Assembly (NCBI GenBank): GCA_041648735.1
Contig: JBAZOO010000003.1
Location: forward strand, 53,670 to 117,669
Direction: 5' to 3'
Source: Lentisphaeria bacterium
Lineage (GTDB): Bacteria > Verrucomicrobiota > Lentisphaeria > Oligosphaerales > CAITYL01
DNA: 64,000 nt
The position numbers and the translations under genes were made by a program. This document shows, piece after piece, positions 1 to 64,000 of this stretch; within the stretch, counting starts at the first letter, position 1; each line of letters opens with the position of its first letter. Under the pieces are notes generated by a model, which was not told the DNA's origin, ran no database searches, and saw nothing but the letters and a program-made list of their open reading frames with translations.

Positions 1-12
1 GGAGACGCGCAG

Positions 13-720
13 ATGACGGAAAATCCTCGCATGACCAAGAAGTTTCTGGGTGGCCTCGCGGCGGCGGTCGCGGTGGGAATGGTTGGCGCGCCGCGGGCGG
101 GTGCGGCGATCATTGCGGAGTACGGCTTCGGCACCGACCATGTCGCCACGGTCGAAGACTTGAACGTGACGTCCCAGGATGCGAACGTCACGGCCACCGC
201 GCTTTCCGGCACCAACGTGGGCACATTCGGCACCGGCTGGGGCGTGAGCACCACTGTTGGCAATCCCAGGGACAGCCTCTTTCAACGCAACGTTCCAAAT
301 AAGACGTTCGACAGCACGAAATATTTCAGTTTCACGGTGACGCCCACGGCGGGCTACCAGATGAACCTCACGGATTTGAACTTCGACTGCTCCTTGACAA
401 GCGACTATGCTGACAAGTGGGGGACGTGGCAGGTGCGCACCAGCGTGGACGGCTTCGTGGCCGATGTGGGCAGCGCGATAACGCTCACCGCTCCCTCCAC
501 GGCATGGACCACGAAGACCATTGACCTCTCCGGCCCGGCCTTCCAGGGCCTGGGTTCATTGGAAGTTCGCCTTTATACCAGTGCCAGTGAGACTTCAAGC
601 AACCTGGTCTTGCGGACGGACAACATAACCCTCGGAGGCGGCGTCGTCCCCGAACCGGCGGCGCTGGCGCTGCTCGGCCTCGGCGCGGCCGCCCTGCTCC
701 GCCGCCGGAAGGGCGGCTGA
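13..720 (+). CDS. PEP-CTERM sorting-domain secreted protein
   Basis: N-terminal signal-like segment LGGLAAAVAVGMVGAPRAGAA. The C-terminus VPEPAALALLGLGAAALLRRRK is a PEP motif plus hydrophobic helix plus basic tail. Confidence 0.8.
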   Translation: MTENPRMTKKFLGGLAAAVAVGMVGAPRAGAAIIAEYGFGTDHVATVEDLNVTSQDANVTATALSGTNVGTFGTGWGVSTTVGNPRDSLFQRNVPNKTFDSTKYFSFTVTPTAGYQMNLTDLNFDCSLTSDYADKWGTWQVRTSVDGFVADVGSAITLTAPSTAWTTKTIDLSGPAFQGLGSLEVRLYTSASETSSNLVLRTDNITLGGGVVPEPAALALLGLGAAALLRRRKGG

Positions 721-911
721 CTGAGGGCGGGCGGAGTTGGTCGCCGGCGCGTCCCCGCGCCGGCGCGCCTCCAGGCCAGGTGAAGTGCCCCGGTGGGCCG
801 GGATCGGAGCCGCGCAGCCGCTGCCGGCCCTCGCCACGGCGCGTGAAATGGCAGTGCGGCCGCAATGCGCCAACAACATTGAACTGACGGAATTAAGGAA
901 AGAAAACGAAC

Positions 912-2780
912 ATGGTTTGCAGACAGGCAGTGTGGGCGGTCGTGGGCACTTTGCTGGCATTTGCCGGCGTGGCGTCCGGGAATCTGGTGCGGAACGGTGA
1001 CTTTACGCAGGTCAGCGGCGACAGGCCGGTTGCCTGGACGATTGTCGAGTCGGGGCAGAAAGTCACCGCGCAGAAGCCCGACGACCGCGCCGGGGCGCTG
1101 CGGGTGGAAATTGTGCGGGAAGCCGGCAAATCGGCCGGCGAAATCCGCCAGACGGTCAAAGTCCGGAAGAACCAGAAGTACCGGCTCAGCGCCGAGATCA
1201 AGAGCAGCAAAGCGAACGTGGCGCTGATGCAGGTCAAGCCGCGGGCCGGCCGCCAGGAGCTTGGGCGGCTCAACACCGCCTCTTCGGGCACCGAATGGAC
1301 GAAGGTGAGCAAGGAGTTCGACAGCGGCGCCGCCGAGGAAGTGCAGGTGCTCTGCCGCTTCTTCCAGAAGGCCGAGCACGTGGGCGCCATCTGCTGGTTC
1401 ACCAACGTGGAGCTGGTGGCGCTGGATGCCGAAGGCCAGCCGCTGGCCTCGGCGCCGGCCGCCGCGCCCGCGGCCGGCAGCGGCCCGGCCAGCGCTGCCC
1501 CCAAGCCGGCGCCGGTCAACCTGAATGGGAGCGACCAGTATGTGCTGCCCAAGCCCAGCGGCGACGGCAGTGGCAAGGACTTCGCCAATGCCCGCGGCGT
1601 TGATTCCCTGCAGGCGGCGTTGGACGCGGCCGGCGCCGGCAACACCGTGCGCCTGGGCAGCGGGGAGTATGGCCGCGTGACCCTGACCTTCACCACGGGG
1701 GGGACCAGCGACAAGCCCAAGACACTCCTGGGCGTGGACACCGGCGCGGGGCTGCCGGTCTTCACGAGCAACTTCGACGGCAAAAACCCCGCCCAGACCG
1801 GGGGGACGTTCCTGACGGTGCCGGGCGGCGTTTCCCACCTTGAAATCAAGGACATCATCCTGAAGGGGTTCAACGCGGCGGTGCGCTTGCGCGGCGGCAA
1901 CGTCGGCGTCCGCCTCAGCAACGTGGACCTGAGCAACGGCCGGGATGCCTTCTGGTTCGAGGGCGAGGGGATCCGCGACCTGGTGGTGAAGGATTGCGAC
2001 GTCAAGAAGTACACCAAGCGCGCTTTCCGCATCGTCCGCGGCGTCTCCGAGGCGCGGTTTGAAAACTGCCACGCCGACGCGGGCGGGAAGGAGAACGCGC
2101 TCGAAATATTTCCGGTCGGGTTCCAGGTGATCGAGGGGGAGAAGATCACGTTCAGCGACTGCAGCGCGGCGAACAACTGGCACGACGCCGGTCCGAACAA
2201 GTATTGGAATGCCGACGGCTTCTGCTCGGAGCGCAAGGCCACGGATCTGACCTTCATCCGCTGCCTGGCGTATGGCAACACCGATGGCGGCTGGGACCTC
2301 AAGTCCAACCGGTCGAAGCTGGTCAACTGCATCGGCATCGCCAACAAGCGGAATTTCCGTTTCTGGGCGAGTCCCGAGCCGGCGGTCATGGAAAACTGCC
2401 TCTCGGCGTTCGCCATTGACTATGGCAAGCGTGGGCATGACCTGGGCGTGTGGCAGCAAAGCGGCGGCGGCTTGGTGATGAAGAACTGCACGCTGTGGGG
2501 CGATCCGGTCTCGCTGGTGATCGATCAAGGCATCCCGGGGAAGCCCACGCCGGTGACGCTGGAGAAGTGCCTCATCGTGCCGGCGGCCGGCAAGAGCGCC
2601 CAGCAATTCAGCCCCGGCGTCGAGGTCGAGAACCGCGGCAGCATCGTGGCGGAGAATGGCCAGCCGGCCGTGCAATTGAAGAATCCCTCCCCCACTTGGC
2701 GCGGCGGGGACGACTCTTTTGATTCGACCTCACATCCGGACGCGGGGTACCGTTTCGCCAGCGGCGCCGCGGGCCGCTGA
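912..2780 (+). CDS. secreted protein with N-terminal sugar-binding-like module and right-handed parallel beta-helix region
   Basis: Signal peptide (VVGTLLAFAGVASG) and an NLVRNGDF..W start typical of CBM4/9-like modules, followed by an Ala/Pro linker. Then repeated short beta-turn segments (e.g. AYGNTDGGWDLKSN, CIGIANKRNFRFW). The fold call is by eye only. Confidence 0.55.
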   Translation: MVCRQAVWAVVGTLLAFAGVASGNLVRNGDFTQVSGDRPVAWTIVESGQKVTAQKPDDRAGALRVEIVREAGKSAGEIRQTVKVRKNQKYRLSAEIKSSKANVALMQVKPRAGRQELGRLNTASSGTEWTKVSKEFDSGAAEEVQVLCRFFQKAEHVGAICWFTNVELVALDAEGQPLASAPAAAPAAGSGPASAAPKPAPVNLNGSDQYVLPKPSGDGSGKDFANARGVDSLQAALDAAGAGNTVRLGSGEYGRVTLTFTTGGTSDKPKTLLGVDTGAGLPVFTSNFDGKNPAQTGGTFLTVPGGVSHLEIKDIILKGFNAAVRLRGGNVGVRLSNVDLSNGRDAFWFEGEGIRDLVVKDCDVKKYTKRAFRIVRGVSEARFENCHADAGGKENALEIFPVGFQVIEGEKITFSDCSAANNWHDAGPNKYWNADGFCSERKATDLTFIRCLAYGNTDGGWDLKSNRSKLVNCIGIANKRNFRFWASPEPAVMENCLSAFAIDYGKRGHDLGVWQQSGGGLVMKNCTLWGDPVSLVIDQGIPGKPTPVTLEKCLIVPAAGKSAQQFSPGVEVENRGSIVAENGQPAVQLKNPSPTWRGGDDSFDSTSHPDAGYRFASGAAGR

Positions 2781-2795
2781 GGCCGGCTGATTGCC

Positions 2796-2969
2796 ATGGG
2801 CCGCCGGCTTCGATCGGCATTGTGCGGTCTGGGGCTGGCCGCCGTGTGCGCCAGCGCGGCGCCCGCCGAGTCCGCCCCCGCCATCCGGCGCATCGTCCTG
2901 GTTGGCGACTCGGCCGTGGCCGACAAGGACGGATGGGGGCGCCCGGAGCTGGCGCCCGATTTCAGATAA
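2796..2969 (+). pseudogene. truncated SGNH/GDSL esterase N-terminal fragment (57 codons)
   Basis: My own translation: MGRRLRSALCGLGLAAVCASAAPAESAPAIRRIVLVGDSAVADKDGWGRPELAPDFR*. This is a signal peptide plus SGNH block I (GDS) plus GWG, then a stop. Compare the intact paralogue-like gene at 5989..6720 ([16 protein letters not shown]). Confidence 0.35.
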
Positions 2970-2999
2970 GGAAGTCTTGCAGAAGTCAAAGGAACCGCC

Positions 3000-4445
3000 A
3001 TGACGAAGCGTCCGCAGATCGTTTTTCTTCCCCACGGGAACATCCAGTATTCGCAACTCGCGCCCGAACGCCGCGGCTGGGTGATCGAGAACTCCTACGA
3101 AAAGCTCTTTGACCTGGTCGCCAAAGGCGGCTACCGCATCGGTTTCGAGGCGTCGGGAGAGACCATCGCCGCCATCGCCCGCCTTTCGCCACGCGTGCTG
3201 GGCAAGCTGCGCTCACTGGTGAAGGGCGGCCAGATCGAGGCCGTCGGCTCCCCCTACACCCACATCATGCTCTCCAACATCGCCCCGGAGATCGGCTTGG
3301 AGACGCTCAAGCACGGCCTCGACGCCTGGGAGCGGCACGTGGGCGTGCGCCCCACCACCGGCTGGAACCCCGAGTGCGGCTGGGCGAGCTACGTGCCCGA
3401 GATCTTCAAGGCGGCCGGTTTCAAGAGCCTGGTCATGGACGCCGACTCCTTCCTGCTCTCGGTGCCGGAAGTCCGCGAGGCGACGGGCCTCAAGTTCGAC
3501 GTGCGGGGGCACAGCAACAAGAGCCAGCTTTTCCGCATCGAACAGTACATCGCCGACAAGCCGCGGTTCATCCGCCACCTCACCAACCCCTCGCAGTTCC
3601 AGGGGCTGTCGCTGATCTTCCGCTCCGACATGATGAGCAACTTCATGCTCTGGTACCTGATGGGCGCCACCGAAGAGATGCGCGACACGCCGGTATCAGT
3701 AGCCGAAATCCGCGACATGCTGCGGCGCTGGAAAGAGCGGGTCGCCGCTTGCGGCAGCTTCATCATGCCCTACGCCGAGGATGCCGAGTACATCGGGACA
3801 TCGGCGTATTTCTACGTGAAGCAGTTCGGCCAGGCCCGCTTCTTCGAACCCGAACCCGGCAGCGTGACGCGCTTCCAGCAGCTCCTCGACACCGCCATCG
3901 CCGAGGGCTACGAACTCGCCACCCCCAGCGAGGCGATCGCCCGCGGAACGGCGCTGGGCGAGAACCCCGACATCCTCAACATCGAGAACGGCGTCGCCTG
4001 GCACGGCGGCACCGCCAAGGCCTGGACCAATACCACCTACTCGCGCATCCTCGACCCCACCTGCCGCAGCGTCTTCGATGGCCTGAAGGCGGTGGCGGCG
4101 CAGCTCGGCCGCGACATTCAGACGCTCGACGGCGACCTGCGCAGCGCCTTGCAGCGCCTCACCTCCGCGTACGTCTCCGATTCGCGCTGGCCGCCGGCGC
4201 CCACCAGCCCGGGGCGCTTCAACGTGCAGGAATCCATCGCCGACCTCCTGGCCGCCAACGATGCCATTGCCGCCGCCATGCAGAAGCACGGCCTCGCCCA
4301 GCGCCGCTCGCTCTACTCGCCCCAGCTCATGGCCACGCAAATCCGCGCCATCGAGGCGGAGCTGATGGCAATGGCATACTTCGGCGAGAAGGCGACAACG
4401 GAAGGGAAGGCCACCCGCGCCGCCACCGCCGCCAGCGTCCCGTAG
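3000..4445 (+). CDS. glycoside hydrolase family 57-like protein
   Basis: VFLPHGNIQY, GQIEAVGSPYTHIMLS and GWNPECGW resemble GH57 conserved blocks (HxQP-like start, GQxE..yyH.il, W..E nucleophile region). Assigned by eye. Confidence 0.5.
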   Translation: MTKRPQIVFLPHGNIQYSQLAPERRGWVIENSYEKLFDLVAKGGYRIGFEASGETIAAIARLSPRVLGKLRSLVKGGQIEAVGSPYTHIMLSNIAPEIGLETLKHGLDAWERHVGVRPTTGWNPECGWASYVPEIFKAAGFKSLVMDADSFLLSVPEVREATGLKFDVRGHSNKSQLFRIEQYIADKPRFIRHLTNPSQFQGLSLIFRSDMMSNFMLWYLMGATEEMRDTPVSVAEIRDMLRRWKERVAACGSFIMPYAEDAEYIGTSAYFYVKQFGQARFFEPEPGSVTRFQQLLDTAIAEGYELATPSEAIARGTALGENPDILNIENGVAWHGGTAKAWTNTTYSRILDPTCRSVFDGLKAVAAQLGRDIQTLDGDLRSALQRLTSAYVSDSRWPPAPTSPGRFNVQESIADLLAANDAIAAAMQKHGLAQRRSLYSPQLMATQIRAIEAELMAMAYFGEKATTEGKATRAATAASVP

Positions 4446-4472
4446 CCTTTGTTGACACCCCTGGAGTCCCTG

Positions 4473-5903
4473 ATGAGTTCCACAAGACGTTTCGCCGTCC
4501 CCCTGCCACTACGCCGGACTGCGCTCGCAGTCGCCCTCCTTTCCCTCGCCGCCGCCGCCTGGGCGGCGACCGTCGCACCGCCGCCGGCCGGGCGCCAGCA
4601 GAGCCCCACGCATTCACCGGTGGGGATGGCAGTGGTCGCCGCCACGCGGCCGGCATCCGCTCAGCTAGACCTCGGCGCCTGGCCAACCGACCGGGTCTTC
4701 CAGGCTGACACCCTCGAACTGCCCGCGCGCCTCCGCGGCGATCCGGACAGGCCATTGACCTGCACGGTGCAGACCATCCTCAGCGAATATCGCCCCAACC
4801 AAACCGCCGCCACCCTCCACTCGCACCAGCGGACCGTCACCCTCCGCCCCGGCGAAATCGCCGACGTTTCCGTGCGCCTTGCCGCGCCTGCCCCCGGCCC
4901 TTATCACTTCCGCCTTGCCGTCTCAACTGGGAACGAACTCCTGGCGCAGCAGGAGGGAACGCTGCTCTATCGCCCGCAATCCTGGGCCCTGCCCAATTTG
5001 GAGCCGCGCGACTTCGACGCCTTCTGGCAGTCCACCCTTGCCGAGATGCGCACGCGGCCGCTGGAGGTGAAGTGGCACGAGGCCGGCGAAAAGCCCGCCC
5101 CCGAGCCCTTCCGCGAAATTTCGTTCACCGGCCTCGGCAACCGCCGCATCCGCGGCTACCTCGGCATCCCACCGCAACTGAAGCCGGGCCAGAAAGCCCC
5201 CGCCATCCTCTCGCTCCCCAGCGCCAGCTACCACTCGGCCGCCGTTGATCTGAAGGCGGTCGAGCAGGGGTACGTCTTCCTCGCCTTGAGCATCCACGAC
5301 ATGCCCTTTGGCGGCGACTCCTACCGCACCCACCCCAAGCCGCACTGGTTCGCCGAGGAATACCAGGGCATCGGCCGGCAGAGCAAGGAAACCTTCTACT
5401 ATCGCGCCGCCTACGTCGCCGGCCCGCGCGCCATTGATTTCCTCCGCTCCCTGCCCCAGGTTGACCCGCGGAAGATCGTTGTCAGCGGCATGAGCCAGGG
5501 CGGCTCTCTCGCCCTCGCCACCGCCGCCCTGCAACCAGACATCGCCCTCGCCGAAGCCGATGTCCCCGGCCGCAGCCGCATGGACCTGCTCACCACGACC
5601 TATAAGGCCAACATGTCACTCCCGCCGCCGGCCGGCATGACCGCCTGGGAGATGTTCGAGAAAACCCTCGCCTACTTCGATGTCAGCTACTTCGCCCGGC
5701 GCATCCGTTGCCCCATCGTCATGCGCATGAGCCTCGATGACCCGGTTAACCCCGGCCCCCTGCAATACTGGGCCTTCCTGCAGCTCAAGCAGAGCCCCGA
5801 TGCCCGCAACGTCCTGATGCCCGGACTCAAACACCAGACGCCCCCGGACCGCGAAGGGCACGGCGCCGCCATGCGGCAGAAATACGCACCACCCGCACGC
5901 TAG
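4473..5903 (+). CDS. acetyl xylan esterase / cephalosporin-C deacetylase family (CE7, AXE1) with signal peptide
   Basis: Signal peptide (LAVALLSLAAAAWA), alpha/beta-hydrolase nucleophile elbow VSGMSQGGSLA, C-terminal D...H region (SLDDPVNP...GLKH). ATG at 4473; the ORF track opens at TTG 4449. Confidence 0.7.
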   Translation: MSSTRRFAVPLPLRRTALAVALLSLAAAAWAATVAPPPAGRQQSPTHSPVGMAVVAATRPASAQLDLGAWPTDRVFQADTLELPARLRGDPDRPLTCTVQTILSEYRPNQTAATLHSHQRTVTLRPGEIADVSVRLAAPAPGPYHFRLAVSTGNELLAQQEGTLLYRPQSWALPNLEPRDFDAFWQSTLAEMRTRPLEVKWHEAGEKPAPEPFREISFTGLGNRRIRGYLGIPPQLKPGQKAPAILSLPSASYHSAAVDLKAVEQGYVFLALSIHDMPFGGDSYRTHPKPHWFAEEYQGIGRQSKETFYYRAAYVAGPRAIDFLRSLPQVDPRKIVVSGMSQGGSLALATAALQPDIALAEADVPGRSRMDLLTTTYKANMSLPPPAGMTAWEMFEKTLAYFDVSYFARRIRCPIVMRMSLDDPVNPGPLQYWAFLQLKQSPDARNVLMPGLKHQTPPDREGHGAAMRQKYAPPAR

Positions 5904-5988
5904 CCCGGGCCGCATGGCTGCGGCACAAGCGCCGACTCGTCCCGTCGAGACCTTGCATCCAGTAAATCAAAAATCCCTGGCAGTGAAA

Positions 5989-6720
5989 ATGAGAGCTGAA
6001 ATCCCATTGCTGTGTTTTTTGCTGGCAATCATGCCATGTGTGGCTCATCTCCATGCGGCGGAGAGTGCCGTGAAAAAGCTAATCTTTGTCGGAGATTCCA
6101 CTGTCCAGGATTATCCCGACGATGGCCCCAAGAGAGGGTGGGGGCAGGTGCTCCCTCTCTTCTTCGGCACCGGGGTCGAATGCCAGAACGCCGCCGCGGG
6201 CGGCAGAAGCACGAAGACATTCATCGGAGAAGGGCGCTGGCAGAAGGTGCTCGAAGAGAAACCCGATGTGATTTTCATACAGTTCGGGCACAATGATTCG
6301 CACGCCAAGGACAGGCCCGAATCCACCGATGCGTCCACGGACTACAGGGCTTTCCTCGGACAATATGTTTCAGAAGGCAAGGCAATAGGGGCAAAGATCA
6401 TACTGGTCACCCCAATGCATCGGCGATACTTCAACAGTCAAGGCAAGCTGAAGGACAACCTCAGGCCTTATGCGGAAACGATGAAGGCCGTCGCAAAGGA
6501 AACCGGCACTCCATGCATAGACCTCCACCAGCTCAGCCGCGAACTCCTTGAAAAACTTGGCGAGGACGGTTCGGAAGCCTTGTTCTGCTGCCCGACCGAC
6601 CGCACTCATTTCTCGAAGAAGGGCGCGACGGCGATGGCCAGATTCATAGCCGAGGCGGCCGCCAAAGAGATCCCCGATCTCAAGCCGTACCTGAAGGATT
6701 CAAGGGAATGGCCGGAATGA
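5989..6720 (+). CDS. SGNH/GDSL hydrolase, rhamnogalacturonan acetylesterase-like (CE12-like)
   Basis: Signal peptide [27 protein letters not shown] blocks are present: [12 protein letters not shown] (I), AAGGRST (II), QFGHNDS (III), DRTHFS (V). Visibly lower GC than the flanks. Confidence 0.75.
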
Positions 6721-6763
6721 AAAAAACTGCGGGACCCAAAAATGCGACACCGGGGAGCACGCT

Positions 6764-7585
6764 ATGAAGAAGAGATCATGGAAAACCGACGCTGGAGATT
6801 GGATATTTGATTCAGGCGGCGGAAATCGAGGGTCGGGCGTCGAGCGTCATTCAACCGTGATCGAGCGGTTGGTGGCTGCGCCCGCCATCGTCCCGAGACC
6901 AACCAACGGGGGCGTGCCCGGGACGACGGCGAGAGTCGCACGATTTACTCTAATCGAGCTACTCGTGGTCATCGCCATCATCGCGATTCTGGCGGCGCTC
7001 CTCTTGCCCGGCCTCCAACGGGCCAAAAGCTATGCCAAACTGGCCAACTGCTCAAACAATCTCAGACAGGTAGCCGTTGCTCTCTACAACTATGCCGACG
7101 ACAATGAGGATTGGATTCCGCATCCGATGGGATACGATCCGAGCTGGGGGGTCGGCGGTCAGTGGTATGCGACCGCTGAAAAACGCTGGACCGGCATCAT
7201 CAATGATTACTTCAGCACCACGACCGGGAGCAACTGGAGGCTTCCAGCCGAGATGCGCTGCCCAAGTGGCAAAACCAATGAGACTTACTGGTACGGATTG
7301 AACATCTACAGTTCAAACCGCAAGCTGACGCGGATCGGCAGGCCCGACTACACCGTCTGGGTTGGCGATGTCGGAACGCACTGGGGAGTGAGCAATAGTT
7401 TCTGGCTTTTTTCGAACAACTGGAACATCGTATATATCTACAGACATTTCGACGAGAACGGCTTCAACGGAAGCTTCAACACCGTATGCGTGGATGGGCA
7501 TATCGAGACTTTCGACTACCGCACGGACGATGGCAAAGAGATATCCAGACCGCACAGCACTTGCAAGTGGTTCATGGCAAAATGA
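6764..7585 (+). CDS. prepilin-type N-terminal cleavage/methylation domain protein (DUF1559 / H-X9-DG type)
   Basis: [28 protein letters not shown] is a type IV pilin-like leader/methylation motif. The C-terminal [10 protein letters not shown] resembles the H-X9-DG motif. The true start may be GTG at 6914, which would give a short leader. Confidence 0.75.
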
Positions 7586-7666
7586 AAATGATCGGATGGC
7601 TCATCTGCGGACAGCAAGGCGGTCAAGAAGGCCGCAAACAGCTATTCCCCCGGCCGCCCCAGCCCC

Positions 7667-7688
7667 TGAAATCAAAATTCCTGTCAGT
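7667..7688 (+). repeat. 22-bp direct repeat, left copy (TGAAATCAAAATTCCTGTCAGT)
   Basis: Matches 12572..12593 at 21/22 positions. The two copies bracket the lower-GC two-gene segment 7784..12510. Confidence 0.7.
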
Positions 7689-7783
7689 TGGAAATGTACA
7701 CCAAAGAAAAAGAGCTGATGATTGTCGGATGACGGCACGATTGGTATAATGCAACCATCATAGTTCACAGAGATGCATAAAAA

Positions 7784-10636
7784 ATGTCCTATTCCATCCA
7801 GTCCACCTCCATGGCCATGGCCAAGATGACGGCCAGTTCTTATGTGAACCCGTACATCCCCCCGTTGGCGGCCAACGGAATCCTATCGGAAGGCAACCGG
7901 TGGCTGCCCGACATGAATGCCCCAGCCCCTCATTGGCTTCAATGTGAATGGCCGCATCCGAGAACAGTGACCGGCTTCACGGTCTATCTGTGGTTTCCGG
8001 TGGAAGAATCGAAAGTAAAGGAGCCTGCGGTGGTCATCTTCGATCTGCAGGTTCGCAGGGATGGTCAATGGCTGACTGTCAAGGGCAGCCATTACAGCGG
8101 GAGAAAGAGGGGTGTGATCCACCGGGGGCTTCTTGTGCCTGTTGAGGCGGAGGCGTTCCGGCTTTATTTCCCCGAGATGCCGGAATGCGTAGCGGAATGG
8201 CAGCTTCATTCCGCGAATGAGGAAGCTGCGCCACCGGCAAAGAAGCAGCTTCCGGCCCTGGAAAGGGTGTATCACAACCCGGATTATAACAATGATATAC
8301 GTGTATTGGTCTCCCAATACGGGTATCATCCGGAACACCGCAAGGAAGTCATTTACCAATCCAATGGCTATGAACTTGCGGACACATTCGCCGTGCGCCG
8401 CGCGCAAGACGGGGCCATCATCTACTCCGGCCAGCTTCGGGAAACACAGGATGATTTCGGAACCGTTCATGTCGGCGATTTCTCTTCCGTCACCGAAGAA
8501 GGTGAATATTATGTGGCGGTTGGCAAGTTCCGTTCCGTCGGAACATTCCGGATCCGTCAGGGGCTGTGGGATGAGTTCCCGAAGATGGTGGCACGTCAAT
8601 ATTTTGGCCTGCGCCGAATCGGCGAGGACAATATCATGGGAAATTTGGGCGCGACGGTTGCTGTCCGGTGGGATGATGCGGTTACCAAGGACGGATCGTA
8701 TGTTTATATCGGCAAAGGCTTCGCCGACGGGGACGATCTGCGGCGGTATGCCAACGGCTCGCTGATCGTAGCCCAGTATTGTTTGCTGGAGCGGGCCAAG
8801 CCAACGTGGAACCGGGGAGACTGGCTCTATGAGCAGGTGCGCTGGGGCTTGGACGGCACGCTCTCCTTTCTCGGCAAGAACGGGCTGCTCAAGTATGCTC
8901 TGCACGGGTTTAACGGCGATTCGGCGTGCGGAACCGACGGGATCTTTGAAAGCGGGGATGAGGGGCTCGTTGTCGATCCGTTTAACGTGCATGATAACGT
9001 TTATGAATATAACGATTTGAACCGGGAGATCATCTACACCTCTCTCTTGCTGGGCCCGGCAGAGGCGTGCCTGGAATACCGCGAGCGGGATCCGGAGTTT
9101 TTCGGACGGGTGTTGGCTTTGGTGGTTCGCGGGTATGAGGAGATCACCCGATTGTTCGATCCGTTCCCGCGGAAATATTCGTTAAGCGCATGGATTTGGC
9201 TGAACACCATCCTGTTCCAACTGACGGGGGAACCATCCTATAAAGCTAAGGCGATTGCGGCAAGCAACCAATTTATTCGGCTGCAGGTTGCGGAGAAGCA
9301 CGGAGATGATTCTTTTGCAGCTTCCGGATGGTATCGTTACATTGCCGATCCGGAGCAGGATCCTTGGCGGCAGGCTGAATTCCGGTATGGGAAGTGGACC
9401 GACCTGGACAGCGCGACCCGAAGTCCCTGGGGCGAGAAGCCGGAGCAGGAAATCATGTTGATCCCGTGGATTTATCAAGGGCTGTTCCGGGCGATCGAAT
9501 GCTTCAAGGACGCTCCCGAGAGACAAAGCTGGATCGATTCCATCACGGCGTATGGCAAAGAATACTTGGAGAGAATCGCTTCGCGCAACGTATACGGTCT
9601 GACGCCGATGAAGGTGGCTTCCAAGGGATTGATCCGGCAGATTGGGAATTTGAGCTTCCAATATCATGCGGAAATCGGCAGGGCGTTCCATCAGTTGGGC
9701 AATGCGGCGCTGCTAATGAAGACGGGCAAACTGACGGGCGACTCCGCCTTGCAGGATGCCGCATGGAAACAACTGCAATATTTCAGCGGCGTGAATCCCT
9801 TCGGCGTCGGGATGATCTTCGGGATTTCCAGCAACATCCCGTCCGGGCAATACCATTCTCATTATTCGGGGCGTGCCTTTCCCGGGGGGACAGTCAACGG
9901 CTTCAACTGCGTCTCAGCGGATAATGATTACCCTAACTTTCAGTATTGGGAGTATTACGGGTATGCAAATCTTGCTTGCTTGTGGATGGCTACGGAGATC
10001 GTCGGCAAAACGCAGCAGGCGCCCATCGAACTATGGCCCAGGCAGACGCAGGAAGCGCCCCATTCGAAGAAGCCTGATAGCCATTACCGGTATTCGTTCC
10101 CGGTCCGCTTCAAGGGAGGCTTCGCCTACCGCTTCGAGGCGACGGTGCGGGATGACGAGTCCCACCAGGTCAGTTGGCTTGTCAACGGGGTCGAAGGTGG
10201 TTCCGCGGCCAGTGGGCTCATCAGCAAGGATGGCGTCTTTCAGGCGCCGTTCGTCCTGGAGGAGCAGACGGTCGTCATATCGGCACAAAGCGTCATATAC
10301 CCGCATTACGTCGAATCCACACCCGCTGCCATCATGCCGGTACCCAAACAAGTGGAAGGCTTGAGGCTCGAACGGACGCCGGAAGGCGTACTGTTGAACT
10401 GGGAACCGCTTGCTTGCAATACGACCGGTTACACAGTATGGCGGCGGTTACCGGCCGGGAAGACGGAGGTGGGCACCATCTTCGAACGGATTGGCGTTGT
10501 GCATGAAGCTGAAGGCTCCTCATTCCTGTATCGGGAGCCGGTTCCGGCGGGAACAGAGTTTCTGGTCAGGGGCTATCATCGGTCCGATGACAAAAACTAC
10601 GGCTACGGTCAGGACTCGAAGCGGGTTAGGTTGTGA
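7784..10636 (+). CDS. large glycoside hydrolase-like protein (GH9-like Ig-like N-domain plus alpha/alpha-barrel region; family call tentative)
   Basis: The segment IRVLVSQYGYHPEHRKEVIYQS...FAVRRAQDGAIIYSGQL...VHVGDFSSVTEEGEYYVAVG resembles the Ig-like N-terminal domain that precedes GH9 catalytic domains. A long alpha-helical-rich region follows, and the C-terminus has Ig/FN3-like segments. Lower GC than the flanks. Confidence 0.55.
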   Translation: MSYSIQSTSMAMAKMTASSYVNPYIPPLAANGILSEGNRWLPDMNAPAPHWLQCEWPHPRTVTGFTVYLWFPVEESKVKEPAVVIFDLQVRRDGQWLTVKGSHYSGRKRGVIHRGLLVPVEAEAFRLYFPEMPECVAEWQLHSANEEAAPPAKKQLPALERVYHNPDYNNDIRVLVSQYGYHPEHRKEVIYQSNGYELADTFAVRRAQDGAIIYSGQLRETQDDFGTVHVGDFSSVTEEGEYYVAVGKFRSVGTFRIRQGLWDEFPKMVARQYFGLRRIGEDNIMGNLGATVAVRWDDAVTKDGSYVYIGKGFADGDDLRRYANGSLIVAQYCLLERAKPTWNRGDWLYEQVRWGLDGTLSFLGKNGLLKYALHGFNGDSACGTDGIFESGDEGLVVDPFNVHDNVYEYNDLNREIIYTSLLLGPAEACLEYRERDPEFFGRVLALVVRGYEEITRLFDPFPRKYSLSAWIWLNTILFQLTGEPSYKAKAIAASNQFIRLQVAEKHGDDSFAASGWYRYIADPEQDPWRQAEFRYGKWTDLDSATRSPWGEKPEQEIMLIPWIYQGLFRAIECFKDAPERQSWIDSITAYGKEYLERIASRNVYGLTPMKVASKGLIRQIGNLSFQYHAEIGRAFHQLGNAALLMKTGKLTGDSALQDAAWKQLQYFSGVNPFGVGMIFGISSNIPSGQYHSHYSGRAFPGGTVNGFNCVSADNDYPNFQYWEYYGYANLACLWMATEIVGKTQQAPIELWPRQTQEAPHSKKPDSHYRYSFPVRFKGGFAYRFEATVRDDESHQVSWLVNGVEGGSAASGLISKDGVFQAPFVLEEQTVVISAQSVIYPHYVESTPAAIMPVPKQVEGLRLERTPEGVLLNWEPLACNTTGYTVWRRLPAGKTEVGTIFERIGVVHEAEGSSFLYREPVPAGTEFLVRGYHRSDDKNYGYGQDSKRVRL

Positions 10637-10671
10637 GCATCATTCAATCCAGGAAGGAAGAGGGCGTAAAC

Positions 10672-12510
10672 ATGAATCAGATTAATCTGCATCCCGGTGA
10701 AGGTGAAGGGGTTAACCGCAGCATCCTATTTTACAGCAGGCTGATCGACCTGGAATCGTTTCGGCGCTTTGCCTATATGGCTGCGGAGCTGGGGGCGACA
10801 CATGTCAACGTAGACAGTCTCCCTTTCAACCGATGGCGGTGGGAACTCGACCTGAACGATCCATACCCGAACTGGAGCATGATCACATTCACCTTGTTCG
10901 ATGTGGCTGTTCCGGAGGTGTTGAAACAGTGGATTCCCGCCGATCGGGCGGAACGCAACCTGGAGCTTATCGCACGGAAAGGGCAAGTTCTGCGGGAGCT
11001 GGGGCTGAAGGGCTTGGTCATGGGATGCGAGCCGATGTGGCTGCCTGGAGGCGCGTACCGAGAGCATCCCGAGTGGCGTGGGCCGCGCTGCAATCATCCG
11101 CTAAGATCGCGCAACTCCTATTACAGCCCATGCATCGACAACGCTGAAGTGCTGGCGATGTATAAGGAATCGGTAGCCAAGCTATGCCGCGCCGCGCCGA
11201 TTGACCGCTTTTCCTTTCTGACGAACGACTCGGGAGCGGGCCTCTGCTGGAGCGAGGGGCTGTACCCAGGCGTTAACGGGCCAAGCGCGTGCCGGCAGCG
11301 GCCGCTGCCGGAGCGTATTAGCAGTTGGATGTCTGCCATGCAGGAAGGAGCAGCCCAAGCCGGACAGCAGGCTCAGATTAATCTGTATGGCACCATTCCG
11401 GCTTCGGAGGTGAATTACACCGCCGGGCAACTGCTGCGGGACCAACTCATCGAAGGCCGGGGGCCGGGGATATCTGCTGCCTGGGCGGAAGCAGGGGCGC
11501 CCAACTTTATGTACGCTTCGTTCCAGTATCCGGTGAAGGAGTTGCCGCAGGCGGTGGATTTCGCCGAGCAGTTGGAAAGGGCGTTTGGCCGACAACATGA
11601 CAACGTGGTAGTAGGCTTTCCATCGGACCGATCCAGGGAATTGTTCGAGGTGTTTCGCCAATTCCGGAAGCAGGGAGGCAGCGGCCTGGCAGCCCGTGCC
11701 GCTCTGTTGCGCAATGCGGCAGAGGGGATTGCCGGCAGCGAAAGCGCCGGGCAATTGCTCGACGTATGGGAGCAGATCCGCCGTGCGATTGATGCAATCA
11801 CCCCGCTTGAGAACGGCGGTCCCATCCTGCTGTTGGGCGTCGTCGGACAAAGATGGCTGACCCGTCCGCTCGTACCGTTCCCGCTGGAGCTTGCGGATGA
11901 ACGGAAGGCGTACTACCGCCGTTTTCAATTTCAAGCGCGAAGCGAGCAGAATGCAGCAGATCTGATGGACTGCCAGGCAGCGAAATTCGCCCAAGGCAAG
12001 GTCGGCACTTGGCTTGCGAGCAAGCTTCTGAACCGTGCGATCAATCACGCGCAGGCTGCAATTCAGCTCTTGGGCGCCATGAAGCCGGGTACGGCGGCGG
12101 CACAAGCGCAGGCCGCGGGGGCGGAAGCAGAGGGCTGGAATCGGGAGGAACTGCAGCGGCGTCTGCGCGTATTCGTCTGTATGCTGCGATGTGCGCTCCA
12201 CACGGCCAACTACCAGGATTTGCTGGAGCGGTCGCGCAGCGCAAGCGCCGAGCCGGAGGTGGACCGCGGCGGCACCGCCCGCATTCTGCCGGTCGACATG
12301 CAGACGGTTGTCCGTGCCGAAACCGATAACATGCTCGAGCTGATCGGACTGCTGGAATCTGCCGCGGAAGCGCCGCTGATCACGGCTTCTGAGCCGGACG
12401 ATGAAAGCGTCTTTCTGCTTAGCCCTGACCTGGTGCGGCAGCTTCGGCTGAAAATCGATCTCATGGAGGAGCACTTCATGGAGCACAAACGGCTGAACGC
12501 CTCTTCGTGA
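10672..12510 (+). CDS. hypothetical protein (612 aa from ATG 10672), no family recognised
   Basis: Long ORF with coding-like composition. The ATG is preceded by AGGAAGGAAGAGGG. An alternative GTG at 10633 overlaps the upstream stop. The N-terminal part has an alternating pattern compatible with a TIM-barrel-like hydrolase, but this is speculation. Confidence 0.55.
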   Translation: MNQINLHPGEGEGVNRSILFYSRLIDLESFRRFAYMAAELGATHVNVDSLPFNRWRWELDLNDPYPNWSMITFTLFDVAVPEVLKQWIPADRAERNLELIARKGQVLRELGLKGLVMGCEPMWLPGGAYREHPEWRGPRCNHPLRSRNSYYSPCIDNAEVLAMYKESVAKLCRAAPIDRFSFLTNDSGAGLCWSEGLYPGVNGPSACRQRPLPERISSWMSAMQEGAAQAGQQAQINLYGTIPASEVNYTAGQLLRDQLIEGRGPGISAAWAEAGAPNFMYASFQYPVKELPQAVDFAEQLERAFGRQHDNVVVGFPSDRSRELFEVFRQFRKQGGSGLAARAALLRNAAEGIAGSESAGQLLDVWEQIRRAIDAITPLENGGPILLLGVVGQRWLTRPLVPFPLELADERKAYYRRFQFQARSEQNAADLMDCQAAKFAQGKVGTWLASKLLNRAINHAQAAIQLLGAMKPGTAAAQAQAAGAEAEGWNREELQRRLRVFVCMLRCALHTANYQDLLERSRSASAEPEVDRGGTARILPVDMQTVVRAETDNMLELIGLLESAAEAPLITASEPDDESVFLLSPDLVRQLRLKIDLMEEHFMEHKRLNASS

Positions 12511-12526
12511 GCCAGGCCTGAATCGG

Positions 12527-12576
12527 CAAGCGCGCTTTCCGCATCGTCCGCGGCGTCTCCGAGGCGCGGATTGAAA
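12527..12576 (+). repeat. 50-bp copy of an internal fragment of CDS 912..2780 (source 2015..2064)
   Basis: CAAGCGCGCTTTCCGCATCGTCCGCGGCGTCTCCGAGGCGCGG(T/A)TTGAAA occurs at both sites with one mismatch. At 12571-12576 it abuts the 22-bp repeat shared with 7667..7688. Confidence 0.8.
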
Positions 12577-12593
12577 TCAAAATTCCGGTCAGT
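12572..12593 (+). repeat. 22-bp direct repeat, right copy
   Basis: TGAAATCAAAATTCCGGTCAGT matches 7667..7688 at 21/22 positions. Confidence 0.7.
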
Positions 12594-12623
12594 GAGTGGC
12601 TGTCCCCAAGAAGCGCGCCCCCC

Positions 12624-12658
12624 AAAGAAAAACGGCGGCCGGGAGAACCCGGCCGCCG
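12624..12658 (-). terminator. rho-independent terminator downstream of gap
   Basis: Perfect 11-bp stem CGGCGGCCGGG / CCCGGCCGCCG with loop AGAA (12633-12658). On the minus strand it is followed by TTTTTCTTT (12624-12632). It lies 41 nt after the gap stop. Confidence 0.65.
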
Positions 12659-12698
12659 TCGCTTCTTCAAGCCCGTGTCGCCACGGGCGGGGAAGGGC

Positions 12699-15110
<2,412 letters not shown>

Positions 15111-15123
15111 TTGCGCCCGCCGC

Positions 15124-15175
15124 CGCCCGTAGCCCGCAGCCCGCAGCCCGCAGCCCGTAGCCCGCAGCCCGTAGC
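15124..15175. repeat. heptanucleotide tandem repeat (AGCCCGY)x~7.5
   Basis: GCCCGT AGCCCGC AGCCCGC AGCCCGC AGCCCGT AGCCCGC AGCCCGT AGC, read directly in the SEDS-hflX intergenic region. Confidence 0.9.
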
Positions 15176-15189
15176 TCCCCCTCCCCCCC

Positions 15190-16524
<1,335 letters not shown>

Positions 16525-16600
16525 TGCTTGACCCTGTACGCCACTCCCGCACCCCGTGAAAATCCACAATTGCCGCATTGTCCGGAGGTTTTCGCCCGGC

Positions 16601-16683
16601 GCCCGCGGAGTCCGCGGCGGGGGAAGTGTTTTCTCCGTGGTTTCCGGGTGCTCCGTGCGAAGACCGGATTTGCCTGTCCCCCC
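16601..16683 (+). repeat. dispersed ~87-bp intergenic repeat, copy A (diverged)
   Basis: GCCCGCGGAGTCCGCGGCGGGGGAAGTGTTTTCTCCGTGGTTTCCGGGTGCTCCGTGCGAAGACCGGATTTGCCTGTCCCC is roughly 88% identical by eye to copies B and C. It is followed by a 10-bp-stem hairpin GCCTGTCCCC(n11)GGGGACAGGC (16672-16702). Confidence 0.8.
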
Positions 16684-16838
16684 AACGTGCGAGGGGACAG
16701 GCAAAACCGGGCGCCGGCAGGTCCGTGGGCGTCCGTGCCCTGTCCGTGTTCCGTGTCCACGCCGCCCGCCGCCCGACCGGAGCCACAACATGCAACCGCA
16801 CCTTGCATTTGGAAAAACCAAATGTATTTTACGATGCC

Positions 16839-17972
16839 ATGATCCAAAGACCTTTCTGGCAGCAGCGAATCGCGGCGGCGTGGCGCGAAGCGCCCATTGC
16901 CTGGCTCTGCGGTGTCCGCCGCGTGGGCAAGACCACCTTGGCCGAAAGCCTGGACGCCGGACAACTGCTCTACGTCAACTGCGACCTGCCCGCGACCGAA
17001 GAGATGCTGCGCGATCCGGAACTGTTTTTCCGCGGCTGCTCCAAGCCGGTCGTCGGATTTGATGAAATCCATCAGCTTCGCGACCCGGCGCGGGTTTTGA
17101 AGATCGGTGCCGACTGCTTTCCGAACCTCAAAATCCTTGCCACCGGTTCTTCCACGCTGGCCGCCAGCAAAAAGTTCCGCGACACCTTGACGGGCCGCAA
17201 GCGGCTGGTGCATCTAACCCCGGTCCTGTGGGATGAATTGGCGGCCTTTGGCGTCACGCTGCCGCGGCGGTTGTTCCATGGCGGCTTGCCGCCCGCGCTG
17301 CTGGCGGATGCGAAATTGCCGGCCTTTTACCGGGAATGGCTGGATTCCTTTTTCGCCCGGGACATCCAGCGGCTATTCGGGTTCCGGGACATGAACCGCT
17401 TCAATGCGCTGTTTGAATATCTGCTGAAACAGAGCGGGGGGCCGTTCGAGGTGACCAAGGCGGCGGCGGCACTGGGGATCAGCCGGCCGACCGTGGAAAG
17501 CCACGTCAGCGCGCTGGAGATCACCCATGCCGTCACGCTGGTGCGCCCCTTCCACGGCGGCGGACAGAACGAACTGGTCAAGCAGCCCAAGATTTACGCC
17601 TTCGACACGGGGTTTGTGAGTTTCGCGCGCGGCTGGGATCCCCTGCGGCAGGAAGACTTGGGGACATTGTGGGAGCATTTGGTCCTGGAACATCTCCAAG
17701 CCCATTTTCCGGACACGCCGGTGCGCCATTGGCGCGACAAGCAGGGACGGGAAGTGGATTTCGTCCTGCCCCGCAGCCGGGATGAAGTGGATCTCATTGA
17801 GTGCAAGTGGGATCCCGGTGCGTTCGATGGTGCCGCCCTGCACGTCTTCCGCGGTTTTTATCCCAGAGGCCGCAACTACCTGGTCAGCCCCTCGGGGCGG
17901 GAGGGGTACACCCGGCGCTTCGGCGAACACGAAGTGCGGATCTGCACCCCGTCGGAACTGCGCGGGCCGTAA
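16839..17972 (+). CDS. AAA+ ATPase with C-terminal DUF4143-type domain
   Basis: Walker A CGVRRVGKTTLA, Walker B-like VVGFDEIHQL, C-terminal WRDKQGREVDFVL...VDLIECKW (restriction-endonuclease-like DUF4143 pattern). Start at ATG 16839; the upstream part of the track ORF runs through repeat A. Confidence 0.8.
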   Translation: MIQRPFWQQRIAAAWREAPIAWLCGVRRVGKTTLAESLDAGQLLYVNCDLPATEEMLRDPELFFRGCSKPVVGFDEIHQLRDPARVLKIGADCFPNLKILATGSSTLAASKKFRDTLTGRKRLVHLTPVLWDELAAFGVTLPRRLFHGGLPPALLADAKLPAFYREWLDSFFARDIQRLFGFRDMNRFNALFEYLLKQSGGPFEVTKAAAALGISRPTVESHVSALEITHAVTLVRPFHGGGQNELVKQPKIYAFDTGFVSFARGWDPLRQEDLGTLWEHLVLEHLQAHFPDTPVRHWRDKQGREVDFVLPRSRDEVDLIECKWDPGAFDGAALHVFRGFYPRGRNYLVSPSGREGYTRRFGEHEVRICTPSELRGP

Positions 17973-17999
17973 ACTCGCCGCTTGATTCACGACCTTCAA

Positions 18000-18022
18000 G
18001 GCCGAATTTGCCTGTCCCCAAG
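18000..18022 (+). repeat. partial (3-prime end) copy D of the dispersed repeat
   Basis: GCCGAATTTGCCTGTCCCCAAGG matches the ACCGGATTTGCCTG(C/T)CCCC..AAGG end of copies A-C. Together with copy A it brackets the AAA ATPase gene. Confidence 0.5.
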
Positions 18023-18062
18023 GCGGTCCCGGCGGCCTCAGCCAGCGGTTGCCGGCGGCGGG

Positions 18063-18596
18063 CTACATCAGCCGCCCTTCCTGGGCCAGCCGCTGGAGTT
18101 CCTGCTGGAACGCCATGATGTCCTGCTGGGTGGGCTTGGCGGAGCCGGCGGCGGGCTGGAGGCCGAGCCGGCCATAGTTGTCCACGTACCATTCGCCCTT
18201 GGCGCCGGAGGCGAAGCTGACTTCGCCGCTGATGGCGGCGCCGGGGCGCACCAGCTTGTTGACGCTGACGGTGGTCGCGCCGCCGCCGGCCGGCGGCGGC
18301 GCGGCGGCGAAGTCGTCGCCCGGCAGTTCCTCGGCTTCCAGCCCCTCCTCATCCGCGGCCGTCCCCGGAATGCCCGGCGGAGTGGCGGCAGCCATGGCCG
18401 GCGCGGGTGCCGGCTTGGGGGGGGCGACGGGATCCTGCCGCTGCCAGTTGACTTGCAGGTCGGCCGCCAGCAGGCGCAGGTCGAAATAGGTCAGCTTGAC
18501 CCCCTGCCGCTCCAGCTCCCGCTGCACTTCGGAGAGACTTTTGCCGGCATTGAGCAGTTGGACGATCAAGTCGTTGCGTTGGTCATCGGTCAGCAT
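18063..18596 (-). CDS. hypothetical protein (177 aa) with central Pro/Ala-rich linker
   Basis: MLTDDQRNDLIVQLLNAGKSLSEVQRELERQGVKLTYFDLRLL (helical, HTH-like N-domain), a PA-rich linker, then a C-terminal beta-rich part. Start taken at ATG 18596 within the 408-aa track ORF. Confidence 0.5.
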   Translation of the reverse strand: MLTDDQRNDLIVQLLNAGKSLSEVQRELERQGVKLTYFDLRLLAADLQVNWQRQDPVAPPKPAPAPAMAAATPPGIPGTAADEEGLEAEELPGDDFAAAPPPAGGGATTVSVNKLVRPGAAISGEVSFASGAKGEWYVDNYGRLGLQPAAGSAKPTQQDIMAFQQELQRLAQEGRLM

Positions 18597-18655
18597 GGTG
18601 GTGAAGAACTCCAGCGCCAGCAAGGACGGCGGCGGCGCATTCCGGGTTTCAGGCT

Positions 18656-19582
18656 TCAAGAATTCTCGCCCCACAAGGGCTGGGGATAGCGGCCGGCCAC
18701 GGTCAGGGCGCGGATGTTGGCGACGACCTCCGGCCGGTCTTCGGGGTAGGTCATGCCGAACCAGGCATCGCCGGTGCGCAGGACCTTGACGGTCGCCTCC
18801 CCCTCGCGGACGAGCCGGTCGGCCACGCTGGGAATGTAGAACTCGGCCTTGGGGTCGTGGGCGTGTTCGTGGAGGAACTCGACGAACAGCCGGTCGAGAT
18901 GGGGGAAGATGGCCGGCGTGAAGCCCCACATGTTCATCGAGACAACCGTCTCCTCCGGCAGCGGCGTGAAGCCGCCGTCGGGGTTGGCGTTGCGGATGCC
19001 GGCGGGGGAGTCGGCGATCTTCGGGTGCTCGACGACCCCTTGCAGGAACCCCTCGCCGTCCAGCCGGCAGACGCCGCGGCTGACCGTGCCGAACTTGGAG
19101 AGGGTGCGGCGCAGGGGGAAGCCGACCATGGCGAAGGGATGGGGGCGGGTGGAGGCGGCCGGCTGGCGGCGGAGGAAGTCGCCGAGCACCTCGTAGGATT
19201 CGGCGCCGTAGAAATCGTCGGCATTGATGACGGCGAACGGCTCCTGGACGGCGTGGCGGGCGGCACGGATGGCGTGGCCGGTGCCCCACGGCTTCGAGCG
19301 GCTGGCGGAAAGCTTGAAGCCCGCCGGCAGGTCGGCCAGCTCCTGGAAGACGACTTCAACCCCGAAGCCGGCGGGCAGCTTGCCGGCGAAATGGTCGCGG
19401 ACCGGCTTCTCCAGTTCGCGGCGGAGGACGAAGACGGCCTTGCCGAAGCCGGCGCGCCAGGCGTCGTGGACGGCGTAGTCCAGGGCGATCTCGCCATGGT
19501 CGCCGACCGGCGCGATCTGCTTGAAGCCGCCGTAGCGGCTGCCGAGGCCGGCGGCGAGGATGATCACGGTGGGTTTGGGCAT
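18656..19582 (-). CDS. sugar-phosphate nucleotidyltransferase family protein
   Basis: N-terminal VIILAAGLGSRYGGFKQ matches the NTP_transferase G-loop (LAAGxGxRxxxxxK), with a Rossmann-like continuation. Start at MPKPTVII. Confidence 0.7.
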   Translation of the reverse strand: MPKPTVIILAAGLGSRYGGFKQIAPVGDHGEIALDYAVHDAWRAGFGKAVFVLRRELEKPVRDHFAGKLPAGFGVEVVFQELADLPAGFKLSASRSKPWGTGHAIRAARHAVQEPFAVINADDFYGAESYEVLGDFLRRQPAASTRPHPFAMVGFPLRRTLSKFGTVSRGVCRLDGEGFLQGVVEHPKIADSPAGIRNANPDGGFTPLPEETVVSMNMWGFTPAIFPHLDRLFVEFLHEHAHDPKAEFYIPSVADRLVREGEATVKVLRTGDAWFGMTYPEDRPEVVANIRALTVAGRYPQPLWGENS

Positions 19583-19712
19583 GGTCGGTTCGGCCTTTCC
19601 GGGTTCGCCGGCCGGGATGGGCGGCGTGGCGGCGGCAGGGGTTGTACTGTAGCCGCGCAAGGCGCTGGCGCAACCGGCTTGACTTCCGGTGGGGAGGGAG
19701 TAGACTTGGCAG

Positions 19713-19727
19713 TGTTAAAAAATTAAC
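19713..19727. promoter_or_regulatory. AT-rich imperfect palindrome, possible Rex-type operator or promoter element upstream of rex
   Basis: TGTTAAAAAATTAAC (TGTTAA/TTAAC arms), 29 nt upstream of the rex start, in the divergent region with the nucleotidyltransferase gene. It resembles the TTGTTAAnnnnTTAACAA variant of Rex boxes as I recall it. Confidence 0.35.
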
Positions 19728-19755
19728 GCGACCGCGCCAGCAAGGGAGCGCGACC

Positions 19756-20454
19756 ATGCCTGCCGCAACGACCGCCGGCAAGCCGGAACGCCGGATCACC
19801 TGGCCGACCGTGCTGCGGCTCTCGGAGTACCTGATCATCCTGGAGGAGCTGGCGGACAGCCACACCGAGGTGGTCTCCAGCCGCGAATTGGCGGCGATCT
19901 ACGGCAACAACGCCAACCAGGTGCGGCAGGACCTGTCCAGCCTGGGGCACACCGGCCGGGTCGGCCAGGGCTATTCGGTCAAGGAGCTGGAACAGATGAT
20001 CCGGCGGGCGCTCGGGCTCAACGTGCGCCGCAACCTGGCCCTGGTCGGCTGCGGGCGGCTGGGGACGACGGTGGCGCTGCATGTGCCGCTGGCCAAGTAC
20101 GGGATGGACCTGGTGGCGGCCTTCGACGTCGCCCACCACCTCGTCGGCACGCACCTGGGGCCGGTGATGGTCGAGCACGCCTCGCGCATCGCCGAGGTCT
20201 GCCGCGAGCGCAACATCAAGCTGGCGGTGCTGACCGTGCCCAAGAGCACGGCCCAGGAATCGGCCGACCAGCTCGTCCTGGGCGGGGTGGAAGGGATCCT
20301 CAACTACACCCGCGTCCGGCTGCGGGTGCCGCCCCACGTGGTGGTGCAGAACCGGCAGATCGTCTGCTCTTTCCTGCAACTCTTCCATGCCACCTGCAAC
20401 CGCGACCGGATGGCCCCCGGCGACACCGGCACCGCCCCCGCCATCGCCCTGTAG
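19756..20454 (+). CDS. rex: redox-sensing transcriptional repressor Rex
   Basis: RLSEYLIILEEL....VSSRELA...G.NANQVRQDLS..G..GRVGQGYSV (winged-helix Rex N-domain) followed by a Rossmann LALVGCGRLGTTVA. Confidence 0.85.
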   Translation: MPAATTAGKPERRITWPTVLRLSEYLIILEELADSHTEVVSSRELAAIYGNNANQVRQDLSSLGHTGRVGQGYSVKELEQMIRRALGLNVRRNLALVGCGRLGTTVALHVPLAKYGMDLVAAFDVAHHLVGTHLGPVMVEHASRIAEVCRERNIKLAVLTVPKSTAQESADQLVLGGVEGILNYTRVRLRVPPHVVVQNRQIVCSFLQLFHATCNRDRMAPGDTGTAPAIAL

Positions 20455-20505
20455 CCGCCCCCACCCCGCCGCCCGGCCACCTTCCCCATCCAACCACTTG
20501 AGGTT

Positions 20506-21957
20506 ATGCCCATGGACGACCGTGCCATCTACGAAAACCCGCTGGCGCAGCGCTACGCCAGCAAGGAGATGAACCGGCTCTGGTCGCCGCGGACCAAGTT
20601 CAGCACCTGGCGCAAGCTGTGGGTGGCGTTGGCCAAGGCGGAACGGCAGCTCGGCCTGCCGATCACGGCGGCCCAGGTCGCCAGCCTGGAGGCGCATCTC
20701 ACGGACATCAACTTCGCGGCCGCCGAGGCGTGGGAGAAGAAGCTGCGCCACGACGTCATGAGCCACATCCAGGCCTATGGCGAGCAGTGCCCGGAGGCCA
20801 AGCCGATCATCCACCTCGGCGCCACGAGCTGCTACGTCACCGACAACACCGAGCTGATCCAGATGCGGGAGGGGCTGCGCCTGCTCACGGGCAAGCTCGC
20901 CGCCGTGATCCGTTCCCTGGCGGCCTTCGCCCGGCAATGGCGCGGCCTGCCGACGCTCGGCTTCACCCACTTCCAGCCAGCCCAGCTCACCACCGTCGGC
21001 AAGCGCGCCTGCCTCTGGCTCTACGACTTCACGCTCGACTTCGCCACCCTGGAGCGGCTGGCCGAGGAGCTGCCCTTCCGCGGCGTCAAGGGCACCACTG
21101 GCACCCAGGCGAGCTTCCTCGAACTCTTTGCGGGCGACCACGCCAAGGTCCGCGAGCTGGACCGCCTGGTCACCGCCGCCATGGGCTTCAAGGCCGCCGT
21201 GCCGGTCGCCGGGCAGACCTATAGCCGCAAACATGACTTCGCCGTGCTCGCCGCCCTCTCCGCCCTCGCCCAGTCCGCCGCCAAGATGGCCACCGACCTC
21301 CGCCTGCTGGCGCACCTCAAGGAGATCGAGGAGCCGTTCGAGACGGGGCAGGTCGGCTCCAGCGCCATGGCCTACAAGCGCAACCCCATGCGCTGCGAAC
21401 GGATCTGCGCCCTGGCGCGCTACGTCATGAGCCTCGAGGCCAACGCCGCCCAGACCCAGGCCAACCAGTGGTTCGAACGCACCCTCGACGACTCCGCCAA
21501 CCGCCGCCTCTCCCTCCCCCAGGCCTTCCTCGCCGCCGACATCATCCTCTCCACCGCCGCCAACGTCGCCAGCGGCCTCCAGGTCTGGCCCAAGGTCATC
21601 GGACGCCATGTCCAGGCCGAACTGCCGTTCATGGCGACCGAGGCGGTGATCATGGCCGGCGTCAAGGCCGGGGGCGACCGCCAGGAGCTGCACGAGGCCA
21701 TCCGCACCCACTCCATGGCCGCCGGCCGCCGGGTCAAGGAGGAGGGCGCCGACAACGACCTGCTCGACCGCCTCGCCGCCGACCCGCTCTTCGCCGCCAT
21801 CCGCCACGAACTGCCCACCCTCACCGACCCGCGCCGCTTCACCGGCCGCGCCCCGGAGCAGGTGGCCGAATTCCTCGCCGAAGTGGTCGAGCCGCTGCTC
21901 GCCCGCGCCGCCGCCACCACCGCCGCCACCGCCACCCCCGACGAGGTGCAGCTCTGA
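20506..21957 (+). CDS. purB: adenylosuccinate lyase
   Basis: [13 protein letters not shown], and the fumarate-lyase signature [15 protein letters not shown]. Length and overall pattern are typical of PurB. Confidence 0.93.
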
Positions 21958-21969
21958 CCCCCCCCGGAA

Positions 21970-22032
21970 TTTTCGCTTTTCGATTTTCGATTTTCGGTTG
22001 CCGGTTGCCGGTCACCGGTTGCCGGTCGCCGG
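21970..22032. repeat. nine consecutive heptads (TTTTCGN)x4 (TYRCCGG)x5 in the purB-mazG spacer
   Basis: TTTTCGC TTTTCGA TTTTCGA TTTTCGG TTGCCGG TTGCCGG TCACCGG TTGCCGG TCGCCGG, read directly. The segment 21989-22010 is an imperfect inverted repeat (20/22) of 22099-22120, just upstream of the mazG ATG. Confidence 0.85.
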
Positions 22033-22125
22033 CATCCCCGGACTCGCGGGAAAAGATGTGCGGATTTGTGAAGATTTGGGGGGCTGAAACTTGAAAATCG
22101 GCAAGCGGCAAGCGAAAATCCTCCC

Positions 22126-22923
22126 ATGACGCCCGACTACCTCCAGGAATTGGCGGAGATCATGGCCCGGCTGCGCGCCGCCGATGGCTGCCCCTGGGAC
22201 CGCGCCCAGACCCACGCCACCCTCAAGCAGTTCCTCGTCGAGGAATGCGCCGAGTTCCTTGACGCCGTGGACGAGGGCGACGACGCCGGGATGTGCGAGG
22301 AGCTGGGCGATCTCCTCCTTCAGGTCGCCTTCCACTGCCAGATCGCCCGCGAACGCGGCGCCTTCGGCCTGCCGGACGCCGCCCGCTCGATCTGCGAAAA
22401 GCTGCGCCGCCGCCATCCCCATGTCTTTGGCGGCGCCACGGTCAAATCCACCGCCGAGGTCCATGCCAACTGGGACCGGATCAAGCGGGAAGAGAAAAAG
22501 CACGACCCGGAACGGCAGTCGGCCATTGGCGGCGTGCCGCGCCACCTGCCCGCCCTCCACCGGGCCCACAAGACGCTCAAGAAGGCCGCCAAGACCGGCT
22601 TCGAATGGGAAAGCCTCGAAGCCGCCCTGGCCAAGGTCGAGGAGGAATTGGGCGAAGTCCGCAAGGCCCTGGCGGCGCGGGACGACGCCGCGCTGCGCGA
22701 GGAGCTGGGCGACCTCCTGTTCAGCACCGCCGCCCTCAGCGCCCAGCGCGGCTGGGTCGCCGAGGAGCTGCTTGGCGAGGCCCTGCGCAAGTTCGAGCGG
22801 CGCTTCCGCCACCTGGAACACCTCGCCGCCGCCACCGGGCGGAACTTGGGCGACCACACCCCCGCTGAACTCCGCGCTCTCTGGGGCAAGGCCAAGCACG
22901 CCACCGCCGCCGGCCAGCCCTGA
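22126..22923 (+). CDS. mazG: nucleoside triphosphate pyrophosphohydrolase MazG
   Basis: LRAADGCPWDRAQTH.TLK..L.EE..E..DA and a second EELGD/EEVGEV-type MazG repeat (EEELGEVRKAL..REELGDLLFS). Confidence 0.9.
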   Translation: MTPDYLQELAEIMARLRAADGCPWDRAQTHATLKQFLVEECAEFLDAVDEGDDAGMCEELGDLLLQVAFHCQIARERGAFGLPDAARSICEKLRRRHPHVFGGATVKSTAEVHANWDRIKREEKKHDPERQSAIGGVPRHLPALHRAHKTLKKAAKTGFEWESLEAALAKVEEELGEVRKALAARDDAALREELGDLLFSTAALSAQRGWVAEELLGEALRKFERRFRHLEHLAAATGRNLGDHTPAELRALWGKAKHATAAGQP

Positions 22924-22943
22924 AGCCGCGGGGCCGGAACGCC

Positions 22944-24122
22944 TCACTCCGCGGCGGCGGTCAACACCAGATGGTCGCGGTGGATGAGTTCATCGTAGAC
23001 CACGGGGCCAAGAATGGCGGGCAGCTCGGCGGTGGCATGTCCGACGATCCGGGCCGCGTCGGCGCTGTCATAGTTGGAGATGCCGCGGGCGATCTCGCGC
23101 CCCTCGCCGTCGAGCACCCGCAGGGTGTCGCCCCGCTTGAAGTTGCCGCGGACTTCGCCGACCCCCTTGGGCAGCAGGCTCTTGCCGCCCTGGAGCAGTG
23201 CCCGCGCCGCGCCGGCGTCCACCACCAGTTCCCCCGCCGGCCGGGAGAAGAAGGCGAGGAAGCGCTTGTGCGCGCTCAGCTTCGTCCGGCGGCCGGGGAT
23301 GAACAGGGTGCCGAGGTCGGCGCCCGCGAAGAGGCGCGGGAGCACGCCGAAGTCGTGGCCGTCGGCGATCCAGAGGGCGGCGCCGCTCTTGAGGATGCGC
23401 TCCGCGCCGAGCAGCTTGGTGATCATGCCGCCGGTGGAGAAGGGGTTGCCGTCCGTGCCGCCCGCCATCGCCTTGAGGTCGCGGGTGACGGCGGTGACCA
23501 CGGAGAGGCGCCGCCCCAGCTCGCCGTCGCCGAGACGCTCGCGCATGCCGTCAATGGTGGTCAGCAGGATGGCCAGCTCGGCGCCGACCATGGCCGCGAC
23601 CAGCGAGGCCAGGGTGTCGTTGTCGCCAAACTTGATCTCGTCCACCGCCACCGAATCGTTCTCGTTGATCACCGGCAGCACCCCCATTTTCAGCATCTCC
23701 TGGAGGCAGGAGGAGACGTTGAGGTTGCGCTCCCGGTCGCGCACGTCGGCGGCGGTGAGCAGGAGCTGGCCGCAATGGAAGCCGTAGACGCCGCAGGCGG
23801 TCTCGTAAAGGGACATCAGGCGGCACTGGCCAAGGCCGGCCAGCGCCTGGAGCGCGGGGATCTCCTTCGGCCGCCGCTCCAGCCCCAGGGCCTTGATGGC
23901 GGTGCCGATGGCGCCGGAGGTGACAAGGATCACCTCCAGCCCGCGCTGGCGCAGGGCGGCGAGCTGGGCCACCAGCTCGAACACCCGCTGCGCCTCGGTC
24001 GTGCCCGGCACCCGCATCAGAAGCTGCGAGCCGACCTTCACCACCACCCGCTTGACGCCCCGGAGCAGCTCCGCGCGCTGGCCGTCGTCCTGATAGGAAA
24101 TGCTCATCGCCGAACTCTCCAT
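22944..24122 (-). CDS. proB: glutamate 5-kinase (with C-terminal PUA domain)
   Basis: VVVKVGSQLL, TSGAIGTA, VINENDSVAVDEIKFGDNDTLAS, C-terminal PUA-like GEVRGNFKRGDTLRVLD. Start at M73 (24122) or M78 (24107); the longer track ORF runs antisense through tRNA-Pro. Confidence 0.9.
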   Translation of the reverse strand: MESSAMSISYQDDGQRAELLRGVKRVVVKVGSQLLMRVPGTTEAQRVFELVAQLAALRQRGLEVILVTSGAIGTAIKALGLERRPKEIPALQALAGLGQCRLMSLYETACGVYGFHCGQLLLTAADVRDRERNLNVSSCLQEMLKMGVLPVINENDSVAVDEIKFGDNDTLASLVAAMVGAELAILLTTIDGMRERLGDGELGRRLSVVTAVTRDLKAMAGGTDGNPFSTGGMITKLLGAERILKSGAALWIADGHDFGVLPRLFAGADLGTLFIPGRRTKLSAHKRFLAFFSRPAGELVVDAGAARALLQGGKSLLPKGVGEVRGNFKRGDTLRVLDGEGREIARGISNYDSADAARIVGHATAELPAILGPVVYDELIHRDHLVLTAAAE

Positions 24123-24194
24123 CCGCCGGCCGCCCGCCGCATTGCCGGATGCGGCCTGGCATGATACATTACGCGCCCGCCAGCCGTTTTTTGT

Positions 24195-24272
24195 CGGAGC
24201 GTAGCGCAGTCTGGTTAGCGCGACTGCTTTGGGAGCAGTAGGTCGCGGGTTCGAATCCCGCCGCTCCGACCA
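24195..24272 (+). tRNA. tRNA-Pro (anticodon UGG), CCA encoded
   Basis: Acceptor stem CGGAGCG/CGCTCCG, D-arm GCGCAGTCTGGTTAGCGC, anticodon arm ACTGC-TTTGGGA-GCAGT (anticodon TGG), T-arm GCGGGTTCGAATCCCGC, discriminator A plus CCA. Folded by hand. Confidence 0.9.
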
Positions 24273-24348
24273 GTTTTCCCGGCCCCGGCGGCCGGCCTGC
24301 CCAACCGCGGGAAACCCCAACATAGCACGCGCCGGCAAAGTTGGAAGC

Positions 24349-24435
24349 GCCCGCGGAGTCCGCGGCGGGGGAAGTGTTTTCTCCGGGGTTTCCGTGTGCG
24401 CCGCGCGAAGACCGGATTTGCCTGCCCCCGCAAGG
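24349..24435 (+). repeat. dispersed 87-bp repeat, copy B (left boundary of island)
   Basis: GCCCGCGGAGTCCGCGGCGGGGGAAGTGTTTTCTCCGGGGTTTCCGTGTGCGCCGCGCGAAGACCGGATTTGCCTGCCCCCGCAAGG is 86/87 identical to copy C (40919..41005), in the same orientation. It starts 77 nt after the tRNA-Pro 3-prime end. Confidence 0.9.
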
Positions 24436-24663
24436 CTTCATCCCCGGCGGCTTCCGCGCCAGCGTCGCCTGGCGCGCCACCAACTGCCGCTCCTCGTTGG
24501 CCGCGATCTCCCCGTTCAGCCGTTCGACCTCCGCGATCCGGTCGGCCATCAGCAACTGGCCGGGGTCATCCCCGGCCTGACGCTCCGACTTCCGCCCGAA
24601 AAGCCGCTTCGGCAGCTTCGCCACCAGCCGCTTGAGCCGGGCTCTCGGCGTCTTTGCGGTCAT
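24436..24663 (-). pseudogene. short ORF overlapping the DUF499 stop (ATGA); possible truncated IS66-like N-terminal fragment
   Basis: MTAKTPRARLKRLVAKLPKRLFGRKSERQAGDDPGQLLMADRIAEVERLNGEIAANEERQ... The LFGRKSE motif is reminiscent of IS66-family transposase N-termini. The frame stays open through repeat B and antisense across tRNA-Pro (to 24169), so there is no credible native C-terminus. Confidence 0.25.
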
Positions 24664-27600
24664 GTCACCCGGAATCCCGACTTCAGGTCCTCCAGGATCT
24701 TGTTGATCTCTGCGACCGTGCCCTCATCGGGAGTGTGTTCGGCATCGCCGACCTCGATGCGGACTCGGAACTTGATGGGGCAGCCCGACTTGCTCTTGAT
24801 GGCCAGGAGCTGGGGAACGGCGTCTCCGAGATCCTGGATCCCGGAAGGGTCAAGCTCCGCCTCTGCCCATTTGACATTGGTCTCGTGGACTTCCCTGCCA
24901 CCGGAACCACCGCCGTAGCCGCCGCCGTAGCCACCGCCCTTTCCGCCGCTCGTCGCGACCTTGAGCTTGACGCCTTGGGCGGAGGGGTACTCACACGGCC
25001 ACGAACCGGAGGTCGGATCCAGTTCCGTGAACCGGGCGTTCAGTGACGCCGCAATGACCTCGCGCACGGTCTTCCATGGGAGCGTCTTCCCTGACTTCTG
25101 CGACAACGCCGTGGCCACTGCGAGGGCAGTCGTCTGGTCGTTGGCCCATGCGTCCGGCAGGTTCGCGGGCAGGATCTCGGCGGCCGCGATCATCGCCGGT
25201 GGCCGTTGGAGAGAGGCCTGGTTGCTGAGCACCCCGGCAGGGATGGGTTCGCCGAGGATGCTCGCGGGCCCGCTCGTGAGCCAGAGCGCGCCCTCTTCCA
25301 CCGCCAGTGTGACGCCTGCCTTGACCACCTCCTCGCGGGCCTTGGGGATCGCCAGCGGCTCCATGTACCCATTCCGCTGGACCTGGACGATGTTGCCGCC
25401 CTTGAAGTAGTCCACCACGTCCTGCACGCTGATGGCCTCGCCCGGCCACAATCCGGGCAGGCGGCCAGGGGCAAGCAGGGCAGGCGGGATGTCTCCCAGT
25501 TCAGCCGCTTCCGGCAATACCAGTTCAAGCGCGGGATCAGCCATGGCCGCCTCGTCAGGGCGCGAGCGCCACCAGGTACGTACGGAACCGTCGGGACGGC
25601 TGAGTCTCAGCACGAACGATCCCGCGTCACACCCGGCGACAAGAGTGTCGGCGATGGCTTGGGCCTTCAGCATCTTGGGCAGGTGTGGCAACTGCGCGAA
25701 CGCCCCGGACAGGTCCTTGACGCGGCGGCTCGTCTCGCCCTCCCGCCACAGATTGTATGGGCCGTCCGGCAGTAGTGCCTCGGCGGTGATCGAAGAGTCC
25801 TGAATCCGGGATCGGGAGTCGTTCTTGACGATGGTGAAATGCGCGTCTTCGGTCACGTTGATCTTGAAGGCCTGCACCTCGTTCCTGTCCGAAACGGAGA
25901 CGACCGTGCAGTACGCCTGCTTCACCGCGTCGGGGATACGGCCCCGAGCCTTGTCGCTGCTGATGGTCAGGGTCTGCAGGCGCGCCACGTCGACGTTGCC
26001 GTCCTTCTCCTGCTCCTTCAGATCCGACCGGACTTCCTCCCATGCCAGATAGTCGCGGACCCTGGCCGACGCCACCTCCAGTCCGTCCCGCGACGGTGCG
26101 AGCAGGATCAGTGCATTGCGGTAAACCCGGGGTTTCTCCGGGCCGGTCGTCTCATCCAGGTAGCGTTTGGCCTCGGCGCTGGGTTTCCCCGAATCGCTGG
26201 TGGCGCTTGGCCCGAGGATGCCGAAGTGGAACGCTCCGTCGTCCTCGATGTCGCGCGGCCGCGTTGGCAGCAGGTGGACGCGGACGCCTGCTGCGGAAGC
26301 CCCGGCGCTCAGGGTCTTGCACTTGCCGACCTCATCGAGCAGTCGCGCCCGCACCACATCGTCGGACACCCGGCTTGCCGCCACGGCGTGCATCTGAGTC
26401 AAGTTGGGGCGATTCCCCAGCCGCCAGGTATCCGGCAGCAGGTTCTCCTCGGTGGCGGCGTACCGGTCGTCGAGCCAGAAGCTGGTCTGCGCCCAGCGCG
26501 TCAGTCCCTTCTCCAGTTCGATCCGGTCGGGACGGCTGGGGGCGATGAGCACCATCAGGTCCCGGGTGCGCGCACTCTGGCCAATCGGCTGGGAATGCAG
26601 GAAGGTGGCGACAACGGCCTGCTCGACCTCCCGGTAACGAAGCCCCACCGATTCCCGTTGGATGTCGCGAGCTTTGCCGGTCTCGCCTTCGATGATCCCC
26701 GTCCACGCCTGCTTCTTGCCCTCGTGCTCTTCGGTGTCCGCCACCGTCACCAGCTCCCGCATCGCCTCCGAAAGCCCTTCGCGCTTGGGGTCGGCGAGGA
26801 ACACGGCGGGCCCCACCAGGGGGCTGGTATCCCAGCGCTCCGCCTCCCGTAGCGCCAGGGCGAAGGTCCGCAAGACGCCCCGGGTTCGCTGGAAGCGATC
26901 CAGTTGCGTCCATTTCGCATAGAAGACTTCCGTGAGGTCGGGGTGGAACGGGTAACTCCTCAAGAAGCGCTCCTCGGCCTCCGCGCCCTGCTTCTTCGTC
27001 TGCTCGTCGATATCGAACACCCCCTTGATCGCCGCTTGGACGTGGGCGCGGAACGCATCCTTGTCCTTGATCGATTCGGGAGTGAAGAACCGGCGGCGCA
27101 GCACTTCGGCCACGTCCTCCTTCACCACGGGCTCGACGATGGCCTCGCGCTGGCGCTGGAAGATGTCGTACAGCTCGCCCTGCAACTGCCGCCCGAAGCT
27201 GTCGCTTTTCGCCGGATCGCTGGCCAGCAGCGAGGCCACGACACAGCAGCGGTCGACCTTGGTCGCGGCCTGGGTCAGGTACTGGAAGAAGTTCACCATG
27301 CGGTCGCGCCACTTGCGGTCGGCGGAGACCTTCTCCCGGACATACATCAGGACTTCATCGATCAGGATCAGCACGCCCAGACCTTCCTTGACCGGCAGTT
27401 CCAGCAGTTCGGTCAAGGTGTTCTCCGCCGGAGCGGACTCGCGTTCGTCTGGCGACTTCCCGGCATTGAGCACCCGCAGACCTTCCTCGCCCGCCAGTTG
27501 CCACGCCAGGATGCTCCACGGCTGCACCAGCCGCCGGGTGTTGCCCTGCGGGTTCCGCACCTCCATGCCGGTCTCGACATCCAGCTTGTCGAAGCACAGC

Positions 27601-28025
27601 CCGGCCACCCGCGCCCGCGGCGGAGCCTGGCCTGCCTGTGCGTCGCACGCAGACAGGCCGATGGCTTCCTGGAATTCATGCACGGCGGGCAGGTCGGGCA
27701 ACTTCTCCGGGTCGGTGACCAGGTGCCGGAGCGTGATCAGCGTGTGCGTCTTGCCGCCGCCGTAGGTCAGGCTGAGCTGGCGCACCGCCTTGTCGTTCTT
27801 GCCCGCCACCCGCAGCACCACGTCCCGCACCAGTTGGCGCAGGTTGTAGGTGGGGAAGGTCAGCGCAAAGAAGTTGCTCGGGTCTTCATAGGTGGGCCGC
27901 TTGCCGCCCTGCATCATGACTTCATACAGGTCCGCCGCGAACATGTGCAGCGGCAGTTCGCCGGACTTCAGGTCATCCCGCAAGGTGACGACTTCGTGCC
28001 AGCTCTTCCATGGGTTCTTAGCCAT
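24660..28025 (-). CDS. DUF499-type P-loop ATPase (BrxC/PglY-like)
   Basis: N-terminus MAKNPWKSWHEVVTLRDDLKSGELPLHMFAADLYEV....YEDPSNFFALTFPTYNL..L and Walker A LTYGGGKTHTLITLRHL, then Walker B-like VLILIDEVLMY. This is the pattern I recognise for DUF499/COG1483. AGGAGGA lies 8 nt upstream of ATG 28025. A Gly/Tyr-rich linker sits near the C-terminus. Confidence 0.85.
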   Translation of the reverse strand: MAKNPWKSWHEVVTLRDDLKSGELPLHMFAADLYEVMMQGGKRPTYEDPSNFFALTFPTYNLRQLVRDVVLRVAGKNDKAVRQLSLTYGGGKTHTLITLRHLVTDPEKLPDLPAVHEFQEAIGLSACDAQAGQAPPRARVAGLCFDKLDVETGMEVRNPQGNTRRLVQPWSILAWQLAGEEGLRVLNAGKSPDERESAPAENTLTELLELPVKEGLGVLILIDEVLMYVREKVSADRKWRDRMVNFFQYLTQAATKVDRCCVVASLLASDPAKSDSFGRQLQGELYDIFQRQREAIVEPVVKEDVAEVLRRRFFTPESIKDKDAFRAHVQAAIKGVFDIDEQTKKQGAEAEERFLRSYPFHPDLTEVFYAKWTQLDRFQRTRGVLRTFALALREAERWDTSPLVGPAVFLADPKREGLSEAMRELVTVADTEEHEGKKQAWTGIIEGETGKARDIQRESVGLRYREVEQAVVATFLHSQPIGQSARTRDLMVLIAPSRPDRIELEKGLTRWAQTSFWLDDRYAATEENLLPDTWRLGNRPNLTQMHAVAASRVSDDVVRARLLDEVGKCKTLSAGASAAGVRVHLLPTRPRDIEDDGAFHFGILGPSATSDSGKPSAEAKRYLDETTGPEKPRVYRNALILLAPSRDGLEVASARVRDYLAWEEVRSDLKEQEKDGNVDVARLQTLTISSDKARGRIPDAVKQAYCTVVSVSDRNEVQAFKINVTEDAHFTIVKNDSRSRIQDSSITAEALLPDGPYNLWREGETSRRVKDLSGAFAQLPHLPKMLKAQAIADTLVAGCDAGSFVLRLSRPDGSVRTWWRSRPDEAAMADPALELVLPEAAELGDIPPALLAPGRLPGLWPGEAISVQDVVDYFKGGNIVQVQRNGYMEPLAIPKAREEVVKAGVTLAVEEGALWLTSGPASILGEPIPAGVLSNQASLQRPPAMIAAAEILPANLPDAWANDQTTALAVATALSQKSGKTLPWKTVREVIAASLNARFTELDPTSGSWPCEYPSAQGVKLKVATSGGKGGGYGGGYGGGSGGREVHETNVKWAEAELDPSGIQDLGDAVPQLLAIKSKSGCPIKFRVRIEVGDAEHTPDEGTVAEINKILEDLKSGFRVT

Positions 28026-28073
28026 TATGCCAGTCCTCCTGCTCGGCATTGCGTCTTGGATTGCGTCTAACAA

Positions 28074-28154
28074 TCAAATAAAACGCAATCGTTGTTAATT
28101 ATATCTCTTTGTAATTTAGGCTATTACAACTGTATATCTTGGATAGCCTTTGCG
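28074..28154 (-). promoter_or_regulatory. AT-rich spacer inside the operon, candidate internal promoter/UTR for the DUF499 gene
   Basis: Hand count of 28081-28140 gives ~27% GC in a ~60-70% GC context. This and the 27-nt spacer at 35532-35558 are the only sizeable intergenic gaps in the otherwise overlapping/abutting gene string. Confidence 0.3.
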
Positions 28155-29804
28155 TCATAGCTTGGTGTCTTTCGTAGAAACGACGCAATCTGCCATAACA
28201 GTCATCGGGTACCATTTGCCGGCCCGTGTCGTTCCTTCCAGGCGAATACGGTTTTCGTGTTTGAGTTGCCGAACTAAAGCTTGTACTTGGCATCTGGACA
28301 GACTCGGCAAGACTTGGAGCAATTCTTCCAGGCGACTGCCAGTATTGGCATTGTCCCGAATATGTTTAAGCAGCAGCTCCTTGTTGGTTTCTCGGTCAAG
28401 GCCGCGCTTTCTGGTGTAAACGCCTTTTTTGCCGATGGTGGCATAGAACCGTCGTCCCAGAATAAAGCGTCCGTGCGCAACCCGTTCGATTACACCACGG
28501 TCAATCAGGAACGGAATCCGATCCCGCAGATTATCGGGAACTGGTTGATCGCGGCGGACATGGTTGACCACGAGAAAATCAGCCGTTCCAAAACTCTGAA
28601 GGGTCTCCAAGCCGATACGCTCCATCATGGTCAACAGTTTAGGGTCTTGAACCAGACCGTCTAAGGTCAAGGTCACATGCATGCGATCCGTGCCTCTGAA
28701 GTCCGGGAGAGCTTTGGCCTGCTTGACGCTCAACTCGAACATCAGGTTCATCCCCTGCCCCGATCGTTCGACAAGGCCACAACGCGCCAGGATGTCGGCG
28801 ATCCGCCGGTTGCGTGGCGACTGCCGATCCAGGATGTTTTCCAGGGTGATGTCCGGCGGGAAACCACCGGGGCTGTCCACAACGAGCCGTTGCGGGTACT
28901 GGCGAACGAAGACGGGGCCGCCCAACTGGTAGTCGCGGTGGCACACGGCATTCAGCACGGCTTCGCGCACGACCCGTTCATCAAAGGTGAGCACATCGAA
29001 AACGAAGAGTCCGTCCTGATAGTGCTGCTTACTGTTGCGCAGATTAATCAATTCCCACAGCCGGTCGTGAAACGCGAAGAGACCCTGCCGGAACTCATCC
29101 CGCTGTTGAGCCGGACCCGATGCTTCATTGGCCCGGTATTCAAAAATCACCTCGGCCTGCCCAAGCAGACGGCCAAGAGCCTCCCGACGGCCAAAGAGGG
29201 TTAGGGCGGCATAGGTGACACCCTTGTCGGTGATCGCCTCGCAGTCAAGCAGCAACTGCTCCTGCGACTTTGCCGCTATGCCTGAAGATCTCGACTTCTC
29301 CAGCCACTTTCGCCTGAACGCTTCAATGGCATCGCCGTCCAGATCGGTCAGGTCAGCCCCCTTGCATATGTCCGCCGAGAAATCATGACCGACTTCGGCG
29401 AAGATCGCCCGCATCTCCTCCATCGGCATCTCGACCAGACTGTCGCCTTCCCGCCACCAGGTGATCCCCTTGTCCTGGATGGGCACACCCACCGGACGCG
29501 GCGGGATGTCGAACACCAGTATGCGTTTGCCCTCGTGATTGAGCAGATGAAAGTCGACCCGCAGCCGCAACCGTTCCATCAGGCCATTGCGCGTCCGTTC
29601 CGGTTGTTCGAATGCCTTGCTGCCGACAACTTGGCGCGGGCGCTTGTCGGTAATCCCGAACACCACATAACCTCCACCCCGATTGGCCAGGGCGCAGGCA
29701 TACTTGGCCAGGTCGTCGAATTCAAAGGAGTTCTCAGCCCGTTTGAACTCGATATTTTCGCCTTCCTTGGCCTCCAACAGCCAAGCTATTTCGGGAACTC
29801 TCAT
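28155..29804 (-). CDS. COG2865-type regulator: AlbA_2/Schlafen-like N-domain + HATPase_c_4-like domain + C-terminal winged HTH
   Basis: EGENIEFKRAENSFEFDDLAKYACALANRGGGYVVFGI (AlbA_2 pattern), REAVLNAVCHRDYQLGGPVFVRQYPQRLVVDSPGGFP (HATPase_c_4 pattern), and a C-terminal helical wHTH-like region. The start overlaps the MTase stop (ATGA at 29801-29804). Sample lines are ~53-55% GC. Confidence 0.8.
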   Translation of the reverse strand: MRVPEIAWLLEAKEGENIEFKRAENSFEFDDLAKYACALANRGGGYVVFGITDKRPRQVVGSKAFEQPERTRNGLMERLRLRVDFHLLNHEGKRILVFDIPPRPVGVPIQDKGITWWREGDSLVEMPMEEMRAIFAEVGHDFSADICKGADLTDLDGDAIEAFRRKWLEKSRSSGIAAKSQEQLLLDCEAITDKGVTYAALTLFGRREALGRLLGQAEVIFEYRANEASGPAQQRDEFRQGLFAFHDRLWELINLRNSKQHYQDGLFVFDVLTFDERVVREAVLNAVCHRDYQLGGPVFVRQYPQRLVVDSPGGFPPDITLENILDRQSPRNRRIADILARCGLVERSGQGMNLMFELSVKQAKALPDFRGTDRMHVTLTLDGLVQDPKLLTMMERIGLETLQSFGTADFLVVNHVRRDQPVPDNLRDRIPFLIDRGVIERVAHGRFILGRRFYATIGKKGVYTRKRGLDRETNKELLLKHIRDNANTGSRLEELLQVLPSLSRCQVQALVRQLKHENRIRLEGTTRAGKWYPMTVMADCVVSTKDTKL

Positions 29805-32800
29805 GCCTGTTCCTCCAGTGCGAAACGACCCTGTTTGTCATCCTTCACCGCCCCGCGTGCGCCGATGTGGTTGCTGAGGCTTTCCAGTAATGTACGCTCT
29901 TCGCTGCCACGCTCGGACAGCTCGATCAGGGACTGGACGAGGCGGCGGAACAGCTCGTGGCGGCGGAGGCCATTGTCGTCCAGGTATTCGTCGACCTTGT
30001 GGACGTCGCCCGCCCGCCAGAGGTGCATGAGCCGATGGATGCGGTCGATCAGGGGGACCGGACGGCCTGCCTGCCGCGACGCACTCGGCGCAGGCAGGCC
30101 GCTCGGCGCATCATAGCCCATGTTCCGACCCTGGCGCTGCGACCACGGCTTGAGCCTCATCTGGCCGCCGGAACTGGTGCCGCCAGAGTCGCTGTCCTCA
30201 TCGTCGGACAGGTCGGACTCGTCAGACGCGTCGGACTCATCCGCAAGCGGGACGCTTGCGCCACCCTTGGTCGAGATCAGATCCCAGGTGACTTCAAGGT
30301 CGTGATCGGAGATCCCGCAGGCGGTGGCGTAGAGAATGCAGGCTCCGGCGGGGGCTTCCTCGAGCCCGAAGTCATGGCGGTGCAGCAGGTAGTAGGCGGT
30401 CGGGCTGTCCATGTCTCCCAAGGGTGGCGCAACCGTCCCGGTTGCGATCTCTCCGGATGGCAAGCGGGACGCTTGCCCCACCATTACCTCACCAACGACG
30501 AAATCCACCACCATGCGGCGCACGTGGACGAGGAACTCGCCCACGCTCATGATCTGGCCGGGATCGTTGGCCTTCTTGACCACCGGGTGTTTGCTGTAGG
30601 CCTCCAGCGCCGGGCCGGTCGCGGCCCAGACAAAGTCCGGCCCGCGAATCCCCGCGTCCCAGAAGTCCCGCAGCCGCGTCGTGATATTGGCCCGCATCTC
30701 CTCCAGCACCCGGTTGTCCCAGCCCAGCCTGGCGGCGGTGGGGCGCTTTCGGCAGACAATCCACAGGGAGGAGGCAAGGGCGGCGGAGGCTATGCCTCTT
30801 GTCCGGTTCGCCATCTCTGTCTGGATCGGCCAACTGCCGTCGACGATGAAACCCGCCCGGATTATCGCCGACGCCAGCGTCTCCCATGCATCAGGATGCT
30901 TGTGAGCGAAAACAATGACGAGGCGGCCATCCGGCTGGAGGCTCTTCTCGCAGGCCACGAAGGCCCGCGCCATGCCGTCCTCGTAGGCAGCCTTGGACTT
31001 CTCCGCATCGCCGCCGTGGCGGCTGGAATCGTCGATCAGTTCACCGTCATTGGCCTCACGGTCCCATTTCGGCGACGTACTCGCCGCGAAGACCGAGGAA
31101 GGATCCAGCCGCGTGCCATGGACAACCCGTTTGATCCAGACGTAGAAGAAATCCATGCAATCGGAATAGGGAATGGCATCGTAGTAAGGCGGGTCCGTAA
31201 GAACAAGATCAAAGTTGCCAACAACGGTTTCTGTTGCTGAACGCTTCTGCACGGTCGGCTTGGCCAGATCACCTCCGGTATTGACCGCCGTATCAACTGA
31301 CCTGGTTACCGATCCCAGCATCGACTCCCAACTGCCTGATGCACCACCGATAGGATTAGTCTCGGCACAATCCCACTTGATCGGCAGGGCAAAACGGTTG
31401 AACAAGTGCGTGATCTGTTCGTTCTGGGTGTACCAGGATGCCAAGGAGCTTCCATAGTCAAGCATCTTGCTCATAACGCAGGCCAGATATGCCGCAGCGG
31501 CTTCGCGCCAGTCGGGCGGCAAGGCGGCGTCGCTGGTGGCGGTGACGCCCCGGATCTGCCGCACCAGCGTCCCCAGCGCCAGCAACTGCCGCGAGGTGAA
31601 CAGGTCGCACCACCGCATAAGGCCATAGCCCTGGATGGAGAACGCCCGACCCGCGCCACTGCCGCCCCCGGCGGGTGTGGGTTCCGTGGGCAACCCAAAC
31701 GGGATCTCGGCGAAGACGCGCTCAAGTTCGGCTGCGGCGCGGCTGGCGCAGTCGATCTCATGGGCGGTCGGTAGACGGTAGGCTTTGCTGGTCTGGCTCT
31801 CGGTGACCACGGCGGTGGCGACCATCCCCAACCGTCCGGCTTTGCCCTCGAACCGGATGTCCTCCATGGTCATGATGGCCGAGCAGCAGGGACACTGCGC
31901 CCCGGCCCGGGACATGGTGCCCGCGCCGATCCGCTTGTCGTGCTCGCGGCGCTGGGCGGCGTTGCCTCCCTGGGCCGGGACATCGGCGTCGATGCCAAAG
32001 ACCAGGGTGGGGCAACCGTCCCGGTTGCCATCTTCCTGCTCCACCTTCGCAAGCGGGACGCTTGCGCCACCCTTCACCTCCATGGTCAGCAGCACGCGCT
32101 TGTTGGCCTTCTTGCAGAGCCACCGAGTCTTGAGCAGCGGCACGGTAGCCCGGCAGTTCTTGCAGGTGACTGTGCGGGCCCAGAGATAGGCGACCGTCGG
32201 CTTGGCCACCCAACGCGGGTTCCGCTTGTCCGCCAGGTACTCCGCCGAGAACTCGGCGTTCAGCGCCTCGAGGTTCGGAGTGCCGTCGTCCTTGAGCGGC
32301 ACCAGACGCATCAAGGGTGGGGCAAGCGTCCCGCTTGCCTTCTTCTGAAAGCTCCAGAGCTGCTCGACCCTGGCCGTGTCGTACTCGCCCGCCCGAGCAC
32401 TCCCGACAACCGGGTTGTTCATGATGTACTGCTCGATCCGCCACAGGGACTGCGGACTCCGCACGATATGGTCGTAGCTCTCGTGCTGCCAGAACTCGCC
32501 TTCCCGGCCAAGGAGCTTGTTGATTGCATGGGCGGTGAAGGACTTCCAGGAATGCAGCACGTCGGAGAGGGTGTGGTTGTCCCTCGGTCTGACCAACGCA
32601 TGGACATGGTTGGGCATAATGCACCATGCCCCCAAGTCGTACCGACTCCCATCGAAATGCATCAAGGTGTCCGCGACGATCCGGCGAACCTGCGGACTCC
32701 GCAGATGGCACTCGCCCTCGCCAGCGTCCAGCCATGCCTCCATGCGATCATTGAAGAGACGGTAATACTCTTTGCGGAGTTCGGGGGTCAGTTCCGACTC

Positions 32801-33946
32801 CGGGTGAGCCGCCAGCCACGCTTCCCGTTCGCGTCGCCATTGTTCGAGTCTTGGCTTTGGGATGGAATCCGCAAGGCGGAAGGTGACAAAGAAGGCTGTG
32901 CCGGGCTGTGTCCAGTGGGGCAGCCGGCGTTCTCGGATATCGACTGGTTCGTAGGGATTGAAGTACAGAGTATCGTTGGCCCAAGATGATGGTGGGGCAA
33001 GAGTGGGGCAGCCGTCTCGGTTGCCATTTGCCTTTTCGGAATCCGCAAGCGGGACGCCACCCCTTTGCAGAGGCTCCAAGTGCGCGTAGGTCGGGTAGAA
33101 GGTTGCCAACTCCTTGCGCGCCTCGTTCAGCACCCAGCGTCCCCAGGCGCGGACGTGCCAGGCGAGGTCGGCCTTGGGGGCGCGCCCGGAGTCCGGCTTG
33201 ACGAAGCCCGGGATCCAGCTCTCATCTTCCCTGAGCTGTTTCCTCGTCTTCTTCGTGCGGCCGACCAGCTCCGGGTGCGCCCGGTAGAACTCCTCCATGA
33301 AGGCTTCGTCGGCGAGGATGAAATCCGGCAGCGGATGGGTCTTGCCCGCCAGCTTCTGCGGGTACTCCAGCGTGCACTTGAGGATGAACCAGGCGACCGG
33401 GTTGATGTCCACCGCCGTCGCCTCGCAGCCGAGCCGCATCGCCTCGAGCGGGATGGCCCCGCCACCCGCGAACGGGTCGAGCACGCGCGGCGCGCGGCCG
33501 CCATAGGCCTTGCGGATTTCGTCCCGGAACCATTGCAGTTCCTGCTCCCGGTGCGCGACGATCGCCCGGTGCTCCTTGAGCTTGCTCGCACCGCCGGATT
33601 TCGGCTCGGTGCCGATCCAGTTCAGGATGCCGCCCTCGACTTCCTCCTTGACCACCTCAATCACCTTGCCATCCGGCATCTTCTTGCGCTCGGTCGTCTC
33701 CACCACCTTGCCGCCGATGCGCTCGCACAGATCCCGGCGTTTCTCCGGCGTTCCCGGGTCGGGCAGCAGCGTCGCGATCAGCGCCGCCCGGCAAGCCGCC
33801 AGCGGCCGCCGCGCGGGCCAGATGTGCAGCGTCGAGATATGCCCATGCCGCACATTCTTCTCATGCACCGAAGTCAGCGACGCCTGCTTCAGCGGGAAGG
33901 CGTGCTCGATCAGGCGGGGGGAGTCATTGGATGGAATAGTTGACAT
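29801..33946 (-). CDS. DUF1156 / COG1743-type amino-methyltransferase with Zn-ribbon, carrying an in-frame RAYT domain and in-frame REP insertions
   Basis: N-terminus [43 protein letters not shown] (DUF1156 hallmark). SAM motif I [15 protein letters not shown] (33443-33484), Zn-ribbon CKNC...CPCC, motif IV [10 protein letters not shown] (DPPYY at 31181-31195). At 1381 aa it is about 400 aa longer than I expect for the family; the excess is explained by the insertions listed separately. Confidence 0.85.
   Translation of the reverse strand: [1381 protein letters not shown]
30242..30266 (+). repeat. REP1 half element (unit A-prime) inside MTase CDS
   Basis: CGCAAGCGGGACGCTTGCGCCACCC, with hairpin GCAAGCG-GGA-CGCTTGC. 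It encodes [10 protein letters not shown] in the MTase frame. Confidence 0.8.
30423..30482 (+). repeat. REP1 full element inside MTase CDS
   Basis: GGTGGCGCAACCGTCCCGGTTGCG ... GCAAGCGGGACGCTTGCCCCACC, two ~24-nt units in inverted orientation, each an internal hairpin. It encodes [21 protein letters not shown] in frame. Confidence 0.85.
32006..32072 (+). repeat. REP1 full element inside MTase CDS (between the two halves of the Zn-ribbon)
   Basis: GGTGGGGCAACCGTCCCGGTTGCC ATCTTCCTGCTCCACCTT CGCAAGCGGGACGCTTGCGCCACCC. It encodes [25 protein letters not shown] (aa 625-647), and the nucleotide and amino-acid coordinates agree. Confidence 0.9.
32317..32340 (+). repeat. REP1 half element at the downstream edge of the embedded RAYT
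   Basis: GGTGGGGCAAGCGTCCCGCTTGCC. It encodes [11 protein letters not shown] in the MTase frame. Confidence 0.8.
32991..33063 (+). repeat. REP1 degenerate full element at the upstream edge of the embedded RAYT
   Basis: GGTGGGGCAAGAGTGGGGCAGCCGTCTCGGTTGCCATTTGCC...CGCAAGCGGGACGCCACCCC, with a partial duplication and a 5-nt deletion in unit A-prime. It encodes [27 protein letters not shown]. Confidence 0.75.
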
Positions 33947-35083
33947 CTATGAAAGGGCCTCCACGAGAGAGAAAGCGTCCGCCAATGTGGCGACCGAAGA
34001 TCCGGGGTAGCGACGCCATGAACCTTGCCCATGCTTAGAACGTTCAACTACGACTTCCTGTCCAGTCTTGCCGGCCTGTCGCACGCGCCAATCCCATCGG
34101 CGCCAGTCCGAGGCGGTGTAGACTCCCGCCTCGTCCGCAAGCCAGTTCGGTACGGTGATGCGGGTCAAGTCGGATAGGAATTCAGACGCGGAACGAGGAC
34201 GCTTGCTGCAGTCTGGATTGGTGGTAGCCCGCACCAGCCGGGACAGTTTGCTGGAGAAGTACGGCCGGGGCGTCCTCCCGTGCTCCAGCAGTTTGCCCCG
34301 ACGTGAAAAGTCAGCGATGCCATCGTCCACTGCACGAGACTTCTCGAAAGAATCCATCGTCGAGAAAGTCAGCTTCCGCCGGCGCAATTCCGCCTTCTTG
34401 GAACGGGAGAGGTAGTGCTCGTCATGGTAGTCCAGTTGACCGTTCACCAGTTCGTACAAGACCATTCCCACTTGGTAGAGATCGGATTGGGTCAAGTACT
34501 TGGACGGCGTTTCCCATCCCTCTGGCGGAACGTATAGAACGGAGTGCTTGGATGCCTGGATCGGTTGGTCATCCCCGGCCAGCAATGCCACCGACCCAAA
34601 ATCAGAAATTCGCGGGGTGTTCCCATGAAGCAGGATATTCGCTGGTTTGAGGTCGCGGTGGACCATCTGCTGCAAGTGTAGATGGGCAACCCCGGTCAGG
34701 ATACCCGCTGTTACCCTGACCGCGTCCTGTTGACCGAGGGGACCGTCAGATATCTTCCCGAGCAGGCTAACCCCAGAGACATATTCCATCTGAAGACACA
34801 GGAACTGGGATGAGTTAACCGTCATGATCTCGGCATCAAATACTTGAACCAAGTTCGGGCAAAGGGATGGGGCTTTCGTCGCCTCCACAAGCAGTCGTGG
34901 CTCGCGCAGCACACCGGAGCGATTTTCGTGTATGTAGTCATAGACCTTGAGGAAAACATCCCGGTCAAGGTGCGTGTGGCGGGCTTTGAACGCGAACGCA
35001 TTCGCACCTTCGTGGATCTCCACTAGATCGGCATACTTTCCCGTAGCCTTCAAGGCATCACTGATCTGACCGGTTGTCGCCAT
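33947..35083 (-). CDS. Ser/Thr protein kinase (Hanks-type) with uncharacterised C-terminal domain
   Basis: VFLKV (VAIK-like Lys), catalytic loop VHRDLKPANILL, DFG as ISDFGSV, PPE (APE-like), DLYQVGMVLYEL. The stop TAG abuts the MTase ATG (33947/33946). Start MATTGQ at 35083, 1 nt after the upstream stop. A sample line is ~48% GC. Confidence 0.85.
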   Translation of the reverse strand: MATTGQISDALKATGKYADLVEIHEGANAFAFKARHTHLDRDVFLKVYDYIHENRSGVLREPRLLVEATKAPSLCPNLVQVFDAEIMTVNSSQFLCLQMEYVSGVSLLGKISDGPLGQQDAVRVTAGILTGVAHLHLQQMVHRDLKPANILLHGNTPRISDFGSVALLAGDDQPIQASKHSVLYVPPEGWETPSKYLTQSDLYQVGMVLYELVNGQLDYHDEHYLSRSKKAELRRRKLTFSTMDSFEKSRAVDDGIADFSRRGKLLEHGRTPRPYFSSKLSRLVRATTNPDCSKRPRSASEFLSDLTRITVPNWLADEAGVYTASDWRRWDWRVRQAGKTGQEVVVERSKHGQGSWRRYPGSSVATLADAFSLVEALS

Positions 35084-35084
35084 C

Positions 35085-35531
35085 TTACATGACACTCCAC
35101 GCGCAATATGTGGCTCTTTCGACATATTTCAATGCTATCGGTTTTCCACCCCAGAAGGCCGCCTCCATCGTTGCACCCGCCGTGCCCGCGAATTTCTTCT
35201 GCTTGCTGGCAACCGTCTGCGGTGCCACAAGAAGACAGGGTACACTTGCCTGCTTTGCCGCCAACTGGACTACGCATTCCATCTTGCACCGAGAGACCGA
35301 ACAACCTTTATCAACTGCTCGCAATACGGCCACTTTTTCGATCTTCTTGTCACGAATCACCGCATGGACAATGTCTTTCAGCCGCAAGAGGTTCCCCGCG
35401 TCATCATTTTCAGACTGGGGAAATGGTTGCTTTGGCACATCGAGGTTCTCAGCCCTCCCGCCACTGGCGGTACCGTCCAAGATGACCCAGACCAAGTCAG
35501 AGGCATGGATATCAACACCGAGTACTCTCAT
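35085..35531 (-). CDS. small RNase H-fold / RuvC-like protein (DUF3010-like, tentative)
   Basis: MRVLGVDIHASDLVWVIL (beta-strand with Asp, like the first strand of RNase H-like folds), KIEKVAVL....CKMECVVQLA. The resemblance to DUF3010 is from memory only. 148 aa, lower GC, abuts the kinase gene. Confidence 0.45.
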   Translation of the reverse strand: MRVLGVDIHASDLVWVILDGTASGGRAENLDVPKQPFPQSENDDAGNLLRLKDIVHAVIRDKKIEKVAVLRAVDKGCSVSRCKMECVVQLAAKQASVPCLLVAPQTVASKQKKFAGTAGATMEAAFWGGKPIALKYVERATYCAWSVM

Positions 35532-35558
35532 TGCCGGCTCCTTGTTGTCTTATCACTG

Positions 35559-35712
35559 TTACACCACCCCCGCTTCGGTCACTTGCTGCTGCGAGATGCT
35601 TACCCCACCCGTCTCAATCGTGGCCGTGATCGTTCGGGTGACGGCTTGGCTCTTGCTGAACGGGCGGACGAGCAGCTTGTCGAACGGATCCTGCACCCGC
35701 ACGAGTTGCAGT
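35559..35712 (-). repeat. orphan duplicate of the helicase 3-prime end (~154 bp)
   Basis: Aligns with 36817..36970 and includes a 46-bp identical block GGCTCTTGCTGAACGGGCGGACGAGCAGCTTGTCGAACGGATCCTG; overall identity is ~80-85% by eye. It encodes [48 protein letters not shown], versus the helicase C-terminus [48 protein letters not shown]. Confidence 0.85.
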
Positions 35713-35720
35713 GACGCGCG

Positions 35721-35734
35721 CACGGCGTGCCGTG
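35721..35734. repeat. REP2 palindrome (degenerate) downstream of RAYT2
   Basis: CACGGCGTGCCGTG, a variant of CCACGGCATGCCGTGG. Confidence 0.6.
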
Positions 35735-35792
35735 GGCGTACCGATGGGACAGCGCTAGGTGCCCCAAGTGCGCGGGATAGGGGGGGGGCAAG

Positions 35793-35808
35793 CCACGGCA
35801 TGCCGTGG
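35793..35808. repeat. REP2 palindrome downstream of RAYT2 stop
   Basis: CCACGGCATGCCGTGG, a perfect 16-bp palindrome, 26 nt beyond the RAYT2-SLOG stop. Confidence 0.8.
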
Positions 35809-35833
35809 CCGTGCGGATGGGGACTGGGGGGCA

Positions 35834-36814
35834 TCATAGGTACACCACCTCCTTTTCCGGGTTGGCCTCGGAGAGGAGGCAGGCGAGCATGCCGTCGGGG
35901 TTGAGGTTGCCCACGACGAGGCGGTCGCAGTGCTCGATGACGTACTGGTTGCACCAGACGGCGCGGCGGGCGTTGGGGGTATCGAGCCCGGCATCGAAGG
36001 GTGAGGCCAGCAACAGGCGCCCCTCGGCCAGGGCCACTTCCGCAGCACCACGGCATGCCGTGATGCCACCAACGGCATCCAACCCCCAGGGCACGACCCA
36101 GACCATGGGGCGGCGGTGTTCGAGGCAGGCCTTGAACACCGCCTGCTCCATGGGCGAGAGGAAGCCGGAAATGACCGCTTCGCCGGGCTTGAGCGGCAGC
36201 CTGCCATGCGGGTTCTCCTCGCCACGCGAGGCGAGGAAGCCCACCTTTGGCAGGTCCAGAAGGGCGCGGTTGCCGAGGTACTGTGGCTCGGCGCCCTGCA
36301 TGACAGCGGCGAAGTTCTCGGGATTGTGGCGAATGTAGGCACGAATGTTCTCTCGCGCGGCATCGTCGCGGGCCCGCATGTCGTAAAACCGGCTCTGCCA
36401 GAGCTTCTCCCCGAGGGCGCGGGTGACCGCGCCCTTGTACGAGCGCAGGATGGTTGGTATCGAGCCGGCCACTGGCTTGCCGAAGGCCTCCATACGGGCA
36501 CGGCATGCCGTGGCCCCACGTGCCGTGGCCCCGACGAGTTGCAGCAGGCCATGCACATGATTGGGCATGACCACGTACTCGTCCAAAACGGCCCGAGGGA
36601 AATGCGCCGGGATTTCGCGCCAGCACCGGTCCGCGACCTTGCCGGCCTCGTTCTGCACCATGTGCCCGCTGACGACCGTGCCGAAGACCGAGCGCATGTT
36701 CTGGGTGCAGATGGTGAGGAAATACCAGCCGGGGCTGGAGTAGTCCCAGCCCTGGAGGCGGAGGTTCTTGCGGCGCCCCACGGCATGCCGTGGGGGCGCG
36801 GAAAGCGTCGGCAT
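35834..36814 (-). CDS. RAYT (IS200/IS605-type Y1 HUH transposase) fused to a DprA/SLOG-like Rossmann domain
   Basis: N-terminal half: LQGWDYSSPGWYFLTICTQN, HUH VMPNHVHGLL, Tyr motif LWQSRFYDMRARDDAARENIRAYIRHNP. C-terminal half: VGFLASRG.....AVISGFLSPMEQAVFKACLEHRRPMVWVVPWGL...ALAEGRLLLASPF......RRAVWCNQYVIEHCDRLVVG, which resembles DprA/SLOG topology by eye. The ATG at 36814 lies 2 nt after the helicase stop. Confidence 0.7.
   Translation of the reverse strand: MPTLSAPPRHAVGRRKNLRLQGWDYSSPGWYFLTICTQNMRSVFGTVVSGHMVQNEAGKVADRCWREIPAHFPRAVLDEYVVMPNHVHGLLQLVGATARGATACRARMEAFGKPVAGSIPTILRSYKGAVTRALGEKLWQSRFYDMRARDDAARENIRAYIRHNPENFAAVMQGAEPQYLGNRALLDLPKVGFLASRGEENPHGRLPLKPGEAVISGFLSPMEQAVFKACLEHRRPMVWVVPWGLDAVGGITACRGAAEVALAEGRLLLASPFDAGLDTPNARRAVWCNQYVIEHCDRLVVGNLNPDGMLACLLSEANPEKEVVYL
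36048..36062. repeat. REP2 palindrome inside RAYT2-SLOG CDS
   Basis: CCACGGCATGCCGTG. Confidence 0.7.
36499..36528. repeat. two adjacent REP2 palindromes inside RAYT2-SLOG CDS
   Basis: CACGGCATGCCGTG (36499-36512) and CCACGTGCCGTGG (36516-36528). They encode GATARGATACR. Confidence 0.7.
36776..36795. repeat. REP2 palindrome, perfect 20-mer, at the 5-prime end of RAYT2-SLOG
   Basis: CCCCACGGCATGCCGTGGGG, within codons 7-13 of the gene (PPRHAVG). Confidence 0.85.
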
Positions 36815-36816
36815 GG

Positions 36817-39800
36817 CTACACCTCCCCCGCTGCGGTCACTTGCTGCGGCGAGATGCGCACTCCGCCAGACTCGACCGTCGCCGTGATCGTCCGGGGGAC
36901 GGTCTGGCTCTTGCTGAACGGGCGGACGAGCAGCTTGTCGAACGGATCCTGTACCCGAACCAGTTGCGGGGTCGGGGTAGCGCAGTGATAGGCCACGTAG
37001 AGCCAGTAATCGTCGCGCAGATTGCAGGCGCGGGCCCACTCGTTGTCGGTGACTTCGATCTCGCCGATGGATGCCCGCCCCTTGACCTCGATGCAGCGGC
37101 GATCAAAGGTGGGGCAACCGTCCCGGTTGCCATCTGCGGAGTTCGCAGGCGAGACGCTTGCGCCACGCTTTGGCCGCAGCGAAAGGATGTCGAACCCCGG
37201 ATTCTCGGGAAGCCCCGCAGCGCGGGCGAGTTCGGGCGTATGGACAAAGCGCACGTCCGCCCCCGACGCTTCCTCGTAGGCCTTGACCAGGTTCATGGCG
37301 ATCTGTTCGACGTTGGCATCGAGCCGTTCGCGGTCGGCCTTGGCGGCGGAGGGCACAACGAGGGCATGGGCGATGAAGTCCGTGTTGCCGGGCACCAGCA
37401 GCTCCGGTTCGCGGCGGATGATCGCCAAGGCCCGGTCCCGACGGTCGTGCAGTTCGCGCTGCTGATCCTTGATCCGGGAGAGTTCAGCGGCGGCCCCCTT
37501 GTTCCCGTCCCGCGCTTTCGGGGTGAGCTTGGCCCGCGAGGCCGCCAGTTCCGCTTCCTGGAAGTCGAAGCCACGTTCCACAAAGGACTCACGCTTGGGC
37601 AAGGCGGCCATCATCTGGTTTCGGCGGTCGACGGCCATCCCACGGCAGACCCGCTCCATGAGGTAGGCGTTGGCTTGATCGCGCAGCTTGGTTGCCGCCA
37701 CGGCCAGGCGCTGGGCCTGCGGAGGCAGCCCTTCGCCACCGCGCAGGAGCAGCAAGTGTTCCACGGGGCACAATGAAATGTCGGCCCCTTCGGTCTGACG
37801 GACTCCGACGAGACGGCACACGACGGTTTCCTCGTGAGCCAGTCGAGAAGGTGGGGCAACCGTCCCGGTTGCCGTCTTGTCGGTTGCGGAGTTCGCACGC
37901 GGGACGCTTGCGCCACACTCGGGATCGGCTTTCCGTACCACAGTCAGGCGGGCCAGGTGGAAGAGGTAGGGTTTGTCCGCCGTGGGATCGACAAAGACGG
38001 CACCCCGGAGGGCGTCCCGCCCCAGCCGCTGTCGCACCAGTTCGCGGAAACGCTCGAAGACCGGCTCGCCGGGATGCATCCAGATGCAGGACTGCCGGCC
38101 TGCCGGCGCCGCGCCCGTCGCGGCAGGCAGGTCATCCGGGCGCTGGACAGAAAGGTGCCGCGACATGGTGGGCGAATAGGCGTCCATGGCTTCAAACAGT
38201 GGATCGGCCGCCCCTTTCCTGGCGGGCACGAGATCGAAGGTTGAGCCGAGATCGCCGTCCACTTCGATGCCGACCTGCGGGGCGGCCGATTCCACAAAGC
38301 GGCGGACATAGCCGGGGAGCAGGCGGAAGAACGTTTCATGCTCGATTCCCTCGCGCAGGCGCGGCAGTTCTCTTTTGACGTCCCCGCCATCGCCATAGAG
38401 GCGCCGCTCGCGTTCCTCGATGGCCTTGACCTGTTCCTTGGTCAACTGACCGTCGAGTTCCTCGGCCACGGCCTCGGCTCCGTCCCGCAGCGCCCGCTCC
38501 ATGTAGTCCTTGATCGAGACCCCCACGAACACGCGGCCGATGCTGTCGAAGACCTTGTCGGACTTGAGCTGCTTACGGATCTTCTCCAGCTTGTCGAGCA
38601 GCGTCTTGAGCACTCGGCCTTCGCGGGTCGCGGGGGCGATCAGGTTGACGATGCACACGGGATCGTGTTTCTGCCCGTAGCGATGAATCCGCCCCATGCG
38701 CTGTTCAAGCCGGGCCGGGTTCCAGGGGATGTCGTAGTTGACCATGATCCAGCAGAACTGGAGGTTGACGCCCTCGGCGGCGGCATCGGTACAAACCATC
38801 AGCCGCGCTCCCCCCTCGGCGGCGGGAAGGCGGAAACGCTCGATCTGGTCTTGGCGCTCCGTGAAGTGCATGCCGCCGTGAATCTGGGCGATGTGGCCCG
38901 CGTATCCCATGCCGCCGAGTCGGCGCACCAGGAAGTCCATGGTGTCGCGATGCTCGGTGAAGATGAGCATCTTCTCCTGGACGTAGCGGCTGTCCGTGAT
39001 CACTTCACGCAGTCGGTCGAACTTGGACTCGACTCCGGCGTCATGGACGTGCTGGGCGAGGTTACGAAGCGCGACGACCTGTTCGCGTTCCGCGAGGAGT
39101 TCCGCCAGGGACTCGGCGATGACTCCCTGGAGCAGCGTGTCTTCGGCCGCCTCATTCTCCTCGACCCCTTCGGTGGTGCTCTCCTCGTCGGCCGCCTTCG
39201 ACTCGAAGACATCGTCGTCCTCTTTGATCCGGCACTGAAGGGTGAGCAACTGTTCGATGGTGAGTCGTCCAGCCTGGATGTCCTCGATGATCTGGTCCAG
39301 CTTGCCGAGACGACGTTTGAAGGAACACAGCAGCGCATAGGTCGAACTGGCCAGGCGGCGCTGGAACACCCCCATGGCCAGGCGGGCGGCGGACTGGTTG
39401 AGCACCTTGGCCTTGTTGTAGACGTGGCGCAGGTACTCGGTGGTCTCGTCGTAGAGACGCTGCTCACCGACTTCGCCAGCGGAAAGCTGGAAACCGAGGG
39501 TGTCGCATTGCCGGATCGGGTACAGAGGCTGACCGTCCAGGCGAACCATCTCCTCCTTGGTACGGCGGATGAAGTAGTGCTGCCGTCGCTCGGTCGGGAA
39601 GTGCTCGAAGGCCTCGAGCGTCGTCAGGACGTCGGGTTCGAGCAGCCGCCAGAGCGCGTAGTACGGGTAGTCCTTGCCCATGTGCGGCGTGGCGGTCAGG
39701 AGAAGCAAGTGGTGGGCATGCCATGGCAGAGAAAAGGTGGGGCAACCGTCCCGGTTGCCATCTTTCGTGGGGCAACCGTCCCGGTTGCCATCTTTCGCAA

Positions 39801-40671
39801 GCGAGACGCTTGCGCCACCATTGTAGACACCCGCGAGAGCCTCGGCGAGTTTATAGCGGGATGTCTTTCGGATACGGAAGTCGTTGCCACGGTCACAGGC
39901 GAGCTTGTGCGCTTCGTCGAAGACGACCAGCTCGTAGGGCGCAACGGCATCTTCGGCCAGCCGCGCGAAGACGCGTTCCCCCGCCAACGTATCGACACTT
40001 ATGATGACGCGCTCGCTGCCGGGGCCAGCGAATGGATTCCCGTTCTTCGCGTCCTGCCCGGTGACAATGCGGAATGGCAGGTTGAAGAGGACCTGCAGTT
40101 CCCGCTGCCAATTGCCGACCAGTCCAGCCGGAGGCACAATCAGCACGCGGGACAGCAGTCGCCGCGACAGCATCTCGCGCACGTACAGGCCGGTCATGAT
40201 CGTCTTGCCCGCGCCCGCGTCGTCGGCCAGCAGGAAGCGCAACCGGGCATGCGGCAGCATCCGGTCGTAGACTGCGATCCGCTGATGCGGCAGCGGATCG
40301 ATACTCGAGATCTCGGTGGCGAAGGTGGGGTTGGCCAGGTGGCCGAAGGATAGGCGCTCGCCTTCGACCAGAACGCGGACCACTTCAGGCTTCGCGGTGA
40401 AGTCCAGCAGCGGCGGTTCCGCAGTGCAGGGCGGCGGCTCCGGCTCAGCGCCCCCCGACCCTGCGGCCCTTTCCTTGTCGCCCTCGTCCTTGCTGAGATC
40501 GAGGATGGCTTGCCAGGACAACTGCGATGGACGCGACTTCCCGTTCTCCCACCGGTTGACCGTGGGGAACGACACTCCCAGGCGTTCGGCCAGGGCGACC
40601 TGCGTCAGCCCCAGCTTCGCCCGCAGACCCTTGATCTGCTCTGGATAGTCGTCTGTCATTCCGTCCGCCAT
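36817..40671 (-). CDS. XRE-type HTH + SNF2-family helicase + C-terminal DUF3883-like (PD-(D/E)xK-like) domain
   Basis: HTH [33 protein letters not shown]. Helicase motif I [13 protein letters not shown], motif II [9 protein letters not shown], motif III [8 protein letters not shown], motifs V/[13 protein letters not shown]...[24 protein letters not shown]. C-terminal [36 protein letters not shown]. Start at ATG 40671 (alternatives 40659 or 40779). Carries three in-frame REP1 elements. Confidence 0.85.
   Translation of the reverse strand: [1284 protein letters not shown]
37108..37166 (+). repeat. REP1 full element inside helicase CDS (C-terminal nuclease-like region)
   Basis: GGTGGGGCAACCGTCCCGGTTGCCATCT...CGCAGGCGAGACGCTTGCGCCAC. 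It encodes [23 protein letters not shown]. Confidence 0.85.
37850..37916 (+). repeat. REP1 full element inside helicase CDS
   Basis: GGTGGGGCAACCGTCCCGGTTGCCGTCT...CGCACGCGGGACGCTTGCGCCAC. It encodes [24 protein letters not shown]. Confidence 0.85.
39736..39819 (+). repeat. REP1 element with tandemly duplicated unit A inside helicase CDS (between helicase motifs II and III)
   Basis: GGTGGGGCAACCGTCCCGGTTGCCATCTTTC GTGGGGCAACCGTCCCGGTTGCCATCTTTC GCAAGCGAGACGCTTGCGCCACC. It encodes [31 protein letters not shown]. Confidence 0.9.
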
Positions 40672-40918
40672 GTCCGAAAGCTGCCTCCAGTTGGGTGGCA
40701 AAAGAACATGAACCAGACTATAGCGTCTGATATATCGCCGGCCAAGCCCCCACGCGATGACTGCCACCGGCCGACCCATGCAGGCCCCGCGCAGGCCCGC
40801 ATCGAACAGCTTCGGGCGCGGTCATGGAAGCCGGCGGCGGCTTGGCTGGCGACCGTCGGAGAAGGGTCGGAAGGCGGCGCGCGCCCAATGACCTCTCCGA
40901 GGGCAAGGCGGGGTGTTT

Positions 40919-41005
40919 GCCCGCGGAGTCCGCGGCGGCGGAAGTGTTTTCTCCGGGGTTTCCGTGTGCGCCGCGCGAAGACCGGATTTGCCTGCCCCCG
41001 CAAGG
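40919..41005 (+). repeat. dispersed 87-bp repeat, copy C (right boundary of island)
   Basis: Identical to copy B except G/C at the 21st base, in the same orientation. It lies between the helicase upstream region and yjbQ. Confidence 0.9.
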
Positions 41006-41024
41006 CCCGCCGGGCCGGGGCCGC

Positions 41025-41441
41025 TCACTCGCCGATGATCTTGACCAGGACGCGCTTGCGGCGGCCGCCGTCGAACTCGCCGTAGAAAAGCTGCTCCCAC
41101 GGCCCGAGGTCGAGCTTGCCTTCGGTCACCGCGACAACCGCCTCGCGCCCCATGACCTGGCGCTTGAGATGGGCGTCGGCATTGTCCTCGTAGCCGTTGT
41201 GGCGGTACTGGGAATAGGGGCGCTCCGGGGCGAGCTTCTCCAGCCAGGCCTCGAAGTCCTGGTGCAGCCCCGCCTCGTCGTCGTTGATGAAGACCGAGGC
41301 GGTGATGTGCATGGCGTTGACCAGGCAGAGCCCCTCGCGGATGCCCGATTCGCGCAGGCACTCCTCGACCTGGGGGGTGATGTTGATGTACTCCCGGCGG
41401 CGGGAGGTGTTGAACCACAGCTCCTGGCGATAGCTTTTCAT
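41025..41441 (-). CDS. yjbQ: YjbQ/UPF0047 family protein (secondary thiamine-phosphate synthase-like)
   Basis: [10 protein letters not shown]....[23 protein letters not shown]...DFE.WLEKL.P......YRHN...[41 protein letters not shown] matches the family pattern. Confidence 0.85.
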
Positions 41442-41519
41442 GGGGACGGCCCACCCTTTCCATGGCGTCTGGAGAGTTTGCCGGAACTGTACCACGGGAA
41501 AGGGGAAATGCCGGGACGG

Positions 41520-42416
41520 CTACTGGCGGCTGGCGTCCGCCAGCGCCTCCCGGCAGAGGCGGGCGGCCCCCAGCAGCGCCGCCCGGTCGCCAAGCACGGC
41601 GGGGAGGATCCGCGGCTGGGCCACCGCCAAGGTCCATTCCCGAAGGGTTTCCTCCATGGCCGGGGCGAAGAACGGCCAGGCCTCGGCCACGGCGCCGCCG
41701 ATGGCGATCCGCTCGGGGTCGAGGGTGTTGACCAGAAAGGCGGCGATGACGCCCAGGTTCCGCCCCAGCGCCGCATAGGCCGCGCCCGCCGCCGGGTCGC
41801 CCTGCGCCGCCAGCCGGTGGATTTCCGGGCCGGGGCAGGAATGGCCGCTCCGCCGTTCGTACTCGGCGGCGACGAAGGGGCCGCAGGCCTCCTCCTCCAT
41901 GCAGCGGCCGTTGAGCGGCGTCTGCCAGATTTCGCCGGCGCAGCCGTGGGCGCCGCGGTGCAGGCGGCCATCGAGGATCAGGCCGAGGCCAAGGCCGGTG
42001 CCGACGGTGAGCCCGCAGAAATGGCGGGTGCCGCGCCCCGCGCCCTGCCACCATTCGCCGGCGGCGAAGCAGTCGGCATCATTCCGGCAGAACACCGGCA
42101 GGGCGAGCGCCGCCTCCAGCCGCTCCCGGAGCGGGAAGCCCTCGAGCGTCGGGAAGTTGCCGGGGAAGAGGAAGCGGCCGTCGTCGGCCACGGCGGTGGC
42201 CACGCCGGCGGCCAGCCCGGCCGGCGGCGCCGGGGCGGTGGCGCGCAGTTCCGCCACGATGGCGACCAGGTCCGCCAGGATTTCCGCCGCCGGGCGCTCG
42301 CGCCGGGTCGGCCGGCGCACCACTGGGCCGCAGCCGCCATCCGCGGCGACCACCGCGGCGCGGATCCAGGTGCCGCCGAAATCCATGCCAATGACTGGGG
42401 CGTTCTTCATTGTCAT
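41520..42416 (-). CDS. ROK-family sugar kinase (glucokinase-like)
   Basis: VIGMDFGGTWIRAAVV (ATPase phosphate-1), GLTVGTGLGLGLILDG, GCAGEIWQ (ROK GxAGEiG-like). The start lies within a few nt of the upstream gene's stop. Confidence 0.8.
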   Translation of the reverse strand: MTMKNAPVIGMDFGGTWIRAAVVAADGGCGPVVRRPTRRERPAAEILADLVAIVAELRATAPAPPAGLAAGVATAVADDGRFLFPGNFPTLEGFPLRERLEAALALPVFCRNDADCFAAGEWWQGAGRGTRHFCGLTVGTGLGLGLILDGRLHRGAHGCAGEIWQTPLNGRCMEEEACGPFVAAEYERRSGHSCPGPEIHRLAAQGDPAAGAAYAALGRNLGVIAAFLVNTLDPERIAIGGAVAEAWPFFAPAMEETLREWTLAVAQPRILPAVLGDRAALLGAARLCREALADASRQ

Positions 42417-45400
42417 TCCGCCTCCAGGCGCAGCCGCGGCCACTGGCAGGGCCAGGTCTGGGGCACCGTCAGGAGGCTGACGGGCGCCAGCCCCAGGCCG
42501 CGGAGTTGAAGATCAAAGGCCACCGCCACCGCCCGGGGCGGGCGTCCGGCGGCGGCGCGGCCGAAGCCAGGAGCGACCCGGGCCAGTGGCAGCCGCAGCT
42601 CGACCGTCGCCAAGCTGCCGTCAGGCGTGAACGCCTCGCTCCAGGCGAACCCCTCGGCGGCCGGGCCCAAGAGGATTTCCACGCCGTCGCGGGCGGCATC
42701 CTCCGGAGCGAAACCGGCGCTCCCAGCCGGCAGGGCGACAAATTGGGCGAAGCCGCCGAAGCCGCGCTGGGCCAGGAGCCGGAGCACGGCCGGCTCCGTG
42801 AACTTGAAGGCCAGGTACAACTGGTCGTCCTTGCCCCAGCGGGCGGCGGTGGCCACGCCCGGGCGGAGAGGGCGGAACGCGGCGCTGTCCCAGTCGTCCA
42901 GGTAGCCATCCACCTGGAGGCCGGCGGCCGGCGCCGGCTTCACGGCCGGCGCCGACGCTGGCACCGGTGGTGGCGATGCGTCGGCGGCGGGGGGCAGCAA
43001 GGCGGCAAACGCCGTGTCCGTGAGGCGCACCGCCCGATTCTCGACCAAGAGGAGGAGCGCCTCCTGCCGGGCCAGGCCAGCACCGCCCCGGACGCGGAAG
43101 GGGGGGAAGAGGAACGGCACCAAGGGCGTGCCGGGCTTCAAGTCGTCGGCGACCGCCACCACCCGCGGCGGCTGCCCCGCCCCCATCTGGCTGACCCCGA
43201 AGAAATGCCAGGCCTTGCCCTTCCAGAGCAGGGAGAAGTCATGGGCCGGAGCGAAGCGGGCGTCAATGAAGCTGCCCAAGTCCAGGGGCTTGCGATAGAG
43301 GAGCCGCCCCGCCTTGCGGTCGAGCACGCCGACGACGAGTTTCCCCTTCTCGGCCTTTTCCGGCAGGAGCAGGCCGGCGGCCAGGTCGTCGCTGAGCAGG
43401 CTGGGTGGGACGGCGAACCGGGCTTTCGCGGAGAGGTCAACCTTGTGGCGGCCATCAACCAGGCTCCAGCCGTTCCGGTGGAGGCGCACGGCCAGCAGGT
43501 CGGGGGCGAGCTGGCGGTGCCAGGACTGCCAGGGGAATTCGCCGAAGTCGCCGCCACCGGCCTCGCCCCAGTCGGCGGTGGCGAAGGGCGCAAACTTGTC
43601 GGCGGTGATGAGCAGGCTGCCCTTGGGATGGTAGGCCAGCCAGGCATCCGGCTCCAGCCGCGCCAGGTGCCGGCTGGCTGTCCACCCCCGCCCTTGGCCG
43701 CCGGCCGGGTACGGCGCCTCGGCGAACTGTTTGTAGACGCCGCCCGCCGGCCGGCAAAGGCGAAGCTTCCGATCCCGGTCGAGCAGCAGGTTGCCGTTGC
43801 GGAAGAGACCGAGAGGCTGGCCGCCCCGCTCCTTGAGGGTGGCGACGGTGCGGACCGTGCCGCGGGCCAGGGCGTAGACGCTGACCTCGTGGGTTCCGGG
43901 CGGGCGGAAGCCGAAGAGCAAGCCGTCGTCAATCCGGATCGGCGCCAGGATGCTGCCGCTGCCCGGGCCGGTGGCGGGGAACTGGCCGACGGGGCGGCTG
44001 GAGGCCCGGTCCAGGGCGGTGACGGTACCGTTTTGGACGATGTAGACGGTGGCGCTAACCACCTCCACTCCGGCGCCCGCCTCGAGCAGCGGCCAGCTCC
44101 ATTTGCCGTGCAGGTCGGCGGTCAGCCCCACCACCGCGGTGGCGGCGTGCAGCACCGGCTCGCCGGCGCCGGCGTCGAGGACGGCCGCGTCGGCCAGGTT
44201 GGCGGGGAACCCCGGTTCCACAGGCAGCGGCGGGCTGGCGCCGGCCGGTTCGCTGAGCACGCCCAGCCACGGCTCCGGCGAGCCCCGCCGCCACCCCCAG
44301 CAGCGGCTGCCATCAAAGCCGGCCAGCGCCAGCTCGGCGGGGAAGCGCCCCGACGCGCCCGCCAGCCGTCCCGTCTCCGACCAGAGTTCAAGCCGGTTTT
44401 CGCGGTTCAGGAGGATTCCGTCGGCGCAGGAGGCGAGGATCTCGGTGCGGCCGCCGGCGAGGGTGAAGCTTTCGCGCAGATCCCGGAGGGAGAGCGCCGC
44501 GGCGCCGCCGTCGGCCAAGGTCAAGAATGCGGTGTTGGCGCCGGCCGGGCGGCAATCGAGCCATTGCCGGCGGCTGCTTTCGGCCACCAGGCGGCCGGTG
44601 GCGCGGTCGAGGAGCAGGAGGCTGGCGCCGTCACGGGTGGCGCAGAGGAGGTTGCTGCCGCCGACCACCGGCGGGCAGCCCCGCCGTTGCACCGGCAGGG
44701 CGGCGATGTCGCCGGAAATCAGGAAGGGCAGCCGGTTGTAGGTGCGCAGCCATTGCAGGTGGCGGCCGGGCAAGTTGACGGCGGCGATGACGCCCAGGTT
44801 GGTGTTGAGGTAGGCCATGCCGTCCGCCACCGCCGGCTCGGGCATGAACCACTCCAGGCGGGTGCCGCGGCTGCCCCCACCCAAATCGCTCTCCGGGTTG
44901 GCCGAAAACAGCAGCAGCTCGAACTCGCTTTCGCCGGTGGCCGCGTTCCAGCTCGCAAGGTAGAAACTGGGCATGACATCCGGTTTCATGACGACCGCCA
45001 GCACCGATTCCCCCCACGGCACCGGGTCGGTGCAGAGCTGGTGGCCGGGGTCATCCCAGGTCCAAACCGGCGCGCCCGTGGCCAGGTCCAGGGCGGCCAG
45101 GACGAACCGGCCATTGCGGAGCAGGCGGGCGTAGGCGCGGCGGCCATCCTCCTTGGGGCTGAACCGGTCACCGAGGATGCGCTGGCCGGGGTTGCCCAGG
45201 GGGCGGGAATTGTCGAAGCCGGTACGCCAAAGTTGGCGCCCCTGGCTGGCCCGGGCGATCAACCGGCTGTTCTGGAAGAGCAGCGTGCCGGAAAAATTGG
45301 CGGATGGCCAGCCCGGCACCGGCTGGCCGGGTGCGCCCTCCACCCCCGTCCGGGCCAGGTGCGCATCCACCTCGCCCGGCGGCAACGCCACCGCCGGCGC

Positions 45401-47026
45401 AAACCCGAGGGGAAGCAATCCGGAAACCGGTGCCGCCAGGGCGGCGACGGCGGGGCCGGCGGCGGCGGCGGGCCGCGGGGCCGGGCGGGCCGGCGGCGGT
45501 TTCAGGGAAAGCCGGGCCAGGATTTCGTGCGCCTGGGCGGCGTCGTAGCCGAAGCGGCGGATGAGCACCTGCACATACTGGCGCACCGCCGGCTCGTACA
45601 TCTCCGCATAGGGCTGGAACGCCTCGCGGTAGCGCACGACGGCCCCGGTGTAGAGCCCCGGCTCCGCCCCCTCCACCACCAGGGCGGCCTTCTCCTGAAG
45701 GCAGGCCCGGATCCGTTCCGCCAGCCGGATGCGGTCGTTCTGCCGGGCCTGGAGCGCCACCTCGTTGAGGGCCAGCTCAAAGTCGAGGTCGCGCGGCACC
45801 TGGGTCAGCGACCGCTGCAACGAAAGGACGAACCGCCAGCAGCGGTCGAAGGTCTGCTTGCCGCTGGGGGAAAGCTGGTCCTGCGGGAGGGCGCGCAGCA
45901 GTTCGCGGGCGCGCTCCGTCTCGCCGCGGCTGATGAGCATCCGGGCCACCCAGAGGTCCCAGTCGAGGCCGAGCAGCGGCCGCAGCGTCGCCTGCTCCGC
46001 TTCGAGGAAGGCCAGGGCCTCGGTGAACTGGAAGCCATTGCCCATGGCCTCCAGGCAGTGGCCGGCCGCCTTCTGGCGGAGTTCCGGGGGCAGCTCCGGC
46101 GAGCGGACGAGCTGCTGGCAGAAGTGGGCGAACAATCCCTCCGCCCCCTGGGCATGGCAGCGGTTGCGGATGCGGTCGAGGAGCTGGCCGGCCTGGGTGG
46201 CGTCGGCGGTGTTGCGCAGCACGAACAGGTGCCAATGGAGCGCATTGGGCAGGTCGTCCAGTTGCTCGTAGGCATCCGCCAGCGCCTGGGCGGCCGGCAC
46301 CGCGGCGGCCGGCTCGCGCTCGGCAAAGCGGCGCAACGCATCGGTCCGGACGCGGATCGGCTTCCACAGCGGATGCTCCTCCAGCAGCCAGGCGCGCACC
46401 CCCCAGGCACCGCCCACTTGGACGAGCTTGACGAGAAGCCGGTTGTGGTTGCCAAGCACAATCGGGACCACGGCGGCTGACCGCCCCGCCGCCGTGTAGG
46501 CCACCCGATGGTTGACCCGGACCAGCGCGCCGTCGTCATGTTCGATCTTGAGGAAGCGCCGGCCGGGGCGGGCCGTGAGGTCGGGCAGGTAGAACAGCGC
46601 GGCGAACTGCTCCAGCTTCGGGTCAAGCGCCGGCTGGGCCGGATCCGCCTGCCGCCGCCAGGCGACGCGCCGCCCGTCCTTCCCCGCCACGGTCTGGGCG
46701 ATGTTCAGCTCCGCCTCGCCGGGCAACGTCTCCTCGAGGGCATTGCCTTGGCGGGAGTCGAGCGGCCCCAGGACGTACCAGCCGGAGAGTTCGCTGAGCT
46801 GGGGCTGGTTCCCGGAATGCGCCAGGGAATCCTTGAGCACCTCCTCCAGCGTCGCGCCGGCGGCGACGAAGAAGCGGGTGCCGTCCCACCACTCCGGCTT
46901 CTGCGCATAGGGCGCCGGCGGCGCCGCGCCGGCCCTGGTGGTGGCCGCCAGCGCCAGCAGCGGCAACAGCCGCCCCGCCGCCACCAGCCAACTCCTCCAG
47001 CCCCGAAACAGCTTGCCATTCATCAT
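42413..47026 (-). CDS. very large secreted protein with TPR-like helical region and PQQ/BamB-like beta-propeller repeats
   Basis: Signal peptide MMNGKLFRGWRSWLVAAGRLLPLLALAATTRAGA. Repeated a.D..TG...W-type blades (ALDLATGAPVWTW, SWNAATGESEFE, LLDRATGRLVAES). Helical repeat region at aa ~250-480. Function unknown. Confidence 0.65.
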   Translation of the reverse strand: MMNGKLFRGWRSWLVAAGRLLPLLALAATTRAGAAPPAPYAQKPEWWDGTRFFVAAGATLEEVLKDSLAHSGNQPQLSELSGWYVLGPLDSRQGNALEETLPGEAELNIAQTVAGKDGRRVAWRRQADPAQPALDPKLEQFAALFYLPDLTARPGRRFLKIEHDDGALVRVNHRVAYTAAGRSAAVVPIVLGNHNRLLVKLVQVGGAWGVRAWLLEEHPLWKPIRVRTDALRRFAEREPAAAVPAAQALADAYEQLDDLPNALHWHLFVLRNTADATQAGQLLDRIRNRCHAQGAEGLFAHFCQQLVRSPELPPELRQKAAGHCLEAMGNGFQFTEALAFLEAEQATLRPLLGLDWDLWVARMLISRGETERARELLRALPQDQLSPSGKQTFDRCWRFVLSLQRSLTQVPRDLDFELALNEVALQARQNDRIRLAERIRACLQEKAALVVEGAEPGLYTGAVVRYREAFQPYAEMYEPAVRQYVQVLIRRFGYDAAQAHEILARLSLKPPPARPAPRPAAAAGPAVAALAAPVSGLLPLGFAPAVALPPGEVDAHLARTGVEGAPGQPVPGWPSANFSGTLLFQNSRLIARASQGRQLWRTGFDNSRPLGNPGQRILGDRFSPKEDGRRAYARLLRNGRFVLAALDLATGAPVWTWDDPGHQLCTDPVPWGESVLAVVMKPDVMPSFYLASWNAATGESEFELLLFSANPESDLGGGSRGTRLEWFMPEPAVADGMAYLNTNLGVIAAVNLPGRHLQWLRTYNRLPFLISGDIAALPVQRRGCPPVVGGSNLLCATRDGASLLLLDRATGRLVAESSRRQWLDCRPAGANTAFLTLADGGAAALSLRDLRESFTLAGGRTEILASCADGILLNRENRLELWSETGRLAGASGRFPAELALAGFDGSRCWGWRRGSPEPWLGVLSEPAGASPPLPVEPGFPANLADAAVLDAGAGEPVLHAATAVVGLTADLHGKWSWPLLEAGAGVEVVSATVYIVQNGTVTALDRASSRPVGQFPATGPGSGSILAPIRIDDGLLFGFRPPGTHEVSVYALARGTVRTVATLKERGGQPLGLFRNGNLLLDRDRKLRLCRPAGGVYKQFAEAPYPAGGQGRGWTASRHLARLEPDAWLAYHPKGSLLITADKFAPFATADWGEAGGGDFGEFPWQSWHRQLAPDLLAVRLHRNGWSLVDGRHKVDLSAKARFAVPPSLLSDDLAAGLLLPEKAEKGKLVVGVLDRKAGRLLYRKPLDLGSFIDARFAPAHDFSLLWKGKAWHFFGVSQMGAGQPPRVVAVADDLKPGTPLVPFLFPPFRVRGGAGLARQEALLLLVENRAVRLTDTAFAALLPPAADASPPPVPASAPAVKPAPAAGLQVDGYLDDWDSAAFRPLRPGVATAARWGKDDQLYLAFKFTEPAVLRLLAQRGFGGFAQFVALPAGSAGFAPEDAARDGVEILLGPAAEGFAWSEAFTPDGSLATVELRLPLARVAPGFGRAAAGRPPRAVAVAFDLQLRGLGLAPVSLLTVPQTWPCQWPRLRLEAE

Positions 47027-47215
47027 CCACACTCCCGGCTCCGGACGATCCCACTCCCGGCCGCGGCACCATTGCCGCCCCCCGGCGGCCACCGGCCGGC
47101 ACAAGGGTAGCGCCCGCCCGCGCGAGTTCGTAGCACCGACACGCATGAGGCGCAAGAGACGGCCGTGTCAGCGCGGCTGCCTCTTGTCGCTCTCAATGTG
47201 ATTGTTGGGCAGATA

Positions 47216-47899
47216 CTATTTGTCTTTGGGACACTTTTTCAGACACATGAACCAGTCCAGGCATGTGACATCGGGATCTGGTTTCTGTATCCGGTCCTTG
47301 GCTACCCCGCAGGATCCCGGAGGAGGAACAATGACGTCGTCGCCTGGCTGCCAGTTCGCGGGGGTCGCAATGCCGTGTTGATCAGATGTCTGCATGGCGA
47401 TCAGCAGGCGCATAACCTCGTCCATGTTGCGCCCGTTTGATAGCGGGTAATACAGGATCGCCCGGACGATACTCTTCGGATCGATAACAAAAACCGCTCG
47501 GACAGCTTGAGTGCTGCTGGCTCCCGGCTGAAGCATGCCGAAAGCTCTGGAAACGTCCATTTTCAGGTCTTCAATGACCGGAAATGTCACCTCGATATCC
47601 TTCATGCCCTTGTAGCTAATCTTTTCCTTAATCGTGCGCAACCATGCGATATGCGCATAGATACTGTCGATAGAAAGCCCAAGCAGCTTGCAGTTTCGCT
47701 TGGCGAAATCCTTCTGCATAGAGGCGAACGTCATGAACTCCGTTGTGCATACTGGTGTGAAATCCGCCGGATGTGAGAAGAATACAAGCCAACTGCCCTC
47801 AAAATCCTTCGGGAAGTTGATTTCTCCCTGCGTTGTTTTTGCCCTGAATTCTGGTGCCTTGTCTCCGATCAGTGGCATTCTTACAGTCTCTTCATTCAT
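47216..47899 (-). CDS. peroxiredoxin (1-Cys/Prx6-type)
   Basis: IGDKAPEFRAKTTQGEINFPKDFEGSWLVFFSHPADFTPVCTTEF is the canonical peroxidatic Cys motif (PxDFTPVCTTE). A sample line is ~45% GC. Alternative start at 47878 (MPLIGD). Confidence 0.9.
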   Translation of the reverse strand: MNEETVRMPLIGDKAPEFRAKTTQGEINFPKDFEGSWLVFFSHPADFTPVCTTEFMTFASMQKDFAKRNCKLLGLSIDSIYAHIAWLRTIKEKISYKGMKDIEVTFPVIEDLKMDVSRAFGMLQPGASSTQAVRAVFVIDPKSIVRAILYYPLSNGRNMDEVMRLLIAMQTSDQHGIATPANWQPGDDVIVPPPGSCGVAKDRIQKPDPDVTCLDWFMCLKKCPKDK

Positions 47900-48289
47900 T
47901 TCTGTTTTTCCTTATGATTGTGTGTAAACACATACATGGCTCGGCTAACCGATTGCCGTTTGTTTCCGAACTCTTTGCGATCATCCCTCCTTTCAGTTGC
48001 CCAACTTATTATTCAACGGTTTCTCCGGGTTTGCCGGCCGAATCGGACGCGGCGGTGGCTGGCGGCCTGGGCGGCCAACCGCCGCCTAGCCTCGTCCGCA
48101 AGCGGTTGGGGCGGCGGTTCCCGCCGCGCTGGGCCGGCAAAAGGCACTGTACCCGCCGCCCGGGGGAAAGCAAGCCTCCGGGCGGGGCGCGCGGTGTTTG
48201 CCGGAATGCGGTTCCTGGAATTCGCCCAAGCCAGGCCGGGCCGCCCGTTTGGGTGACTTGGGGACAGAGAATGCGGATCGGGGGTTTCG

Positions 48290-48348
48290 CACGGAGGCCA
48301 CGGGGAACGCGGAGGCGATGGATCGAGGTTTTCCCCGTGGCCTCCGTG
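48290..48348. repeat. perfect 17-bp-stem hairpin related to the dispersed repeat family
   Basis: CACGGAGGCCACGGGGA (48290-48306), 25-nt loop, TCCCCGTGGCCTCCGTG (48332-48348). The right arm plus its flank, TTCCCCGTGGCCTCCGTGGGCTCCGTGCGAA, is homologous to TTCTCCGTGGTTTCCGGGTGCTCCGTGCGAA in repeat copy A. Confidence 0.7.
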
Positions 48349-48439
48349 GGCTCCGTGCGAACCTTCCCTCCCGCGCTTCCGGGCGTCCGGGAAGGTGAAC
48401 GTGGATGCTTCCAGGCCACGGCCGGCCGGAAGAACGGGG

Positions 48440-49597
48440 TCACGGTTTTGCCGCTGGCGGGGCCGGGGCGGGCTCAGGCTTCTTGAGCAAGGCGTCGCGG
48501 GGGATCAGGAGGTTCTCGAAGGCGTACTTGTCGAAGCTGAAGACCCAGCCATCGAGCTTGCGGGCCAGCTCCGCCGCCCGCGTCGCCGCCGTGGCCGTGG
48601 CCTCAGCGGCCGCCTTCGCCTTCGCTTCGGCCGGCGTCCCGGCCTTGGCCGCCGCCGTGGCCGCCGGTGCGGACTCCGCAACGGGGGGGGAGGTGAAGCC
48701 GACCGCGACGGTGGCGGCCCAGCCGCCGGCGTGCTCCGCGGCGGCGATGGCCACGGTGGTGCCGTCCACGGCGGTGACGGTGTAGCGCCAGGGGAACTCC
48801 TTGACCGGCACCCCGGCGGCGCCGGCGCGGCCGAGGACGTCGCTGAAGCGGATCCAAGCCAGGGCGTTGGCGATGGTCTGGAGCTTGGCGGCGTCCGCCG
48901 TCTCGGCCGGCTGGCGCCCCGCCAGTTCGAGGCCGTCCTTGCCTTGGCGCAGCTCCCACTGCAACTGGCCGGCCTTCTCCAGCCGTGCCGTGCGCAGGTC
49001 GGTGATTTTGACGAAGTCCGGATCGAGCCAGGCGGCGGGGGCGGCGGGGCGCAGGCCGGGGTCGCTGGCGAGCACGGCCACGGCGCCGGTGGGGAGGCGG
49101 ACGTAGCGGGCGTCCCAGCCGCCGCCGAGGGAATCGGCCTCCGCCTGCTCGGGGTCGCGCAGTGGCTTGCCGAGGATGAGCGTGAACTCCTGGCCGGCCT
49201 CGGTGCGCAGGCCGAGGCGCGTCCCCGCGCCGTCGCCGCTGCCCGGGTCGGCCAGCTTCAGCCGCGCATAGTGGGCCGGGCCGGCGGCGACGGTCTGCGT
49301 GGCCTTGGCCTCGGCCAAAGCCAGCAGGAGGCGGCTGATGGCGGCGAAGTCGGCGGGGTAGTCCTGCCGTTCGGCGACCGTCCACTGGCCCGCCGGCCGG
49401 TGCAGGGTCAGGGTGGCTTCAGGCGCGGTCACGGTGACCGTAGTGACCTCGTTGACGGGCAGGCCGGGCAGCAGCAGTTGCCCCGTCGCGGCCGCCGATG
49501 CCCGCTGTTCCTGGCGGTCATGCCAAAGCCGCCAGACGCCGCCCGCCGCCGCCACGAGGGCCAGTGTCAAAAGCACAAGCAATTGCTTCAATCGCAT
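48440..49597 (-). CDS. DUF4340-like protein (accessory to GldG-type ABC system), N-terminal TM anchor
   Basis: MRLKQLLVLLTLALVAAAGGVW anchor. It lies immediately downstream of a GldG-like gene, the usual context for DUF4340 as I recall. Family call tentative. Confidence 0.5.
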   Translation of the reverse strand: MRLKQLLVLLTLALVAAAGGVWRLWHDRQEQRASAAATGQLLLPGLPVNEVTTVTVTAPEATLTLHRPAGQWTVAERQDYPADFAAISRLLLALAEAKATQTVAAGPAHYARLKLADPGSGDGAGTRLGLRTEAGQEFTLILGKPLRDPEQAEADSLGGGWDARYVRLPTGAVAVLASDPGLRPAAPAAWLDPDFVKITDLRTARLEKAGQLQWELRQGKDGLELAGRQPAETADAAKLQTIANALAWIRFSDVLGRAGAAGVPVKEFPWRYTVTAVDGTTVAIAAAEHAGGWAATVAVGFTSPPVAESAPAATAAAKAGTPAEAKAKAAAEATATAATRAAELARKLDGWVFSFDKYAFENLLIPRDALLKKPEPAPAPPAAKP

Positions 49598-49652
49598 GGT
49601 GGTTCCTCCAAAGCAACGGGGCAAAGGAAACAAAAGGAGAGGGAGCTGGCGC

Positions 49653-51575
49653 TCACCGGCGGCGTTTGCGCCAGAGGCCGACGCCGAGGCCGACCAGCCC
49701 CACGAGGGCGGGCATGGCCGCGATGTTGAGCCATTCCAGGCGCGACTCCAGCCGCTCGATGTCCTGCCGCAACTGCTTGCGCACCTCCTTCAGCCGCTGG
49801 CGCGTCTCCGCCTGCTGCTGCTTGAAGGCGGTGATCGCCCGCTGCTGTTCCGGCGAGAGGATGACCTTCTGGTCCTTGCCGGTGGCGCGGAGCTGGAGAT
49901 CCTGGAGCTTGCCCTGGACCTCCTCCAGGTTCTTCTCCAGCCGATCAATCTCGACGCGCCAGGCCTCCTCGGCCTCGGCCTGCATGCGGTTGACCTTCGT
50001 GAACGGCCGGCGCAGGGTGCCGCGGCTGCGGATGCCGATCAGCCGGGGATCACCGCCGAGCTGGTCCATCAGGTTCTGGACAAAATCCAGGTTGTCATTG
50101 AGCGGCAGGAGGACGCGCTGGCCGTAAAGGGCGCGGACCTGGACGGCGAACTGGTCGTAGAGCAGGTCCGCGTCGCCGACGAGAATGACAACGCCCGGCT
50201 TCGCCCCGCCCTTGAGCGGCGGCGGCGCCTCCTGGGCGGTGGCCGTCGCCGCCGCCGGTGGCCCGCCGGCGGGCTTGGCCGCGTCCGGGGGGCCGCCAGG
50301 GAAGGCGGTCTTGAAATGGCCCGTCAGCCGGATGGCGAGGGCGCGCTTGAGCCCGTCGCCCTTGAAGCTGCGCAGGACGGCGGGCCCCATCTCGGCCATG
50401 GCCGCGTCAACGGGCGCCGAGCGTTCCGAGGTGGTGAGCAGGATCGTCCTGGCCAGCCCGGCGGCGCCGGCGCCCTCGAACCAGCCGGCAAAGGGCAGGA
50501 GCAGGTTTTCCAGCTCGGCGGTCGCCGGGTCGTCGGGGTCGCACTGGGCGCGGGTGAGCTGGAGGACGGCGGGCATGTCGAGCGGCTGCCCGTTCTCGTC
50601 GGCGCTCTTGGCCATGGTCAGCAGGTCGCCCGCGACCTTGTCGGTGGCGAAGCTGACGCCCCAGGCCTTGAGCAGCGGGCCGAGGGTCGAGGGCCCAGGG
50701 GGGGAATCCGTCCCCATGGCGCCGCCGCCGGTGGCGGCGAGGATGCGGGCCTCGGTGTAGCAGAGCGGGTCGAGGAAGGCCAGCAGCCGGCCGCCGCGGA
50801 GGAGGAACTGGTCGATGGCGAAGAGCGTCTTTTGCGGCAGCTCCTTGGGATGCGCCAGCAGCAGCACCTCGACGTCGGCGGGGATGGCCGTCCCGTCGGC
50901 GGGCAGCTCCTGGAGCTTGAAGCTGCGCTGGAGTTCGCCGGCGACGACCCAGGGCGGCTGGCCGCCGCGCCCCATGGCCATGAACATGGGGTTCTGGCGG
51001 CCGAGCAGCGGCAGGGCGCCGAGCACGCCGACCACCGGCTTTTTCGGGTTCAGCACCCGGCTGATGGCGGAGAGCAGGTCGTATTCCAGCAGCCCCTCGC
51101 GCTGGGGGGAGAGGAAGGGGATGGCGGTCACCTGGTCGAGGCAATGGACGGCCAGCCCCAGATAGACCGGTTCGCCGCCGGCCAAGGGCTGGCCGCTGAC
51201 GCCATCGAGGTTGGCCGAGTCCTCGGCGTCCGAATCCGGTTTCGGGTCCAGCAGTTGCAGCTTCAGCCGGCCGCCGGCCAGCGCCTGGAATTCGCGCAGC
51301 AGGTCCTCGGCGCGGTCGGCGAAGAGCTTCAGCTCCGCCGGCATGGTGACGGAGTCGCGGGTGCGGTAGAAGCGGATGGTGACGTCCGCGTCCATCGCCC
51401 GCAGGATCTGGCGGGTCGCCGGGGTCACGGTGTGCAGCCGTTTTCCGGTGAGGTCCAGCCGCAGCCGGCTCCAGCGGCCCGCCACGTTGACCGCCAGCAG
51501 CAGCCCGGCCATCAGCGCCACGCCGGCGGCGGAATAGAGGATCGTCCCCAGCCGTTTGGGTTCACGCATCGCCAT
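49653..51575 (-). CDS. GldG-like ABC-transporter auxiliary protein (ABC_transp_aux)
   Basis: N-terminal TM, then RLDLTGKRLHTVTPATRQIL..DV.IRFY... and a large periplasmic-type domain. The C-terminus has a coiled coil plus a TM helix and a basic tail. Operon context with an ABC-2 permease and an ATPase. Confidence 0.7.
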   Translation of the reverse strand: MAMREPKRLGTILYSAAGVALMAGLLLAVNVAGRWSRLRLDLTGKRLHTVTPATRQILRAMDADVTIRFYRTRDSVTMPAELKLFADRAEDLLREFQALAGGRLKLQLLDPKPDSDAEDSANLDGVSGQPLAGGEPVYLGLAVHCLDQVTAIPFLSPQREGLLEYDLLSAISRVLNPKKPVVGVLGALPLLGRQNPMFMAMGRGGQPPWVVAGELQRSFKLQELPADGTAIPADVEVLLLAHPKELPQKTLFAIDQFLLRGGRLLAFLDPLCYTEARILAATGGGAMGTDSPPGPSTLGPLLKAWGVSFATDKVAGDLLTMAKSADENGQPLDMPAVLQLTRAQCDPDDPATAELENLLLPFAGWFEGAGAAGLARTILLTTSERSAPVDAAMAEMGPAVLRSFKGDGLKRALAIRLTGHFKTAFPGGPPDAAKPAGGPPAAATATAQEAPPPLKGGAKPGVVILVGDADLLYDQFAVQVRALYGQRVLLPLNDNLDFVQNLMDQLGGDPRLIGIRSRGTLRRPFTKVNRMQAEAEEAWRVEIDRLEKNLEEVQGKLQDLQLRATGKDQKVILSPEQQRAITAFKQQQAETRQRLKEVRKQLRQDIERLESRLEWLNIAAMPALVGLVGLGVGLWRKRRR

Positions 51576-51636
51576 GTCAGAAGCTCCTTCGCAACTTGAA
51601 ACGGGGAAAACGCGGCGGTGGCCCGGGCCGCCGGCG

Positions 51637-52383
51637 TCAGCGGGTCCGGCGGTTGCGCAGGATCACCGCCGTGGTGAAGAGGCCGAAGAGGATCACCGAG
51701 AGGAAATAGACGAGCCCGCGCAGCTCCACCAGCCCCTTCTGCATGGCGCTGAAGTGCGGGTAGACGCTGAACTGGGCCACGCCGTCAATCAGCCAGGGGG
51801 GCGCCCAGCGCACCAGGAAACCGGTGACCGGCGGCCAGCCGGCGAGGTTCAGGAAGAGGCAGAGGCAAAGCGAGAGGATGAAGCTGATCACCTGGTTGCG
51901 GGTGAGGGCGGAGGTCATGGAACTGACCGCCAGGAACGCCCCCGCCAGCAGCAGCGCGCCGAGGTAGCCGCCGAGCAGCGCCCCCAGGTCCGGCTCGCCC
52001 AGATAGGCCACCGTCAGCAGCAGCGGGAAGGTGAGCAGCAGCGCCGCCAGGAGCACCGCCCAAGCGGCCAGGAACTTGCCGAGAATCGCCTGCCAGCCGG
52101 TGAGCGGCATGGTCAGCAGCAGCTCCAGCGTCCCCGCCCGGCGCTCCTCGGCCCATAGCCGCATCCCGATCGCCGGGACCAGGAAGAGATAGAGCCAGGG
52201 CAGCCAGACGAAGAAGGCCGCCAGCGACGCGTCGTTGCCGGCGAAGAAGCCGCCCAGCTTGAAGGTGAAGACCCCCGAGAGGAGGAGGAAGAAGAGGATG
52301 AAGACGTAGGCGACCGGCGAGGTGAAATAGCCGCTCAGCTCGCGGGCGCAGACGGCGCGGATGTTGCGGCAACTGGTCATCAT
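51637..52383 (-). CDS. ABC-2 type transporter permease (GldF-like)
   Basis: ELSGYFTSPVAYVFILFFLLLSG..., six predicted hydrophobic helices, ATGA overlap with the upstream ATPase gene. Confidence 0.8.
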   Translation of the reverse strand: MMTSCRNIRAVCARELSGYFTSPVAYVFILFFLLLSGVFTFKLGGFFAGNDASLAAFFVWLPWLYLFLVPAIGMRLWAEERRAGTLELLLTMPLTGWQAILGKFLAAWAVLLAALLLTFPLLLTVAYLGEPDLGALLGGYLGALLLAGAFLAVSSMTSALTRNQVISFILSLCLCLFLNLAGWPPVTGFLVRWAPPWLIDGVAQFSVYPHFSAMQKGLVELRGLVYFLSVILFGLFTTAVILRNRRTR

Positions 52384-53354
52384 GCGGTCATCTCCCGATC
52401 CTGGTGGCGCGCGGTGTCGGCCACGGTCACGGCGCGGAAAACCTCGTCCAGCCGTCCCGCCTCCGTGTGCAGTTCGTCATAGGCCCAGCCCTTGCCGCGG
52501 AGCAGTTCCGCGATGGCGACGGCCAGCCCCTCCGCCTTGCCCGGCGCCGGGCGCACCCGGAAGCTGGCGCCGGCCACCGTTTCCGCGAGCGTATGGGCTT
52601 CCGCCACGGCCGGCAACGCGTTCAGCGCCGCGACCACCTCGATGGCGGACGGGACGCGGACGTGGACGGTCACCGTCCCGGCGGAGGCGGCCTTGGCCCG
52701 CAGCCCGGCCGGGGTGCCGTCGGCCACGATCCGGCCACGGTCAATGATGATCACCCGCGAACAGACCGCCTCGACCTCCTCCAGGATGTGGGTGGAGAGG
52801 ATGATCGCCTTGCGCTCGCCCATGCGGCGGATCAGGTTGCGGACCTCGTGCTTCTGGTTCGGGTCGAGGCCGTCGGTCGGCTCGTCGAGCACCAGCGCCT
52901 TCGGGTCGTGCAGCAGCGTCTGGGCGAAGCAGGTGCGATGGGTGTAGCCCTTCGAGAGGGTGTCAATCGGCTGGTGGCGGACCGGGGCGAGGAAGCAGGT
53001 GTCAATCACCCGCTCGACCGCCTGGTCGCGCTCGCGCCCCCAGAGCCCGCGGGCCTCGGCGCAGAAGCGCAGGAAGCCGGTCACCGTCATGTCCGCATAG
53101 ACCGGCGCATTCTCCGGCAGATAGCCGAGGCAGCGCTTGGCGGCGACCGGCTGCGCCTCGATGTCATGGCCGCCGACGCGCACCGTCCCCGCGCTCGGCG
53201 GCAGATAGCCGGTGATCATCCGCATGGTGGTGGACTTGCCGGCGCCGTTCGGGCCGAGGAAGCCAAGGACCTCGCCGGGGCTGACCGTGAACGACACGCC
53301 GTCCACGGCCACCTTCGGCCCAAACCTCTTCATCAGGTTGCTGACCGCGATCAT
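52380..53354 (-). CDS. ABC transporter ATP-binding protein (GldA-like)
   Basis: Walker A GFLGPNGAGKSTTM, signature LSKGYTHR, Walker B LVLDEPTDGLD, H-loop STHIL. Start at MIAVSNL (53354). Confidence 0.9.
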   Translation of the reverse strand: MIAVSNLMKRFGPKVAVDGVSFTVSPGEVLGFLGPNGAGKSTTMRMITGYLPPSAGTVRVGGHDIEAQPVAAKRCLGYLPENAPVYADMTVTGFLRFCAEARGLWGRERDQAVERVIDTCFLAPVRHQPIDTLSKGYTHRTCFAQTLLHDPKALVLDEPTDGLDPNQKHEVRNLIRRMGERKAIILSTHILEEVEAVCSRVIIIDRGRIVADGTPAGLRAKAASAGTVTVHVRVPSAIEVVAALNALPAVAEAHTLAETVAGASFRVRPAPGKAEGLAVAIAELLRGKGWAYDELHTEAGRLDEVFRAVTVADTARHQDREMTA

Positions 53355-53515
53355 GGCTCCGGTTCCATAAGGTTGTCGGTTGCGAGATTTGTTCCCGAGG
53401 GTGCCCGCCCGCGGTTCCGGACGGCCGCACCCGAAAAAAAAAACGTCCACCTGAGACACCCGGCGGGCCCGATGGTTCCCGCCGGCCGGAGGCGCGTCCG
53501 GGCCGCGCCCATTCG

Positions 53516-53965
53516 TCAGTCCGCCGGGTTTTCCGGCTGCCGGCCGAAAATGGTGACGATGTCGCGCACCCCACCCTTGCCCCGCTTGCGCACCCTGCCC
53601 TTTGGCGCCAGCTTCACCCGCACCTTGGCCTTCTTCGCCCGCTTCCGTACCCGCCTCTTCGTCTTCTTCGCCTTTTTTTTCGCCTTTTTCTTGGCTTTCT
53701 TCGCCTTCTTGGCCGCCGCCGCCAAGGCGGCCGCCTCCGCCTTCCGCAGTTCGGCCAGCAACTGCTCAAGCTCCTGGATGGCGGCGGCGCGGGCGGCCGC
53801 GGTGACGCTGGCGACCAAGGTGGCATAGCGGCGGCGGCCAAGCGGCAGCGGCAACGCCGCCCGCGCCGCCGCCCGGGCCATTTTTCCGGCCACCGCCCCA
53901 AAGTTGGCCCGTTGCCGCCGGAAACGCCGACTGGAATTCCCAAAGGAACGTCTGGCCATGGGCAA
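53516..53965 (-). CDS. Lys/Ala/Arg-rich basic protein, histone H1-like tail (function unknown)
   Basis: AAAKKAKKAKKKAKKKAKKTKRRVRKRAKKAKVRVKLAPKGRVRKRGKGG, preceded by an Ala-rich helical segment. It is the only plausible ORF in this spacer, but coding status is not certain. Confidence 0.4.
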   Translation of the reverse strand: MPMARRSFGNSSRRFRRQRANFGAVAGKMARAAARAALPLPLGRRRYATLVASVTAAARAAAIQELEQLLAELRKAEAAALAAAAKKAKKAKKKAKKKAKKTKRRVRKRAKKAKVRVKLAPKGRVRKRGKGGVRDIVTIFGRQPENPAD

Positions 53966-54102
53966 AACTCCCGTTTGCGCAATCCGGATCGGAACGCCAT
54001 AACCTAGCCCCCCGAACGGGGCCTGCCATTCCCCCGGAATGGGGGGGGGTGACGTTTCCGGGCCGCCGCGGCGACCGCGGGCTCCAACCGGGAGGCGCCG
54101 CC

Positions 54103-55155
54103 TCAGAAGTCGCCGCGCCAGCGGCGGACGGCTTCGGTCAGGGCGATGAAGTTCTGGGGGGGGATGTACGAGGAAATCTGGTTGCCCGAGCCGATGGCGA
54201 CGCCGCCGTGGCCTTGGGAATACGCCAGCACCTCCCGGACATACTCGCCGATCTCCGCCGGGCTCTTCAGGCAGAGCACGTTCATTTCGATGCCGCCGAA
54301 ATTGCCGATGCGGTCGCCGTAGCGCTCCAGCCAGGTGCGGAACGGGCAGATCTGATCCTCGTTGGAATGCTTGGCATCAATCTTGGCGTCGCGGATCAGG
54401 TCGTCCATGACCTCGTGGATCTGGCCACAGCTATGGAGCAGGAACGGCTTGCCGTGGCGGTGGACCAGGTCGGTGATGCGGCGGTATTGCGGAATGATGT
54501 GGGCGCGGATGTCGTCCGGCGAAATCAGGGTCGAGGTGCGGAAGCCGAGGTCGTCGCCGAAGCGGCAGACGGCGAAGATGTCGGCGAACTCCGCGAGCAC
54601 CCATTCCCAGAAGCCCACCAGCATGTCGCCGATCTGCGTCCAGAGCCGGGCATAGACCGCCGGCTCGTCCACCATCAGGTAGGCAAGCTGCTGGTAGGGG
54701 ACGAAATCCTGGATGGTCTCCATCAGGCCGTTGCCGACGCCGCCGACCACCTTCATGCCCGGCGGCAGCACGGAGCGCAGCGCGGCGAAGGCATCGCGCG
54801 CGGCGGCCTGGTATTCCGCCAGCTTCGCCTTCCAGGGAAACGCCTCGACGTCGGCCAGCGTCTGCACCAGCGGGCCGGCCTGCCCGACCAGCCCCTTCCC
54901 CTTCTGGACCACTTCGCAGGCGCAGACCTCGAACGGCACCACGTCGTAGCCATGCTCGACCAGGAGGCGGCAGAAGATGCGGAAAAACTCGGCCTTGTCG
55001 GCGCGGTTGCCGTTGAACAGCCCCTCCGCATCCTTGCCGGTGAGGGCCGCCACGATCGGCAGCGTGACGTTGTGCTCGTAGAGCGGCAGCCGCTTCGGGG
55101 TGCGGTTGAGCGCGGCGTCAACGATGTGGCGGTAGTCGGGCTGGAAAGGTATCAT
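54103..55155 (-). CDS. uroporphyrinogen decarboxylase (URO-D) family protein, MtaA/CmuA-like
   Basis: Overall URO-D-like pattern (PLYEHNV...., FRTSTLISPD, FLLHSCGQIHEVMDDLI.DAKIDAKHS, AIGSGN). Start at MIPFQP. Family call by eye. Confidence 0.6.
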   Translation of the reverse strand: MIPFQPDYRHIVDAALNRTPKRLPLYEHNVTLPIVAALTGKDAEGLFNGNRADKAEFFRIFCRLLVEHGYDVVPFEVCACEVVQKGKGLVGQAGPLVQTLADVEAFPWKAKLAEYQAAARDAFAALRSVLPPGMKVVGGVGNGLMETIQDFVPYQQLAYLMVDEPAVYARLWTQIGDMLVGFWEWVLAEFADIFAVCRFGDDLGFRTSTLISPDDIRAHIIPQYRRITDLVHRHGKPFLLHSCGQIHEVMDDLIRDAKIDAKHSNEDQICPFRTWLERYGDRIGNFGGIEMNVLCLKSPAEIGEYVREVLAYSQGHGGVAIGSGNQISSYIPPQNFIALTEAVRRWRGDF

Positions 55156-55245
55156 GATCGGCCTCCAGGGAACGTGGGGGTGGACACGCCCTTTCGGCAA
55201 TTTACCTTATCCCCAGCCGGATTGCCTTATCCCGCGGAGGCCATT

Positions 55246-56193
55246 ATGAATCATGAACGCTCAGCACACGCCCCCGACTGCCCACGGCTGCCCGGCGAGG
55301 TGCCGGCGCTGTTCCCGGCCAAGGCGGACCAGGCGCGGCTGGGCTGGCTGCGCCCCTATGTGCGCGAGGCCGTCCACACCTTCCGCCCCACCTGGACCAT
55401 GGGCCCGCGGCGGCTGCTGGATTACCTGATCCTCCACATCCGCGAGGGGGAAGTCCGGCTGCGCCTCGAGGAGCGGGAGTGGCAGGCCGGCCCCGGCGAC
55501 CTGCTCTGGATTCCCCCCGGCCAAATCCACACCCTGGCCGGCGCCGCCCCCGGCACCCGGATGCTTTACCTCCACGCCGACCTGATCTACGATCCGAAGC
55601 GCAGCCACTGGGCCGCCATGTTCCCCCCCGGCACGCTGGACCTGACGCCGTGGCGCCGGCTGCGGCATCCGCCCCTGCCGGATGCGGAACTGGCCGCCTG
55701 GGGTGGCGTCCTGGCACTGCCGCCGGGGCGGGCGGCAACGGCCGGCCGGCTCCTGGAGCAGGCCGTCGCCGACTTTGGCCTCCACGGCTGCTGCACCCTG
55801 CGCGGCAGCGCCTTGCTGCTGGAGTGCATCGCCGTGCTGGCCGCCCCGGCCACCGCCGTGCCGGGGCCGCGCCAGAGCGTGCGGATGGATCAGGCAATCA
55901 CGCGGCTGCGCCAGCGGCTGGGCGGCTGCGACCTCGCCGCGCTCGCCCGTGAACTCGGCTTCAGCCCCTCCCACTTCCGCCGCCTGTTCCGGCGCAGCTT
56001 CGGCCAGGCGCCGCGGCAGTTGCTGGCGGCCGAGAAGATGAAGCGCGCCTGCCACCTGCTCGCCTACACCGACCAGCCGGTCAAGGCGATTGCGGCCGCC
56101 CTGGGGTTCACGGCGGTCCAGAACTTCGCCCGCGCCTTCCGGGCCCACACCGGGGCCAGCCCCGCCGCCTTCCGCCGTGCCCCGGGGCGGTGA
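55246..56193 (+). CDS. AraC-family transcriptional regulator (cupin-like N-domain)
   Basis: N-terminal LDYLILHIREGEVRL....GDLLWIPPGQIHTL (cupin sensor). C-terminal dual HTH: LARELGFSPSHFRRLFRRSFGQAPRQLL...LL..T...VKAIAAALGF....NFARAFRAHTGASPAAFRR. Confidence 0.85.
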   Translation: MNHERSAHAPDCPRLPGEVPALFPAKADQARLGWLRPYVREAVHTFRPTWTMGPRRLLDYLILHIREGEVRLRLEEREWQAGPGDLLWIPPGQIHTLAGAAPGTRMLYLHADLIYDPKRSHWAAMFPPGTLDLTPWRRLRHPPLPDAELAAWGGVLALPPGRAATAGRLLEQAVADFGLHGCCTLRGSALLLECIAVLAAPATAVPGPRQSVRMDQAITRLRQRLGGCDLAALARELGFSPSHFRRLFRRSFGQAPRQLLAAEKMKRACHLLAYTDQPVKAIAAALGFTAVQNFARAFRAHTGASPAAFRRAPGR

Positions 56194-56214
56194 CCGTGGC
56201 TCGGCGCGAATCCT
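56160..56214 (+). repeat. 55-bp direct repeat, copy 1 (3-prime end of the AraC gene)
   Basis: CCGGGGCCAGCCCCGCCGCCTTCCGCCGTGCCCCGGGGCGGTGACCGTGGCTCGG matches 57524..57578 with 2 mismatches. Confidence 0.85.
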
Positions 56215-56349
56215 TCTCCCATTCTGGACGGGATAGGGACGGAATGGCTGGACTGGCCGCGGGATACGTGACGGTTTTTGTCTATATTCGTAACCGCTTG
56301 ATTCCGAGAATGGATAGCGTTCCCGTCCCCGGTTTTTTGGAGCGGGAAC

Positions 56350-57387
56350 CTACCTGCCGTGATGACGATGATGCAGGTCCGGCCAGTGCGGATGTGAATG
56401 GACGACAGGCGCATGTCCGTGGAGATGGGAGTGCGCCGCGCCGGACGCCAGCCACTCATGGGAATGCTCGTGGTGCTCGTCGCCGTGGCGATGCTCGTGC
56501 TCGTGCATCATGACCTCGTGCTTATGGGCATGCCCGTGCCGGTCGAGAAACATCAGGGCAAGCGAGCCGGCCATGATGACGATGGCGAAGGCCTGAAGCG
56601 TGCTCAGCCCTTCGCCCAGCCACAGGAGCGAGGCCAGCACCCCGAAGAACGGGGCCAGGGAGAAGAGCATCTGCGCGCGAGTCGCACCCAGTCCGTGGGC
56701 GGCCCGGATGTACAGGACGATGCTGGCGCCGTAGGACACCCCGCCCAGCAGCAGCGCCCACAACCAGTCGGCGCCAATGCGCCAGTCGAACAGCGCCAGG
56801 CCGATGGCCAGGTTCGTCGTTCCGGCGATGAGCCCCTTCCAAAAGGTGCTCTCCTCGGGACTGATGCCGTCAATGACGGCGGTGAAGTTGTTATCCAACC
56901 CCCACGCGAGGCCCGCCCCGGCCACGCAAGCCAGGCCGATCCAACCCGCCCAGCCCTGCCCAAAGCTCAACAGCACCCCGGCGGCCAGCACGCCCACGTT
57001 GCCCAGCCAGACCCACTTGCCCAAGTGCTCGCGAAACAGGAGGAATGCCAGCACGGCCGTGGCCACCGCCTCCAGGTTCAGCCACATCGCCACTGACGCC
57101 GCCAAGGCATGCTTCAATCCGACCAGCAGCAGCACCGGCCCGACAATGCCGCCGAAGAAAATCGCCCCGAGCAGGTTGCGGCGATTGCGTCCGTCACGCG
57201 GAACGGGCACATGGCCGGACAGGCTGCGGCGTAGTACCAGCGGCAGCAGGCAGACGGCGGCGCCGAGGTAGAGCAGTCCGGCAAGCTGGTTGGCCTGGAG
57301 GCCGGCCAACAGCGTCTTGCTGAACGGCGTGGCGATGCCGAACAGCGCGGCTGACGCCAATGCCTGGATAAATGCCCGGTACTTCAT
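56350..57387 (-). CDS. EamA/DMT-family transporter with long His-rich C-terminal tail
   Basis: Ten hydrophobic segments in two EamA-like halves (FGIATPFSKTLL..., GLLYLGAA...). The tail is HGHAHKHEVMMHEHEHRHGDEHHEHSHEWLASGAAHSHLHGHAPVVHSHPHWPDLHHRHHGR. Confidence 0.8.
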   Translation of the reverse strand: MKYRAFIQALASAALFGIATPFSKTLLAGLQANQLAGLLYLGAAVCLLPLVLRRSLSGHVPVPRDGRNRRNLLGAIFFGGIVGPVLLLVGLKHALAASVAMWLNLEAVATAVLAFLLFREHLGKWVWLGNVGVLAAGVLLSFGQGWAGWIGLACVAGAGLAWGLDNNFTAVIDGISPEESTFWKGLIAGTTNLAIGLALFDWRIGADWLWALLLGGVSYGASIVLYIRAAHGLGATRAQMLFSLAPFFGVLASLLWLGEGLSTLQAFAIVIMAGSLALMFLDRHGHAHKHEVMMHEHEHRHGDEHHEHSHEWLASGAAHSHLHGHAPVVHSHPHWPDLHHRHHGR

Positions 57388-57523
57388 CGGAATCCCTGTT
57401 CGCCGAGACAGACCGGAACATTGTAACTGCCAGAATCCCGACGGCAAGCTCTTGTTTCGAACGCCGGGCCGCCCGCCAACTGCCGCTGTATCGTTTTATG
57501 GATTTGTCCAGTTTTGGAGGATT

Positions 57524-57578
57524 CCGGGGCCAGCCCCGCCGCCTTCCGCCGCGGCCCGGGGCGGTGACCGTGGCTCGG
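57524..57578 (+). repeat. 55-bp direct repeat, copy 2
   Basis: See 56160..56214. The two copies bracket the EamA gene. Confidence 0.85.
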
Positions 57579-57598
57579 TGCCGGGCTGATGCCTGCCG

Positions 57599-57871
57599 TC
57601 ACGGGATCAGGGCGTTCCAAGGCATGGCGTAGTCGTTTTCGGTCAGCGGTGCCATCTCCGTGACGGGCGCCAACACCAGTCCGGGGGCAATTTGGGATCG
57701 GGGATAACTTTTCCGGAAGGCGGACAGGCCGGAGGTGTCCCGGCGGGCAACGGCGCTGGCGAGCTTGACTTCCAGGGGGAAAAGGCGGTTGTCGCGCTCC
57801 AGGATCAGATCCACTTCAGCGCCGCCGGCGGGCCGTTCAAAATAGCGTTCCATGAATCGCCCCACGCCTTG
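57599..57871 (-). pseudogene. C-terminal fragment of a DUF4143-type AAA ATPase gene
   Basis: FMERYFERPAGGAEVDLILERDNRLFPLEVKLASAV matches the EVDfvle....piEVK C-terminal pattern of DUF4143 proteins (compare 16839..17972). No ATPase N-domain is present upstream. Confidence 0.5.
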
Positions 57872-58147
57872 AATTGCTGGCAAAATGCACGCGCAATCAT
57901 CAAATTGCAAGGTTTTTTGGGGGCAGGGAACAACGGCTGGAGGGCGGCCGCGCCGCGCCGCCGGGAAGCGTGGCACAGACATTCCGGCCTGTGCGCTGGA
58001 GTTTGGCGGAAGTTCTTGACTGATGATCGTCCTCGTCCTCGTCCTCGTCCTCGAATCGGAAGGGATCTCATCCAAAATCGAGGACGAGGGCGGGGGGGAG
58101 ACAGGCGGGCCGGCCGCCGCCAACGGCGGCGCGCAGGCCCAGCCCAG

Positions 58148-60691
58148 CTACTTCGGCGCCACGCCGGTGTAGCTGTCAACGAGGCTGAAGGCCCGCACCC
58201 GCTGCCGCAGCGCCGCGGTCGGCAAGGCGCACTCCAGGATGCAGACCTGCCTGGTTTCGCCCGGCTCCAGGTCGAAGAAGTTGTCGGAAAAGGCCTGGCC
58301 GGCCGCGCCAGGAATGTCCAGGCAAACCGCCAGGAGCAGCGCCTCGGCTTCCACGGTGAGCAGGTGCCCGCCCGCGGCGTCCTTGGCCTTCGCCAGGGCG
58401 AGCTTCGGGGCGCGGCGTTCCAGGTCCAGCCGTTTCGGCGGTGCCAGCGGCAGCAGCTTTTCGGAGATGATCCCCTCCTTGTCCGCCATTGTGGCCTTCA
58501 CGTAGAGGTTGTCGAGGCCGTGCTGCTGGACGAGCGTCGCCAGCGGGATTTCCTGATGGCACTGGGAGCTGCCCGGGGGCAGCGTGAGCTTCTTGCCGCC
58601 CTTGAGCAGCACCTGCCCGTCGAGCCGGCAGACCCGCCATTCCAGCCGGCCGCTGACGGCGGCGGGGCGGTCGTTGCAGAGCCAGAGTTCCGCCCTGGTC
58701 ACCGGCCGCGAATAGCTGTTGCCGGTGCGGATGGCCTCCTCGCCGTCGAGCCGGATGCTCGCCAGCACCGGCGCATAGAAGCGGCGGGCGGCGTAGTGCA
58801 GCGCCTTCCAGCGGCCGCCGAACTCCAGGCTGCTCCAGGAGGCGACCGGCCAGCAGTCGTTCAACTGCCAGTACATCGTCCCCATGCAGTGGGGCATCAG
58901 CCGGCGGAAATGGCTGACGGCCACCTCCATGCAGTGGGCCTGGTTGAGCTGGGAGAGGTAGGCCAGCGCCGCGTAGTCCTTGGGGAAGCGGTAGAGGCGG
59001 GAGACATAGTCGGCGATGATCTGGTTGCCGCCGCCGTTCTTCTGGTGGTTGTCGAAGATCGGCGAATAGACGTTGAGTTCCGCCGGGGGGCAGAAGGTGA
59101 GCGCCACCTCCTGGGAGGGGTAGGACTGCATGCCGAACTCGCTCAGGAAGCGGTGGGCCTGGGTTTCATAGTGGGAGACCGGTTTCCGGCTGTGCCAGAC
59201 CTGCCAGTCATGGGCGTCCTCGCTGGGCAGCTTGGTCGCGGGGCAGCCGGCGATTGCCATGCAGGGGGAGCCGTGGATGTAGGGGGCGCGGGCGTCCCAG
59301 CGGCGCAGGGCCGCGGGCAGGGTCTTGATGAACAGCCGTTCGTAGTCACGGGCGAGCTGGCGGCTCTTCTCGATGAAGCCGCCGTTGATCTGGATCAGCT
59401 CGTTGTTGCCGCACCAGAGGGCAATGCTCGGATGGGTGTGCAACCGCCGGACCTGGTCGTCGGCCTCCTTCTCGACGGACTTCACGAACGCCGGATCCGC
59501 CGGGTAGAGCGTGCAGGCGAACATGAAGTCCTGCCAGACCATGAGGCCAAGTTCGTCGCAGAGGTCGTAGAAGGAATCGTCCTCGTAGATGCCGCCGCCC
59601 CAGGCGCGGAGCATGTTCATGTTGGCGGCGGCGGCGGAGCGGAGCAGCGGTTCGTAGTCCGGCCGCGCGAGCCCGGCGACGAAGCTGTGGGCCGGAATCC
59701 AGTTGGCGCCCTTGCCGAAGACCGACCGGCCGTTGACGAGGAAGCGGAAATGGTTCCCGCCCGCCGGATCCGGCGACTGGTCCAGCAGGATCTCGCGCAG
59801 GCCGAGCCGCCGCGTCCAGCGGTCGAGGATCCGCCCCTCATGCACCAGCTCCAGTTCCAGGTCGTAGAGCGGCTGGCCGCCCTGCCCGTTCGGCCACCAC
59901 AGCCGCGGGTTGGCGACGGCCAGCTCCCCCCCCTGCATCTCGGCGACGGTGGCGCCCTGCCACAGCAGCCGCCCGCGCACGGTGCCGGCCCTGGGCTTCG
60001 CGCAAGCCGCCGCGACTTCGACGACCACCGTGCCGGACAAATGCCGCTGGGTGACGTTGACCGAGCGGAAACGGTTGCCCGACCACGCCTCCAGCCGCAC
60101 CGGCTTCCACACCCCCGCCGTGACCAGCCGCGGCCCCCAGTCCCAGCCGAACTGGCACGGCTGCTTGCGGATGCGGACGCTGTTGCCGACGGGGTCGTTG
60201 ACCTGGTTCGGCGGGGTGAATTCCGTCCGGTAGGCGCGGATGTATTTTTCCGCGCTGGCGAAGCGGACCAGCAGTTCGTTGACGCCGGCGCTGAGCAGCG
60301 GCTTCACCTCCAGGCGATGTTCGTGGAACATGTTCTCCGAGCGGAGGATCACCTTGCCGTTCAGGCTCACCTCCGCCACGGTGTCCAGCCCGTCGAAGCA
60401 CAGTTCCATGTGCTCCTGCTCCAACCAGCCCCGCGGCACGCGGAAGCGGCAGCGGTAGGTCCAATCCTCTTCGCCGATCCATTGCAGCAGCTCCTCGTTG
60501 CGCCCGTAGAAGGGGTCGGGAATCAAGTCGTGCCGCCGCAAGTCCTTGTGGACGCAGCCGGGGACCGCCGCGGCAAGCCACTGCCCCCGATGCTGGAATT
60601 CCCAGCCCTCGCCCAAGACCAGGCTCTGGAGTGCCTCAGGAGACGGCAGGGGAACGGGACGGCGGGTTTTCATGGCTGGCGTCTTTTCCAT
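58148..60691 (-). CDS. beta-mannosidase (GH2)
   Basis: W.F......W..A.VPGCVHKDLRRHDLIPDPFYGRNEELLQWIGEEDWTYRC.F, then NGRSVFGKGANWIP, MLRAWGGGIYE, CDELGLMVWQDFMFAC, SEFGMQS. The pattern is typical of GH2 beta-mannosidases. Confidence 0.85.
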   Translation of the reverse strand: MEKTPAMKTRRPVPLPSPEALQSLVLGEGWEFQHRGQWLAAAVPGCVHKDLRRHDLIPDPFYGRNEELLQWIGEEDWTYRCRFRVPRGWLEQEHMELCFDGLDTVAEVSLNGKVILRSENMFHEHRLEVKPLLSAGVNELLVRFASAEKYIRAYRTEFTPPNQVNDPVGNSVRIRKQPCQFGWDWGPRLVTAGVWKPVRLEAWSGNRFRSVNVTQRHLSGTVVVEVAAACAKPRAGTVRGRLLWQGATVAEMQGGELAVANPRLWWPNGQGGQPLYDLELELVHEGRILDRWTRRLGLREILLDQSPDPAGGNHFRFLVNGRSVFGKGANWIPAHSFVAGLARPDYEPLLRSAAAANMNMLRAWGGGIYEDDSFYDLCDELGLMVWQDFMFACTLYPADPAFVKSVEKEADDQVRRLHTHPSIALWCGNNELIQINGGFIEKSRQLARDYERLFIKTLPAALRRWDARAPYIHGSPCMAIAGCPATKLPSEDAHDWQVWHSRKPVSHYETQAHRFLSEFGMQSYPSQEVALTFCPPAELNVYSPIFDNHQKNGGGNQIIADYVSRLYRFPKDYAALAYLSQLNQAHCMEVAVSHFRRLMPHCMGTMYWQLNDCWPVASWSSLEFGGRWKALHYAARRFYAPVLASIRLDGEEAIRTGNSYSRPVTRAELWLCNDRPAAVSGRLEWRVCRLDGQVLLKGGKKLTLPPGSSQCHQEIPLATLVQQHGLDNLYVKATMADKEGIISEKLLPLAPPKRLDLERRAPKLALAKAKDAAGGHLLTVEAEALLLAVCLDIPGAAGQAFSDNFFDLEPGETRQVCILECALPTAALRQRVRAFSLVDSYTGVAPK

Positions 60692-60722
60692 GGTGGGCGG
60701 GCCTTGGGTTTTCTGGCTGGCG

Positions 60723-62366
60723 TCATTTTGCGGACTTCGCATGGACCTCCACCTCGGTGGTGAAGGCGAAGGCCGGGGAAAAGTTCACATCTTCCTTGTG
60801 ATTTTCGACGTACGTCACCCGGACATAGCGGGCGTCAACCGGGGGGAAGCTGAAGACATGGCGTTCCTGCTTGCGGAGGGCGAAATCATGGGCGCCCACT
60901 TCGGTGAACGCCTGGCTGTCGGCGCTCACTGACACCTTCACGCTCTTGGTCGAGCCAAACGCTGGCACGCCCAGGACGACCATGCTGACCGGCGCCGGCC
61001 GCTCCAGGTCAATGGTCACATGCTTCGGGAAGGCCGCGGCGTTGCCGGTGGCGAAGCAGCCCGAACTGGTTGTCTCCCAGGAGCCGTCGGTCAGGCCGCC
61101 GCTCCCCCAGTTGTAGTTGTTGGGATCGCTGCATTCATATTTCTTGTGAAGCGCCAGGTTCGGGCCTTCAGGGGCGGGGACAATGGCAATGGCCACTTCC
61201 GGCCGCCGGCCGGCGGTCGCCCAGATGGCCTCCTGGAAGCCGGTGTCGGCGGCCATGAGCCCCTGGCAGATCGAATCCCGGTAGGCCGGGTCATCCATCA
61301 AGGGGAGGCGGACGGTGCGCCAGGCCGTGTAGTAGTTGCCCTGCCGGGCGCTGATCAGGTCATGCAGCAGCTTGGCGGCGGGGCTGGCGGCCGGCAAGGG
61401 CGTGCCGCTGGCCAAGGCCTGAGCCGAAACGCCCTTCAGGATCGCCTTGCCGTCCACCAGCACATCGTAGAACCCCTCGGGCAGCCCCTTGACCACCAGC
61501 TTGGGCAGGGCAAACTCCAGCAGGCCGCAGTCGCTGGCCACCCCCTGCGAACTGGGATCGATCCAGAAGGGGAATGCCGGGAGCTTGCCCTTGAGGACGG
61601 CCTGGTTGCCGGCCTGGCTGACCAACTGCACCCCGCCTTCGGCGGTGCCAGCCTTCAGGTCGGCGGCGCCGAGCGGCGGCACCGGTTCGGCAAAGGCCGT
61701 CAGCATCTGCCGGGCCATCACCAGGTGCCCCTTCGCATCCGGGTGGACGGCATCGGGGATCATGCTGAACCCCGGCTGCCTCGCCTTCTGTTCCGTCTGG
61801 AAGGCCAGCATGGGATGATGCACGTCCACAAAGTCGCACTGGTATTTTTCGGCCAGCCCCTTCCCGGCATTGCCCAGCGCTTCAAGGGTCTGGTTGTAGT
61901 CGCACGCCCCAAGCGCCTTCTTCCGGTCATAGTCGACGCAGCCGGGAGTGAAGACGATGACCCTGACATCCTTCGCCTGCAGCGCCTGGATGATCTTTTC
62001 CAGGTTGTCGCGGTAGGTCGTGAGCGTGCGGTCATTGAGGGCGGCGTAGTTGCCGTCGTTCATCCCGAAGAAGAGCGTCACCACGGTGGGTTTGAGGGAG
62101 AGCACGTCCCGTTCGAGGCGGGCCAGGGCGCCCGGGGCGCGGTCGCCGCTCCAGCCGGCATTGAAGAAGGTGGCCTTGAGTTCCGGATAGCGGCACTGGA
62201 TGTACTGCTGGATGTAGAGGGTGTAGAGCCGCTGCTCGGTGATGCTGTCGCCGTAGAACACCACGCGGTCGCCGGGCTTCAGGGGCGTGGCCGCCTGGAG
62301 GGACGGCAATGCCTGAAGCAGGAAGAGGAGCGCGGCAAACCCAGCCAATCGTTGAATCCTGGACAT
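60723..62366 (-). CDS. secreted SGNH/GDSL hydrolase with C-terminal F5/8 type C (discoidin)-like domain
   Basis: Signal peptide MSRIQRLAGFAALLFLLQALPSLQA. SGNH blocks VVFYGDSITEQ, NAGWSGD, FFGMNDG, DAVHP. C-terminal YECSDPNNYNWGSGGLTDGSWET....ARYVRVTY is discoidin-like. Confidence 0.75.
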   Translation of the reverse strand: MSRIQRLAGFAALLFLLQALPSLQAATPLKPGDRVVFYGDSITEQRLYTLYIQQYIQCRYPELKATFFNAGWSGDRAPGALARLERDVLSLKPTVVTLFFGMNDGNYAALNDRTLTTYRDNLEKIIQALQAKDVRVIVFTPGCVDYDRKKALGACDYNQTLEALGNAGKGLAEKYQCDFVDVHHPMLAFQTEQKARQPGFSMIPDAVHPDAKGHLVMARQMLTAFAEPVPPLGAADLKAGTAEGGVQLVSQAGNQAVLKGKLPAFPFWIDPSSQGVASDCGLLEFALPKLVVKGLPEGFYDVLVDGKAILKGVSAQALASGTPLPAASPAAKLLHDLISARQGNYYTAWRTVRLPLMDDPAYRDSICQGLMAADTGFQEAIWATAGRRPEVAIAIVPAPEGPNLALHKKYECSDPNNYNWGSGGLTDGSWETTSSGCFATGNAAAFPKHVTIDLERPAPVSMVVLGVPAFGSTKSVKVSVSADSQAFTEVGAHDFALRKQERHVFSFPPVDARYVRVTYVENHKEDVNFSPAFAFTTEVEVHAKSAK

Positions 62367-62753
62367 TTCACTTTCCCTTTCGTTCAACCTGCTGTTCCCG
62401 GTTTTCCAGTTAGTTGGACAATCCGCACAGCCGGCGCCAGGCAAGAGTGCCTGGGGGAGCAGGCGGCACGCCGCTCCCCCCCATGGGATTTTGCAATCTA
62501 CACCGCTCAGCGGCAGATGAAAGCGCGGAAGCGGGCCGGATTTTTCTCCTCGCCGATGCCGGGGGTCATCTGCACCCACTGCTTGCGCCCCAGGCCGTCA
62601 TCGTCGTTGACAATGAAGTTGAGCCGGAAGGCATTCCGCGGCGCCCCCCCAGTGAATCCCAGCATCTTCCATGGCAGGGCCAGGCGGTAGACAGTCCTTC
62701 CCTCCCCGCGCGTGGCCGCGCCCCGCGCCGGATCCTTCAGCCGCCCCAGCGAT

Positions 62754-63905
62754 TCACGCCTCCGGCGGCTTCCGCGCGGCGGCGACGGTCAGGGCCGGGG
62801 CCGGGCCGGGCTGCAAAACGACCACGCTCACCGTGCCGCCGGCCGTCGCCGTCCCGGCCTCCGCCATTGTCAGCCGGTAGTTCTGCCCCCCCAAGCGGAG
62901 CGTATGCTTCTCCCGCCGCACCGCCTCCAGGAGCAGCTCCAGCCGCTCCGCACCCTCGCCGCCGACGAACAAGCCCCGGGCCTGGCTGTTGGCCAGCAGC
63001 AGGTCGCCGCTGGCGTTCAACACCAGCGCCGGCACGGGGATCGCCGCGACCAGCGCCTGCGAGACCTGCTTCTCCTGGGCCAGCCGCCGCCGGCTCTCCT
63101 CGGACATCCCATTGAGGTTTTCGATCAGCCGGTTGCAGGCGATGGCCACCCGGTTGAGATAGTCCTCCTTCAGTTCGGGCAGGCGCAGGCTCAGGTCGCC
63201 GGCGGTGACGCCTTGGATCAGCCGCTGCATCAGCCGGGCCGGGCGGATCAGCGCCTCATCAACCTGATAAATGAACAGCAGCAGCACGAGAATCCCGGCA
63301 AAGGTGAGCGCCACCATCCAGAAGGCCAGGGTGCGGGCGCTGCGCGTCGCCTGTTCGCGGGTGGCGGCCAGTTCACGGTTAGTGGCGGCCAGCCATTCGG
63401 CCAGCTCCCGGCGGGCCGTCACCGAGGCGGGGACCGCCTGGTAGCGGAAACGGTCGAGGACGGCGGCGGCCGGGGACGGCGGCTCCGCGGCCGCCAGCAG
63501 CCGCCCCACCGCGTCCAGTTCCCGGACATACCCCTCCACGGCCGGCTCCACCCGCAGGAACGGCGCCGGCGCCCCCCCGGGCCGGCGGGCCATCTCCCCC
63601 GCCACTTCCTGCACCGTCTGCCGCAGCTCGCGGCCCACCTCGGTCACCTGGACGCCCCCCCGCCGCCGCTCGTCCGGCCGTTCGGGCAAGGCGGCATCGC
63701 TCAGCAACTGGCGCAGCTCCTGATGCCGTTCCACCAACTGGAGCAGGAGCCGTTGCCCGGCCATCGCATCGTCGTGCTCCCGCGCCATTTCCTGGCCGAC
63801 GGCCAGCTCGAACCGGTGGAACCCCACGACCGCGCCGAGGCCGGTCAGCAGGAGAAGGGCAAACAAGGAATAGACCCAAGTGCGGATGCTCAAATGGAAA
63901 CGCAT
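62754..63905 (-). CDS. membrane-anchored HAMP-domain protein with C-terminal PAS-like region (no kinase or MCP output domain seen)
   Basis: Two TM segments flank a helical extracytoplasmic part. HAMP: IRPARLMQRLIQGVTAGDLSLRLPELKEDYLNRVAIACNRLIENL. Confidence 0.6.
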   Translation of the reverse strand: MRFHLSIRTWVYSLFALLLLTGLGAVVGFHRFELAVGQEMAREHDDAMAGQRLLLQLVERHQELRQLLSDAALPERPDERRRGGVQVTEVGRELRQTVQEVAGEMARRPGGAPAPFLRVEPAVEGYVRELDAVGRLLAAAEPPSPAAAVLDRFRYQAVPASVTARRELAEWLAATNRELAATREQATRSARTLAFWMVALTFAGILVLLLFIYQVDEALIRPARLMQRLIQGVTAGDLSLRLPELKEDYLNRVAIACNRLIENLNGMSEESRRRLAQEKQVSQALVAAIPVPALVLNASGDLLLANSQARGLFVGGEGAERLELLLEAVRREKHTLRLGGQNYRLTMAEAGTATAGGTVSVVVLQPGPAPALTVAAARKPPEA

Positions 63906-63912
63906 GGCTCAT

Positions 63913-64000
63913 TCACCCCAGGCCGGAAAGGCGGTTGATGTCGGCTTCGTTCCCCACCACCACCAGCTTGTCGTCCGCCAGCAGCGGATCCTTGGGCGAC
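63913..64000 (-). CDS. 3-prime end of an upstream minus-strand gene (partial, runs off the window)
   Basis: My own translation of the reverse strand: ...SPKDPLLADDKLVVVGNEADINRLSGLG*. The stop TGA at 63913-63915 lies 7 nt before the HAMP gene ATG. Confidence 0.3.
   Translation of the reverse strand, partial: SPKDPLLADDKLVVVGNEADINRLSGLG

Follow-up and report, generated by a model that had tools for sequence, protein, structure and literature searches.

What are a protein kinase gene and a gene for a small protein doing amid the core genes of a bacterial defence locus, and do they belong to that locus or merely reside in it? The question is raised by two adjacent minus-strand genes, one encoding a 148-aa protein and the other a 378-aa kinase, in the 64-kb stretch of Lentisphaeria DNA analysed here (the window). 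A preliminary description made from the bare sequence had read them as a module of lower GC content, separately acquired and wedged between a helicase and a methylase gene, and had proposed a new pairing of a kinase with a small nuclease. To our knowledge, the kinase-based phage defences recognised so far are few and their mechanisms are poorly understood.

The pair is embedded in an Hma locus

The suspected defence context was confirmed by PADLOC and Pfam, which identified the surroundings as an Hma locus with HmaA, HmaB and HmaC all present and all encoded on the minus strand (Table 1). Pfam matches for HmaA comprised Helicase_C, SNF2-rel_dom, NOV_C (5e-13) and HTH_3, and those for HmaB were DUF1156, MethyltransfD12 and Y1_Tnp (5e-8). 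The hmaA/hmaB junction is known as an insertion hotspot in which defence genes become embedded (Liu et al. 2024, PMC11232893), and defence genes embedded in Hma have also been documented by Payne et al. (bioRxiv 10.1101/2024.01.29.577857).

Table 1. Features of the Hma locus and of the embedded gene pair, in window coordinates
Feature	Coordinates	Strand	Basis or remark
HmaC, DUF499 AAA+ ATPase	24660..28073	minus	PADLOC HmaC 4e-74; Pfam DUF499 9e-23
Second embedded gene, 549 aa, SLFN_AlbA_2 + HATPase_c_4	28155..29804	minus	Pfam; GC3 0.665
HmaB, DUF1156 adenine methylase with in-frame Y1_Tnp insertion	29801..33946	minus	PADLOC HmaB 4e-115
Hanks-type Ser/Thr protein kinase gene, 378 aa, downstream member of pair	33947..35083	minus	ATG 35083; stop TAG 33949-33947
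Family-specific kinase C-terminal domain, about residues 304-378	33950..34174	minus	motifs VPNW, W-x-G-W-D-W
Kinase catalytic domain, residues ~20-300	34184..35026	minus	Pfam Pkinase extent
DUF3010-family gene, 148 aa, upstream member of pair	35085..35531	minus	ATG 35531; TAA 35087-35085
Spacer 5' of the 148-aa gene, 27 nt	35532..35558	minus	Shine-Dalgarno AAGGAG 6 nt before ATG (sequence read)
HmaA 3'-end relic, last 49 codons + stop, directly upstream of pair	about 35559..35716	minus	direct repeat
326-aa ORF between HmaA and pair	35834..36814	minus	weak IS200-like Y1_Tnp N-terminal match; many CCACGGCATGCCGTGG palindromes
HmaA, SNF2 helicase with N-terminal HTH_3 and C-terminal NOV_C nuclease domain	36817..40779	minus	PADLOC HmaA 1e-142

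Within the pair, a single G (35084) separates the stop codon of the 148-aa gene from the ATG of the kinase gene, the stop codon of which abuts the HmaB ATG at 33946, exactly as first described. A longer kinase reading frame opens at ATG 35125; this is probably not the real start, because the homologues begin at the alignment column of ATG 35083. Scanned for promoters and terminators, the pair and its borders with the adjacent genes showed no terminator-like site. Two weak consensus matches, one resembling a promoter and one, inside the 326-aa ORF, resembling a terminator, did not exceed the level seen in shuffled sequence.

On its other side the pair is not directly wedged against the helicase gene, from which it is separated by the 326-aa ORF and by a relic of the helicase tail. 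The Y1_Tnp match of this ORF (E 0.0046) fell short of the Pfam cut-off, and a repeat Pfam scan gave no match. The relic is a 157-nt direct repeat of 36818-36974 with 86% identity, and its translation aligns with that of the HmaA tail residue for residue (QLVRVQDPFDKLLVRPFSKSQ...). We read it as the scar of a past recombination event at the hmaA 3' end; such events may be a route by which Hma loci swap cassettes.

The composition of the two genes also differs from that of their surroundings. The 148-aa gene has a GC content of 0.53 and the kinase gene one of 0.57, compared with 0.64-0.66 for HmaA, HmaB and HmaC; the corresponding GC3 values are 0.58 and 0.66, against 0.80-0.84 in the flanking genes. 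Within the 64 kb, only 5.6% of windows of 1585 nt are equally GC-poor. The lower GC noted at the outset therefore holds for both genes, whereas the figure of 48% fits single 60-nt lines (range 0.43-0.70) and not the gene average. GC3 and the adjoining relic make it probable that the pair was not acquired together with the Hma core genes but entered the locus from elsewhere.

The downstream gene encodes a predicted active Hanks-type kinase

Pfam Pkinase matched the 378-aa protein at 5e-32 (111.7 bits; cut-off 31.7), and the sequence contains the motifs VHRDLKPAN, DFG and YVPPE together with SDWRRWDWRVRQ. More than 120 full-length homologues were found, about 375 aa long and 40-80% identical. 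Across 50 of them, K46, E61, H142-R143-D144, K146, N149, D161-F162-G163, P186-P187-E188, D201 and R295 are invariant, so that the β3 Lys, the αC Glu, the HRD motif, the catalytic Asn and the DFG and APE-type motifs of Hanks-type Ser/Thr kinases are all accounted for, in agreement with the motifs listed initially. The glycine-rich loop is atypical (EGANAFAF). Since every catalytic residue is kept, the kinase is predicted to be catalytically competent.

The catalytic core is followed by a domain that is conserved in all full-length homologues. It had been put at some 120 aa; since Pkinase covers residues 20-300, it is in fact about 75-80 aa long (residues ~300-378). An AlphaFold2 model (pLDDT 88) shows four or five β-strands and then a helix, and a Foldseek search of the PDB with this domain gave no significant match (best E 0.58).

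The upstream gene encodes a remodelled RuvC-fold protein

The 148-aa protein belongs to Pfam DUF3010 (PF11215; 32.3 bits, cut-off 25, residues 1-114), and an identical protein from a MAG is named 'DUF3010 family protein' by NCBI. It represents a divergent subfamily, ~24% identical to a canonical Methylotenera member and linked to canonical members by profile search. Its AlphaFold2 model (pLDDT 96.3, pTM 0.90) has an RNase H-like fold with RuvC topology. The best PDB matches of this model in Foldseek were RuvC of D. radiodurans and T. thermophilus (E 9e-10 to 1e-7, TM 0.66-0.72), the top BFVD matches were phage RuvC-like resolvases, and a sequence profile matched the D. radiodurans RuvC sequence at E 6e-4. 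Consistent with this, DUF3010 has been assigned to the RNase H-fold nucleases that resemble Holliday-junction resolvases, and its 'active site residues similar to exonucleases' have been noted (PMC3985635). Pfam, model, structural matches, profile and published placement thus agree with the initial impression that the protein begins like an RNase H/RuvC-fold protein. Bud32 was among the weak NCBIfam matches, and Kae1 and YeaZ were among the weak fold matches. A kinase/ASKHA pairing of the Bud32-Kae1 type was rejected, the Kae1 and YeaZ matches reaching a TM of about 0.45 as against 0.7 for RuvC.

Fold and catalytic residues part company in this family. The strand and helix order equals that of RuvC and RuvX (TM about 0.7), and MRVLGVD aligns with MRVLGIDPG of RuvC, first catalytic Asp included. 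However, of the RuvC carboxylate tetrad, which we take to be D7, E66, D/H138 and D141 in E. coli numbering, only D7 aligns, such that one position in four is kept. The catalytic Glu after β4 is replaced by Lys or Arg (L70/K-R71 at this position), and the two carboxylates of the C-terminal helix are missing: the last helix has no conserved Asp, and Y136, A140, C143 and W145 are conserved instead. Even position 7 is acidic in only 37 of 60 sequences. What distinguishes the family is an invariant K-x-E-x3-Q motif of its own on helix 2. In the 148-aa family E85 is invariant and R81, K83 and W145 are nearly so, and the window protein, too, has the combination of D/E7 with K83-x-E85-x3-Q89, for which canonical DUF3010 shows 98-100% conservation.

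These data bear on a division of labour that follows the initial idea of a kinase coupled to a small nuclease, in which the kinase would act as sensor through its C-terminal domain and the RuvC-fold protein as a phosphorylation-gated DNA or RNA nuclease effector. The RuvC-like fold and the published placement of the family among nucleases fit such a scheme, as do the strong conservation of D/E7, K83, E85 and Q89, which could form a non-RuvC active site and so make the small protein the effector, and the basic character of the protein (pI about 9); the private C-terminal domain of the kinase could likewise serve as a sensor. Nevertheless, acidic residues are missing at three of the four catalytic positions of RuvC, and the remaining acid has become A or T in a clade (L094/L010) in which the kinase is still present. 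Additionally, solo DUF3010 genes of Pseudomonas occupy stable chromosomal contexts with no obvious controller, which would be unexpected for a toxic nuclease. We therefore consider a nuclease effector unlikely, and the description of the 148-aa protein as a small nuclease doubtful and unproven.

The two genes are strictly paired across independent loci

Co-occurrence of the small gene with the kinase gene was observed at every family locus examined. A DUF3010-like gene lies directly upstream of the kinase gene in the window and in 12 of 12 other independent family loci examined (L001, L002-5, L006-7, L008-9, L010, L011, L012, L094, L095, L096, L097 and L103-4), in keeping with the tight coupling seen here and with the proposal that the two genes form a module. 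As a negative control, we used 160 loci centred on generic Hanks kinases, taken from metagenome and IMG/VR scans with the kinase alignment that had picked up generic motifs in unrelated kinases (~30% identity); only one of these (L021) had a weak DUF3010-like neighbour. Furthermore, the matrix of pairwise identities among the small proteins is correlated with that among the kinases (r = 0.96, Mantel p = 2e-4). The pairing is real and specific, and the two proteins co-diverge.

Named members of the family come from Lentisphaeria, Verrucomicrobia, Acidobacteriaceae and Methylotenera, and DUF3010-like proteins form about 50 clusters at 50% identity (E below 1e-10). Of the three loci returned by a genome scan with the DUF3010 alignment, L013 (Photobacterium) was rejected as a false positive in a RidA-repeat protein. 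No match to the 148-aa protein was obtained among plasmids and phages (tblastn) or in PHROGs, nor did the DUF3010 alignment find one in IMG/VR. Since the pair is absent from all phage, plasmid and IMG/VR data sets that were searched, the case for its mobility is confined to a patchy distribution and to the integrase and IS genes nearby.

In a Verrucomicrobia MAG (L011) and in L095 the pair is again found in the HmaA/HmaB slot, and at L094 its host is a type I RM operon (hsdM-AbiEi-[pair]-hsdS-hsdR). Elsewhere it stands alone, and most pairs are not adjacent to Hma. Several loci lie beside integrase, toxin-antitoxin or Abi-type genes (AIPR and BrnT/A at L006, HicAB at L010, integrases at L096 and L103), and several others (L002, L008) have ordinary metabolic genes as neighbours. 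The Hma-embedded pairs are 41-45% identical to one another and 48-49% identical to stand-alone pairs; because they do not cluster in the identity matrices, embedding appears to have occurred repeatedly and independently.

Solo DUF3010 genes occur in Pseudomonas and Dissulfurispiraceae; the kinase was never seen alone. At two decayed loci the kinase gene is broken, by an IS21 insertion (L097) or a frameshift (L012), and DUF3010 is intact. Such asymmetry suggests that the cost of the pair lies in the kinase, with the proviso that it concerns few loci, one of which (L095) shows the opposite, the small gene being frameshifted there and not the kinase.

Could the pair be a toxin-antitoxin or addiction module of a selfish kind, or else a signalling pair of the ordinary sort, for which defence loci are merely permissive hotspots and which plays no part in phage defence? 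Type II toxin-antitoxin systems typically have a small first gene that overlaps or abuts the larger enzyme gene behind it, and this layout, together with the asymmetry of solo and decayed copies, is suggestive of such a nature. In addition, the neighbours are often toxin-antitoxin pairs, IS elements or integrases, and ~3% of Hma-embedded genes are mobility genes (bioRxiv 10.1101/2024.01.29.577857). Against this, four of about 13 loci lie inside bona fide defence operons and in the same orientation as these, and seven of the nine Hma-embedded candidate cassettes tested in the same study proved to be defences. Moreover, toxin-antitoxin and abortive-infection roles are not mutually exclusive. A purely selfish or signalling role is, on balance, distinctly improbable. 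Very unlikely, finally, is that the pair is an accessory of an Hma subtype, with the kinase regulating HmaA, HmaB or HmaC as PglW does in BREX type 2: the identical slot in three Hma loci of different lineages (the window, L011 and L095) and the tight, co-oriented packing without terminator-like sites would fit, but most pairs lie away from Hma, one of them in a type I RM system, the Hma-embedded pairs resemble one another no more than they do stand-alone ones, GC3 marks the pair as foreign to the window locus, and the HmaA/HmaB junction is a general insertion hotspot.

A model for the kinase-DUF3010 pair

The reading that we favour, to which we assign a probability of about one half, is that the pair constitutes a single autonomous and horizontally mobile cassette, carried as embedded cargo in the HmaA/HmaB hotspot and acting as a kinase-based abortive-infection or toxin-antitoxin-like defence. 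From strict pairing, co-divergence and repeated embedding in Hma and type I RM systems, that is, by embedding and association, we infer a defence role, and with it a candidate effector and a sensed target. In this model the kinase would be the effector, which on infection would phosphorylate host or phage proteins, as reported for Stk2 and PD-T4-6. Its basic RuvC-fold partner, presumably made in fixed proportion to the kinase by translational coupling, would be an obligatory regulator or sensor of the kinase and not a RuvC-type resolvase, and might recognise branched phage DNA or a phage protein. A bolder version, which we hold to be fairly improbable as a whole, would have the remodelled resolvase-like protein sense phage recombination or replication intermediates, or a phage protein, and directly gate a kinase that executes abortive infection, making the pair the first of a new anti-phage class.

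Taken together, the sequence comparisons single out the pair as a good candidate for a novel type of phage defence, and the two-gene family defined here is directly testable. If validated, it would give the orphan Pfam family DUF3010 a functional context and extend kinase-based immunity by a RuvC-fold partner. Should the sensor reading be true, a switch from DNA structure to phosphorylation would be hitch-hiking in Hma and type I RM operons.

Comparison with known systems

As a pair, the two genes match no PADLOC model, and the 148-aa protein hits no model in PADLOC-DB v2. We found no description of a DUF3010 and kinase pair in the literature searched, and the supplementary tables searched of bioRxiv 10.1101/2024.01.29.577857 contain no mention of DUF3010 or PF11215. 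Hence the proposal that a kinase with a small RuvC-fold partner is a new pairing stands for PADLOC-DB v2 and the literature searched.

The comparison with PglW of BREX type 2 that had been drawn at first did not survive the curated cut-offs. PglW is a kinase of roughly 1400 aa that is accompanied by PglX, PglY and PglZ. The window kinase scored 40.3 bits against NCBIfam NF033442 (cut-off 990), and at the locus there is no PglZ, and the PglX and BrxC matches are marginal. Identity with MAD6 of the MADS system was rejected in the same way: PADLOC mad6 was the best-scoring kinase profile (7e-34), but the score against NCBIfam NF047741 was 83.6 bits (cut-off 460), and a scan of eight proteins of the locus gave just one further MADS match, a weak one of mad2 (4.8e-08) to a 36-aa stretch of HmaB. 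PASTA-kinase identity also failed on the curated NCBIfam cut-off. What MAD6 and PglW share with the present kinase is a position inside a methylase-containing defence locus; both are much larger multidomain proteins.

In its organisation the pair most resembles the Hma-embedded and defence-embedded candidate systems (HEC and PDC; Payne et al.), which are likewise short, co-oriented cassettes of differing composition between Hma core genes, and which are also found standing alone and inside a type I RM system. HEC-01 to HEC-09 differ in having neither a kinase nor a DUF3010/RuvC-fold protein. With PD-T4-6 of E. coli the window kinase shares the Hanks kinase domain, and PADLOC PD-T4-6 profiles matched it at 1e-29 to 1e-11, matches that cover query residues 12-226 only, which is the generic kinase core, and come from a library without score cut-offs. 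The window kinase presumably also has its logic in common with PD-T4-6 and the staphylococcal Stk2, in that many targets are phosphorylated and abortive infection follows. The latter two are single-gene systems, whereas the window kinase has a different C-terminal domain and comes with an obligatory RuvC-fold partner gene.

Organisation of the gene pair and its Hma locus

Every gene in this region of the window, which derives from a Lentisphaeria MAG, lies on the minus strand. Reading of the sequence placed the ATG of a 148-aa ORF at 35531, with a Shine-Dalgarno sequence (AAGGAG) 6 nt 5' of it, and its TAA at 35087-35085. A single base (35084) separates it from the ATG of a 378-aa kinase gene at 35083, whose TAG (33949-33947) runs straight into the methylase gene (ATG 33946; 1381 aa). 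A mechanical ORF list gives an alternative kinase start at ATG 35125; we took 35083, since this is the start column in an alignment of 50 homologues. Both genes fall below their three large neighbours in GC (0.64-0.66 in the latter) and GC3 (0.80-0.84), and GC as low as the pair's occurs in just 5.6% of equal-length windows across the 64 kb. The layout proposed in the preliminary description therefore holds, except that the pair is not directly beside the helicase gene: another ORF and a relic sequence intervene. Within the window, GC is lowest in another stretch, at 6000-10000 (about 0.55).

By their profile matches, the large genes flanking the pair are an Hma system. Defence against phage T4 has been demonstrated for Hma, and the hmaA/hmaB junction is an insertion hotspot for further defence genes (PMC11232893). 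Embedded genes are held by 63% of Hma systems, and 7 of the 9 embedded cassettes tested were validated as defences (Payne et al., bioRxiv 10.1101/2024.01.29.577857). A second embedded gene, between HmaB and HmaC, encodes 549 aa with SLFN_AlbA_2 and HATPase_c_4 domains; bacterial Schlafen-domain proteins were lately described as anti-phage effectors (PMC12330615). The entire 16.6-kb Hma locus is bracketed by an 88-nt direct repeat (99% identical), one copy of which sits 77 nt downstream of a tRNA-Pro gene, which suggests that the whole locus is an integrated island. Among the ORFs checked in the window, no integrase was found.

Features of the Hma locus and the embedded gene pair (window positions)
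Feature	Position	Strand	GC	GC3	Assignment
tRNA-Pro gene	24195-24272
Direct repeat, copy 1	24349-24436
HmaC	24660-28073	minus			DUF499 ATPase (Pfam); PADLOC 4e-74
Second embedded gene	28155-29804			0.665 (low)	SLFN_AlbA_2 + HATPase_c_4
HmaB	29801-33946	minus			DUF1156 methylase (Pfam); PADLOC 4e-115
Hairpin repeats in HmaB	30243-33024
Kinase gene	33947-35083	minus	0.57	0.66	Hanks-type kinase
148-aa gene	35085-35531	minus	0.53	0.58	DUF3010
Relic helicase tail	35559-35716
CCACGGCATGCCGTGG palindromes	35720-36814
326-aa ORF	35834-36814				weak Y1_Tnp-like N-terminus; C-terminal half unassigned
HmaA	36817-40779	minus			SNF2 helicase with HTH_3 + NOV_C (Pfam); PADLOC 1e-142
Functional helicase tail	36817-36974
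Hairpin repeats in HmaA	37114-39813
Direct repeat, copy 2	40919-41006

A RuvC-fold protein and an intact kinase

The 148-aa protein matches Pfam DUF3010 above threshold, and NCBI annotates proteins identical to the two products as 'DUF3010 family protein' and 'protein kinase'. DUF3010 was earlier placed computationally in the RNase H-like superfamily, near junction resolvases (PMC3985635). An AlphaFold2 model (60-sequence alignment; pLDDT 96.3) has the topology β-β-β-α-β-α-β-α, and its best Foldseek hits were RuvC resolvases of bacteria (E 9e-10, TM 0.68-0.72), with RuvX, Ydc2 and poxvirus resolvases next; in a viral structure library, phage RuvC-like resolvases were the best matches. The family's sequence profile also reaches D. 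radiodurans RuvC (E 6e-4), aligning MRVLGVD with MRVLGID. Model, structure search and profile thus bear out the RNase H/RuvC-like fold first suspected from the sequence. However, the RuvC catalytic tetrad is not preserved: the Glu after β4 is replaced by Lys/Arg at position 71, the last helix lacks a conserved Asp, and the sole acidic position is 7, in 37 of 60 family members. The family, which is basic (pI about 9), has a signature of its own (E85 invariant, K83 and Q89 highly conserved), such that a non-RuvC catalytic site is possible. Canonical DUF3010 proteins (n = 94) keep D/E7 and the K, E and Q at 98-100%.

The kinase is of the Hanks type (Pfam Pkinase score 111.7 bits, cut-off 31.7). 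Its catalytic motifs were said to be intact, and indeed the catalytic residues are all invariant in 50 homologues; the glycine-rich loop is unusual (EGANAF). The C-terminal domain, put at ~120 aa in the preliminary description, instead spans about 75-80 aa; the last ~75 residues (VPNW...W-G-W-D-W...) are conserved family-wide. Their confident model (pLDDT 88) combines a small antiparallel sheet with a helix and has no significant match among PDB structures. Assignment as a MAD6, PglW or PASTA kinase fails curated cut-offs.

The two genes travel together

We examined about 13 contexts of the pair out of more than 500 homologues. In all of these loci, a profile search found a DUF3010-like gene directly 5' of the kinase, mostly with an overlap of 4-14 nt. 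The pair stands alone in L002-5 and L008-9, adjoins an AIPR gene and BrnT/A in L006-7 and HicAB in L010, and lies near an integrase in L096. In L094 the order is hsdM-AbiEi-[pair]-hsdS-hsdR, and in L011 (Verrucomicrobia MAG) and L095 the pair is within an Hma locus. The kinase is frameshifted in L012 (Acidobacteriaceae MAG) and split by IS21 in L097; the contig of L001 ends inside it. In Methylotenera too, a canonical DUF3010 gene precedes a related kinase (364 aa), with an integrase and BrnT/A alongside. The two proteins have correlated identity matrices (r = 0.96, Mantel p = 2e-4), and the genes are evidently inherited as a unit; adjacency in every locus examined and co-divergence confirm the module originally proposed.

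Among 160 loci centred on unrelated Hanks kinases, surveyed as a control, a single one (L021, 380-1860) had a DUF3010-like neighbour, and a weak one. This very divergent 152-aa ORF has His at position 7 instead of the acid and precedes, by 4 nt, a Hanks kinase of conventional type whose GxGxxG loop is normal; it hints that the arrangement of small RuvC-fold protein and kinase reaches beyond the present family.

Embedding in Hma and acquisition

The HmaA/HmaB slot holds the pair in three Hma loci (the window, L011 and L095). Between these three pairs identity is just 41-45%, whereas the window kinase is nearer to stand-alone pairs (48-49%) and the closest relative of the L011 pair is the stand-alone L096. 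That Hma-embedded pairs are no closer to each other than to stand-alone ones argues for entry by repeated independent insertion or cassette exchange rather than for a single 'Hma-plus-kinase' subtype inherited vertically.

The last 49 codons of hmaA occur twice, as functional tail and as relic (86% identical; the first ~75 nt nearly identical, the rest diverged). A gap of 27 nt separates the relic from the 148-aa gene, and the two copies enclose the 326-aa ORF, in which CCACGGCATGCCGTGG palindromes abound. The relic shows that a helicase 3' end formerly adjoined the pair, and that one or more embedded cassettes came in by recombination using this sequence. The duplicated tail looks like a scar of recombination swapping embedded cassettes. 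Together, relic and low GC3 support the proposal that the pair reached the locus independently of the Hma core genes.

The HmaA and HmaB reading frames contain 11-13 copies of two related hairpin repeats of 17 nt, GCAACCGTCCCGGTTGC and GCAAGCGGGACGCTTGC, against a chance expectation of about 0.03, and the 64 kb has no copy elsewhere. Read in frame, the repeats encode GGASVPLA and GNRDGCPTLAPP-type peptides. Two of them flank an IS200-like Y1_Tnp domain (HmaB about aa 340-520, Pfam 5e-8), and by tblastn the segment in which this domain lies, about aa 287-484, is unmatched in L011 HmaB. These look like REP/RAYT-type elements living in frame within defence genes. A different palindrome, CCACGGCATGCCGTGG (five copies), is confined to the interval around the 326-aa ORF, which may be a second RAYT-like element.

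A candidate kinase-based defence cassette

We propose, with a probability of about 0.5, that the pair is an autonomous, kinase-based abortive-infection or TA-like cassette, in which the kinase would act as effector and the RuvC-fold protein as its regulator or sensor. The defence reading is based on constant adjacency, co-divergence and recurrent residence in defence operons; the kinase is catalytically intact, and its RuvC-fold partner lacks the RuvC tetrad. The polarity is suggested because DUF3010 can be found on its own (in Pseudomonas and Dissulfurispiraceae), while a kinase without DUF3010 was never seen among the ~13 contexts; because the kinase is the broken gene in two decayed loci (L012 and L097); and because the acid at position 7 has disappeared from a subclade (L094, L010) that is still paired with the kinase. 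The main alternative is the preliminary model of a nuclease effector controlled by phosphorylation, for which the conserved D/E7 and K-x-E-x3-Q motif speak; we consider it unlikely. A selfish TA or signalling pair devoid of a defence role appears improbable. An Hma-specific accessory, as the three Hma-embedded pairs might indicate and the stand-alone ones do not, is slightly more improbable still.

The pair is absent from HEC-01 to HEC-09, the Hma-embedded candidates of Payne et al., the 148-aa protein matches no PADLOC-DB v2 model, and no link of DUF3010 to kinases or defence was found in the literature searched, the coverage of which was incomplete. Embedding of defence cassettes in Hma and kinase-based defences are both already known. 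Profiles of one such defence, the single-gene kinase PD-T4-6, match the present kinase only in the generic catalytic core. The DUF3010-kinase family is a well-defined candidate defence system.
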